Assembly (NCBI GenBank): GCA_016929855.1
Contig: JAFGHY010000005.1
Coordinates: 1-32,846 of the forward strand
Length of the DNA: 32,846 bases
Source: Candidatus Woesearchaeota archaeon
Lineage (GTDB): Archaea; Nanobdellota; Nanobdellia; Woesearchaeales; JAHJEM01
Reading direction: 5' to 3'
Shown here: piece by piece, positions 1 through 32,846 of the stretch
How the letters are laid out: the number at the start of each line of letters is the position of its first letter
Numbering within the stretch: position 1 is the first letter of the stretch
The notes under the pieces: model-generated
What the model saw: the letters and a program-made list of their open reading frames with translations, nothing else
The model's database searches: none
What the model was told of the DNA's origin: nothing
Made by a program: the position numbers and the translations under genes

Positions 1-338
1 AGTTCGTGCGTGAGGCTTTTCATGAGAATTGTGTCTTCCTTAAGATAGGAAAGCTCTTCCTTCAATATTATAGTCTCTTCTTTCAAGAGTTTGGTTTCTT
101 CGATGTGGCTTTTCATGATGCTGCCTAGCTCCTCCTTGACGTCTTCCTCTGTCGCCAGCAGTATCACCATCACGAACAGGAGCAGCCACAGAAATACTGC
201 TTGTATGGCATCCCATGTCATATGGCCGTCCGCCTGGTACATCTGGTTTATGAAATGGATGCCTACCGCCATGATCCCGACGCCCACTATCAGCAGAACT
301 ATCTCAAAGAAATTGCTACGCCTCACCCTCTTTTCCAT
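1..338 (-). CDS. Hypothetical membrane protein, partial (runs off the window start); two hydrophobic segments then a coiled-coil-like tail
   Basis: Manually translated from ATG at 338: MEKRVRRSNFFEIVLLIVGVGIMAVGIHF...AVFLWLLLFVMVILLATEEDVKEELGSIMKSHIEETKLLKEE..., open to position 1. TTTATAAA TATA box at 361-368, ~25 nt upstream. Not in the ORF track. Confidence 0.8.
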   Translation of the reverse strand, partial: MEKRVRRSNFFEIVLLIVGVGIMAVGIHFINQMYQADGHMTWDAIQAVFLWLLLFVMVILLATEEDVKEELGSIMKSHIEETKLLKEETIILKEELSYLKEDTILMKSLTHE

Positions 339-402
339 GAGAATAAATTAAGGGAGGAGGTTTATAAAGTTTTTGATGAGTACAAGAATACTTTAAACTG
401 AA

Positions 403-513
403 AAATGCAACAACCTAGGCACAGACGGACACTCACAATGTTCGTGTAATGTTCGTGTCCTACGACCCACCCCGATTGGGGCATCTCCCGGGTCGTCTGA
501 CCATGTTGCATTT
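403..513 (-). ncRNA. Candidate structured non-coding element (three-way junction) upstream of cdc6
   Basis: Nested inverted repeats: aaatgcaaca(403-412)/tgttgcattt(504-513), cagac/gtctg, ggacac(427-432)/gtgtcc(455-460), acgaccc(462-468)/gggtcgt(490-496), cccc-gatt-gggg. Extra G-U pairs favour the minus strand. Confidence 0.4.
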
Positions 514-560
514 CCCAAGTAATTAACAAAACCCTCACACTGGCCATGCACGACCAAAAT

Positions 561-594
561 CCTTATAAAAACACTTCACCTCATTAAGCCTAGA
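561..594 (+). promoter_or_regulatory. TATA promoter of cdc6 (probably leaderless mRNA)
   Basis: CCTTATAAAA at 561-570, 24 nt before the ATG; no SD. Confidence 0.6.
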
Positions 595-1650
595 ATGGCG
601 TTGTTCAAGGACATTTTGGCTGCAGACCAGACCCTTATCAAGAACGAGTCTGCTTTGGAGTATGAGTTCGTCCCTAAAATCCTTCCACACAGGGAGAAGG
701 AACAGCAGTACCTAGCGACATGCATAAAACCTCTGCTCCAACAGAGGAACGGGCGCAACCTTCTGATACACGGTCCTCCGGGAATCGGCAAGACTGCCGC
801 GACAAAATGGGTTATCCGGGACTTGGAGGAAGAGACCGACGAACTCTACGTGATTTACATAAACTGCTGGCAGTACAACTCAACATACAAGATTGTCTGC
901 GAGATCTGCAACCAGATTGGCTACAAGTTCATCCAGAACAAGAAGACCACCGACCTTTATGATATTATAGCCAACATCATCAACAAGAATGCTGGAGTGT
1001 TCGTTTTCGACGAGGTAGATAAGGTCGAGGACTTTGACTTCCTTTACTTCCTGCTGGAGAAGATCTACAAGAAAACAATCTTCCTCATCACAAATTTCAA
1101 GTCCTGGCTTCTTGAGCTTGACGAGCGCATCAAGAGTCGTTTAACACCTGAACTAGTGGAGTTCAAGGCCTACAACCAATCAGAGGTGGACAGCATATTG
1201 AAGGAGAGGGTCGAGACCGCGTTCTTTGAGAAGGTCTGGAAGACCGAAGCGTTCAAGAAGATAAGCAAGAGGGCTGGCGAGATAGGCGACATAAGGAGCG
1301 GAATCTATCTGCTGAAGCAGTCTGCCTTGAGCGCAGAGGACCGCAGTAGCAAGACCATTGAAGTGGAGGATGCAGAATCTGCTTTGAAGAAGATTGATGA
1401 TTTCACCATTAAGAACTCTGCTGATCTTGAGGACGAGACAAAGTTCATCTTGAAGGTAGTGAAGGATAACAGCGGGAAAAAGATAGGCGACCTGTTCAAG
1501 CAGTACCAGAAGGAAGGAGGCAAGATGTCCTACAAGACTTTCCAGCGGAAATTGGCGCATCTGGACCAGAACAAATTCGTGACTCTGAAGAAGCAGACTG
1601 GCGCCGGCGGTAACACCACGATTGTGGAGAAGAAGCTGACTGATTTCTAG
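595..1650 (+). CDS. cdc6: Orc1/Cdc6 replication initiation protein
   Basis: N-terminal L.YEFVP..LPHREKE motif, Walker A GPPGIGKT, YINC, Walker B VFVFDEVD, L..RIKSRL, GDIR motif, C-terminal winged-helix-like region. Confidence 0.95.
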   Translation: MALFKDILAADQTLIKNESALEYEFVPKILPHREKEQQYLATCIKPLLQQRNGRNLLIHGPPGIGKTAATKWVIRDLEEETDELYVIYINCWQYNSTYKIVCEICNQIGYKFIQNKKTTDLYDIIANIINKNAGVFVFDEVDKVEDFDFLYFLLEKIYKKTIFLITNFKSWLLELDERIKSRLTPELVEFKAYNQSEVDSILKERVETAFFEKVWKTEAFKKISKRAGEIGDIRSGIYLLKQSALSAEDRSSKTIEVEDAESALKKIDDFTIKNSADLEDETKFILKVVKDNSGKKIGDLFKQYQKEGGKMSYKTFQRKLAHLDQNKFVTLKKQTGAGGNTTIVEKKLTDF

Positions 1651-1719
1651 AATATTCCTGTTTCGTGCTATTTTTCTGCTTGTTTAGCGTTTTTGTGCAC
1701 TGGACATTCTCGCGCAGCG

Positions 1720-1727
1720 TATATAAA
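1720..1727 (+). promoter_or_regulatory. TATA box upstream of the micro-ORF operon
   Basis: TATATAAA at 1720-1727, followed by a ~140-nt leader and an SD-led ORF. Confidence 0.45.
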
Positions 1728-1891
1728 CAGGATTGCACACTTATAATTTGTTGCCCCAACAACCTTGGTGAGACGCTCTCGGCTCATACTTAAAAAACAC
1801 ACCCCCAAACATCAAAAACCGTGAAAACACACAATTCATGCACACTAAATTCAAACAACCACAAAAAATGACTGCCAAGAGGTGATAGACA

Positions 1892-2038
1892 ATGCACAAC
1901 AACACAAAACACATTTCAGAAGTTTTTTTCCAGCAGATCAAACGGCTTTCGCTTAACAACACTTTCGATGTCCAGTTCAGCGATCTCTGGCTCCCCCAGA
2001 TGCCAGACTTGTTAAACAACAAGGAGGTGATAGCATGA
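1892..2038 (+). CDS. Small hypothetical protein, 48 aa (MHNNTKHISEVFFQQIKRLSLNNTFDVQFSDLWLPQMPDLLNNKEVIA)
   Basis: GAGGTGA SD just upstream of the ATG; stop overlaps the next start (ATGA). Confidence 0.55.
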   Translation: MHNNTKHISEVFFQQIKRLSLNNTFDVQFSDLWLPQMPDLLNNKEVIA

Positions 2039-2151
2039 TAACACTATATGACTTTTATGAGGAAGATGTTCTGGATGCTCTTGCCATGCATGACATCATA
2101 TATCCTGAGGAGAAGAAAGCATTCAGCAAGTACATGAGGTGGACCAAATGA
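2035..2151 (+). CDS. Small hypothetical protein, 38 aa (MITLYDFYEEDVLDALAMHDIIYPEEKKAFSKYMRWTK)
   Basis: GGAGGTGA SD; ATGA overlaps at both ends. Confidence 0.65.
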   Translation: MITLYDFYEEDVLDALAMHDIIYPEEKKAFSKYMRWTK

Positions 2152-2285
2152 GATTCAGGAAAAGAAAAAGTTATATCGAGTGGGAGTCTTATCAGGACCA
2201 TATCGCAAAGATTGATGAATTCTTGTGGCAGCAGGCCGTCAGGCAGGAGAACCTTCACAACCTGCCTTGTGCTGCAGAAGCATGA
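2148..2285 (+). CDS. Small hypothetical protein, 45 aa (MRFRKRKSYIEWESYQDHIAKIDEFLWQQAVRQENLHNLPCAAEA)
   Basis: GAGGTGG SD, ATGA overlap with the previous ORF; stop abuts the stop of the convergent phosphoesterase gene at 2286. Confidence 0.6.
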   Translation: MRFRKRKSYIEWESYQDHIAKIDEFLWQQAVRQENLHNLPCAAEA

Positions 2286-2891
2286 TCATATGTCGAATAC
2301 TTTGCCTCCAGCTCCCACGTTGATTACTTTTGTTCTTCCGATTTTTTCTTCCAGGCCTTCTGCCTCGTGCACGTGACTGCACAGCAGGATGTCTGGCTTG
2401 AACCTATCGACCGCTTTCTTCACTCCTGTGGAGCCCTTCACAAACATGGAAAGTTTTTCCATCTTTGTCTCGCTTGGGTGGACGTGTGTGACCATAATCC
2501 TTTTTTTCAGGTATTTTATCCTATCGAATCCCTGCTTGAGATTGTCGAATATCTCATTCTCAGACAAGGCCGTGAATGGCCCGCAGTTGGCCCCGCCGCA
2601 GCCGAATATGCCTACGTCATCGTATTTCACACTGTAGCCATGGATGTTCTTGATTCCATATAATGTAGCTAGGAAGTCTGCTGTGGCAAAGCTGTCGTGG
2701 TTGCCTGGGATGAACAGGACTTTCTTGCCTTTCTTGACAAAAGGGCCTATCATGTTATCGCTGGACTTGTCGAATTCTGTGATGTCACCGCATATTATGA
2801 CTAGGTCTACGTTCTCTTTCTCTGCTTTTTCTGCCAGTTTCTTCACAATTCCTGGATCTCCATGTAGGTCTCCTGCAGATAAGATTTTCAT
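2286..2891 (-). CDS. Calcineurin-like metallophosphoesterase
   Basis: Motifs GDLHG, GDIT, PGNHD, THVHP, SHVHE. Start moved to MKILSAGD (2891), which lies ~25 nt after a TTTATAAA box. Confidence 0.92.
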   Translation of the reverse strand: MKILSAGDLHGDPGIVKKLAEKAEKENVDLVIICGDITEFDKSSDNMIGPFVKKGKKVLFIPGNHDSFATADFLATLYGIKNIHGYSVKYDDVGIFGCGGANCGPFTALSENEIFDNLKQGFDRIKYLKKRIMVTHVHPSETKMEKLSMFVKGSTGVKKAVDRFKPDILLCSHVHEAEGLEEKIGRTKVINVGAGGKVFDI

Positions 2892-3140
2892 TGTATAGTC
2901 GAATAGACAATGGTTTATAAATCTTTCGCCATTCGTCACTAAGAAGTAGTTTATATTCAAACAGTGCAAAAAATTTTTGAAATTATGGCCTGCAATAATT
3001 GTGCAGACGACTAGTCTCATGCCAGGGTTTTACAGAACAAAAGCCAATCTGCCTGCATTTATTGTTGCAACCTTACGCTGCATAAATTCTTATTAACCTT
3101 TAGAAACCTTTATATATTACTGACTTCAGATGAAACTGTT

Positions 3141-3761
3141 ATGGTAAATATATTTACTCTTCTTAAAAGGCTGTTCAGAGGCAGAAAGAATCTCAAGCTG
3201 GGGCTTTACGGACCTCCTAATGGCGGTAAGACTACTTTGGCCAATAAAATCTGTGTGGATTGGATTGGCGAGGAGATGGGTGCTACCAGCAACATTGCTC
3301 ACGAGACACGTGAAGTGCAGATGAAGGAGTCTGTAATCATCAAGAGTAAGGGCAAGGAGCTTGTCTTCAACCTTGTGGACACTCCAGGCATAGCCACCAA
3401 GATTGACTATGAGGATTTCATCAAGCTTGGCATGAAGGAGAAGGAAGCTAAAACAAGGGCTAAGGAGGCTACAAAAGGTGTTATTGATGCCATTAAGTGG
3501 CTGGATGACATGGATGCTGTTGTGATTGTCCTGGATGCAACTAAAGACCCTTACAGTCAAGTCAACATTACTATCATTGGAAATCTGGAAGCTCGTAAGA
3601 TTCCTGTTTTGATTGTTGGGAACAAGATTGACTTGAAGAAGGCAGACCTCAAGAAGGTGCAGGCTGCGTTCCCGCAGTACAAGGTCATAGGCATTAGTGC
3701 CAAGATGGGCAAGAACATGGAAGACTTTTATGAAGCATTGTTTGAGGTGACTGACAAATGA
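3141..3761 (+). CDS. oapA: Era-like GTP-binding protein (archaeal OapA family)
   Basis: G1 GPPNGGKT, G3 DTPG, G4 NKID, G5 SA; HETR and ATKGVIDAIKWLD motifs; coupled to a DUF2073 gene. TATA TTTATATA at 3109-3116. Confidence 0.88.
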   Translation: MVNIFTLLKRLFRGRKNLKLGLYGPPNGGKTTLANKICVDWIGEEMGATSNIAHETREVQMKESVIIKSKGKELVFNLVDTPGIATKIDYEDFIKLGMKEKEAKTRAKEATKGVIDAIKWLDDMDAVVIVLDATKDPYSQVNITIIGNLEARKIPVLIVGNKIDLKKADLKKVQAAFPQYKVIGISAKMGKNMEDFYEALFEVTDK

Positions 3762-4150
3762 GCTTGACCTTGCAGTTCATACCTTACATTGAGATTGAGG
3801 ACTTGGACTCTGAGAAGAGGATTACTAAGTTGCTTAAGATTGTAAAAGCAAACAAGATTATTCTTTTGGAGGGTCGGCTTAAGGGCAATGAGGAGACAGA
3901 GCTCATCCGCCGTACAATGGAAGAGATTGATGACAAATTCAAAGGCATAGAACTTAGTGTCATATTTCCTGACAAGAAGGACGAGGCTTTGTTCAGGAAA
4001 CTGAAATCAATGCTCATCCAGGCTTTGATGGGCGACAGGAAAGGCTTCACAATCATCGGGCCTGCAACAATCGTTAAGGAAATCAAGCAGGATCCTGACA
4101 AGATACAATTGTTCACTGAGGACCTGAAGATTCCTAGGAAGAAGAGATAA
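3758..4150 (+). CDS. oapB: DUF2073 family protein (OapB)
   Basis: IILLEGRL...EETELIRRTMEEID..FKGIE and GFTIIGPATIVKEIK.DP motifs; ATGA overlap with the GTPase. Confidence 0.85.
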   Translation: MSLTLQFIPYIEIEDLDSEKRITKLLKIVKANKIILLEGRLKGNEETELIRRTMEEIDDKFKGIELSVIFPDKKDEALFRKLKSMLIQALMGDRKGFTIIGPATIVKEIKQDPDKIQLFTEDLKIPRKKR

Positions 4151-4196
4151 TTCTTTGTTGTTCTTGTAATCTAGTCCACAGGTAAATGCTTTCTTG

Positions 4197-4320
4197 TTGT
4201 AATTAGAACGGATTGCCTTTTCTCTTCGAGAAAAGGAATTATCAATCTACGCAGCCCAAAAACTGCTGGCAGATTTTTGGGCTGCCTATTGCTTTTGAAT
4301 CAGTTTTAACTGCTAGTAGT
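4197..4320. repeat. Dispersed two-hairpin element, copy 1
   Basis: ccttttctc-ttc-gagaaaagg and gcagcccaaaaa-ctgctggcaga-tttttgggctgc hairpins; near-identical core at 23132-23224. Confidence 0.9.
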
Positions 4321-4400
4321 TCAAATTCATTTCATGCGTGATTAAACTGAACCAACAACCTTTCGAAACCCTTATAAATCAGTTTTTCACCTCTTTTAGA

Positions 4401-4787
4401 ATGCCACACCAGTGCGTCAATTGCGGGACTTTGTACCAGGACGGTAGCAGTGAGATTCTCAAGGGCTGTTCCTGCGGCTGCAAGCTTTTCTTCTACATAA
4501 AGAAGGACAAACTGGCAGAGAATGAGAGGCCTTTCATCCTTACTAAGGAGCAGAAGCAGCAGATCGAGGAGGACGTGTATGACATCATTGGCGGGGAGAT
4601 TGACAGGGAAAAGCCTGTTGTACTGGATATTGAGAGTATCAACATCCTGAAGCCCGGCAAGTATGAGCTGGACCTGGTTAATCTGTTCAAGAAGAAACAG
4701 CCTTTGATTTACAAGCTGGATGATGGCAAGTACGTCATCGATATTATTGAGACGTTCAAGAAAGCCGGCGCAAAGGAAGCCAAGTGA
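4401..4787 (+). CDS. oapC: Zn-ribbon protein (DUF2072 / OapC family)
   Basis: MPHQCVNCG...ILKGCSCGCKLFFY and ESINILKPGKYELDL motifs. Start moved to 4401, behind a TATA box at 4370-4378. Confidence 0.85.
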   Translation: MPHQCVNCGTLYQDGSSEILKGCSCGCKLFFYIKKDKLAENERPFILTKEQKQQIEEDVYDIIGGEIDREKPVVLDIESINILKPGKYELDLVNLFKKKQPLIYKLDDGKYVIDIIETFKKAGAKEAK

Positions 4788-4793
4788 TTTCTA

Positions 4794-5564
4794 ATGATGC
4801 TAGTTGACTGCCACGCGCACCTGGATTTCGAGGAGTTCGAGAAAGACTTTCCAGGTTTTATCAGACGCCAGGAAGAATCCGGAGTCAAGGCGATCATCGC
4901 AAACGGAGTTAATCCTGAGAGTAACAAGAAAGTCCTCGTCCTGGCAGAACAATACAAGATTATCAAGCCAGCACTTGGAGCTTACCCTACTGACATGTTG
5001 AAGCTGAACTCTCAAGAATATCCTGGTGCCTTGAAATTCATAGAGAAGAACAAGGACAAAATTGTCGCGATTGGAGAGGTTGGATTAGATTTTTCTGAAC
5101 AAACTTCTGACAATGACATCAACAAATCAATACAAATATTCAGAGACATACTACGACTAGTAAAAAAGATTGGCAAACCAGTGATAATACACTCGCGCAA
5201 AGCCGAAGAGAAAGTCTTTGAAATCCTTGAGCATGAACGAATGGATGAAACAAAGAAGGTAGTATTGCATTGTTTTTGCGGAAAGAAGAAGCTCGTTCGG
5301 CTCGGCAAGGAGAGAGGCTATTACTTCACCGTTCCCACAAATATCGGGCGCAACCAGCAGACGCGAATGATTGCTGAAATCATTCCTCTGTCTCACGTGC
5401 TGACAGAAACTGACAGCCCATACCTGCATCCTGACAAGACAAAGTTCCCTAATGAGCCAAGAAATGTTGCCGTGACCATCAAGGAGCTTGCCATTATCAA
5501 GAAAATGGACGCTGAAGAAGTGTCGCAGAATGTGTTCATGAATTATCAGAGACTGTTTCTTTAA
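4794..5564 (+). CDS. tatD: TatD family deoxyribonuclease
   Basis: DCHAHLD, IGEVGLD, IHSRKAE, LHCF, ETDSPY, NEP motifs. Confidence 0.95.
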   Translation: MMLVDCHAHLDFEEFEKDFPGFIRRQEESGVKAIIANGVNPESNKKVLVLAEQYKIIKPALGAYPTDMLKLNSQEYPGALKFIEKNKDKIVAIGEVGLDFSEQTSDNDINKSIQIFRDILRLVKKIGKPVIIHSRKAEEKVFEILEHERMDETKKVVLHCFCGKKKLVRLGKERGYYFTVPTNIGRNQQTRMIAEIIPLSHVLTETDSPYLHPDKTKFPNEPRNVAVTIKELAIIKKMDAEEVSQNVFMNYQRLFL

Positions 5565-5619
5565 TTCGCCAATACCTTTAAATATTAGGCTTTTCAGAGA
5601 GTAATTCAGGTGTGGTATT

Positions 5620-5868
5620 ATGGAGATAAAGATTGACACGAGCAAGGATTCCAAAGATGACATTAGAAAAATGATAAGATTCCTTCAGCAGTTCATTAAG
5701 GTGCCTGAAAACTCCGGTGGTGCTGTAGAGCAAGAGCCCGAACTTAGTGCTGGCGTGTTCAGCATGTTCAATGACAAGCCAAGCAGTAGCAACTCTGCAC
5801 CCGACCCGTTTGAAACCAGTCAGGAAAATAAAGAAGATGACAGACCGCCCAAGATAGAATTTTTTTAA
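5620..5868 (+). CDS. Small hypothetical protein
   Basis: 82-aa ORF with AGGTG SD and an upstream TTTAAATA box; MEIKIDTSKDSKDDIRKMIRFL N-terminus and acidic disordered tail. Confidence 0.7.
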   Translation: MEIKIDTSKDSKDDIRKMIRFLQQFIKVPENSGGAVEQEPELSAGVFSMFNDKPSSSNSAPDPFETSQENKEDDRPPKIEFF

Positions 5869-5900
5869 GTATCAGCTAATAGTATTCAGTTAGAGGAAAG

Positions 5901-6389
5901 GTGAGCATGAATCCGTTAGAAGTTGAGATTGATGAGATAAAGAGGGACATCAAGTCTATCAAGCACGAGGTTGTTGAACACCTGCCGCCTCATTTTTCTG
6001 TGGTGGAGATGCTCAAGGCAGGCTTTGGTGCAATGTTTATCGGACTGACTTTCATGTTCAAAGACCTGCTCATTGAAGTTGGATTGAACCTTCCCGTGTA
6101 TAATGTCTTTCTTATTGTGGCATCGACCATACTCATACTCTCTGCTGAAATATATTATATTGGTTATGCTAAGGTGAAGAACAAGAGAGAACGTCCATTT
6201 GCTCAGTTCTACTTCAAGAGGCTGTTGACTCTGTATGGCATCTCTTTTATTGTATCATTTTACCTATGCTATATTTTTGGTTTCCTTCCCTTGGCCCAGA
6301 CATTCACTGGTTTCTTGAACCTGGTGCTGGTTCTCACAATGCCTTGTTCATTGGGCGCTGCAGTCAGTTTCATGTTCAAGAAAGACTGA
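5901..6389 (+). CDS. Membrane protein, DUF2391-like (about 4 TM)
   Basis: Four hydrophobic segments; resemblance to DUF2391 is from memory only. Confidence 0.6.
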   Translation: MSMNPLEVEIDEIKRDIKSIKHEVVEHLPPHFSVVEMLKAGFGAMFIGLTFMFKDLLIEVGLNLPVYNVFLIVASTILILSAEIYYIGYAKVKNKRERPFAQFYFKRLLTLYGISFIVSFYLCYIFGFLPLAQTFTGFLNLVLVLTMPCSLGAAVSFMFKKD

Positions 6390-6443
6390 ACACTGTGGAT
6401 TTCACACAATAACATTTAAAAGCCTTCTGGAGTCCCTAAGCCT

Positions 6444-6884
6444 ATGGAAAAGAGATTCAAATACCTAGAGCACACTGCAGACTCCAAATTCCAGGCTTTT
6501 GGAAAAACATTGGAGGAAGCCTTCGGCAACGCTGCCTTGGCTATGTTCAATGAAATTGTTGATATTAATACTGTCAGATGTGATGTGCAAAAAAGTATCG
6601 AAGTCATTGCAAAGAAAAAGACAACATTGCTTTACGAATTCCTCGAGAATCTGTTGTACCTTCTTGACACTGAAGGTTTTTTGCTCGGAAAAATATTATC
6701 GATCAGCATCAAATCGGACGAAGTGGAAGACCGGAGCCTGTCCTTGAATGCTGTCATTGCAGGAGACTCTGCAAGTGGGGGTTATGAAGTCATTGGAGCA
6801 ATAAAGTCAGTGACCTACTCTGATATGATTATTGATGAAAAGCACGAGAAAGGCGTGATGGTGCAGGTCTTGATAGATATTTGA
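6444..6884 (+). CDS. Archease
   Basis: FKYLEHTAD, GKTLEEAFGNAALAMF, IKSVTY and C-terminal IDI motifs; adjacent to rtcB. Confidence 0.95.
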   Translation: MEKRFKYLEHTADSKFQAFGKTLEEAFGNAALAMFNEIVDINTVRCDVQKSIEVIAKKKTTLLYEFLENLLYLLDTEGFLLGKILSISIKSDEVEDRSLSLNAVIAGDSASGGYEVIGAIKSVTYSDMIIDEKHEKGVMVQVLIDI

Positions 6885-6906
6885 ATTGAACTGTAGGGAC
6901 AATAAA

Positions 6907-8352
6907 ATGGCACAAATCCAAGTTGATAAGATTGAGAATGATGTTTTTGAAGTCAAGAAGCACGGGAACATGAACGTACCTTTGCGTATCTTTGCCAGTG
7001 AAAAACTTCTGAAGAAGATGCAGGAGGATTCAAGCATCCAGCAGGGCGTCAATGTTGCAGGAATGCCCGGCATCCAGAAGTATTCCATAATGCTCAGTGA
7101 CGCTCATATCGGCTATGGCTTCAGTATTGGAGGGGTGGCTGCTTTTGACAGTGAAACAGGCTGCATTACTCCTGGAGGTATTGGTTTTGACATAAACTGC
7201 GGTGTCCGTCTCCTGACGACGAACTTGACTGAAAAGCAGGTTAGACCGAAGCTCAAGCAGCTTTTGGATGTGCTTTTCAGGAATATTCCTCCTGGTGTGG
7301 GGGGAGAGAGCCTGTTCAAGCTTTCAGATGAGGAGTTGGATGATGTTCTCACGAACGGGATGAAGTGGGCTTTGAAGAAAGGTTATGCAAGGCAGAAGGA
7401 CCTTGATCATTGCGAAGAGAAAGGCACCATGCCAGGAGCAGATTCTCGCAAGGTAAGCCCAAGAGCCAAATCAAGAGGAAGAAAGCAATTGGGGACTTTG
7501 GGTGCCGGAAATCATTTTCTTGAAGTTCAGACTGTAGGGCAGATAATAAACAAGCAGGCTGCAGATAAGATGGGCATCACCAGGCAAGGACAGGTGTTGG
7601 TAATGATACACACTGGTTCCAGGGGTTTGGGCCATCAGGTCTGCAGTGATTATCTTAGGCGTATGGAGGATACTTATCCTGAGATAATGGAGAAGCTTCC
7701 TGAAAAGGACCTTATTTACGCGCCGATCAAGTCTGAGCTTGGCAAAGACTATTATGGTGCGATGTGCGCTGCAGCGAATTTTGCCTGGACAAACAGGCAG
7801 ATAATAACTCATCAGATCAGGAAAAGTTTCCACGAAGTTTTCGGCGAGTTCTGCACCCCCGAAGATATTGGAATGGTCTATGATGTCGCCCACAATATTG
7901 CAAAGCTGGAAGAGCACGATGTTTCAGGCAAGATGAAAAAGGTTTACACTCACAGAAAAGGCGCTACTCGCGCGTTCCCTCCAGGTCATCCTGCAATCCC
8001 TGAAGATTACAAGGATATCGGACAACCCGTGATGATTCCTGGAAGCATGGGAACTGCAAGTTACATCCTGGTCGGCACGCAGAAAGCCATGAAATTGACG
8101 TTCGGCAGTTCTGTTCACGGTGCAGGAAGAGTAATGAGCAGGATGAAAGCCAAGCAGGAATTTCGGGGTGAGGATGTTAAACAGGAGCTTGAGAAGCGTG
8201 ATATTCTTATCAAGGCTGCAACGATGAAGGGCATCAGTGAAGAGGCACCGAAAGTTTACAAGGATGTGGATGAAGTCGTCAAAGTCAGCCATGATCTTGG
8301 CATAAGCAGGCTTGTCGCAAAACTGCTTCCTATTGGCGTTGTAAAAGGATAG
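6907..8352 (+). CDS. rtcB: RtcB 3'-phosphate/5'-OH RNA ligase (tRNA-splicing ligase)
   Basis: DAHIGYGFSIGGV, GFDINCGVR, LGTLGAGNHFLE, HTGSRGLG, HNIAK, HRKGATRA, PGSMG, HGAGR, EEAP..YKDV, terminal VKG. Start set at ATG 6907. Confidence 0.97.
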   Translation: MAQIQVDKIENDVFEVKKHGNMNVPLRIFASEKLLKKMQEDSSIQQGVNVAGMPGIQKYSIMLSDAHIGYGFSIGGVAAFDSETGCITPGGIGFDINCGVRLLTTNLTEKQVRPKLKQLLDVLFRNIPPGVGGESLFKLSDEELDDVLTNGMKWALKKGYARQKDLDHCEEKGTMPGADSRKVSPRAKSRGRKQLGTLGAGNHFLEVQTVGQIINKQAADKMGITRQGQVLVMIHTGSRGLGHQVCSDYLRRMEDTYPEIMEKLPEKDLIYAPIKSELGKDYYGAMCAAANFAWTNRQIITHQIRKSFHEVFGEFCTPEDIGMVYDVAHNIAKLEEHDVSGKMKKVYTHRKGATRAFPPGHPAIPEDYKDIGQPVMIPGSMGTASYILVGTQKAMKLTFGSSVHGAGRVMSRMKAKQEFRGEDVKQELEKRDILIKAATMKGISEEAPKVYKDVDEVVKVSHDLGISRLVAKLLPIGVVKG

Positions 8353-8394
8353 AAAATGTACGACTGAATTTTTAGAAACACTATCTTTCAACAA

Positions 8395-9492
8395 TTACTT
8401 CTTCTTTCTTACGCTAACTGATCTTCCTGTTTGCTTGTGGTGACTTTTATTTATTGACATACCTTGGGACATCATTACAATCCCGACAATGATTATTACC
8501 ACTACCACAATGAACAGGATAACACCAAGTGCATTTCCTTCTTCTTCATATGCTGTTTCATCCTCTTGAGTGGTCTGCTCTGCCTCATAAGGTGCATCAT
8601 CCAATTCAGCTTGAGTATCTTGCTGTTGCTCTGATATGATTTCGGAGTCTTCCTGGGTTTGCTCCTGAATTTGATTCGAGTCTTCTTCAGGTTCGTCTTT
8701 TTCTTCCTGGTCTTCAGCAGTATTGTCAGCAGTGGCTTTTGCTCCCATGTAAGTGAATTCTATTACTGCATTTCTTCCTTTCACTTGCTTGAACTTCATC
8801 TGCGTATCCAGCTGGCCGTCGAAGTCCACATCGATATTCACTGCTCTTCCTTCTTCGAGTTCTTTTGTCGCGCGGTCGTTCTCATCAGCATATCCTAGAA
8901 TTGCCCTTTCTCCCCAAGTCCTAAGCTCAAGAATCTCAATGTCAAACTCTCTTTCTTTGGCTCTCTTGCCAAGATATTCCAGGTGCGGATTGATTATTGT
9001 TATTATGTCATTTACAAGGATTTCTTCCAAAAGCACCGGCATCTGACTTGGCTGTTGGTACCAGTTGAAACTGTACCTCAGACCGCTTGACCCAAGCCCA
9101 TCCCCTGTTATTACAACTTCTGACTTTCCTGTGGCCTCAATTGCCTCTAATGTAATAGTGTATTGGTCAGCTTCGTAAATTGTGCCATCAGTGCCGTAAC
9201 ACCTTACAGTCCATTGGTGTTCTCCTGCCGCCACGGGTACTTTAAAAACAACGTCCGAAGTTTGAGGATTGCCATAAGTTTTTGCAGTTACATTATCAAT
9301 TAGCAGGGAACAGTTTTTGAGGCTTGGGGCCTGATTGAATGAGAATTGAAATCCGATTTCACCTGCATCGCCTACGTAATTGTCGCCCGGACTGTGCAGT
9401 TCAATGTCCGCTGCAGCCAGTTGCACAAAAAACAGTGTCAGCAGGATTTGCGCCAGGACTATTGCTATTATTTTCATACTCTTAAATTTCAT
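8395..9492 (-). CDS. Secreted, C-terminally membrane-anchored surface protein (Ig-like N domain, acidic linker)
   Basis: N-terminal signal peptide, beta-rich NCSLLID...HQWTVRC segment, E/Q/D-rich linker, C-terminal TM followed by a basic tail. Confidence 0.8.
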   Translation of the reverse strand: MKFKSMKIIAIVLAQILLTLFFVQLAAADIELHSPGDNYVGDAGEIGFQFSFNQAPSLKNCSLLIDNVTAKTYGNPQTSDVVFKVPVAAGEHQWTVRCYGTDGTIYEADQYTITLEAIEATGKSEVVITGDGLGSSGLRYSFNWYQQPSQMPVLLEEILVNDIITIINPHLEYLGKRAKEREFDIEILELRTWGERAILGYADENDRATKELEEGRAVNIDVDFDGQLDTQMKFKQVKGRNAVIEFTYMGAKATADNTAEDQEEKDEPEEDSNQIQEQTQEDSEIISEQQQDTQAELDDAPYEAEQTTQEDETAYEEEGNALGVILFIVVVVIIIVGIVMMSQGMSINKSHHKQTGRSVSVRKKK

Positions 9493-9667
9493 ATTATTGA
9501 CCTTACTCTTGACCTAATTAATCGGATATATAAATTTTTGTGTGTTTTCACTCAATATTCAATGAATAATTAGGCAAAATTTATAAAAAATACTCACAGT
9601 ATAGCAATTCAGCGTATAGGAATGTGGCAGTTTCACAATATGTTTCTATACCTTACGAGGTCTTGAG

Positions 9668-10111
9668 GTGAGATTTCAAAGAGGACAAGTGTCTGTTGAG
9701 CACATGATTACCATAGCTATAGCAATATTCATCCTGATACCCGGTACTGCGCTGTTCTACAGTTATGCAAAGTCTTCTAATGAAGAAGTGACGCAAAAAC
9801 AGTTGACCAGGATCGGCAATGAGATAGTCAATACTGCGGAATTGGTCAGTGCTTTGGGCGAGAACAGCAGGGTTGTCCTGAAAGTCAGCGTGCCTAATAG
9901 CGTGCAGAACCTCACTATTGACCAGAGTGAAGGAACTGAGATTGTCTTCAATTACACCACGTTTTCAGGCAATAATGAGATGATGTTCTATACTTTTGTG
10001 AACATAACTAGCATCTACGAGCCGAGCATCACTGACGAATTCCATACCGGTCTTGTATTGATTGCTTTCGAGAATATTGGTGATGAAGTGAGGATTACTG
10101 AGCAAAGATGA
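9668..10111 (+). CDS. Archaeal type IV pilin-like protein (class III signal peptide)
   Basis: RG|QVSVE followed by a hydrophobic helix. Confidence 0.85.
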   Translation: MRFQRGQVSVEHMITIAIAIFILIPGTALFYSYAKSSNEEVTQKQLTRIGNEIVNTAELVSALGENSRVVLKVSVPNSVQNLTIDQSEGTEIVFNYTTFSGNNEMMFYTFVNITSIYEPSITDEFHTGLVLIAFENIGDEVRITEQR

Positions 10112-11796
10112 AAATGTCAAAGTATGCCCAATCAAGCCTGGAATTCATTATCCTAGTAGGATTCATGACATTGTTGTTCATGGTATTCTTTTCTGTAGTG
10201 CAGGAGAGTATGGGCAAGGCAAGGGAAGAGCGTGTTGAACGAAAGATGGCTGAGTTGACGGATTTGGTGCACCAAGAAATCAGGAATGCTGATAGAGTTC
10301 ATTCAGGCTATATACGTGTTTTCTACCTGCCTGATACTATTGAGGGCAATCATTATGATATCAGCGTGAATTACAACAAGGAATTGGTGCTTGATTCTCA
10401 AGGGAAGCAGCATGTTGTTTTTCTCGACAGTCCCGTCTATGGGAATCTCACCAAGGGCAGGAACATCATTGCTACTGACAGGGGCAGGGTCTACTTGAAT
10501 ACTGGTCCTGCGCCTGATCTCACGATTGTTGTGGACGGCAATATTAGTGAGTGGGATGTTTTGGGGATACTTCCTCTGGAGGATAACAGCGAAACAACTA
10601 ACTGGTATGAGGATGGTCAAGGTGATTCTGTTTTTGCAGGCGACAATTACAATGAATTGCGCAATGTTTACGTGACGAATGATAATGATTTTCTTTACTT
10701 GAAAATTGATTTTTCGAACTCGAGTAGCAATCTTTTTGACAACGATAATTACATCGGACAGTTGAGCAGGTATGACCTCATAGTTGGTATTGACATTGAC
10801 AGCGACAATGCCACTGGCTATTCTGGAAGATCAGAAAGTCCTGGTGTCGACAATGCTATTCCCCTGGAAGGTATGGAATATTTTTTCCTTGATGATACTG
10901 GCACACTATCCAAGAAAAGGACTGATGCAATAAAGCATAATGCCACAGTATGGGACGAACCAGGTCTTTACGAGATTTGGACGACAGACAGTACTGTTGA
11001 GAGGACGAGAGACTTGGATGATTATGACCTGCAGGATTTGGTTCTTGTTTCATCCGTCGGCAAATCTGAGCATAACGTGCAGTTCAACAAGAAGTCTTCG
11101 AACCTGAACATTCTTCCAATATACGACGGCAATGAGACATGCTTCTTCCTGCCAGTGCACAGCAGGATCAACATCACTGCAGTTGGGTTCGGACTCAATG
11201 ACACCTTGACCGATGCTAGAATATTCCTGCGAACCACTAGTGATTACTTGGCTGTAGGACCGGGAAATTCAATCAGGGGATCTGAGTACTGTGACTTTGA
11301 CATGACTTTGAGCTATGAGAATTTTTCCTACTGCAACATAACTCCATTCCTTGTCAGGGATTCTGATATCACCAGTCATGGTTTCTTTGTGTGCATCAAC
11401 ACGTTGATGGACATGGATAATGCTAATGGCATTTTTGGTGTCAGGTATAACGCGTCAGAACCTAATACTGACGAGGTCCTTACGCATCCTTTGGTGGTTT
11501 GGAATAACCCAGGAACTGGCTTTGTGAGGATTCCTCCAACGTCTGGTGTGGTGAATCTTGCTTTTGGATATAACTTTGAGTCAGAGATAAGTCAAGTAGG
11601 CTTTTTTGCAGATTATCCTGACCCCGAGTATAACGGGCAATTCACTGAAATCGGAATTCCTATCGATGTCATGAACCTTAACAGGGGTGATAGGATAAGG
11701 ATTGCAGTTGAAGGAAAAGACTATCAGAATTATGATATCTATCCTTCTGAGGATAATCTTTTTTCCGGCAATGGCAGTAGTTATGTCATTGAATAA
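10108..11796 (+). CDS. Pilin-like protein with long C-terminal extension including a CBM9/DOMON-like domain
   Basis: KYA|QSSLE class III signal; IVVDGNISEWD, VTNDNDFLYLKIDF, IDIDSDNATGY, EIGIP motifs; ATGA overlap with the upstream pilin. Confidence 0.75.
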   Translation: MKMSKYAQSSLEFIILVGFMTLLFMVFFSVVQESMGKAREERVERKMAELTDLVHQEIRNADRVHSGYIRVFYLPDTIEGNHYDISVNYNKELVLDSQGKQHVVFLDSPVYGNLTKGRNIIATDRGRVYLNTGPAPDLTIVVDGNISEWDVLGILPLEDNSETTNWYEDGQGDSVFAGDNYNELRNVYVTNDNDFLYLKIDFSNSSSNLFDNDNYIGQLSRYDLIVGIDIDSDNATGYSGRSESPGVDNAIPLEGMEYFFLDDTGTLSKKRTDAIKHNATVWDEPGLYEIWTTDSTVERTRDLDDYDLQDLVLVSSVGKSEHNVQFNKKSSNLNILPIYDGNETCFFLPVHSRINITAVGFGLNDTLTDARIFLRTTSDYLAVGPGNSIRGSEYCDFDMTLSYENFSYCNITPFLVRDSDITSHGFFVCINTLMDMDNANGIFGVRYNASEPNTDEVLTHPLVVWNNPGTGFVRIPPTSGVVNLAFGYNFESEISQVGFFADYPDPEYNGQFTEIGIPIDVMNLNRGDRIRIAVEGKDYQNYDIYPSEDNLFSGNGSSYVIE

Positions 11797-11867
11797 GAAT
11801 TATTTAATTATTCAAAAATTATTTTCATTATTTAAAAGATATCAAAAAGTCGTCTCTGGCGGAACAG

Positions 11868-12413
11868 TCAGTCTCTCAGTACCTTGTAGCTTTCATCACT
11901 GCAGTCGATGACTTTGCTTGGCGTGTCAAGTGTTACGTCCTCTTCTACTATCAGGTCCACTTGCGACATTATATGAAATGAGATATCATCAATGGTCTTT
12001 GGCTGCTGCTCGTTGTGGCGGTTGGCACTTGTCGTTATTAGTGGCTTTCCATATTGTCTTATCACGTTCTTTATCCAATGGTCAGGTATCCGCACCCCGA
12101 TTTTCATGTTGCTTGTCACACTCATTCCAACAGCATTCATGTTCTTTAATGGCAGTACTATGGTGTATGGTCCTGGAAGTTTTTGGAGCCACTCTCTTGC
12201 ATCATCATTCAACACGCAATTTTTTTCTATCCATTCCATTGATGGTACTATCACAGAAAAGTTGTTTGTTGTCTTTTTTAGTGTCCGAATTCTTTCTATA
12301 AGATTGTCATTTGTGGCATCGCATCCTATCCCCCAGAGCGTATCTGTCGGATAAACCACAATCTTGTTTTGGAAGTCCTCTGGTTGGAGAGTGTAAATGT
12401 TCTTTACTATCAT
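11868..12413 (-). CDS. tsaC: L-threonylcarbamoyladenylate synthase (YrdC/TsaC-type, no Sua5 C-domain)
   Basis: VYPTDTLWGIGCDA, PGPYT, GVRIP, TTSAN, PSKVID. Start moved to ATG 12413. Confidence 0.92.
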   Translation of the reverse strand: MIVKNIYTLQPEDFQNKIVVYPTDTLWGIGCDATNDNLIERIRTLKKTTNNFSVIVPSMEWIEKNCVLNDDAREWLQKLPGPYTIVLPLKNMNAVGMSVTSNMKIGVRIPDHWIKNVIRQYGKPLITTSANRHNEQQPKTIDDISFHIMSQVDLIVEEDVTLDTPSKVIDCSDESYKVLRD

Positions 12414-12629
12414 GTCTGACAGGATAAATTTGCAGAATAAAAAACTAACGGAATGATTTTTGAGAGAAAACCGGTTTTTCTGCAGAACCACAACCTTTAT
12501 AAAAAACCTCTTAACGCAATAAGAAAGTGTGATTTTTGTGTTAGTATATTGGTATTATATGCACAAAATATGCATAAAAACAGCATTTTAGAGAGTTACG
12601 TTGACAGAGCACTTATGACAGGTGAGAAA

Positions 12630-13373
12630 TTGAGAAAAATTGCTATTATCAATCAGAAGGGCGGTGTTGGTAAGACCACGACAACGATCAACCTGGCTGC
12701 AGGGCTTGCAAAAAGGGATTTCAAGGTCCTTATACTTGACTTGGACCCTCAGGGCAACATTTCAACCAGCCTTTGCGTGAAATCAGAAAAGAACATGTAT
12801 CATATTCTTGTGGACGATGTTAATCCTAAAGAGTGCATAGTGAATGTTCAGGAGAACATTGATGTGATCACTTCTGACCAGAGCCTTGAGAAGGCTGAGA
12901 TGATTCTTGCTGGCGAGACTTCCAGGGAGACTGTTCTGAGGCGGGTCATGGATGGCGTCAACAATTACGATTTTGTGATATTGGACTGTCCGCCTAGCTT
13001 GGGCCTGCTGAACCAGAACGCACTGCTTTATGCCCGAGAGGCTTTCATCCCTGCAAGCACGGACTTTCTGGGTATTAATGCTTTGAAAAAGATGCAAATT
13101 GCTATTGAGGCGTTAAACGATATTTTCAACCACAAGATATTCATCAGCGCAGTCATACCCACAATGTATGACCGGAGGAACAAGACTTGCATTGAACACT
13201 ACAATGAACTGCAGAGAGGCTACAGCGACGTTCTCACAAATCCCATAAGGGTCAACAGCAAGTTGAAGGAAGCGCCGTCTCAAGGAAAATCAATTTTTGA
13301 TTACGCGAACAGCAGCCGTGGTGCAAAGGATTATGAGAAGCTTGTGGAGATAATCATAGATGAGGGTGAGTAG
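12630..13373 (+). CDS. parA: ParA/Soj family ATPase
   Basis: Deviant Walker A NQKGGVGKTTT, DLDPQGN, DCPPSLG, PTMYD, L.EAPS.GK. Likely TTG start at 12630 behind AGGTGA (alternative ATG 12615). Confidence 0.93.
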   Translation: MRKIAIINQKGGVGKTTTTINLAAGLAKRDFKVLILDLDPQGNISTSLCVKSEKNMYHILVDDVNPKECIVNVQENIDVITSDQSLEKAEMILAGETSRETVLRRVMDGVNNYDFVILDCPPSLGLLNQNALLYAREAFIPASTDFLGINALKKMQIAIEALNDIFNHKIFISAVIPTMYDRRNKTCIEHYNELQRGYSDVLTNPIRVNSKLKEAPSQGKSIFDYANSSRGAKDYEKLVEIIIDEGE

Positions 13374-14367
13374 TTGAGTTTTCCAGCTCTTTTCTAGCGG
13401 CTTCGTATACTCTCATGTTGTAAAGCTCGTTTTCAACATCCCTGACAAACGCGTCCTGTTTTGCTTTGACTAGAGAGTCAAGTGTATTCTGGAGCTCCGC
13501 CTCCACCGTGCTTCTTGAGATTTTTTTGCCGAGCCTTTCTTGGAGCTTGAGTGACGTGGCAACACGGTTGATGTCCCTTGCAGACAGCATTCTGTATTCG
13601 GTGCCTGACAATTGGTCCATGAGAGCCTGTTCCTCTAGATAATCCTTGACTTTTGTGCCTTCCAGCTGGTGTGACAGCAGCTGCACGAATTGTTCAGGTG
13701 TTACAGGTCCTTTCCAGAATACAGGTCTGCATCTGGAGAGCACTGCATGGTCGAACTTTTCTATGTAGTTCGTGGTGAAGATACACGCGTAATTACCTCG
13801 ATAGTCCGGAGGCTGCATTCCATGGAGTGCTGCAGTTATGACTCTGGAGTCTTCTTCATTTGACATTGCAGTCCTTCTTGAGAATACTGTGTCTGCATCA
13901 TCACCCAGTATCAAGCCAGTACCTTGCGGGTCTTTCATGTAGGAGAATATCTTTTCTAGGTTCTTTGTTGAATCGCTGTACATGTGGGTCCTGAAGCCAT
14001 TGTCTAGCCAGATTACCCGCGAGTCTGCTCTGCGGTTCCTGATATAATCTTCTGCTGCAGACAATATCATGGTCTTGCCTCCTCCTGGAGGCCCGTATAC
14101 CACAATGTTTGGAGGGTTCGCGTAACGATCCAGGATTGGATTGGTCTGCGCTTGAGGGTCGTACTGAAGTAGTGTGTCACAAACTTCCTGAATCTTAAGC
14201 AACTGGGCGTGCGATCCAATGATGTTCTTGAACTCTTTAGGTACTTTGTCTTTCAGAGCAACCGCTGAAGTGGTTCTTGCAGTTGTTCCCTTAGTGATTC
14301 CTGCAGTCATGTGTACAGGATCTTGCTCAGTGCCCTGATTAGAGTGCATTTGTTGGGATGCTTCCAA
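13354..14367 (-). CDS. Divergent classic-clade AAA ATPase
   Basis: Walker A GPPGGGKT, pore-loop region THMYSDSTKNLEKIF, Walker B LILGDD, second region of homology TTN..EKFDHAVLSR; AGGTGA SD overlapping the upstream stop. Confidence 0.85.
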   Translation of the reverse strand: MEASQQMHSNQGTEQDPVHMTAGITKGTTARTTSAVALKDKVPKEFKNIIGSHAQLLKIQEVCDTLLQYDPQAQTNPILDRYANPPNIVVYGPPGGGKTMILSAAEDYIRNRRADSRVIWLDNGFRTHMYSDSTKNLEKIFSYMKDPQGTGLILGDDADTVFSRRTAMSNEEDSRVITAALHGMQPPDYRGNYACIFTTNYIEKFDHAVLSRCRPVFWKGPVTPEQFVQLLSHQLEGTKVKDYLEEQALMDQLSGTEYRMLSARDINRVATSLKLQERLGKKISRSTVEAELQNTLDSLVKAKQDAFVRDVENELYNMRVYEAARKELENSTTHPHL

Positions 14368-14377
14368 TCATATCACC

Positions 14378-15613
14378 TTAGTGCATGCCATCGCGCTCGT
14401 CCCATGACTTCTTGATTCTGGCCAATCTTTCTTTTGCCTGGGCAAAAGTGTCCTTGCCTTTGAATTGCTCTGCCTGTTTTGAGCTTTCGTCAGCTACCTG
14501 CTGTGCTATGGAATCGTACGTCAGACTTTGTCCTGCTATCCTCTGCTTTTTTCCTTCGATGACTTCAGAGAGGTTTGATATTATTCCTGCATAGTCTACT
14601 GTAGTTCCTCCGACTGCCTGCCTCAATTGTTCAAGAGTTGAGATTGAGTTGTTTGTTGATTCATGGACTTCTATGAGGTTGTAGAGGAATCTTGCGTCTG
14701 ACACTTGTGTCGTGACTGCCTGTATATCCTGCATCATTGATTTTTCTATGGCTTCAAGCGCCACAAGACCCCTGTCATTCACTGCTACGCTGTTCACTGC
14801 TTCTGTCATCTGGAGTTCAAGCTGGTGTTTCCTGTCTTCAAGCTCTTGCCTTTGGTCTGAGAGTTTTGGAAGCATAAAATTCTTTGACGGATCGTCTTTT
14901 ATCTGCCTCATGTCATGCTCGTACGCCTGGATTCTTGCCAGTGTCTGCTGGTACTCATCGTCTATAAGGTCTGTTGCAGCAAACGCAGTGGCTCTTTGGT
15001 TCCTGTAATCCCTTATTTTGTTTCTCAATTTTGTGAGCTCCCTGTTTTCTGATTTCAGGTAGTCATCTGTCGCGTGCATGATTGTGCTTATTCCTTCTTT
15101 GTAATTGTTTATCACCGTGTGTTCAAGGTCGATTTCAAGCTCTTCAGCATGCCTGCTCTCGAGAGCCTGCAAGATGGGGTTTCTCAAGCCGGCAACCCTT
15201 GCAAGATTATAAGCAATCTTTTCTGAGGTGCTGGTGTGCACTACATTAACTGGAATGTTTACTGGCCGATCAGATGTTCTGCTGTCAAGGTCCAGTCTTG
15301 AAAAATCCTGGCGCGTGTAGTCTGTCATCTCATAAAAGTGCTTGGACTCTGTTGTTCTGGGTGATTGAGGTGTCTTCAATGAAGCCTTTGCGAGTTGCCT
15401 GTCGAACTCTGAAAGGTCTCTAAGACCTGCAGTGTATTGTGGTGTCTGGTATGATGCATGATGTGATGCATGATGTGATGCTCGGGATGATGACTGTGCT
15501 TCTGATGCGTTCAGGATGTCTTTCAGTCTTGTGCTTTGTCCGGGTTGTTCTGGGTTCAGCTCTGTAATTCCGTTGTTTGCTTGATTGATTATTGATTCAT
15601 ATCCCTTTTCCAT
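14378..15613 (-). CDS. Long coiled-coil protein with disordered N-terminus (hypothetical)
   Basis: Heptad-like helical region from ~aa 140 to the end, no TM. Start set at ATG 15613 behind GAGGTGA. Confidence 0.8.
   Translation of the reverse strand: MEKGYESIINQANNGITELNPEQPGQSTRLKDILNASEAQSSSRASHHASHHASYQTPQYTAGLRDLSEFDRQLAKASLKTPQSPRTTESKHFYEMTDYTRQDFSRLDLDSRTSDRPVNIPVNVVHTSTSEKIAYNLARVAGLRNPILQALESRHAEELEIDLEHTVINNYKEGISTIMHATDDYLKSENRELTKLRNKIRDYRNQRATAFAATDLIDDEYQQTLARIQAYEHDMRQIKDDPSKNFMLPKLSDQRQELEDRKHQLELQMTEAVNSVAVNDRGLVALEAIEKSMMQDIQAVTTQVSDARFLYNLIEVHESTNNSISTLEQLRQAVGGTTVDYAGIISNLSEVIEGKKQRIAGQSLTYDSIAQQVADESSKQAEQFKGKDTFAQAKERLARIKKSWDERDGMH
15452..15481. repeat. 12-bp in-frame tandem repeat (2.5 copies) encoding ASHH-ASHH-AS
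   Basis: tgatgcatgatg x2 + tgatgc. Confidence 0.85.
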
Positions 15614-15926
15614 AGGATTCACCTCATACAAGCAGAAGATAAAGGATTAAATCTAGATTTCTTGGTCTTGGTCGCAAAATCAATGCTTCAAATCGAATAT
15701 TAATCCACTTCCTAGAATTATTTTTATTCTATGCAGTCATTGACAGAAAAACATCAAATAACACAAAATAATTTCGACAATATTTGCAACTTGATAAAAT
15801 ATTTTTCGGAAAAAATTTAAATTATTAAAAAAATTTCTCACAAATAAAAAAAAAATTCAATTACTGCGTTGTATTTTCAAGATTTCTTGCCAAACTCACT
15901 TTTTATTTGCTTCATATCAGTTATTC

Positions 15927-17624
15927 ATGCGACCTTCAGAAAAAGAATTACAAACACTTGAGGAAATAATCAGACTTTCTGAATCACTCAAAGCAAGCCA
16001 AAGCTCTGCCGACAACTTCAACAGCTCTTCTGCCAATGACTGGCTTCAGAACATATATTCTGCTGTACAGAATCTTGCAGGTCATTACGCACCAATCCTT
16101 GCCTTGACCAGGCCGGAAATCCTTGATGCATTGCATGTAATCCAGGAATTTGTCGTCGATATATCAACATCAGTGCTGTTCTCTGATGAAAACAGAGGAT
16201 ACAATATCAATGGAAGATACAATGTAAACAGCAGGCCGGCAGGCCGGCAGATCAGAGAATTGTCAGAGAGTATCTACAGTACTATTAGTGAATTCACAAG
16301 TCCGAGTGCGCGCCAGAGTCTGCCTAATTTCGTGCTTGATCACATGCCTTGCAATCAAAGCAAATCCAAGAGCCCAGATTATTATAATACTCTGGAGAAA
16401 GGCACGCAGGTCTCGCATAAGTCAGACAGCAGATCCAGGTTGGACTCGTGCAAGCAGGAGTTTAACAGGCAGAGAGGACATTCAGATATTCTATTAAGTC
16501 TTCGTCCTACCGCAAGCCTTGATTTGAGGAATGAAATTTCTGTGCAGCTTCAGAAGATGCTGGGCACAAGAGTGTCTGCGTACTCTCACATCCCCTATCT
16601 CAGGATTCAAGCAGGGTTAGGGGATGAACAGTCAATTTTGAGGTTGTTTAACCAAAAAAGAATTGTTTCAGATTACTTTTCTGCTGATAAGAGGGAGGTT
16701 CTTGGTAATGCAGAGACTTCTCAATTGTATTTTAGTCCTAAACCAATTTTGTCCCGGCGTGCAAGGATGAGAAAGAGCATGATGCTGTGGAATCTAAAGA
16801 ATATTGGAGTGTATGATGCTCACGCTTTCACTAGGGGTGCTGGTTCAATTGTGCTTGTGCTGGATACAGGCGCAGACTATAACCACAATGAGATCAAGCA
16901 TGCATTTGGTGATGAAAAGGGCTATAATTTTATTGCAGGAAACTCCAATCCCTTGGATGGTGATGGGCATGGAACGCACGTTTCAGGGACCATTGCGGGT
17001 ATTGATACTGGTGTCGCGCCTGAAGCTGGATTGCTGGCAGGCAAGGTTCTGTCAGACGATGGTTGGGGCAGTGAAGCAGATATTCTTGAAGGTGTGGAGT
17101 ACGGTATTGACAAGGGTGTTGACGTCATCAGCTTGAGCTTGGATGGTGAGGGTTACAGCAGGGCTAGCGAACTGGTCTTCAGGGCCGCTTACGATCAGGG
17201 CATAGTCGTTTGTGCTGCGGCAGGCAATGACCATTACGGCTTGGGAGATGATCCTTACAACTATCCTGCTAGCTATGAGGGCGTGTTGAGTATTGCTGCT
17301 GTTGACATAAACAACGAGCACGCTGACTTCAGCCAGGTTAATGACAGGGTTGACATCAGTGCGCCTGGAGTCAATATTAGGAGTTGTCTGCCTGGAAACA
17401 GGTACGCGGATTACTCCGGGACTAGTATGGCAACGCCTCATGTAAGCGGCGTGATGGCTCTTGCGAGGTCTCTTGATTCTGGATTGGGTAATTGTGACTT
17501 GGAGCAGATGCTCTTGTACACGTGCAAGGACATCGGTGATTCGGCAAATATGTTCGGTCACGGTCTGATACAAGCAGACCAATTGGTTGACCTTGTCAAG
17601 GAAGCAATGGAGGAAGTTGTATGA
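15927..17624 (+). CDS. S8 subtilisin-like serine protease with long N-terminal extension, no signal peptide
   Basis: Catalytic motifs LDTG, HGTHVSGTIAG, AAAGND (oxyanion Asn) and GTSMATPHV all intact; N-terminus hydrophilic. Confidence 0.93.
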   Translation: MRPSEKELQTLEEIIRLSESLKASQSSADNFNSSSANDWLQNIYSAVQNLAGHYAPILALTRPEILDALHVIQEFVVDISTSVLFSDENRGYNINGRYNVNSRPAGRQIRELSESIYSTISEFTSPSARQSLPNFVLDHMPCNQSKSKSPDYYNTLEKGTQVSHKSDSRSRLDSCKQEFNRQRGHSDILLSLRPTASLDLRNEISVQLQKMLGTRVSAYSHIPYLRIQAGLGDEQSILRLFNQKRIVSDYFSADKREVLGNAETSQLYFSPKPILSRRARMRKSMMLWNLKNIGVYDAHAFTRGAGSIVLVLDTGADYNHNEIKHAFGDEKGYNFIAGNSNPLDGDGHGTHVSGTIAGIDTGVAPEAGLLAGKVLSDDGWGSEADILEGVEYGIDKGVDVISLSLDGEGYSRASELVFRAAYDQGIVVCAAAGNDHYGLGDDPYNYPASYEGVLSIAAVDINNEHADFSQVNDRVDISAPGVNIRSCLPGNRYADYSGTSMATPHVSGVMALARSLDSGLGNCDLEQMLLYTCKDIGDSANMFGHGLIQADQLVDLVKEAMEEVV

Positions 17625-17965
17625 ACAAAAAAAATGTGGACGAACAAAATATGGAAGCAGGCAAAGGTAGTAGTACAAGCAGTGATGAAAGCGCAGGGAA
17701 TCTAGAAACATACATTATAGAATATCAAGGGGATATACTGGAACAGATTAAAGTGCATCTTCAGAATGCTGGATTGGTTGAAGTGCACAAGCGAGAAAAA
17801 GCAGTACACCCGCACTATGTATGCTTTGACTATGCTAACCTTGTTGTTGCGAGAATTCAAGGTGTTGAGCAGTCTTCAATGCTTGAGAAACTGGCTAAGG
17901 AATACAGATCTTCCGAGCATGAACGGGTCAGGGTTTATATTCCCAAAGAATTTAGGAAAATGTGA
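17621..17965 (+). CDS. Small protein resembling a subtilisin propeptide / I9 inhibitor fold
   Basis: ATGA overlap with the protease and GGAGG SD at 17609-17613; YIIEY...FDYANLVVARI...LEKLAKE...VRVYIP pattern recalls I9 (by eye). Confidence 0.55.
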   Translation: MNKKNVDEQNMEAGKGSSTSSDESAGNLETYIIEYQGDILEQIKVHLQNAGLVEVHKREKAVHPHYVCFDYANLVVARIQGVEQSSMLEKLAKEYRSSEHERVRVYIPKEFRKM

Positions 17966-17997
17966 ATTAAAAAGATAAGAAAATTCAAAAAAAGATA

Positions 17998-18159
17998 TTA
18001 TGAAGATTTTGGAACGCAGCAGACGCATTCGCATCTTACATCAAAGATATAACCAAGATTTTCTTCATTCTGCTTGCAAGCATCCTCGCCGAGTGTATTG
18101 GCAATCCTTCCTCCAAGTTCTGCACATCCATTTGCAGTAGGACCTTGCAGAGTATCTCC
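17998..18159 (-). pseudogene. In-frame Cys-rich C-terminal domain stranded behind a premature TAA
   Basis: Same frame continues after the TAA at 18160-18162: GDTLQGPTANGCAELGGRIANTLGEDACKQNEENLGYIFDVRCECVCCVPKSS*, with no Met in this frame. Confidence 0.7.
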
Positions 18160-18948
18160 TTAGTCTATGATATTTTCAGAGTCGATATTTTCAGTGTCTA
18201 TGATGTTCGTGCTTGTTACTTTCCATCCGTCTATCATAACTTCATATCTTTTTGTCTCATCAACAGACCACTTCTCCAGACTGACTTGCCAGCATCCTGG
18301 GCAGAATGCAGCAATAACTTCCACAACTGTCATGCCATACTCTGCACCAACAGAATTTACAGCCATTTCTGCTGCCTGAAGCTCCTCTGTGTTCAGCTCC
18401 CATGCTCTCACGCAAGCTTGTGCATCTTCATTCCATGTGTAGCCTGCAGGTCCAAGGCATCCGTGCTCGTCGCGCTGGCCTCCTATCAACCCGTTGTCAA
18501 GCGCATTATCATCCTGCTCAACAGTCTCATTGACTGCCTCTACAAAGGATCTGCCGTCTGGAGTGGTACATTGTCTTGGATAGGATTCCATGACAGGATA
18601 TCCTGCTTCCTCACATTCGACGAAGCTGTCAACGTTTTCTGAAGCCCAGACTTTCTTGTTTGTGCATTTGTTGTCAAGACACATGCAGTCTTCTGCACTG
18701 TAGGCTGCCAGCGCCTCGTACTGCAATGTGCAAGCCAGGGCAGGATTAGGTTGTTTGATTGATTCCTTATTGACGCAATTCTGTGGATGGCAAACAGGTT
18801 CAGGAACGCAGTCAGAGTCTTTTTCGCAGTATGAAGCGTCAGCATTTATTTCAGTTACCTTGCATCCTGTCAGCAAAACTGATGCAAAAACAGAAGCTAT
18901 CACAAGCATTAAAGTCCATTTTTTTGTTGTTGTTTTCATCGTTACCAT
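18160..18948 (-). CDS. Putative lipoprotein with several small Cys-rich (disulfide) domains
   Basis: Lipobox-like LLTGC; modules CEKDSDCVP..CHP..CVN, SFVECEEAGYPVMESYPRQC, IGGQRDEHGCLGPAGYTW. Confidence 0.8.
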   Translation of the reverse strand: MVTMKTTTKKWTLMLVIASVFASVLLTGCKVTEINADASYCEKDSDCVPEPVCHPQNCVNKESIKQPNPALACTLQYEALAAYSAEDCMCLDNKCTNKKVWASENVDSFVECEEAGYPVMESYPRQCTTPDGRSFVEAVNETVEQDDNALDNGLIGGQRDEHGCLGPAGYTWNEDAQACVRAWELNTEELQAAEMAVNSVGAEYGMTVVEVIAAFCPGCWQVSLEKWSVDETKRYEVMIDGWKVTSTNIIDTENIDSENIID

Positions 18949-19090
18949 CTCTTTTTCAGTCTATTTGACTTTGTATGACCAGTATAGGTTGATGTTGTAT
19001 TTAAATCTTGTTTACACTTTAGAAATGGTTGAAGTTATCTTAACCTTACTAATAAAAAAATCTTTGGTGAAATTATTTCATGAAATAAGC

Positions 19091-19720
19091 TCATTTATAA
19101 ACATCGTTGACTTTCATGTACCAGACATACATGTCCAACTCTGCAGGGGTTATGTCAAGTTTTCTTGCGACAGTATTGAATTTTTCTTCTATTTCAAGGT
19201 AGATTTTTCTTGACAGTGCTTTTGGTTTTTCCCGCAGCAGGCCATAGTCTACCATCATGCTGAGAACGTGTCTGTCAAGGATTGCAAGATTCTTTGCTCC
19301 AGTGTTTCGCAGGAAATGAGATGCTTCCTTGTAACCAAGGCCTTTGATGCTCATGACAATCCATTCCCTGGCTTCATGCTCTCCCAGCTCATTCACCTTG
19401 CCCTTTAGGACAGGTATATGCGGTCTGGCTTCGACAATGAACCTTGTTTTGTTGTTGTGAAAGCGGTGCTTGTGCTTAATTATTACTTTTGTTATTTCAT
19501 CAGGTGCTTTGTTTGCAAAACCCTCTGCACCTAATTCATCTTGTATCTTTATTGCTGTTTCCTGCTTTGAGTTGGCCGTCAGAATGCAGAAGCAAAGCTC
19601 TGAGAACCATTGTTTTTCGTCTAGATTTTTGTACTGGTGGAATCTTGCAAGCCCTTCTGTAACTTTCTCTTTTACAGGGCTGTTCTTCAGTTTTTCAACT
19701 TCTTCTATTAGTCGTTTCAT
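19091..19720 (-). CDS. ogg: 8-oxoguanine DNA glycosylase/AP lyase (archaeal Ogg2 type)
   Basis: ELCFCILTAN, HRF, HhH IKGLGYKEASHFLRN, AILDRHVL, C-terminal Lys. Confidence 0.93.
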   Translation of the reverse strand: MKRLIEEVEKLKNSPVKEKVTEGLARFHQYKNLDEKQWFSELCFCILTANSKQETAIKIQDELGAEGFANKAPDEITKVIIKHKHRFHNNKTRFIVEARPHIPVLKGKVNELGEHEAREWIVMSIKGLGYKEASHFLRNTGAKNLAILDRHVLSMMVDYGLLREKPKALSRKIYLEIEEKFNTVARKLDITPAELDMYVWYMKVNDVYK

Positions 19721-19727
19721 TTTCCAA

Positions 19728-20450
19728 TCATTCTTTTTTCATGTAAAATTGTCTTTTCTTTTCTGAAAAATGCTCAATTGCATACCTGAGCATTGTCCTT
19801 GGCATTTGCTGGTAATTCTTCTTCAGGAATTCTTCCTCAACCTTAATGTCACGCTTGCCAATCTCTCTCAGCATCCACCCTACTGCCTTGTGTATCAGGT
19901 CGTGGTCATCATTAAGCAGGATTTCTGCTATCTTGAGGGCGTGTTCAAAATCATTGTTCCTTATGAATTCAAAACAGCTGATTATTGAGATCCTTCTTTC
20001 CCACATGCTTTTGCTCTTAGCGAGCCTGTATAATGTCAGGTGCTCTAAAGGATCATGATTACGGATGAACTTTCCAACTATCCTGTGGGCTGTGCAGTCA
20101 ACAAGGTCCCAGTTGTTTATGCTTCTGGTATTCTTCAGGTAGAATTCATATATCCTTTTACGTTCATCAAATTGGGTCTTGTCGTATTTATTAATAAGTA
20201 TGAATAGTCCGGTCATGCGACTTTCGTGTTCTTTTGCAGCCAGGAGTTTTTGGATTTCGGGAAGTGTCAATGCAGTGTATTTCTTGGCTATCTGCCTTTG
20301 TTGGCCCATTGTCAGTCCCAGGAATTTGTCTCCCTCTCCGTAGTCTCCTTTTCCTGTCTTGAAGTATCTGGAACATGATTCTGCTCGGATATTGTCTTTT
20401 AATCTGTGAAGGTCTTTTGTTACATTTACTGCAAATGGTTGTTCAGTCAT
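19728..20450 (-). CDS. alkD: DNA alkylation repair protein (AlkD-like HEAT-repeat glycosylase)
   Basis: YFKTGKGDYGEGDKFLG, NNWDLVD, WERR, LIHKAVGWMLREIGK, MPRTMLRYAIE. Confidence 0.88.
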   Translation of the reverse strand: MTEQPFAVNVTKDLHRLKDNIRAESCSRYFKTGKGDYGEGDKFLGLTMGQQRQIAKKYTALTLPEIQKLLAAKEHESRMTGLFILINKYDKTQFDERKRIYEFYLKNTRSINNWDLVDCTAHRIVGKFIRNHDPLEHLTLYRLAKSKSMWERRISIISCFEFIRNNDFEHALKIAEILLNDDHDLIHKAVGWMLREIGKRDIKVEEEFLKKNYQQMPRTMLRYAIEHFSEKKRQFYMKKE

Positions 20451-20540
20451 AGTAATGAGAACAAATAAAAATAATAAAAAACTTGTGTAAGCATAGCTAG
20501 TGCTTGAGATTATAGCATGTTACAGGAGTGTATTGTGCTA

Positions 20541-21103
20541 TTATATCTTACCTACCATGTCCATTCCTGGCTTAAGGGTCGTCCCCCCTTTCTTCCAGCT
20601 GGCAGGGCATACTTCTCCTTTATGGTCTCGGACGAACTGGGCTGCTTCTATCTTCCTTAGAAGCTCATCTGCACTCCTGCCTATGCTGTTGTCGTGCACT
20701 TCGTAGGCTTTCAGGATGCCTTCAGGGTCTATTATGAACGTCCCTCGCAGGCTCAATCCTGCGTCGTATATGTACGTCTGGTAGTCCTTTGAAATCTGTC
20801 CTGTCGGGTCTGCCAGCATCGGAAACTTGATTTTCTTGATTGTTGGAGAGTTGTCCCACCATGCCTTGTGCACGAATTCTGTGTCTGTGCTTACACTCAT
20901 GATCTCAACCCCTAGTTTCTGGAATTCCTGGTACTTGTCCGCCAACTCTCCGAGCTCTGTGGGCACACGAATGTGAAGTCTGCAGGGTAGAAGAAGAGCA
21001 CTACCCACTTTCCTTTGTAGTCTTCAAGACTGATTGTCTTGAATTCATTGTTGTGGAACGCTTTTGTTACAAACTGCGGTGCTTTTTCGTTTATGCATAT
21101 CAT
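20541..21103 (-). pseudogene. ahpC: 2-Cys peroxiredoxin (AhpC) split by a 1-nt deletion at ~20961
   Basis: [12 protein letters not shown] in one frame; TELGEL...RGTFIIDP...GR...EVCPASW in the other; GGAGGT SD before ATG 21103. Confidence 0.9.
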
Positions 21104-21263
21104 TGTTTTACCTCCTGCTGCTTGTTTGTCAGATTATGATTTTCAGTCAATGCCACCTAGCGAACCTTAGAATAAACTTTGAGATTACATATCGCACAGT
21201 TGTGTTACTCATCGAGATTCTCAGCAATGTGAGCGTGGCATTGAAAGATATGTTTTTTTGTGC

Positions 21264-21878
21264 TTATTTCTTTGCCACTAAAAAGTTCTTGTTGACCTGT
21301 TCCCAATTGATAACCTGAAAGAATGCTTCAATATAGTCTGGCCTTTTGTTCTGGTACTTGAGATAGTATGCGTGCTCCCAGACATCAAGCATCAATATAG
21401 GTGTCTGGCCTTCAGTGTAAGGACTGTCTTGGTTTGCTGTGCTCGTTATTGCCAGCTCCCTGTTCTTGTCGACAACAAGCCAGGCCCATCCGCTTCCGAA
21501 CCTGGTTGCTGCTGCACTGGTGAATTCACTCTTAAAGCTCTCGAAGTCTTTCCACTTCGCCTTTATTGCTTCTGCAACAGGTCCTTGAAAAGGCACGTCT
21601 TTCTTCAGGACTTTCCAGAACATCGTGTGGTTTAGGTGGCCGCCGCCGTTATTTCGGACTGCTGTCCTGATGTTTTCAGGCACTGAATTGATGTTTGTTA
21701 TGATTTCTTCGACGGTCTTTGCCTGAAGTTCCGGCTGGTCTTTCAGTGCAGCGTTTAACTTGTTAAAGTATGCCTGATGGTGCTTGCTGTAGTGGATTTC
21801 CATTGTTCGCGCGTCTATGTGTGGTTCAAGTGCAGCATAGTCATATCCTAATGGTTCCAATTCGTTTATTTTTGTCAT
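21264..21878 (-). CDS. sodA: Fe/Mn superoxide dismutase, Mn-type signature
   Basis: [38 protein letters not shown]; GAGGTGA SD. Confidence 0.95.
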
Positions 21879-21918
21879 AATATCACCTCGCGTTAAATTG
21901 TGTTTGTCTGGTAACTGG

Positions 21919-21948
21919 TTTTGTTCTGCTCATTTTTGTTCTGCTCAT
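21919..21948. repeat. 15-bp perfect tandem duplication between the Fur-family gene and sod
   Basis: ttttgttctgctcat x2. Confidence 0.85.
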
Positions 21949-21962
21949 GTCTGAATTAGGCA

Positions 21963-22340
21963 CTATCTGCATTTCTTGCAGGTTCCGTAGAACATTATGT
22001 TCACATACTCAACATTGTCTCCTTCTGGTTTAACATTGTTTAGTGCATGCTCAGTAAGTTTGTCCTGAAATAAGTCTTTTATCTCTCCGCATTTCTTACA
22101 TATGAAATGCTGGTGATTCTTGACAGTAGCCTCGAACCTGTAGCCATTACTGGCCCTGAATCTTGTGATCTGCCCGTTTTCTGCGAGATGGTTGAGGTTC
22201 CTGTACACTGTTGCAAGGGTTATTGTTGGGATTTCCTTGCTCACTTCCTTGTATACTTGCTCTGCGCTTGCATGATTTTTGGCCTCCTTCAGATATTCTA
22301 GGATTTTCATTCTTTGGACTGTGTTTCTTGTTTTCTTCAT
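21963..22340 (-). CDS. perR: Fur-family transcriptional regulator, PerR-like
   Basis: TVQR..IL, H.SAEQVY, LATVYRNL, HQHFICKKCG, C-terminal GTCKKC; heads a sod-ahpC cluster. Start set at ATG 22340. Confidence 0.8.
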   Translation of the reverse strand: MKKTRNTVQRMKILEYLKEAKNHASAEQVYKEVSKEIPTITLATVYRNLNHLAENGQITRFRASNGYRFEATVKNHQHFICKKCGEIKDLFQDKLTEHALNNVKPEGDNVEYVNIMFYGTCKKCR

Positions 22341-22411
22341 TTTTACACCTTCTTTCAAGGTTTTTTACCCTGATTCCTTAAGCTTTCAGTTAGCATTTAT
22401 TTATCATTTAG

Positions 22412-22426
22412 TAATAATTATTATTA
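22412..22426. promoter_or_regulatory. Fur/Per-box-like 7-1-7 operator
   Basis: TAATAAT-T-ATTATTA perfect inverted repeat just downstream of the minus-strand BRE/TATA CGAAAGGTTTATATA (22442-22456). Confidence 0.65.
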
Positions 22427-22501
22427 GAGATATATTATTAATATATAAACCTTTCGGTGTCCTGCCGATAGGAATATAAATGCTCAGTACACCCTAATAT
22501 C

Positions 22502-23095
22502 ATGCATGTCTATCTCCAGAGCACAGAATACACGACTGCCGCCTCAAGCTTGATGATGGTGCTGAACCATTTCAATCCAAAGTTCTTGCTGTCTAGAGAG
22601 AATGAATTCAGGATATGGCAGGAGTCTGCCAACCTTCCAGTGAGGGCCAGCAGCATATACGGTCTTGCAGTATTCGCGAAGCGGAAAGGACTTAATCCAA
22701 GGATTGTGTTGGAAGAGAAGGAGTTCGACTTCCCAGATTACAGGTTCAAGAAATATCCGAAGCAGGACATTGACCATGCGAAGTTCATGTCAAAATTGCA
22801 CCACAAACGAGCTGTTGACTTGGGAATCCTGATAATAAAGAGGGAGTTCGACTTTGAATTCGTGAAAAGAACTGCCCGACAGAATCCAATAATGCTAAGG
22901 GTAAATGCAGGAGTGCTTCGCGACAGCAAGGCAACCTCTAATTATATCATAGTGTTCAAGAACGGCAAGGAAGGCCTTACAATAATGGACCCCATCAAAG
23001 GCCGAAGCATCGTGGACATGAAACTTCTTGAGAAGGCCTTTGAGACACTGTGGAAGAAGAAAAAAAGAGACCACAGGATGATAGTGTTTGAGTAG
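22502..23095 (+). CDS. Peptidase C39-like (DUF3335-like) protein, catalytic residues apparently lost
   Basis: YLQSTEYTTAASSLMMVL matches the Q-x5-C motif with Thr in place of Cys; E..IW.E motif and MDP present; SNYII where His is expected. Confidence 0.7.
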   Translation: MHVYLQSTEYTTAASSLMMVLNHFNPKFLLSRENEFRIWQESANLPVRASSIYGLAVFAKRKGLNPRIVLEEKEFDFPDYRFKKYPKQDIDHAKFMSKLHHKRAVDLGILIIKREFDFEFVKRTARQNPIMLRVNAGVLRDSKATSNYIIVFKNGKEGLTIMDPIKGRSIVDMKLLEKAFETLWKKKKRDHRMIVFE

Positions 23096-23121
23096 TTACT
23101 CTTTTTTGCACAATAAAAAAA

Positions 23122-23259
23122 TTTTTACTACTTGTAATCGGAATGTATTGCCTTTTCTCTTCGAGAAAAGGAGATTCAATCTACGCAGCCCAAAAATCTG
23201 CTTGCAGTTTTTGGGCTGCCTATTATTTTTGTATAAATTTAAATTAGAAGTAGTAAAAA
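23122..23259. repeat. Dispersed two-hairpin element, copy 2, bounded by 12-bp perfect inverted repeats
   Basis: tttttactactt (23122-23133) / aagtagtaaaaa (23248-23259) enclose the same two hairpins as copy 1. Confidence 0.9.
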
Positions 23260-23279
23260 AATTGGATTAACAAATAATA

Positions 23280-24488
23280 TCAATTCATGCTTTTGCTCAA
23301 TTCATACTCTTCCAACACTAGCGCATCAATCCTGTCCAAATCCTTGACACCATAGAACCTGCCATTACCTATATCGACTATCTGCCTACCGAGCTTCTCA
23401 CCTTCCTCGTCCAAACTAATCCCCAACATACTGACTGTTATGCCTTCTTCGCGAGCCCTACCGACTGCCTGCAGGGTTGCTTTTTTAGGCTTCTGTCCTT
23501 TTGTAGGCATGGCATCAGTGATTATGACGAGATGTTTTGTCTCTCTTGTGCCGGGGAACACTTCAATTGCCTTGTCTATAGCTTTGCTTATGTCCGTCTC
23601 CTGACCCGCACGAATCTTGGCGAGCTCCTCAAGAATGAGCGGGAAGTCTTTGGTAGGCGGGATGACGCTCTTTACTTCGCTGTCGAACACTATCAGTCCT
23701 GATTTGTTCTTGTCGGTTATTGCTTTGAATGCGAGGGCAATTCCTGCACGTTTTGACATGCTGATCTTCTGGCCTTTCATGCTGCCGCTGCTGTCCATCG
23801 CAAATATGACGCTTATGCTTCCCTTGCTTTCCCTCGTGACAGCTATTAAATCATCTTTCTCCACACTCTTGTGGTTGCGCTTGATGCCTCGCCGAATGCT
23901 TTGCCTCACGCTCACGTCCCTGTATCTGTGGTTCTTGAAAAGCTCGTAGTCTTTCTTGTCGCCATAATGTGTCTGTTTGTGCTCCTTGCGCTCCCCGAAA
24001 CCCTTTGGGACTATCTTCTCTATCTCTTCTACGTACATGATCAGCTCGCAGAGTTTGTAGCCTTTGCGCGTTATACGCCCGTACTTGTCTAGGTACTTGT
24101 TCTCCTGCAGGGATTTTATGCGCTGGCCAATCCTGTCCTTCAATTCTCTTTGAAATTCTGGGATGTTTATGTTCCTTTCAACATAGCCTGGCTCGTATCC
24201 TGTCAGCTCTCTGATGATGCTCTGACCCATTATGCGCTCTGCATTCTTGTAGTCCTGGACGAGCTGTTCGAACATCAGGTCTGGCGTGAAACTGCCTAGG
24301 CCTTGACTGATGCTTTCAGTTATCAGCTTGCCGTCGTCGACTTTGTCCTTGTCGCCTTCCAGCACGCTCTTCATGAGCTTGTCATCCTCGTCGCTCTGCC
24401 CCAGGCTTCCAGAAAGCTCTTCTATGGGACTTGCTCTTTCAATGCTTATGGGCTTGTCCTCAGAAGGGCTGTCACCCGGCACCGGCAC
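23280..24488 (-). CDS. vWA-domain protein (ChlD/MoxR-partner type)
   Basis: MIDAS DSSGSM, TDI, ITDA; overlaps the upstream AAA gene by 17 nt. Confidence 0.9.
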   Translation of the reverse strand: MPVPGDSPSEDKPISIERASPIEELSGSLGQSDEDDKLMKSVLEGDKDKVDDGKLITESISQGLGSFTPDLMFEQLVQDYKNAERIMGQSIIRELTGYEPGYVERNINIPEFQRELKDRIGQRIKSLQENKYLDKYGRITRKGYKLCELIMYVEEIEKIVPKGFGERKEHKQTHYGDKKDYELFKNHRYRDVSVRQSIRRGIKRNHKSVEKDDLIAVTRESKGSISVIFAMDSSGSMKGQKISMSKRAGIALAFKAITDKNKSGLIVFDSEVKSVIPPTKDFPLILEELAKIRAGQETDISKAIDKAIEVFPGTRETKHLVIITDAMPTKGQKPKKATLQAVGRAREEGITVSMLGISLDEEGEKLGRQIVDIGNGRFYGVKDLDRIDALVLEEYELSKSMN

Positions 24489-25473
24489 GTTTGCCGGTAT
24501 AAGTTTCCAAGTGTTCTTGAAGATAAGATTCGTTGGTCTGAAGGTATTTCACACTGGGTTTGAGCTTTATCCTGTGGGCGAGTACGCTAAGGAGCACTGC
24601 TGATACGTCATCCCAGTCTGCATGTTCTTTGCCGCAGAGTTTTGCATGACTTTGTGCTCTCTCAAAAAGACCCAGGCTTGCGCGTACGCTTGGCTTCTTT
24701 TCAAGATTCTGGTCATTCCTTAATTGGCGTATGAAATCCACGATGTCATGCGCGAGCGTGTCTTCTGTGGGATAGAACTTGTTTGCTTTGGTGTCAACAA
24801 TCTTTTCCTCGTCTTCCTGTGTTTCTGGGTAATTCACATAGATGAGGTCGAACCTGTCCAATAGCACATCGCTCAGTGGTTCTGTGCTGTTGTCATTAGG
24901 GTTCATTGTCGCGACAAAGATAAAATCCGCATCCAGGTCAACAGTGTAGCTTCCTATTGTGACTTTCTTCTCCTCTAGGGCTTGCAGAAGGGCATTCTGG
25001 AGCTTTTCGCTGCACCTGTTGATCTCGTCAAAGAAAAGTATGCCTTGGTTGGCCTTGAAAATCTTGCCAGGCGTGAAGGCTGTTATGCTCATCGGTCCAT
25101 ACTGCATCGCTTTTATCGGGTCTATGTCTCCCAATAGGTCTTCTGCTGTAAGATCAGGACTTCCCTGGATTCTCACAAACAATTCCTGGCCAGTGTATTG
25201 CTTAGTCGGGGTTGGTTTGCCTGCCTTCATGTTATCTTGACATACTGGGCACATGGGCCTGTCTGGCGTGCAGTGGTAAGGGCAGTTGTTGAGGGCCTTG
25301 GCTGGCAGAAGCTTTGCTATGTTCTTTGCAAGTGTTGTCTTTCCCATGCCTGGCTGTCCTACAAGGATTATGTGCCTTCCCATCAATAGGGCTGATTTTG
25401 CTTGTTTCTTGACTTCTTCCAGACCTATTATGTCTGAAAAGTCATTCTGTAGAAGGTTCTGTTCGAATGTCAT
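24472..25473 (-). CDS. AAA+ ATPase, ChlI/MoxR-like, with a Cys cluster
   Basis: Walker A GQPGMGKT, CPYHC...CPVC, QGSPDLTAEDLLG, Walker B ILFFDEINR, LLQALEE, LLDRF. Confidence 0.9.
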   Translation of the reverse strand: MTFEQNLLQNDFSDIIGLEEVKKQAKSALLMGRHIILVGQPGMGKTTLAKNIAKLLPAKALNNCPYHCTPDRPMCPVCQDNMKAGKPTPTKQYTGQELFVRIQGSPDLTAEDLLGDIDPIKAMQYGPMSITAFTPGKIFKANQGILFFDEINRCSEKLQNALLQALEEKKVTIGSYTVDLDADFIFVATMNPNDNSTEPLSDVLLDRFDLIYVNYPETQEDEEKIVDTKANKFYPTEDTLAHDIVDFIRQLRNDQNLEKKPSVRASLGLFERAQSHAKLCGKEHADWDDVSAVLLSVLAHRIKLKPSVKYLQTNESYLQEHLETYTGKRAGAG

Positions 25474-25555
25474 AACCTATAATATGCACACTGGAGGTTT
25501 ATAAACCTATTCCGAAGGGTTTAAATTCTGAGAATGATTAATGGTGTGGCCAAAA

Positions 25556-26134
25556 TTAGAATGCAAACGAGGCTTGAATGACTATTCCTGCCACCAGGGG
25601 TATTATCATATTGTCATCTAAGTGCAGGAAGTCTATCTCAATAATCTCGGCCAGCATGGCTGCGAGCGCTCCTAGAAATGCAGGAATAGGGTTGACGAAC
25701 AGCATTGCAGCAAGTGCTGCGGCCACCAGCCCTATGATAGTCCCTTCTACTGTGCGGCTACTCTTGGGATACTTGAGTTGTCCGAAAATCCGGCCGAATA
25801 CGTTTGAAAAGCTATCCCCAAAGCTCAGTATGAGTATACTGGCAAATAGCACTTCGTTTTGGAAGATGAAGCTTGCGATTGTAATGCCTGCAAGGTATGT
25901 TATGATTCCTTTTCCTGGAATGGGATCACTTGGTCTGTCGTACTTTTTTGCAAGTGCAGAGAAAACAGGCACTTTGTATTGCATACATATGAAGCTTATG
26001 AAGAGCCCGAGGACAAGCACTGCCAGCAGGATTACTGGGTTAAGGATTTGAACCATGAACAGGATAATTATTAGCAGACCAAGGCATAGATGGAATATCT
26101 GCCTGCCAAGTTCAAGTTTTGGTTTTGTCTTCAT
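25556..26134 (-). CDS. CTP-dependent polyprenol/diacylglycerol kinase family membrane protein
   Basis: RQIFH, FGDSFSNVFGR.FG, TVEGT, DDNMIIP motifs; multiple TM segments. Confidence 0.85.
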   Translation of the reverse strand: MKTKPKLELGRQIFHLCLGLLIIILFMVQILNPVILLAVLVLGLFISFICMQYKVPVFSALAKKYDRPSDPIPGKGIITYLAGITIASFIFQNEVLFASILILSFGDSFSNVFGRIFGQLKYPKSSRTVEGTIIGLVAAALAAMLFVNPIPAFLGALAAMLAEIIEIDFLHLDDNMIIPLVAGIVIQASFAF

Positions 26135-26161
26135 TTTTTTCTCTTATTATCTTTAGCAATT

Positions 26162-26650
26162 TCAGTTTATGTTGGCGCCGATTCCAAACAAGTGTATTAG
26201 GGCTTCGTTGCCAGTGTATACCACAAGACTCACTGCAAGTGTCGCGATAAGCACTCCTATGATTACTGCAATTATAAATTTTCTGAAGCTCAGCCCAAGA
26301 ATATAGGCTGAGAGCGTACCAGTGTATACCCCGCTGCCGGGAAGAGGAATGCCAATGAAGACTGCGAGCGCCCATTCACCGTACTTTTCTACGCCCTGAT
26401 GGATTCTTTTCTGTGTCTTCAAGAGGAATTTCTTGTATATTCTGTCAATGAATTTTATTCTGCAGGCAAGACGGATGACTTTGTCGAGCAGGAAGTATGC
26501 AAGCACTCCTAGAAGTACATTGATGACGAAAACTAGAATTGCTGCAGTGAATAGAGGGATGCCTCCTACAAAGACCGCATAGGGTATTGCCGCCCTTAGC
26601 TCAAACAGTGGTGTAAGTGTCAGGAGTATTGTGTAAATGTAATGGTTCAT
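26162..26650 (-). CDS. COG2426 putative small multidrug export membrane protein
   Basis: PLFELRAAIP and FIGIPLPGSGVYTG motifs. Confidence 0.85.
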   Translation of the reverse strand: MNHYIYTILLTLTPLFELRAAIPYAVFVGGIPLFTAAILVFVINVLLGVLAYFLLDKVIRLACRIKFIDRIYKKFLLKTQKRIHQGVEKYGEWALAVFIGIPLPGSGVYTGTLSAYILGLSFRKFIIAVIIGVLIATLAVSLVVYTGNEALIHLFGIGANIN

Positions 26651-26677
26651 CTTGCATCAGCTTATTCTTGTATCAGT

Positions 26678-27925
26678 TTATTGTTGTTTTTTTAATTTTG
26701 CGGATTTGCATTTCTCGGTGACGTACTTCTGTGTGATGACATCATCAAACAGTTTGCTTGGTTTCCTGAAATCGCGTTTAACCTCAGAAAATATCCTGTT
26801 ATTCTTGGTGTATGTTCTCAAGTGCTTATTCTTGAATTTTTCCACATCATATTTTGCGTTGAGTGGCGGCCCTCTTCTTTCCTTGTTCAGTGGAAGAATC
26901 TCGTCCTTAACAACAAAAACAAGCAATGCATTGTCAGGTCTGAACTCCCAGTCTGCTGACAGTACTGTGAACTCGTTCTTCTTGAGGCTTGCTATGATGT
27001 AATCGAAGATTTTCTTGACCTTGGCGCCGGCAACATCTTTCTTTTCATTCAAAGGCTTGACTTGGATGCTGAAAACTTGCGCTCCAATATTTTCCTTCCT
27101 GACCTTTACCAGGCTGATGTTCTCAGCCTTGAAGAATCTTTCTGAAGGATTCTGCATATATTCTTTTGCTCTTTTAATCAGAACATTGTACTTTTGTTTG
27201 GAGAGTGCTGCTGCAGCATTCCTTTCTTTCTGCAGAGGATCAACCACAATCAAGGGGCCTGTCTTCTTTGACCTGTTAAGTACCTTAAGGGGACTCTTGT
27301 GATGCTTCTCGATATCAATCACCACCTGGCCGTTCAAGGGCCACTTGCTGACATTTGCAATAAAATTCTCAAAATTCCCATAGTGTGCAAGCAGTATGTC
27401 AAGAACATGTCCCGAGAATCCCTGCAGGTATGATTCTGCCCCGTACACTTTGGCTGATTTGCAGAACATCTTTGCCAGCCTTATGTCATCAGGCAGTCTG
27501 TTGTTTCTTCGTGTCTGCTCCTTAACCCATTGCACGTGCAGTGGACTCATGTCCGTAACATTCAAGGCCTGCTTTTCGTCCTTCACGTCAAGAACTGGCA
27601 CAATCTCGTAGGTGTAAGTATTCCTCAGCTGAAAATAATTCCTGCTGCCATGCACTAATTCGGGCTTTAGTTTTTGGATTGCATTTTCCAGTATCTTTGA
27701 GATGTCCTGGTCTTTGTACTTGCGGTCGAACTTGACGAACAGGTCGATATCAAAATCGCCTTTTAGGTTGGTGTTCTTGGCAGTGCTCCCTCCAAGGACG
27801 CATTCTGATTGTATATTCTGCGCATTGAGTAGATTGTTGATTATTTGAATCTGTTTTTTCACATCTGCAGGCATTGGTCCGGGCTTCAATGTTTTTTTTA
27901 TTTTTTCAAGGTTCACGAGCATCAT
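26678..27925 (-). CDS. cca: CCA-adding enzyme, archaeal class I
   Basis: GGSTAKNT.L.GDFDIDLFV, EIVP, D.SPLH, VYGAE...GFSG, DP...RNAAAALS, GPP. Confidence 0.95.
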   Translation of the reverse strand: MMLVNLEKIKKTLKPGPMPADVKKQIQIINNLLNAQNIQSECVLGGSTAKNTNLKGDFDIDLFVKFDRKYKDQDISKILENAIQKLKPELVHGSRNYFQLRNTYTYEIVPVLDVKDEKQALNVTDMSPLHVQWVKEQTRRNNRLPDDIRLAKMFCKSAKVYGAESYLQGFSGHVLDILLAHYGNFENFIANVSKWPLNGQVVIDIEKHHKSPLKVLNRSKKTGPLIVVDPLQKERNAAAALSKQKYNVLIKRAKEYMQNPSERFFKAENISLVKVRKENIGAQVFSIQVKPLNEKKDVAGAKVKKIFDYIIASLKKNEFTVLSADWEFRPDNALLVFVVKDEILPLNKERRGPPLNAKYDVEKFKNKHLRTYTKNNRIFSEVKRDFRKPSKLFDDVITQKYVTEKCKSAKLKKQQ

Positions 27926-28054
27926 TAATCTACAGGGCTTTTTAAAGTATATTGAAGAATACCAGACTATTGACCTGATATTCTTAATATTTTCTAAAGC
28001 AGAAAAATTTAGTGCAATAGTTGGAAGGAAAATTCATGCGTTCATGTGTTCACA

Positions 28055-28432
28055 CTATTTTTTCTTTTTATTCCAGCCAATAAGGAACATGATTCCAATA
28101 AAGAAAGCAATTCCAGAAATCTGCAATGCCCATGATACATAATACCATTTAAAACCATTTCTAATAGATGTAATTAAAAGAAGTGCAATATAGATGATTC
28201 CTGAAAGGATAAATGCTACTCCTCCTACAATTTCATGCTTCCAAGAGATTAACAAAACAACCAATAGAATAATTGCAGGAATGTTATGAATGAACAATCC
28301 TAAAATCGCCCCCCAGAAACCATAATTCTCTTCAAAAATATCTAGTGACATCAGGACTAAAAATAATATGAAGATTATAGATAATAGTCTTGGTACCCAA
28401 TAGATATAATTGTTAATCTTTTTTTTTGTCAT
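28055..28432 (-). CDS. Small 4-TM membrane protein
   Basis: WVPRLLSI...LMSLDIF...HNIPA...ISWK.E.VGG; noticeably AT-rich codons. Confidence 0.8.
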   Translation of the reverse strand: MTKKKINNYIYWVPRLLSIIFILFLVLMSLDIFEENYGFWGAILGLFIHNIPAIILLVVLLISWKHEIVGGVAFILSGIIYIALLLITSIRNGFKWYYVSWALQISGIAFFIGIMFLIGWNKKKK

Positions 28433-28576
28433 AATATAGTTATTAGGAGCTTTAGATATATAATCTTTATGTTAATACAAGGATAGTCTGGCGAGTCGCC
28501 TGAATTGATGATAATCATTTATTAAATGCAGAATACATTGTTGATGGTGTTCTAAAAAATACGAAAAAATAGAGTC

Positions 28577-30289
28577 TCATATGGGGGGTGGTATTCCTGG
28601 TCCTCGCTTCTTCTTTTTCTTGGAAAGGATTCTGAACCCGAATATCCCTGCCACTACTACTGCAAGAATTATGATTATGACTATACTGTTTTCTGCTCCG
28701 AAGGATAGGATGCTGCCAATGAGCATGTTGCCTCTCGTGTACTCTATCTGGACTTCAGGTGTTGACTGCGTCAGCAGAGTGTCAGCCTGCCCATAGTAGA
28801 GGATGATTGTCTTTGGAGTGTCTATGATTCTGCTGGTTTCTGTATACAGTGCAGGTACTGTTAGTATACCTTGTGAATTTGCAGGAATTGTTATGGTGTT
28901 TGACGCAAGAACCTCTTCATCATCGAATAGGATTTCTGCAAAAGCAACAATATCTTGGTTTTGAGGGTTGCTCGCTTTTACCTGAATTTCTTCTCTGCCT
29001 TCATTGAATTTTGCCTGCTCAAGGACTATTGTTGTCTGCTCCTTGTGAGTGCTCTGTTCAGCTTGAGCAATAACCAAGGACAGGCCTTCATCAGACAGTA
29101 TGCTGTACCTCAGTGGCTGCTTGTAGTTGAATTTGGTGTTAACGACAGTCCTTACAATATCATCAGTAGTGGCAGGGACTTCATAAGGTATTGTGATTGT
29201 GCTTCCAGGCTTTATCTTGTGCAAATTCAGGTCTGCCAGAGGATTTCCTGAGAATTCAACATTGGTGAAGAATTCAGTGTCAATATTTCCTGTGCTCTTG
29301 AAAGTAATCGCGAGTATCTTCATGTTGCTGTAATACACAACCTTGTCTATATTCATCTGCGAGAAAGGGAAATCAAAGTAGACGCTGTCCAGGTCAAGAA
29401 TCTTTCCTTCCATTCCCTCCACGTTTGTCATCGTCCTGCCGTACCTTAATAGCATTTTGAGGTTCTTCTTGGAGAGTTCTTCGAGTTCTTTTGCAATGTT
29501 TGCCGTACCTCCTCCTATGACTTCAAAGTTCTCGATTCCGCTCTCAGCCATCAGCTCTGCAGTGGCTTCCTTATCTCCATAATAGACAAATATTGGTAAC
29601 TTTTGTTTTAGAGTATTCAGGTCTATGGCATCCATGCGTGTTATGATGCCCCATTCATTGTCAATGCTGTCGAAGAGCATTTTCGTGAGGACTATTGCAT
29701 TCTCATCAGAGTAATCAGTATATTTTTCACCAGGAAGATCTTTCGCGAATCTTATTGGAAAATGCCCTGCAACTATTATGTTATCGTTACCTGCTATTAT
29801 TGACCTTACATTATCCCAATTCTGTTCTGTCACGAAAAGAGGGGCGTAATTATTGTCGAATAGGAACGAAGAAAGGACGACAGGCTCTATGCCTGATGAT
29901 GGGTCAAAAAGTATGTATCCTGCATAATCCTTGTTTCCGAACAATTCATTTTGCAGTTCTGTGTAGTCCTTGTATCTGAGGACATTTATGTCTTCATAGC
30001 CATCAACTTCTGCAAACGAGTCAAAATTCTTGACTACAGGCTTTGAGGTAGACTCGTGCACGTAGACTGTCTCCCCTTTAGGTATTGTTTTTGTCTTGAG
30101 TTCTGCGTCCATTAGGCTGCTGAAGTGCAGGAACTGGTAGTCATTCATGCCTGCGTAAATAACAGAGAGATAATGGTCCTTCCAGTCGTTTGAATTGGAT
30201 ACCACAAGCCCCCTGGCGGAAACTAGGCTAGAAAAGACGACCAGCACGAAAACAAGTAATACTATGATTCTTTTGCTTGAAATCACCAT
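28577..30289 (-). CDS. Large secreted, C-terminally anchored surface protein
   Basis: Signal peptide, alpha/beta N-half, Ig-like beta C-half, C-terminal TM followed by KKKKKR. Confidence 0.8.
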   Translation of the reverse strand: MVISSKRIIVLLVFVLVVFSSLVSARGLVVSNSNDWKDHYLSVIYAGMNDYQFLHFSSLMDAELKTKTIPKGETVYVHESTSKPVVKNFDSFAEVDGYEDINVLRYKDYTELQNELFGNKDYAGYILFDPSSGIEPVVLSSFLFDNNYAPLFVTEQNWDNVRSIIAGNDNIIVAGHFPIRFAKDLPGEKYTDYSDENAIVLTKMLFDSIDNEWGIITRMDAIDLNTLKQKLPIFVYYGDKEATAELMAESGIENFEVIGGGTANIAKELEELSKKNLKMLLRYGRTMTNVEGMEGKILDLDSVYFDFPFSQMNIDKVVYYSNMKILAITFKSTGNIDTEFFTNVEFSGNPLADLNLHKIKPGSTITIPYEVPATTDDIVRTVVNTKFNYKQPLRYSILSDEGLSLVIAQAEQSTHKEQTTIVLEQAKFNEGREEIQVKASNPQNQDIVAFAEILFDDEEVLASNTITIPANSQGILTVPALYTETSRIIDTPKTIILYYGQADTLLTQSTPEVQIEYTRGNMLIGSILSFGAENSIVIIIILAVVVAGIFGFRILSKKKKKRGPGIPPPI

Positions 30290-30352
30290 TTAAGCCGCCC
30301 CAAAGACCCCCTAATTATATCAGAGTTAATCTGGTAGGTTGTTTGTTAACAT

Positions 30353-30372
30353 ATTTAAATAATTGTCGATTT
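30353..30372 (-). promoter_or_regulatory. BRE/TATA promoter AAATCGACAATTATTTAAAT
   Basis: 19/20 identical to 31213-31232; both lie ~64 nt upstream of adjacent surface-protein genes. Confidence 0.7.
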
Positions 30373-30431
30373 GCCATGTACAGTAATCCAGTATAAACAA
30401 TGCAGAAAAAAATACAAAAAAAGAAAGGTGT

Positions 30432-31148
30432 TTATATCATTTCCACCCAGACAAAATATTCATCTGAGGCAGTTTCACCGCCCGTACCATTCTCAGGAAG
30501 GATAACTTGGTAATCTGCAGTCTCGTTCCTGAAATTGACTCCATTCTCAAACACTTTTCCTGCAAAAACTATGTAAGTGCCGTCAGTCAGACTGTAAGTC
30601 AGGTATTCGTAGCTTTCATTCCATGCGGTTGTATTCGCGAAGTCAGACGAGATTGTGCTGAAGATTCCAGAACCAATGTTCTGTGCTGTTCCTGTAAATG
30701 TTAATGAATAATTGTCTGCATAGTCTCCACTCAAGTAGCTGAAGTTTGAGACAACTTCTGAAGTGTTGGCATCAGCAAGGCTCGCCCACATTATGGTGCT
30801 GCTTGTTGACATGTACACCAGGTTACCGAGTGCTGTCCACTCATACATGGTGTTAGCATCATCATCTCCAAGTACGATGAATCCTGTGACATCTCCTATC
30901 ACACCCACCCACCTGTAGGTTGTAACGTTGGTACTGAGATTAGCACCCGTGATATTACCTGCCTCAACAGTGACATTACCTATGGATTGGTTAGGATACT
31001 CTCCAAAATCTGCCTGGCTTGCTACTACTACAGCTCCAGGTTCTGCGGCAAAAATCCCGAAAGAGTTCAGGACCAGCAGGATAATGATTAAGAACAAAGG
31101 TGTCTTGATAAAACTAATTATCAATTCTATAAATAAATCACTTTTCAC
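30432..31148 (-). CDS. Secreted acidic beta-rich glycoprotein, paralog 1
   Basis: Signal peptide, VEAGNIT..NL...TYRWVGV.G.V.G.IVLGD, many N-x-S/T sequons, ends YFVWVEMI; GTG 31148 behind GGGGTGA. Confidence 0.8.
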   Translation of the reverse strand: MKSDLFIELIISFIKTPLFLIIILLVLNSFGIFAAEPGAVVVASQADFGEYPNQSIGNVTVEAGNITGANLSTNVTTYRWVGVIGDVTGFIVLGDDDANTMYEWTALGNLVYMSTSSTIMWASLADANTSEVVSNFSYLSGDYADNYSLTFTGTAQNIGSGIFSTISSDFANTTAWNESYEYLTYSLTDGTYIVFAGKVFENGVNFRNETADYQVILPENGTGGETASDEYFVWVEMI

Positions 31149-31212
31149 TAGGCTCACCCCATTTCATAATACGACCCTATTCACCCAATATATAGCTACA
31201 ATAAAGCTACTC

Positions 31213-31232
31213 ATTTAAATAGTTGTCGATTT
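31213..31232 (-). promoter_or_regulatory. BRE/TATA promoter AAATCGACAACTATTTAAAT
   Basis: Near-duplicate of 30353-30372. Confidence 0.7.
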
Positions 31233-31500
31233 TAAGGCAGAAGAATTTTTTACTGCATAATAACTACCAATATTGTTTTGTCGACGTGAAACATAAAGAA
31301 TTAGGATTATCGAAATCAAAAACACGCCCTAAATGCTCAAATTCCTGGAAAAATTTGGCAAGATCAAAGCAGGATTTAATCTGAACGAGGTATGCAACTG
31401 GCAAAAATCCACGGTATAAAAACCGAGGCATGCTTCTTCAATAACAATCAAGAATGATTATTCAAATAAAAGAAAAAAAAGAAAAATATCCAACAATTGC

Positions 31501-32193
31501 TCAGACCAGTTCTACCCAGAAGTAATAGGTGTCAGCAGTAGTATCTCCGCCGTCTCCATTCTCAGGGAGAATCATCTGATAGTCTGCAGTTTCAGCTCTG
31601 TATGCGTTCTGGTCCTCTTGAACAGGTGTTGCAAATACTATGCTTGCCCCATCTGTCAGACTGTATGTTTTCCAGTAATCTCCTGCACCTGCTTGTAACG
31701 TCAGAGCATAGTCTGATGTCAATGTGCTGAAAATTCCTGAACCGATGTTCTCTGCAGTGTTGTTGAATGTGTTTGTGTAGTTGTCTGCATCTCCAGCTGT
31801 CGCCAACCACGTGAAGTTAGCTGTAACTGCGGTAGCATCGGCATCTGCAAGGCTTGTCCAGGTTACTGAACTTTCATTGCATGCATAAACCATCTCGCCT
31901 GCAGCTGTCCACACGTACATCTCATTCCTGTCTTCGTCACCGAGTACGATGTTTCCTGAAACTTCTCCAAATACACCAACCCACCGGTATGTTGAGACGT
32001 TTACAGTTAAGTTTGTTGTACTTATGTTGCCTGCTTCGACGTTGATGCTTCCTGCATCGGTGATATTGTATTCACCGTGGTCTACAGCAGTCGTGACAGT
32101 CGCACCTCCTGGTTCAACTGCCATCGCGTTTCCGACATACAGCAAGAATAAGCTAAGAATTACTAATAGCATTGCTGTCTTCTCTTGTCGCAT
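31501..32193 (-). CDS. Secreted acidic beta-rich glycoprotein, paralog 2
   Basis: Collinear with paralog 1 (NIGSGIFST, YSLTDG, ETADYQ.ILPENG, ends YYFWVELV); ATG 32193 behind GGAGGTGA. Confidence 0.85.
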   Translation of the reverse strand: MRQEKTAMLLVILSLFLLYVGNAMAVEPGGATVTTAVDHGEYNITDAGSINVEAGNISTTNLTVNVSTYRWVGVFGEVSGNIVLGDEDRNEMYVWTAAGEMVYACNESSVTWTSLADADATAVTANFTWLATAGDADNYTNTFNNTAENIGSGIFSTLTSDYALTLQAGAGDYWKTYSLTDGASIVFATPVQEDQNAYRAETADYQMILPENGDGGDTTADTYYFWVELV

Positions 32194-32670
32194 CTGTTCA
32201 CCTCCGTTTCTAGTCATTACTGTCCTTTAAGAATCATGAATCCTAAAGGAAAATTGTTACTTACACCTAACTCTGATATTATTCGTTTATATAGTTTTCG
32301 GTTCAAGTAAAATCAAACATTCAAATTAGCACTCTACAGCCCCCGAATAATAGTTACTCAGAAATGAATACATGAGATAATTCAAAGATTTTTTGGGATT
32401 TCTAAATAATCAACCCGCGACATCATAAGATGAATTAGTTAAACAATACTCTAACAAACAATACAAACGTAATAACTTAGCCTGATAGCAAGCAATTAAG
32501 CCCTTAGAAAAGGTTGTTGCACACAGTGTAAAAAAAGCGATATATTTATAAAAGCGAAATCGAATTGAAAATCATTGAAAAATGCTGTTGCATTGGCTGG
32601 AAAAAATTGAGCTGATTTGCATTAAATAAGGGAATAATTCATTTTTATAACATTTTAGAGGTGAGGAAAA

Positions 32671-32846
32671 CTGAATACTGACAATCCAAGAGAGAGAGAT
32701 TATTCTAATTCATTATCGCCTTTTGTGTTCCATGATGGAACGCGTGCCTCTAACATTTCTGAGCTAATCCAAAAAATCAAGGATTTGGACGACAATACCT
32801 TCAACAGGTTCGTGAACCAGGAAAAACATGATTTTGCAGAGTGGAT
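32671..32846 (+). CDS. DUF5752-like protein, partial; probable CTG start
   Basis: Frame reads ...PFVFHDGTRASNISELIQKIKDLDDNTFNRFVNQEKHDFAEW; GAGGTGA SD 6 nt before CTG; in-frame TGA at 32662. Confidence 0.6.
   Translation, partial: MNTDNPRERDYSNSLSPFVFHDGTRASNISELIQKIKDLDDNTFNRFVNQEKHDFAEW

Follow-up and report, generated by a model that had tools for sequence, protein, structure and literature searches.

The archaeal DNA examined here, a stretch of 32,846 nt to which we refer at its full length as the window, carries two copies of a repeat whose family is probably a mosaic foldback DNA repeat of the REP/BIME or MITE kind, lineage-specific and non-coding. A preliminary description of the window, which had recognised these two copies, proposed either a structured, non-autonomous mobile element resembling REP or MITE sequences or a new ncRNA family. 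The mobile reading fits best because about 27 copies, all intergenic, were found in one genome only, the spacer that one of them occupies in the oap cluster is expanded, modules are combined as in a mosaic, a mini-element is nested within copies, and loops occur in inverted orientation. The ncRNA alternative is disfavoured. The repeat family appears to be undescribed, given that it has no match in Rfam and that the literature on DPANN repeats yielded only a general MITE census.

Two Copies of a Two-Hairpin Element

The window corresponds to contig C11 of a 0.91-Mb assembly that comprises 92 contigs, is 80% complete and has a G+C content of 43.8%. The size of the genome is ~1.1 Mb. Archaeal genes on the window include those for an OapA-type GTPase, OapB, OapC, RtcB, Hjc, eIF2-gamma, and the ribosomal proteins S24e and S15. 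Copy 1 lies between oapB and oapC, as had been proposed, and the two genes are supported by matches to Pfam families PF09846 and PF09845. The start codon of oapC is most likely the ATG at 4401 rather than the GTG at 4338, because the alignments of relatives begin at that Met, and the spacer between oapB and oapC would therefore measure 250 nt. Copy 1 is located 43 nt after the oapB stop (4150), and copy 2 is located 32 nt after the stop of a gene for a DUF3335 peptidase (23095). The features of the two loci are as follows.

3758–4150, plus strand: oapB, upstream of copy 1 (PF09846, E=4.7e-18)
4193–4319, plus strand: copy 1, whole element (alignments; nhmmer and covariance-model match at C11:4190-4333, 133.6 bits)
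4193–4203, plus strand: copy 1, 5′ terminal motif CTTGTTGTAAT (family consensus CTACTWGTAAT; position-wise conservation and alignment)
4207–4213, plus strand: copy 1, inner closing stem, 5′ arm AACGGAT (family consensus GATGGAT; self-versus-cross duplex test, p=0.0035)
4216–4236, plus strand: copy 1, hairpin 1, CCTTTTCTC-TTC-GAGAAAAGG, with a 9-bp stem and a TTC loop
4237–4250, plus strand: copy 1, linker of class A (...TCAATCTAC), the other linker class being GGAGTRGTC (alignments)
4251–4285, plus strand: copy 1, hairpin 2, a 12-bp stem with a variable 7-bp outer stem, a near-invariant A5/T5 clamp and a CTGC/GCAG tip; bulged A at 4273
4299–4305, plus strand: copy 1, inner closing stem, 3′ arm ATCAGTT (sequence; self-versus-cross duplex test)
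4310–4319, plus strand: copy 1, 3′ terminal motif CTGCTAGTAG, resembling the 5′ terminal consensus in inverted, imperfect form
4401–4787, plus strand: oapC, downstream of copy 1 (PF09845; start most likely at 4401)
23128–23255, plus strand: copy 2, whole element (model match at C11:23125-23267, 134.4 bits)
23142–23148, plus strand: copy 2, inner closing stem, 5′ arm AATGTAT (sequence)
23151–23171, plus strand: copy 2, hairpin 1, identical to that of copy 1
23185–23219, plus strand: copy 2, hairpin 2, with a bulged T at 23197 on the side opposite to the bulge of copy 1, and tip CTGCTTGCAG
23233–23239, plus strand: copy 2, inner closing stem, 3′ arm ATAAATT (sequence)

The two copies, their hairpins, the TCAA-TCTAC linker and the shared plus-strand orientation had all been placed correctly in the preliminary description, as had the strings of the closing stem to the nucleotide, in which two compensatory swaps flank a G·A mismatch. 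The extent of the elements needed a small correction, in that both are slightly longer than had been described (~4187/4193–4319 and 23122/23128–23255). On the 5′ side of copy 1, a conserved T-rich run may add ~6 nt, from ~4187. Copy 2 covers 23122–23261 when its T-run and A-run are included, and its ends TTTTTACTACTTGTAAT and ATTAGAAGTAGTAAAAA are inverted repeats.

The likeness of copies 1 and 2 is not due to chance. A within-genome search gave an alignment of 124 nt with 84% identity (E=2.9e-30), and the differences between them fall at none of 46 stem positions compared to 15 of 66 non-stem positions.

A Family of Mosaic Copies

The family is not confined to the two copies in the window. 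Iterated nhmmer searches of the genome converged on 26 non-overlapping matches, and a covariance model derived from 20 complete copies recovered 24 full or near-full copies from the same genome (each at E<1e-9), together with two half copies (C56:2699-2804 and C66:3807-3955) and one diverged, weak copy (C31:6494-6626). Among the 24, copy C45 is cut by a contig end, and copies C24 and C64 carry internal insertions. Each unit is ~130–140 nt long and non-coding, and every copy is intergenic. A fuzzy search of the genome for orphan 5′ ends of the family returned none.

The unit begins with a T-rich run (positions -6 to -1 relative to the 5′ edge), followed by CTACTWGTAAT, GGGATGGATTGC and hairpin 1. 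Its 3′ part consists of a linker carrying CTAC or GTRG, hairpin 2 with its A5/T5 clamp, a tail with ATCCAT, and the inverted terminal motif (...AGTAGTA). The alignment reveals that types of hairpin, linker, tip and tail are variously combined among the copies, and that hairpin sequences have been exchanged wholesale between them. Hairpins 1 and 2 are unrelated to each other in sequence. In the GGAGTRGTC class of linkers, GTRG is found 2 nt from hairpin 2, whereas the other class has CTAC directly at the stem and in opposite polarity. The termini (CTACTWGTA.../...TACWAGTAG, with the addition of the T-run and A-run in some copies) form a short, imperfect inverted match of ~8–10 nt, the longest being the 17 of 18 positions matched in copy 2 of the window. 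Copies are old, being ~65–90% identical to their nearest family relative, and because of this divergence the family may no longer be active.

Hairpins Maintained by Compensatory Change

Pairing statistics were derived from a MAFFT alignment of 20 copies, in which the two hairpins comprise 23 pairs and 453 cells. The proportion of hairpin cells that are paired is 93.4%, compared to 76.7 ± 1.1% in shuffles, none of which (0 of 500) reached this value; when the partners were slid along the alignment as a control, 39–57% of cells were paired. Both sides have changed in 17 of the 23 pairs (9.6 ± 1.6 in shuffles) and, within the family, in all eight scored pairs of hairpin 1, although these covariation counts reflect fewer events than cells because all of the sequences are paralogues from one genome. 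An alignment-free test gave the same picture. The arms of hairpin 1 pair with each other at -11.5 kcal/mol and with the arms of other copies at -6.0 kcal/mol, and the corresponding values for hairpin 2 are -14.8 and -8.5 kcal/mol (p<5e-5 for each hairpin). The tip of hairpin 2 also prefers its own arm over those of other copies (p=1.5e-4).

Evidence for pairing outside the two hairpins is weaker. The preliminary description had called attention to covariation of the closing stem, and this does extend across the family for the inner closing stem (ATGGAT/ATCCAT), but only weakly (p=0.0035 in a self-versus-cross duplex test). Copy-specific pairing was not significant for the outer termini (p=0.61), for the linker with the post-hairpin segment (p=0.99), for the flanks outside the element (p=0.19) or for the whole 5′ end with the whole 3′ end (p=0.087). 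Because the outer termini lack copy-specific complementarity, we regard the 3′ terminal motif as motif-like rather than as one side of a covarying stem.

Within hairpin 2, seven outer pairs and three tip pairs vary, while the five A-T pairs in the middle are almost invariant, the A5/T5 tract being kept in 20, 19, 19, 20 and 16 of 20 copies. When each copy is compared with its nearest neighbour, differences are seen at 105 of 729 stem sites (14.4%) versus 254 of 1050 other sites (24.2%), a comparison in which the pairs are not independent and the non-stem columns align less well. Judging from these sequence patterns, the hairpins are under constraint. Such constraint fits selection for the continued mobilisation of master copies, and it fits a function for the host equally well. 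For the latter reason, a terminator or insulator reading keeps some standing below.

Apparent Restriction to One Genome and Expansion of the oap Spacer

Searches for the family in other genomes were uniformly negative. It was found in none of 40 relatives by BLAST, in none of six genomes of the same family by covariance model, and in none of 150 genomes of the same order by covariance model with stricter filters. A 24-base specific pattern had no match in JGI metagenomes and IMG/VR, a hairpin-2 pattern had none in IMG/VR, and a search of plasmids likewise returned nothing. A 17-base pattern matched 117 loci on genome contigs and 28 on viral contigs, which is about the number expected by chance, and none of these loci is an element according to the covariance model. 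In the collection searched, this genome is the only representative of its genus, and restriction to it therefore holds only among the genomes searched.

The oap locus offers a view of what this spacer looks like elsewhere. From the last aligned residue of OapB to the start of OapC, the distance is at most 90 nt in nine of 12 GTDB relatives, and the gap is at most 66 nt in 14 of 21 metagenome loci. The corresponding spacer in the genome studied here measures 250 nt, of which ~130 nt are the element, and the element is absent from all 39 oap loci of relatives. The search for empty oapB-oapC sites in relatives, suggested in the preliminary description, yielded short gaps and absence of the element, and fell short of an exact empty site, none of which was found in the collections. 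The closest OapC relatives are 62–77% identical in GTDB genomes and 72% identical in metagenomes. Because the nearest of them reach only 72–77%, the empty-site argument is coarse and does not operate at the level of junctions.

Evidence for empty sites was also sought within the genome itself. A search with joined flanks found no paralogous empty sites. Among the sequencing runs, only the probable source run of the DNA contains the stretch. In contigs from the one DNA run (~6x), no insertion polymorphism was detected. Low-depth contigs from three runs had no joint spanning either copy; a single joint links 9539 to 23120, its shorter side measuring 21 nt.

Genomic Setting and a Possible Role in cis

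The genes next to the copies encode ribosomal proteins, aminoacyl-tRNA synthetases, Hjc, PolB, eIF2-gamma, TIM and others, and no transposase is among them. Elements occupy nine of 156 convergent, six of 151 divergent and seven of 497 tandem spacers, corresponding to an enrichment of convergent over tandem spacers (odds ratio 4.3, p=0.005) that is based on crude ORF calls. Spacers that bear an element exceed the median length of their class by ~170–240 nt. The neighbour on the 5′ side is known for 23 copies, 16 of which follow a co-oriented gene, and ~10 start 34–76 nt past the stop codon of that gene. Where the spacer is tandem, the element and the genes point the same way in six of six cases, or in six of seven if a tRNA gene is counted; this bias is not significant, and it is a weak hint of a relationship to transcription.

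One possibility is that the repeat, whatever its origin, now serves the host as a cis-acting module, either as a bidirectional transcription stop or insulator or as an RNA-stability element. Archaeal RNA polymerase terminates at oligo-T tracts. Transcripts arriving from either direction would meet such tracts at the edge of the element and again inside the hairpins, where both strands carry T5 (hairpin 2) or T4 (hairpin 1), and the hairpins would protect 3′ ends. Several observations point in this direction, namely the near-invariance of the A5/T5 tract within a hairpin-2 stem that otherwise covaries, the conservation of the T-run at positions -6 to -1, the stronger conservation of stems compared to the rest of the element, and the positions of copies behind co-oriented genes and between convergent genes. 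However, six to seven copies reside between divergent genes where a terminator is unneeded, relatives manage without the element at the same loci, and the T-runs at the outer edges would halt transcripts ahead of the hairpins. Moreover, enrichment between convergent genes is also expected from selection against harmful insertions. On balance, we consider a host cis-acting role unlikely.

Other Hairpin Repeats and a Shared Clamp

The same genome harbours several other small hairpin repeat families. One is a GC-rich repeat of ~100 nt with 18 matches at E<=1e-3, including one at 401–512 of the window, and another has CAATGCCAC...GTGGCATTG ends and a copy at 21136–21258 of the window. A 43-nt mini-element interrupts two copies, C64 in the loop of hairpin 2 and C12 in the tail, and copies C63, C78 and C20_11914 display the uninterrupted hairpin-2 tip that corresponds to the interrupted one of C64. 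At two loci, the GC-rich repeat is followed directly by hairpin 2 and the tail of the two-hairpin family.

Components of these repeats reach beyond the genus. The clamp stem CAAAAACTGC...GCAGTTTTTG is present at 11 loci of G004, a genome of another genus, where it encloses loops of 23–31 nt (23 nt at 10 of the 11 loci) and where GTAG directly abuts the clamp hairpin. It is absent from 39 further relatives. The core of the GC-rich repeat has six BLAST matches in G004 and none in 39 other relatives. Because the same stem persists with loops of different length and in different element contexts, these data suggest that the clamp may be recognised in its folded form.

A more speculative proposition, which we regard as decidedly doubtful, is that small-genome archaea possess a transposase-independent system based on recognition of shape, with the hairpin modules as its working components rather than decaying junk. 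The candidate best suited to be such a working part is the A5/T5-clamp hairpin, which is shared with the unrelated GC-rich repeat of a second genus. Were the proposition true, the modules would be portable, bidirectional terminator or insulator cassettes, or else substrates of a hairpin-binding enzyme.

Search for a Mobiliser

Profiles for Y1 (PF01797), the TnpB Zn-ribbon (PF07282), DDE_Tnp_1 (PF01609), DDE_3 (PF13358), rve (PF00665), IS256-type (PF00872) and IS110-type (PF01548) proteins had no match in the assembly, a search bounded by its 80% completeness and by the tendency of repeats to stay unassembled. Self-BLAST delineated 145 repeat intervals totalling 16.2 kb, which are small repeats only, and apart from diverged paralogous genes the assembly contains no repeats of IS size. 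No consistent direct repeat that would signify a target-site duplication flanks the copies, and the fuzzy 3′ boundary limits this test. Likewise, no fixed target sequence precedes the element, whose 5′ flank is only T-rich.

Y1 transposases do occur in the archaeal family, with one in G004 and five matches in genome G001. The G004 enzyme was examined as a possible partner and rejected. It is an IS200-type TnpA (NF033573, 92.7 bits) that scores below the cut-off of the REP-associated model, and its flanks are unrelated to the repeats.

These findings bear on an origin from IS200/IS605 elements, which the preliminary description had entertained on account of the order hairpin, TCAA, hairpin. According to this idea, the repeat would be a palindrome-associated derivative with joined left-end and right-end hairpins, mobilised in single-stranded form by a Y1 HUH transposase. 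Recognition of folded hairpins suits HUH enzymes, the missing target duplication is expected for IS200/IS605 elements, and Y1 transposases are available within the archaeal family. Furthermore, GTAG/CTAC motifs are found at both termini and beside hairpin 2, one linker class placing GTRG 2 nt away from the stem, and in G004 the clamp hairpin is directly abutted by GTAG. These arguments are outweighed by the fact that the host assembly has neither a Y1 transposase nor TnpB, that G001 has no such repeats despite its five Y1 matches, and that the sole G004 enzyme is an ordinary one whose flanks share nothing with the repeats. In addition, the two hairpins differ from each other in sequence, only ~9–10 of 24 linkers contain TCAA, and no fixed tetra- or pentanucleotide is found 5′ of the element. 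The proposed link to IS200/IS605 is thus not borne out, and nowhere in the assembly is an HUH/Y1 transposase or TnpB flanked by the same hairpins. We consider this derivation very unlikely.

Features That Lean Toward DNA Rather Than RNA

Among mismatches caused by a change on one side of a stem, 12 are G·U and 14 are A·C, such that neither strand is more tolerant of wobble pairs. Both strands of the window copies fold equally well, and far better than their shuffles (z of -5.9 on the plus strand of each copy, and -5.1 and -5.7 on the minus strands). The loop of hairpin 1 occurs in both orientations, as TTC versus GAA (copy C72) and as TGC versus GCA (copy C50), and the tip of hairpin 2 occurs as TG versus CA (copies C50 and C49), as is produced in DNA by flipping between the arms of an inverted repeat. 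The preliminary description had interpreted the switch of the hairpin-2 bulge from one side to the other as an inversion of the tip. This is plausible because TG and CA tips both exist, but 1-nt indels explain the switching bulge equally well (copies C50 and C49 pair both bulged bases). When copies are aligned at their 5′ edge, position-wise conservation carries no information upstream of position -7, and hence the copies have no promoter in common at the usual spacing. The absence of wobble bias, the inverted loops, the recombined modules and the lack of a shared promoter lean toward DNA and not RNA.

Rfam 15 gave no match at the gathering score in the window and none at E<=1 in nine loci with copies. 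No RNA run is listed among those containing the stretch, and two RNA runs from the same study contain next to nothing of this organism. By eye, the motifs of a bulge-helix-bulge, a C/D box or an H/ACA box are absent, and the long introns of tRNA-Leu, tRNA-Trp and tRNA-Cys, considered as possible relatives of the element, are unrelated to it.

A new ncRNA family, meaning multi-copy, independently transcribed structured small RNAs that act in trans, is therefore the least probable of the readings considered. Its helices are upheld by strong covariation in the two hairpins and weak covariation in the closing stem, and stable predicted folds, the lack of coding potential and an AT-rich stretch just upstream of the element would also accord with it, but the family has no counterpart in any other genome searched and no conservation at orthologous loci (0 of six same-family genomes, 0 of 150 same-order genomes and 0 of 39 oap loci), shows neither an excess of G·U over A·C on either strand nor anything conserved at promoter distance, has loops in both orientations and hairpin sequences swapped wholesale among copies, lacks an Rfam match, and would give a ~1.1-Mb genome an unprecedented ~25 divergent paralogues of a single RNA that acts in trans.

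A Proposed Route of Spread

Returning to the non-autonomous mobile reading, we infer both mobility and mechanism, because the searches recovered neither a transposase nor a target duplication, an exact empty site or a transcript. The copies would have arisen by a transposition-like spread in which the hairpins are read as folded single strands, by virtue of their shape plus a few fixed bases. The reader could be a trans-acting enzyme that is encoded outside the 80% of the genome represented in the assembly. Copies would then survive best where they are least harmful, which may be the case particularly between convergent genes.

As a kind of genetic object, such a repeat is unsurprising. Nevertheless, it gives a well-resolved example of an intergenic, structured repeat from an archaeon with an ultra-small genome, and it is useful for its many compensatory changes within a single genome, its exchangeable modules and a stem motif that is shared across genera. 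It splits the normally compact oapABC cluster beside replication-origin genes, and it provides a lead on how repeats spread in genomes without a visible transposase. There is also a practical value for annotation, because labelling such sequences as sRNA genes or riboswitches should be avoided.

Comparison with Known Systems

The repeat resembles the ends of IS200/IS605 elements, whose sub-terminal hairpins are read as single strands, and shares with them the lack of a target duplication. It differs from them in that the assembly has no TnpA or TnpB, the hairpins are dissimilar, and no target or cleavage tetranucleotide is fixed. A classical MITE has clear inverted repeats at its termini, a target-site duplication and a parental IS, whereas the ends described here match imperfectly over ~8–10 nt, no duplication is visible, and no parent element was found.

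MITE-like repeats of 100–200 nt known from bacteria include ERIC/IRU, Correia/NEMIS, RUP and BOX. The archaeal family is like these in size class, intergenic dispersal, inverted ends, long foldback structure and lack of coding capacity. One census locates MITEs in 20% of archaeal genomes and reports the highest densities for DPANN members, among them Altiarchaeum and a Woesearchaea genome (PMC11602168).

The unit also departs from REP and BIME sequences in several respects. Its host is an archaeon, it spans ~130 nt and contains two unlike hairpins rather than one REP or an inverted pair of REPs, and no RAYT gene (PF01797), as would be expected from the REP/BIME-RAYT partnership, was found in the 80%-complete assembly. 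BIMEs have a mosaic build from a few motifs. At least one account of REP families describes sub-families with alternative complementary stem residues (PMC3733652). REP sequences have a GTAG tag at one foot of the stem; here one linker class has GTRG near the stem foot but not flush with it, and the other class has the opposite polarity. Overall, the family is like the bacterial REP, BIME and REPIN sequences in being intergenic, high in copy number, hairpin-forming, divided into sub-families with complementary stems, mosaic, and enriched after the ends of genes.

A second dispersed repeat and its hybrids with the two-hairpin family

Besides the two-hairpin family (intergenic repeats of 130-140 nt comprising hairpin 1, a linker, hairpin 2 and a tail), the genome to which the window belongs carries a second dispersed repeat, which is GC-rich, extends over approximately 100 nt and has the core CCTACGACCCACCCCGGATGGGGCATCCCCCGGGTCGTCTG. 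The repeat surrounds a variable hairpin, and its outer closing stem varies among copies yet remains complementary. A search of the same genome with nhmmer, in which the query was one single sequence, gave 18 matches at E<=1e-3, and the repeat is without a match in Rfam.

GC-rich repeats, hybrid loci and associated motif (C numbers are contigs of the window's own genome)
window 401-512, + strand: GC-rich repeat
C66:3702-3869: GC-rich repeat
C56:2773-2875: GC-rich repeat
C62, C50, C41, C13, C79, C59, C58, C90, C87, C84, C67, C52 and others: further GC-rich copies
C56:2699-2875, - strand: GC-rich/two-hairpin hybrid locus
C66:3702-3955, + strand: GC-rich/two-hairpin hybrid locus
C87:~5000-5070, C52:~16060-16140, C58:~2040-2120, C36:~4040: GGCAACAAC..GCGCAAA..ATGTCTCAT motif

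The two hybrid loci join both repeat types in the same order: a GC-rich repeat is followed directly by a T-run, after which the two-hairpin family contributes its hairpin 2 and tail, its 5′ half being missing from both loci. Several GC-rich copies lie close to tRNA genes (on C38, C90 and C80), as do three of the six loci at which BLAST matched the GC-rich core in G004, the genome of an archaeal relative from a different genus. An additional common motif, GGCAACAAC..GCGCAAA..ATGTCTCAT..AGGTTTT..., was observed immediately 3′ of some GC-rich repeats in the window's genome, and is probably part of a 16-member self-BLAST cluster.

The hairpin 2 clamp in a relative

The clamp, the near-invariant A5/T5 stem of hairpin 2 (CAAAAACTGC...GCAGTTTTTG), was found again at 11 loci of G004 (for example, G004 C9:7406-7448 and C29:26047-26089). 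Inspection of all 11 sequences revealed that GC-rich composite repeats enclose the clamp at every locus, and that, in one subset of these sequences, GTAG immediately precedes the stem on its 5′ side at the six loci where the clamp comes after the GC-rich core. The clamp loops are variable and range from 23 to 31 nt, 10 of the 11 having the shortest length, 23 nt. The same pattern search recovered the stem in none of the 39 other relatives, and a reversed-pattern control produced zero matches.

Smaller repeats

A mini-element of 43 nt, consisting of the hairpin CCTCACCC-TAAA-GGGTGAGG followed by TATGCTTTAATAACAATCA, also occurs in the window's genome.

Mini-element copies
C64:8296-8353: within the hairpin 2 loop of a two-hairpin copy
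C12:4979-5028: in the tail of a two-hairpin copy
C36, C91, C51, C23, C17: more copies

AATCA is present on either side of the mini-element, and the hairpin 2 loop is intact in the two-hairpin copies C63, C78 and C20_11914.

Two other small repeats are represented in the window. The copy at 21136-21258 has inverted ends (CAATGCCAC...GTGGCATTG) and relatives on C72 (adjoining a two-hairpin copy), C54, C78 and C2, while 31314-31419 is one of three members detected by self-BLAST, the remaining two being intervals on C3.

The oapB-oapC spacer and the oapC start

Long oapB-oapC spacers (~180-450 nt) exist in a few relatives, namely at loci L082 (G002), L092 (G019), L247, L249 and L261, where their content is unrelated and in part GC-rich. 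This site may be a recurrent acceptor of insertions. The longest oapC reading frame in the window begins with GTG at 4338, but the alignment with relatives does not extend upstream of Met 4401 (MPHQCVNCG). Located ~37 nt 5′ of this ATG (within 4338-4400) is a TATA-like sequence, CCTTATAAAT.

tRNA introns

Three tRNA genes of this genome have long introns.

tRNA genes with long introns
C31:5002-5223
C90:7896-8056
C74:12402-12556

Within the tRNA-Leu(CAA) and tRNA-Trp introns, GATGAG...CTGA strings are present that, by eye, resemble C/D boxes.

Follow-up and report, generated by a model that had tools for sequence, protein, structure and literature searches.

The window, a stretch of 32,846 nucleotides from a Candidatus Woesearchaeota archaeon, carries a group of four genes arranged as two divergent pairs (Table 1). 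An AAA ATPase and a coiled-coil protein are encoded on the minus strand, an S8 protease and a small partner protein on the plus strand, and the coiled-coil gene lies between those of the ATPase and the protease. The gene content of the window, which includes Orc1/Cdc6, OapB/C, RtcB, Sua5 and the CCA enzyme, marks the locus as chromosomal and close to a replication origin, and no integrase, transposase or other mobile-element gene was found in the window. The GC content of the four genes (44.5%) is near that of the contig (42.9%). On the minus strand, the TAA stop of the coiled-coil gene is followed by GGTGAT and the TTG start of the ATPase gene. The region between the pairs is far poorer in GC than the contig (26% vs 43%), contains one TTTAAA at 15816 and yielded no Rfam family; the promoters of both pairs are presumed to lie within it. 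The initial annotation had described four genes, two tight junctions and an AT-rich divergent spacer of about 310 nt, all of which hold. Its statement that none of the four proteins has a signal peptide or a transmembrane segment also fits, as judged by Kyte-Doolittle values over 19-residue stretches, which reach at most 1.26 across the four proteins.

Table 1. Genes and features of the locus, in window coordinates
Feature	Positions	Strand	Basis or remarks
Divergent classical-clade AAA ATPase	13354..14367	-	PF00004, 3e-14
10-nt spacer with Shine-Dalgarno-like GGTGAT	14368..14377	-	Sequence read; coiled-coil stop to AAA TTG start
Coiled-coil protein, 411 aa	14378..15613	-	ATG start behind GAGGTG; helical hairpin in AF2 model
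Divergent intergenic region	15614..15926	.	313 nt, 26% GC
S8 protease, whole ORF	15927..17624	+	PF00082, 2e-48
S8 residues 1-189, N-terminal extension	15927..16493	+	Unconserved among relatives (alignment)
S8 residues ~190-285, conserved pre-catalytic segment	16494..16781	+	Conserved alignment block
S8 residues 286-565, catalytic domain	16782..17624	+	PF00082 over residues 304-546
Small partner, 114 aa	17621..17965	+	ATGA overlap with S8 stop; GGAGGA 8 nt upstream

The ATPase comprises 337 residues when read from the TTG and 331 from an in-frame ATG 18 nt further on (14349), which is the start of the database gene call. It scores 54 bits against PF00004 (cut-off 21.2), and its motifs include the Walker A GPPGGGKT, the Walker B DD, the sensor-1 TTN, the pore loop RTHMYSD and LSRCR. 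The Pfam match, the Walker A, the acidic Walker B pair, the sensor-1 asparagine and an arginine in the second region of homology place it in the classical clade. These motifs are intact, and their variation stays inside the subfamily's range; DD rather than DE, for example, is found in the Walker B of nine other members. The closest solved structures are those of VAT/Cdc48 D1 (E 5e-13). Likeness to Cdc48/VAT, PAN and Vps4/CdvC extends to the PF00004 domain, Walker A and B, sensor 1 and the position of the pore loop, but the subfamily differs from them in its single AAA module, its DD, ED or DE Walker B and an N-domain of its own. Every named classical-clade family remains far under its cut-off, including the NCBIfam models of PAN, CdvC and Cdc48. 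Identity with Vps4/CdvC was rejected (NF041006, with a cut-off of 650, gives 31.6 bits), and the window ATPase has no MIT domain, which is the N-terminal feature of Vps4/CdvC. The relatives (E 1e-25 to 1e-13) are 467-661 aa long and carry the N-domain of ~180-260 aa, which is absent from the window protein; an HMM of this domain matched neither the window nor G000, and only ~45 disordered-looking residues precede the AAA module. Hence, the window ATPase may represent a copy in decay or one put to a new use.

The coiled-coil gene begins at a TTG (15631) according to the ORF lister, and the ATG was preferred. In a single-sequence AF2 model with an overall pLDDT of 59.5, residues 1-155 of the protein are disordered, followed by a long helical hairpin (156-239 and 242-319, pLDDT 75-96) and two C-terminal helices. 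The protein had no match in Pfam, PADLOC, NCBIfam or PHROG and no homologue in 40 relatives, and a near-length search across 5.8 billion clusters left it as a singleton. A co-oriented gene stands upstream of the ATPase gene in all 22 related AAA loci, mostly encoding EKRQ-rich proteins of 320-430 aa with no transmembrane segment. No sequence homology between these positional analogues and the window protein could be demonstrated, the best comparison reaching E 0.03. The coiled-coil protein and the ATPase thus form a conserved pair by position. Most AAA loci also have other conserved neighbours, namely an unknown family of ~540 aa and proteins of ~150 aa, and not the S8 protease.

The protease scores 165.5 bits against PF00082 (cut-off 21.8), and its catalytic triad D313/H348/S500 is intact and, along with the oxyanion residue N434, invariant in 21 aligned sequences. 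A type VII secretion mycosin was considered and rejected (TIGR03921, 149.3 bits against a cut-off of 278.75). The family occurs in 81 of the 401 genomes of the order (E<=1e-54), about a fifth, and its members have 384-663 aa and lack an N-terminal hydrophobic segment; a cytoplasmic location is inferred. Relatives align from residue ~170-210 onwards, and phmmer found no relative of the N-terminal extension among the fetched loci. The conserved pre-catalytic segment may be an internal propeptide-like region with a putative beta-alpha-beta-beta-alpha-beta fold. Pfam I9 matched this segment in none of 21 members, and against the profile of the small partners it gave a hhalign E of only 0.03.

A small co-oriented ORF (55-160 aa, starting -30 to +60 nt from the stop) accompanies 58 of the 76 related S8 genes and 50 of 288 control genes, which were the other genes of at least 300 aa at the same loci. 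The protease and the small protein are therefore a conserved pair, and since each of the two tight pairings recurs in relatives, both are beyond chance. An HMM of 33 small partners recovers 28 of them and finds 9 more in a second locus set. It misses the window small protein, for which hhalign gives E 0.12 and no sequence homology to its positional analogues could be demonstrated. The tails of many partners end in hydrophobic-x-x-E-P/K-x, which we take to resemble the C-terminus of propeptides.

In the window, and in five of the 24 genomes with both pairs, no more than 10 kb separates the two; these five belong to three families and show three different arrangements. The S8 gene has an AAA ATPase with the subfamily N-domain nearby in G002 and G004, which are of one family, and in G100, G369 and G070. 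In G100 and G369 the genes form a tight operon in the order coiled-coil, AAA, S8, small, mostly with 4-nt overlaps, and in G070 the S8 and AAA genes are part of a same-strand gene string. In a quick tree, the AAA domains of G100 and G369 group weakly with Cdc48 and not with the subfamily. The S8 family is about three times commoner in genomes with the AAA N-domain (24/50) than in those without it (57/351), a count in which related genomes are non-independent and unpublished-flagged genomes make up 1 of the 24 and 2 of the 50. Some functional tie between the two pairs, a point that the initial annotation had not settled, is supported. In the remaining 19 of the 24 genomes, however, the pairs are apart (by 418 kb and 116 kb in two near-complete genomes), so that the association is recurrent but facultative and the term 'four-gene system' is overstated.

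The two pairs are best explained as lineage-specific, chromosomally inherited units that stand back to back and that, because they recur together in three families, may on roughly even chances cooperate in ATP-controlled proteolysis. The strongest competing explanation, which we consider possible but rather less likely, is that they are unrelated modules made neighbours by accidents of rearrangement. The protease and the small protein would then be a self-contained protease-inhibitor unit, and the coiled-coil/AAA pair would have another job, for example remodelling helical polymers as in ESCRT-III/Vps4 or PspA. The many genomes with separated pairs, the other conserved neighbours of most AAA loci and the lack of an AAA gene near S8 in all 39 loci of the second set speak for such independence. 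Likewise, CdvC is among the best NCBIfam matches of the ATPase and the top match for one relative, and Vipp1/PspA chains appear among many other long coiled coils in the Foldseek matches of the coiled-coil model (E 0.01-0.08), itself at pLDDT 59.5. These likenesses are weak, however: the TM score is at most 0.27, neither Pfam Snf7 nor PspA_IM30 matches the coiled-coil protein, and the ATPase lacks the MIT domain and falls far under the CdvC cut-off. Juxtaposition in three families and three arrangements, including operons with 4-nt overlaps, also speaks against an accident, as does the higher frequency of S8 in genomes with the AAA N-domain.

The initial annotation had called the small protein a putative inhibitor, and this is supported at the level of prediction by its conserved translational coupling, its fold and its docking. 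The AF2 model (pLDDT 78, core ~90) was built on an alignment of positional partners, which could impose their own fold, and shows disorder in residues 1-27, ahead of a core of ferredoxin-like fold (28-106) and a C-terminal tail (108-114). The strands 28-35, 65-69, 74-80 and 103-106 and the helices 40-49 and 82-96 give a beta-alpha-beta-beta-alpha-beta order that matches I9/subtilisin propeptides, a fold common to many unrelated families. No sequence family was found for the protein: Pfam, I9 (PF05922) included, had no match at E<=0.01, and the 33 positional partners had no I9 match at E<=1. The predicted complex with the protease places it over the catalytic triad, where its tail would occupy the cleft and its sheet would rest on the helices beside the triad. 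The predicted interface involves S8 residues 313-314, 348-349, 433-434 and 498-500 and partner residues 108-114; partner pLDDT is at least 73 and the runs share at least 75% of contacts. The ipSAE values are 0.86, 0.77 and 0.85 (0.85 overall; best control 0.00). Of 80 solved complexes 58 attained this mark, as did 2 of 110 mismatched pairs; the score may reflect memory of, or likeness to, solved subtilisin-propeptide structures, with self-made alignments as input. This predicted dock favours reading the small protein as an inhibitor-like protease partner.

It is improbable, by comparison, that the small protein is a regulatory or adaptor subunit (an ACT/PII-like ligand sensor or RRM-like binder), or that the protease has it as a dedicated substrate. 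The structural comparisons would allow it: PII-like, RRM and ACT domains are the top ties (Z 7.8-8.2) and rank level with or above the protease prodomains (Foldseek, VIA), among them 1jqg_A (Z 7.5) and 4zoq_A (Z 6.9, rmsd 1.9 over 60 residues). The missing I9 signal and the presence of an internal propeptide-like segment in the protease point the same way. The predicted pose is propeptide-like instead, in that the tail enters the cleft and the sheet packs against the triad-side helices, and the presumed likeness of many partner tails to propeptide ends agrees with it.

Yeast PBI2 is a subtilisin propeptide-like trans inhibitor of the MEROPS I9 type. The Plasmodium SUB1 propeptide-like protein (PMC6993865) is another. 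The window pair is similar in having a separate small protein of propeptide-like fold, here predicted over the active site of the cognate subtilase. It differs in that the protein has no I9 sequence membership, is archaeal and is translationally coupled to the protease, which retains its own propeptide-like segment, and in that the pair is conserved across an order. Bacillus ISP1 is an intracellular subtilisin similarly restrained by a separately encoded small inhibitor, IPI, which is reported to have an Ig-like all-beta fold (PMC3901451); the small partner here models as ferredoxin-like, and the genes are unrelated.

The proposal of defence or abortive infection in the initial annotation is not supported. 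IetA/IetS, an AAA ATPase and S8 protease known as a toxin-antitoxin and anti-phage pair, is defined as a co-oriented, adjacent two-gene unit in a mobile or defence locus. A similar unit, in which the ATPase controls a toxic protease released on infection, is very doubtful here, even with an AAA ATPase genetically tied to an S8 protease, two fast-evolving components and weak matches in PADLOC (IetA 1.6e-5, TRIP13 2e-6, IetS 3.2e-5 over 80 residues, 'subtilase' 2e-23) and NCBIfam (IteA 0.0014), because the IteA model NF042959 reaches 17.8 bits against a cut-off of 510, the IetS match, at 20.1 bits, is confined to residues 307-386 of 565 (the DTG region), the genes are divergent, there are two extra components and the association is facultative. 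The housekeeping surroundings without mobile-element genes, the S8 neighbours in relatives (GatB, AspRS, AlaX-like, Mre11/HerA), the presence of the S8 pair in about a fifth of the order and the unremarkable GC content of the genes argue likewise. Without the look of a defence system, the cluster should not be counted as one. Its description as undescribed stands, with no named family for the cluster above threshold in Pfam, NCBIfam, PADLOC or PHROG and no paper found in a literature search, and the data hint at a module of ATP-regulated proteolysis rather than a phage-defence island.

On the reading of ATP-controlled proteolysis, both pairs are chromosomally inherited in a small-genome, DPANN-like order of archaea. 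The subtilase has no signal peptide, an intact triad and a putative internal propeptide-like segment, and its gene is translationally coupled to that of a small protein of predicted ferredoxin fold. This protein would sit on the active site as the subtilisin propeptide or I9 does, with its beta-sheet against the two surface helices and its tail reaching into the substrate cleft. Given such binding, the small protein may work in trans as an inhibitor, a folding chaperone or both, so that the cytoplasmic protease stays silent. The fast-evolving hairpin protein is followed by a divergent AAA, presumably its remodeller or unfoldase, which may either feed the protease with substrates or with the coiled-coil protein, or strip the inhibitor. 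In its fullest and more speculative form, which we regard as unlikely, this would be a hitherto unrecognised, ATP-gated cytoplasmic protease system of DPANN-type archaea, in which a subtilase kept latent by a propeptide-like inhibitor acting in trans is under the control of a hairpin scaffold and of an AAA unfoldase dedicated to it. The ATPase would extract or unfold the inhibitor or pass on scaffold-bound substrates, and the window would hold a stripped-down version with an N-domain-less ATPase. If true, reduced-genome cells would have a route of regulated proteolysis besides the proteasome.

Subtilases that lack a signal peptide are a hazard in the cytoplasm, and to our knowledge little is known of how archaea restrain them. 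The pairing of a protease with a propeptide-like partner, conserved across the order, offers a simple inhibitor system that is open to test. Its repeated, optional union in operons with the coiled-coil/AAA pair suggests that activation may include an ATP-dependent step, one for which no counterpart has been described. The two pairs also provide a first handle on two fast-evolving sets of 'hypothetical' genes, here recognised as positional families and often present in these genomes.

The four open reading frames of the cluster lie at the positions proposed in the initial annotation, and a reading of the sequence agrees with its description of both gene junctions. On the minus strand, a TAA stop, GGTGAT and the TTG start of the AAA ATPase gene succeed one another, the gap being 10 nt in all; an in-frame ATG 18 nt past the TTG is an alternative start and is the one used by the database gene call (331 aa). 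On the plus strand, the S8 protease and small-protein genes overlap in the stop/start motif ATGA, and GGAGGA lies 8 nt upstream. GAGGTG precedes the ATG at which the coiled-coil gene starts, and the divergent spacer that begins there is as AT-rich as claimed, with 313 nt and 26% GC against 43% for the contig. The GC content of the four genes is 44.5% vs 42.9% for the contig. The sequences also fit the stated absence of membrane and export signals: no 19-residue stretch in any of the four proteins exceeds 1.26 on the Kyte-Doolittle scale, so neither a transmembrane segment nor a classical signal peptide is evident. The 411-aa and 114-aa proteins have no match in Pfam, PADLOC, NCBIfam or PHROGs.

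Features of the window and of related loci (positions in nt of the window or of the named locus)
Feature	Position	Strand	Basis or remark
Orc1/Cdc6	595-1650	+	with OapB and OapC
Origin-associated proteins OapB and OapC	3758-4150, 4338-4787	+	with Orc1/Cdc6
ParA/MinD-type ATPase	12453-13373	+	AAA_31 1e-48; NCBIfam ParA_partition 2e-27, below cut-off
AAA ATPase	13354-14367	-	PF00004 3e-14
Coiled-coil protein, 411 aa	14378-15613	-	
S8 protease	15927-17624	+	PF00082 2e-48
Small protein, 114 aa	17621-17965	+	
Cys-rich protein, 262 aa	18160-18948	-	no Pfam family
Peroxiredoxin	20541-21008	-	AhpC-TSA match begins only at profile position 42
MoxR-type AAA (AAA_3/AAA_5) overlapping VWA-domain protein	23280-25473	-	
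TatD, archease, RtcB	in window		
Sua5; CCA-adding enzyme	in window		
Ogg and DNA-alkylation repair enzyme	in window		
Superoxide dismutase and Fur	in window		
DUF7266 pilin-like protein	in window		
Free-standing N-domain ORF, 243 aa (L158, G140:C2)	4532-5263	+	first of tandem
N-domain fused to AAA (L158, G140:C2)	5269-7095	+	second of tandem
~510-550-aa family (L163)	4136-5737	-	
~510-550-aa family (L147)	4004-5668	+	
~510-550-aa family (L162)	4177-5703	-	
G100/G369 operon start (L113)	10570-11597	-	two leading proteins
G100/G369 operon start (L117)	3110-4185	+	two leading proteins

Several neighbours of the cluster deserve mention on their own account. The ParA/MinD-type ATPase converges on the AAA gene, the ends of the two reading frames overlapping by 20 nt, and no ParB-like gene was noted adjoining it. 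The Cys-rich protein, encoded on the opposite strand immediately beyond the small-partner gene, carries a hydrophobic N-terminal segment followed by a lipobox-like ‘LLTGC’. Either a GTG start listed too far downstream or a 5' truncation of the gene may account for the late profile match of the peroxiredoxin. The MoxR and VWA genes, a pair of the classic MoxR-VWA type, have no relation to the four-gene cluster.

The S8 protease belongs to a well-populated family. HMMER, run in full against 1.84 billion representatives, returned many relatives of 36-53% identity, and the best single-domain ones align from residue ~150-210 onward and likewise have no hydrophobic N-terminal segment. In an alignment of 21 S8 proteins, D313, H348, S500 and N434 are invariant, and a conserved block at ~190-285 lies ahead of the catalytic domain. 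Its alternating hydrophobic strands and amphipathic helices make it look like an internal propeptide, although Pfam detects an I9 domain in none of the 21 proteins; the N-terminal extension has no relative among the fetched loci. Generic catalytic-domain relatives from bacteria and archaea (at most 43% identity), found by a contig profile scan with the S8 alignment, were set aside. At E<=1e-54 the family is present in 81 of 401 genomes of the order, window included, a census that is one sample of one order. One of the 81 (G339), a genome flagged as unpublished, was left out at the DNA level, and about 7 kb on each side of the other 79 S8 loci was fetched in sets of 40 and 39.

The pairing of the protease with a small downstream gene is widespread among these loci. 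By eye, a small co-oriented reading frame sits at the S8 stop in 34/40 loci of the first set and 32/39 of the second. Under a uniform rule (same-strand ORF of 55-160 aa, starting -30 to +60 nt from the stop, with at least 400 nt of contig downstream) it follows 58 of 76 S8 genes vs 50 of 288 other genes of at least 300 aa from these loci; the counts for starts no more than 10 nt to either side of the stop are 36/76 and 21/288. An HMM built from 33 partners finds 28 of them again, together with nine partners in the independent second set, so a large part of the partners, at the least, is one homologous family. The 114-aa protein of the window is not recognised by this HMM and aligns with the partner profile at a hhalign E of only 0.12, at the equivalent first strand and helix, so it is assigned to the partners by its position, size and coupling and not by its sequence. 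Near-length homologue searching found only the protein itself, the ESM Atlas gave no usable match, and iterative HMM and hhalign searches linked neither it nor the coiled-coil protein to their positional analogues, the genes at the same place in relatives.

Structure prediction gives the small protein a more definite character. Its AlphaFold2 model, for which the positional partners (perhaps not all of them homologous) served as the alignment, has a mean pLDDT of 78 and ~90 over residues 28-106. The predicted topology (strand 28-35, helix 40-49, strands 65-69 and 74-80, helix 82-96, strand 103-106) is a ferredoxin-like beta-alpha-beta-beta-alpha-beta arrangement, which subtilisin propeptides also have. 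Propeptides cannot be singled out by fold searches with this model. Foldseek against the PDB found nothing at E<=1e-3, and VIA-align tied many ferredoxin-like domains at Z 6.5-8.2 (RRM, PII-like, ACT and designed proteins), among them procarboxypeptidase prodomains (1jqg_A residues 4P-84P, Z 7.5; 7eqx_B, Z 7.2) and the lanthipeptide subtilase prodomain chain 4zoq_A (Z 6.9, rmsd 1.9 over 60 residues).

A complex of the small protein with the S8 catalytic domain (residues 285-565, with the S8 alignment) was predicted with ipSAE values of 0.86, 0.77 and 0.85 against 0.00 in all three controls, a partner pLDDT of at least 73 and at least 75% of contacts shared between runs. It passed, at a mark reached by 58/80 solved complexes and 2/110 mismatched pairs, a calibration that is rough here as own alignments were used, including one of positional partners among which some may lack homology. 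The confident predicted contacts involve S8 residues 313-314, 348-349, 433-434 and 498-500 (the triad and oxyanion Asn), 379-395 and 404-424, and partner residues 30-34, 57-60, 67-76, 104 and the C-terminal tail 108-114. A propeptide or I9 inhibitor takes the same pose as the one predicted. Because subtilisin-propeptide complexes have already been solved, likeness to those structures may be what produced the pass. The prediction indicates that the model treats the small protein as propeptide-like, and inhibition itself is a proposal. The earlier label of putative inhibitor is hence retained for the predicted pose on the S8 triad; by sequence, the small protein was not found to be a member of I9.

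If the model holds, the S8/partner pair would work in the manner of a subtilase whose propeptide-like inhibitor is encoded by a separate gene. Propeptide-like inhibitors include yeast PBI2. Another, the inhibitor of Plasmodium SUB1, provides a precedent (PMC6993865). The Bacillus ISP1/IPI system is an intracellular analogue, but its inhibitor, reported to be an Ig-fold protein (PMC3901451), is unrelated to the small partner of the window. Passages of a further study deal with extracellular S8 peptidases only (PMC8561730).

The AAA ATPase has VAT/Cdc48 D1 as its closest solved structure (E 5e-13) and scores far below the NCBIfam cut-offs for PAN, CdvC, Cdc48 and IteA. The near-length homologue search was almost empty (one weak match, 29% identity, E 2.6e-5) because its true relatives are longer, as the S8 loci showed. 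The longer relatives were found via genome searches, for example in G004 and G002, two genomes of the window's own family (659 and 641 aa, E 1e-25 and 3e-21). A profile search of the order revealed a graded subfamily, mostly of 300-700 aa, scoring 70-135 bits vs ~60 for Cdc48, and twenty of its loci were fetched. All fetched members carry a ~180-260-aa domain before the AAA domain (hereafter the N-domain), which the window protein does not have; the N-domain HMM had no match in the window or the rest of the assembly, one weak match there being a membrane protein. The Walker A (GPPGGGKT), sensor 1 (TTN) and Arg of the second region of homology are intact. Walker B is DD, within the subfamily range of DE, DD and ED, and the pore loop reads RTHMYSD where most members have K-x-x-aromatic-aromatic-G-E/K, several others also replacing the Gly. 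A quick tree places the window protein inside the 23-member subfamily (SH-aLRT 92). The ‘AAA’ genes beside S8 in loci L133 and L150 are RFC large subunits outside the subfamily, and a 759-aa match in L195 is Cdc48-like by its length. In one locus the N-domain occurs twice in tandem.

In 22/22 loci the gene ahead of the AAA gene is co-oriented with it and encodes 243-649 aa, in most cases 320-430 aa. The encoded proteins are rich in E, K, R and Q, have no transmembrane segment, and fall into small sequence groups that could be joined neither to each other nor to the window protein. The best comparison of the latter is with the G004 protein (E 0.03, collinear along 152 residues); the near-length search of the window protein found only itself, and the ESM Atlas gave just unnamed clusters at 0.87-0.89. 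A single-sequence AF2 model (pLDDT 59.5) shows a disordered N-terminus of 155 residues, two helices of ~80 residues each that pair as a long hairpin (pLDDT 75-96), and a further two helices. Foldseek found nothing in the PDB at E<=1e-3 and otherwise generic long coiled coils only, such as Smc arms and chemoreceptors. The coiled-coil label is thus upheld at the level of prediction. Several Vipp1/PspA filaments were also matched (E 0.01-0.08, TM at most 0.27), and an ESCRT-III-like reading is only a lead. In relatives, the AAA gene is often followed by a ~510-550-aa family that neither Pfam nor NCBIfam matches, with a ~590-670-aa protein after it (L152-L171), and proteins of ~130-170 aa often lie two genes upstream. 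Such loci have the look of a more extensive conserved cluster of uncharacterised genes, only two of which are present in the window.

Whether the two pairs belong together was left undemonstrated in the initial annotation, and their juxtaposition by chance is a serious rival to a functional link. Against chance, the juxtaposition recurs in five other genomes of three families (f1, f95 and f65 in the numbering of the search tool, f1 being the window's own). In G002 and G004 (f1), a ~400-aa protein, AAA, a 554- or 670-aa protein, S8 and a small protein follow one another on one strand. In G100 and G369 (f95), an operon with mostly 4-nt overlaps encodes proteins of 208/212 and 134/146 aa, a coiled-coil-like protein (342/331 aa), an AAA ATPase (464/469 aa; PF00004 1e-27 to 1e-31), S8 and a small protein (83/73 aa). 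Before their own sequences were added, the N-domains of these two ATPases matched the subfamily model at 2.5e-11 and 1.7e-5; however, their AAA domains were placed weakly (80) with Cdc48 in the quick tree. In G070 (f65), the two pairs lie 8.6 kb apart in one gene string on one strand. The S8 family also occurs in 24 of the 50 genomes (among 401) that have the N-domain vs 57 of the 351 without it, counts in which related genomes are not independent and which take in genomes flagged as unpublished (two of the 50, one of the 24). In favour of chance, none of the 39 second-set S8 loci has the AAA gene of this subfamily in its flanks, and the pairs lie within 10 kb in only five of the 24 genomes holding both. 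They are 418 kb and 116 kb apart in two near-complete genomes and on different contigs in the other 17, where fragmented assemblies hide gene-to-gene distances. The linkage accordingly appears not to be obligatory, and we read the association as recurrent but facultative, which is best explained by functional cooperation without a need for co-transcription. The two proteins leading the G100/G369 operon have hydrophobic N-terminal segments and may tether the module to the membrane.

The initial annotation also proposed, as one option, defence or abortive infection, a reading that the searches do not bear out. PADLOC gave weak matches only (TRIP13 2e-6, IetA 1.6e-5, IetS 3.2e-5 over 80 residues) besides its generic ‘subtilase’ model (2e-23), NCBIfam IteA reached 17.8 bits vs a cut-off of 510, and PHROG matches were to generic AAA and protease families only. 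The combination of AAA and S8 is like that of IetAS, but the defining profiles and arrangement of IetAS were not found here. Around the S8 pair in relatives lie GatB, aspartyl-tRNA synthetase, an AlaX-like protein, a Mre11-like phosphoesterase with HerA, an MFS transporter and RFC. The remaining genes of the window, one entire 32.8-kb contig of a 0.91-Mb assembly (80% complete), are archaeal housekeeping genes; Orc1/Cdc6 with OapB and OapC probably mark a chromosomal replication origin. The window shows no integrase, transposase or viral hallmark gene, and no tRNA or Rfam family; the promoter and terminator scan, based on bacterial-type consensus patterns, carries no information for an archaeon. 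There is no sign of a mobile defence island here. Although the two orphan-like components evolve fast, the same is true of their positional analogues in all lineages examined. Genome sizes among relatives in the order range from 0.6 to 2.7 Mb, across more than 130 families, which fits a DPANN-type lineage.

The description of the cluster as undescribed stands: no paper on it was found in a search of mainly open-access literature, and no curated family names the accessory proteins. We rate what is present here as a protease with a predicted propeptide-like inhibitor acting in trans, optionally joined to an AAA/coiled-coil pair; a bolder reading would make the cluster a four-component, ATP-gated version of this module.
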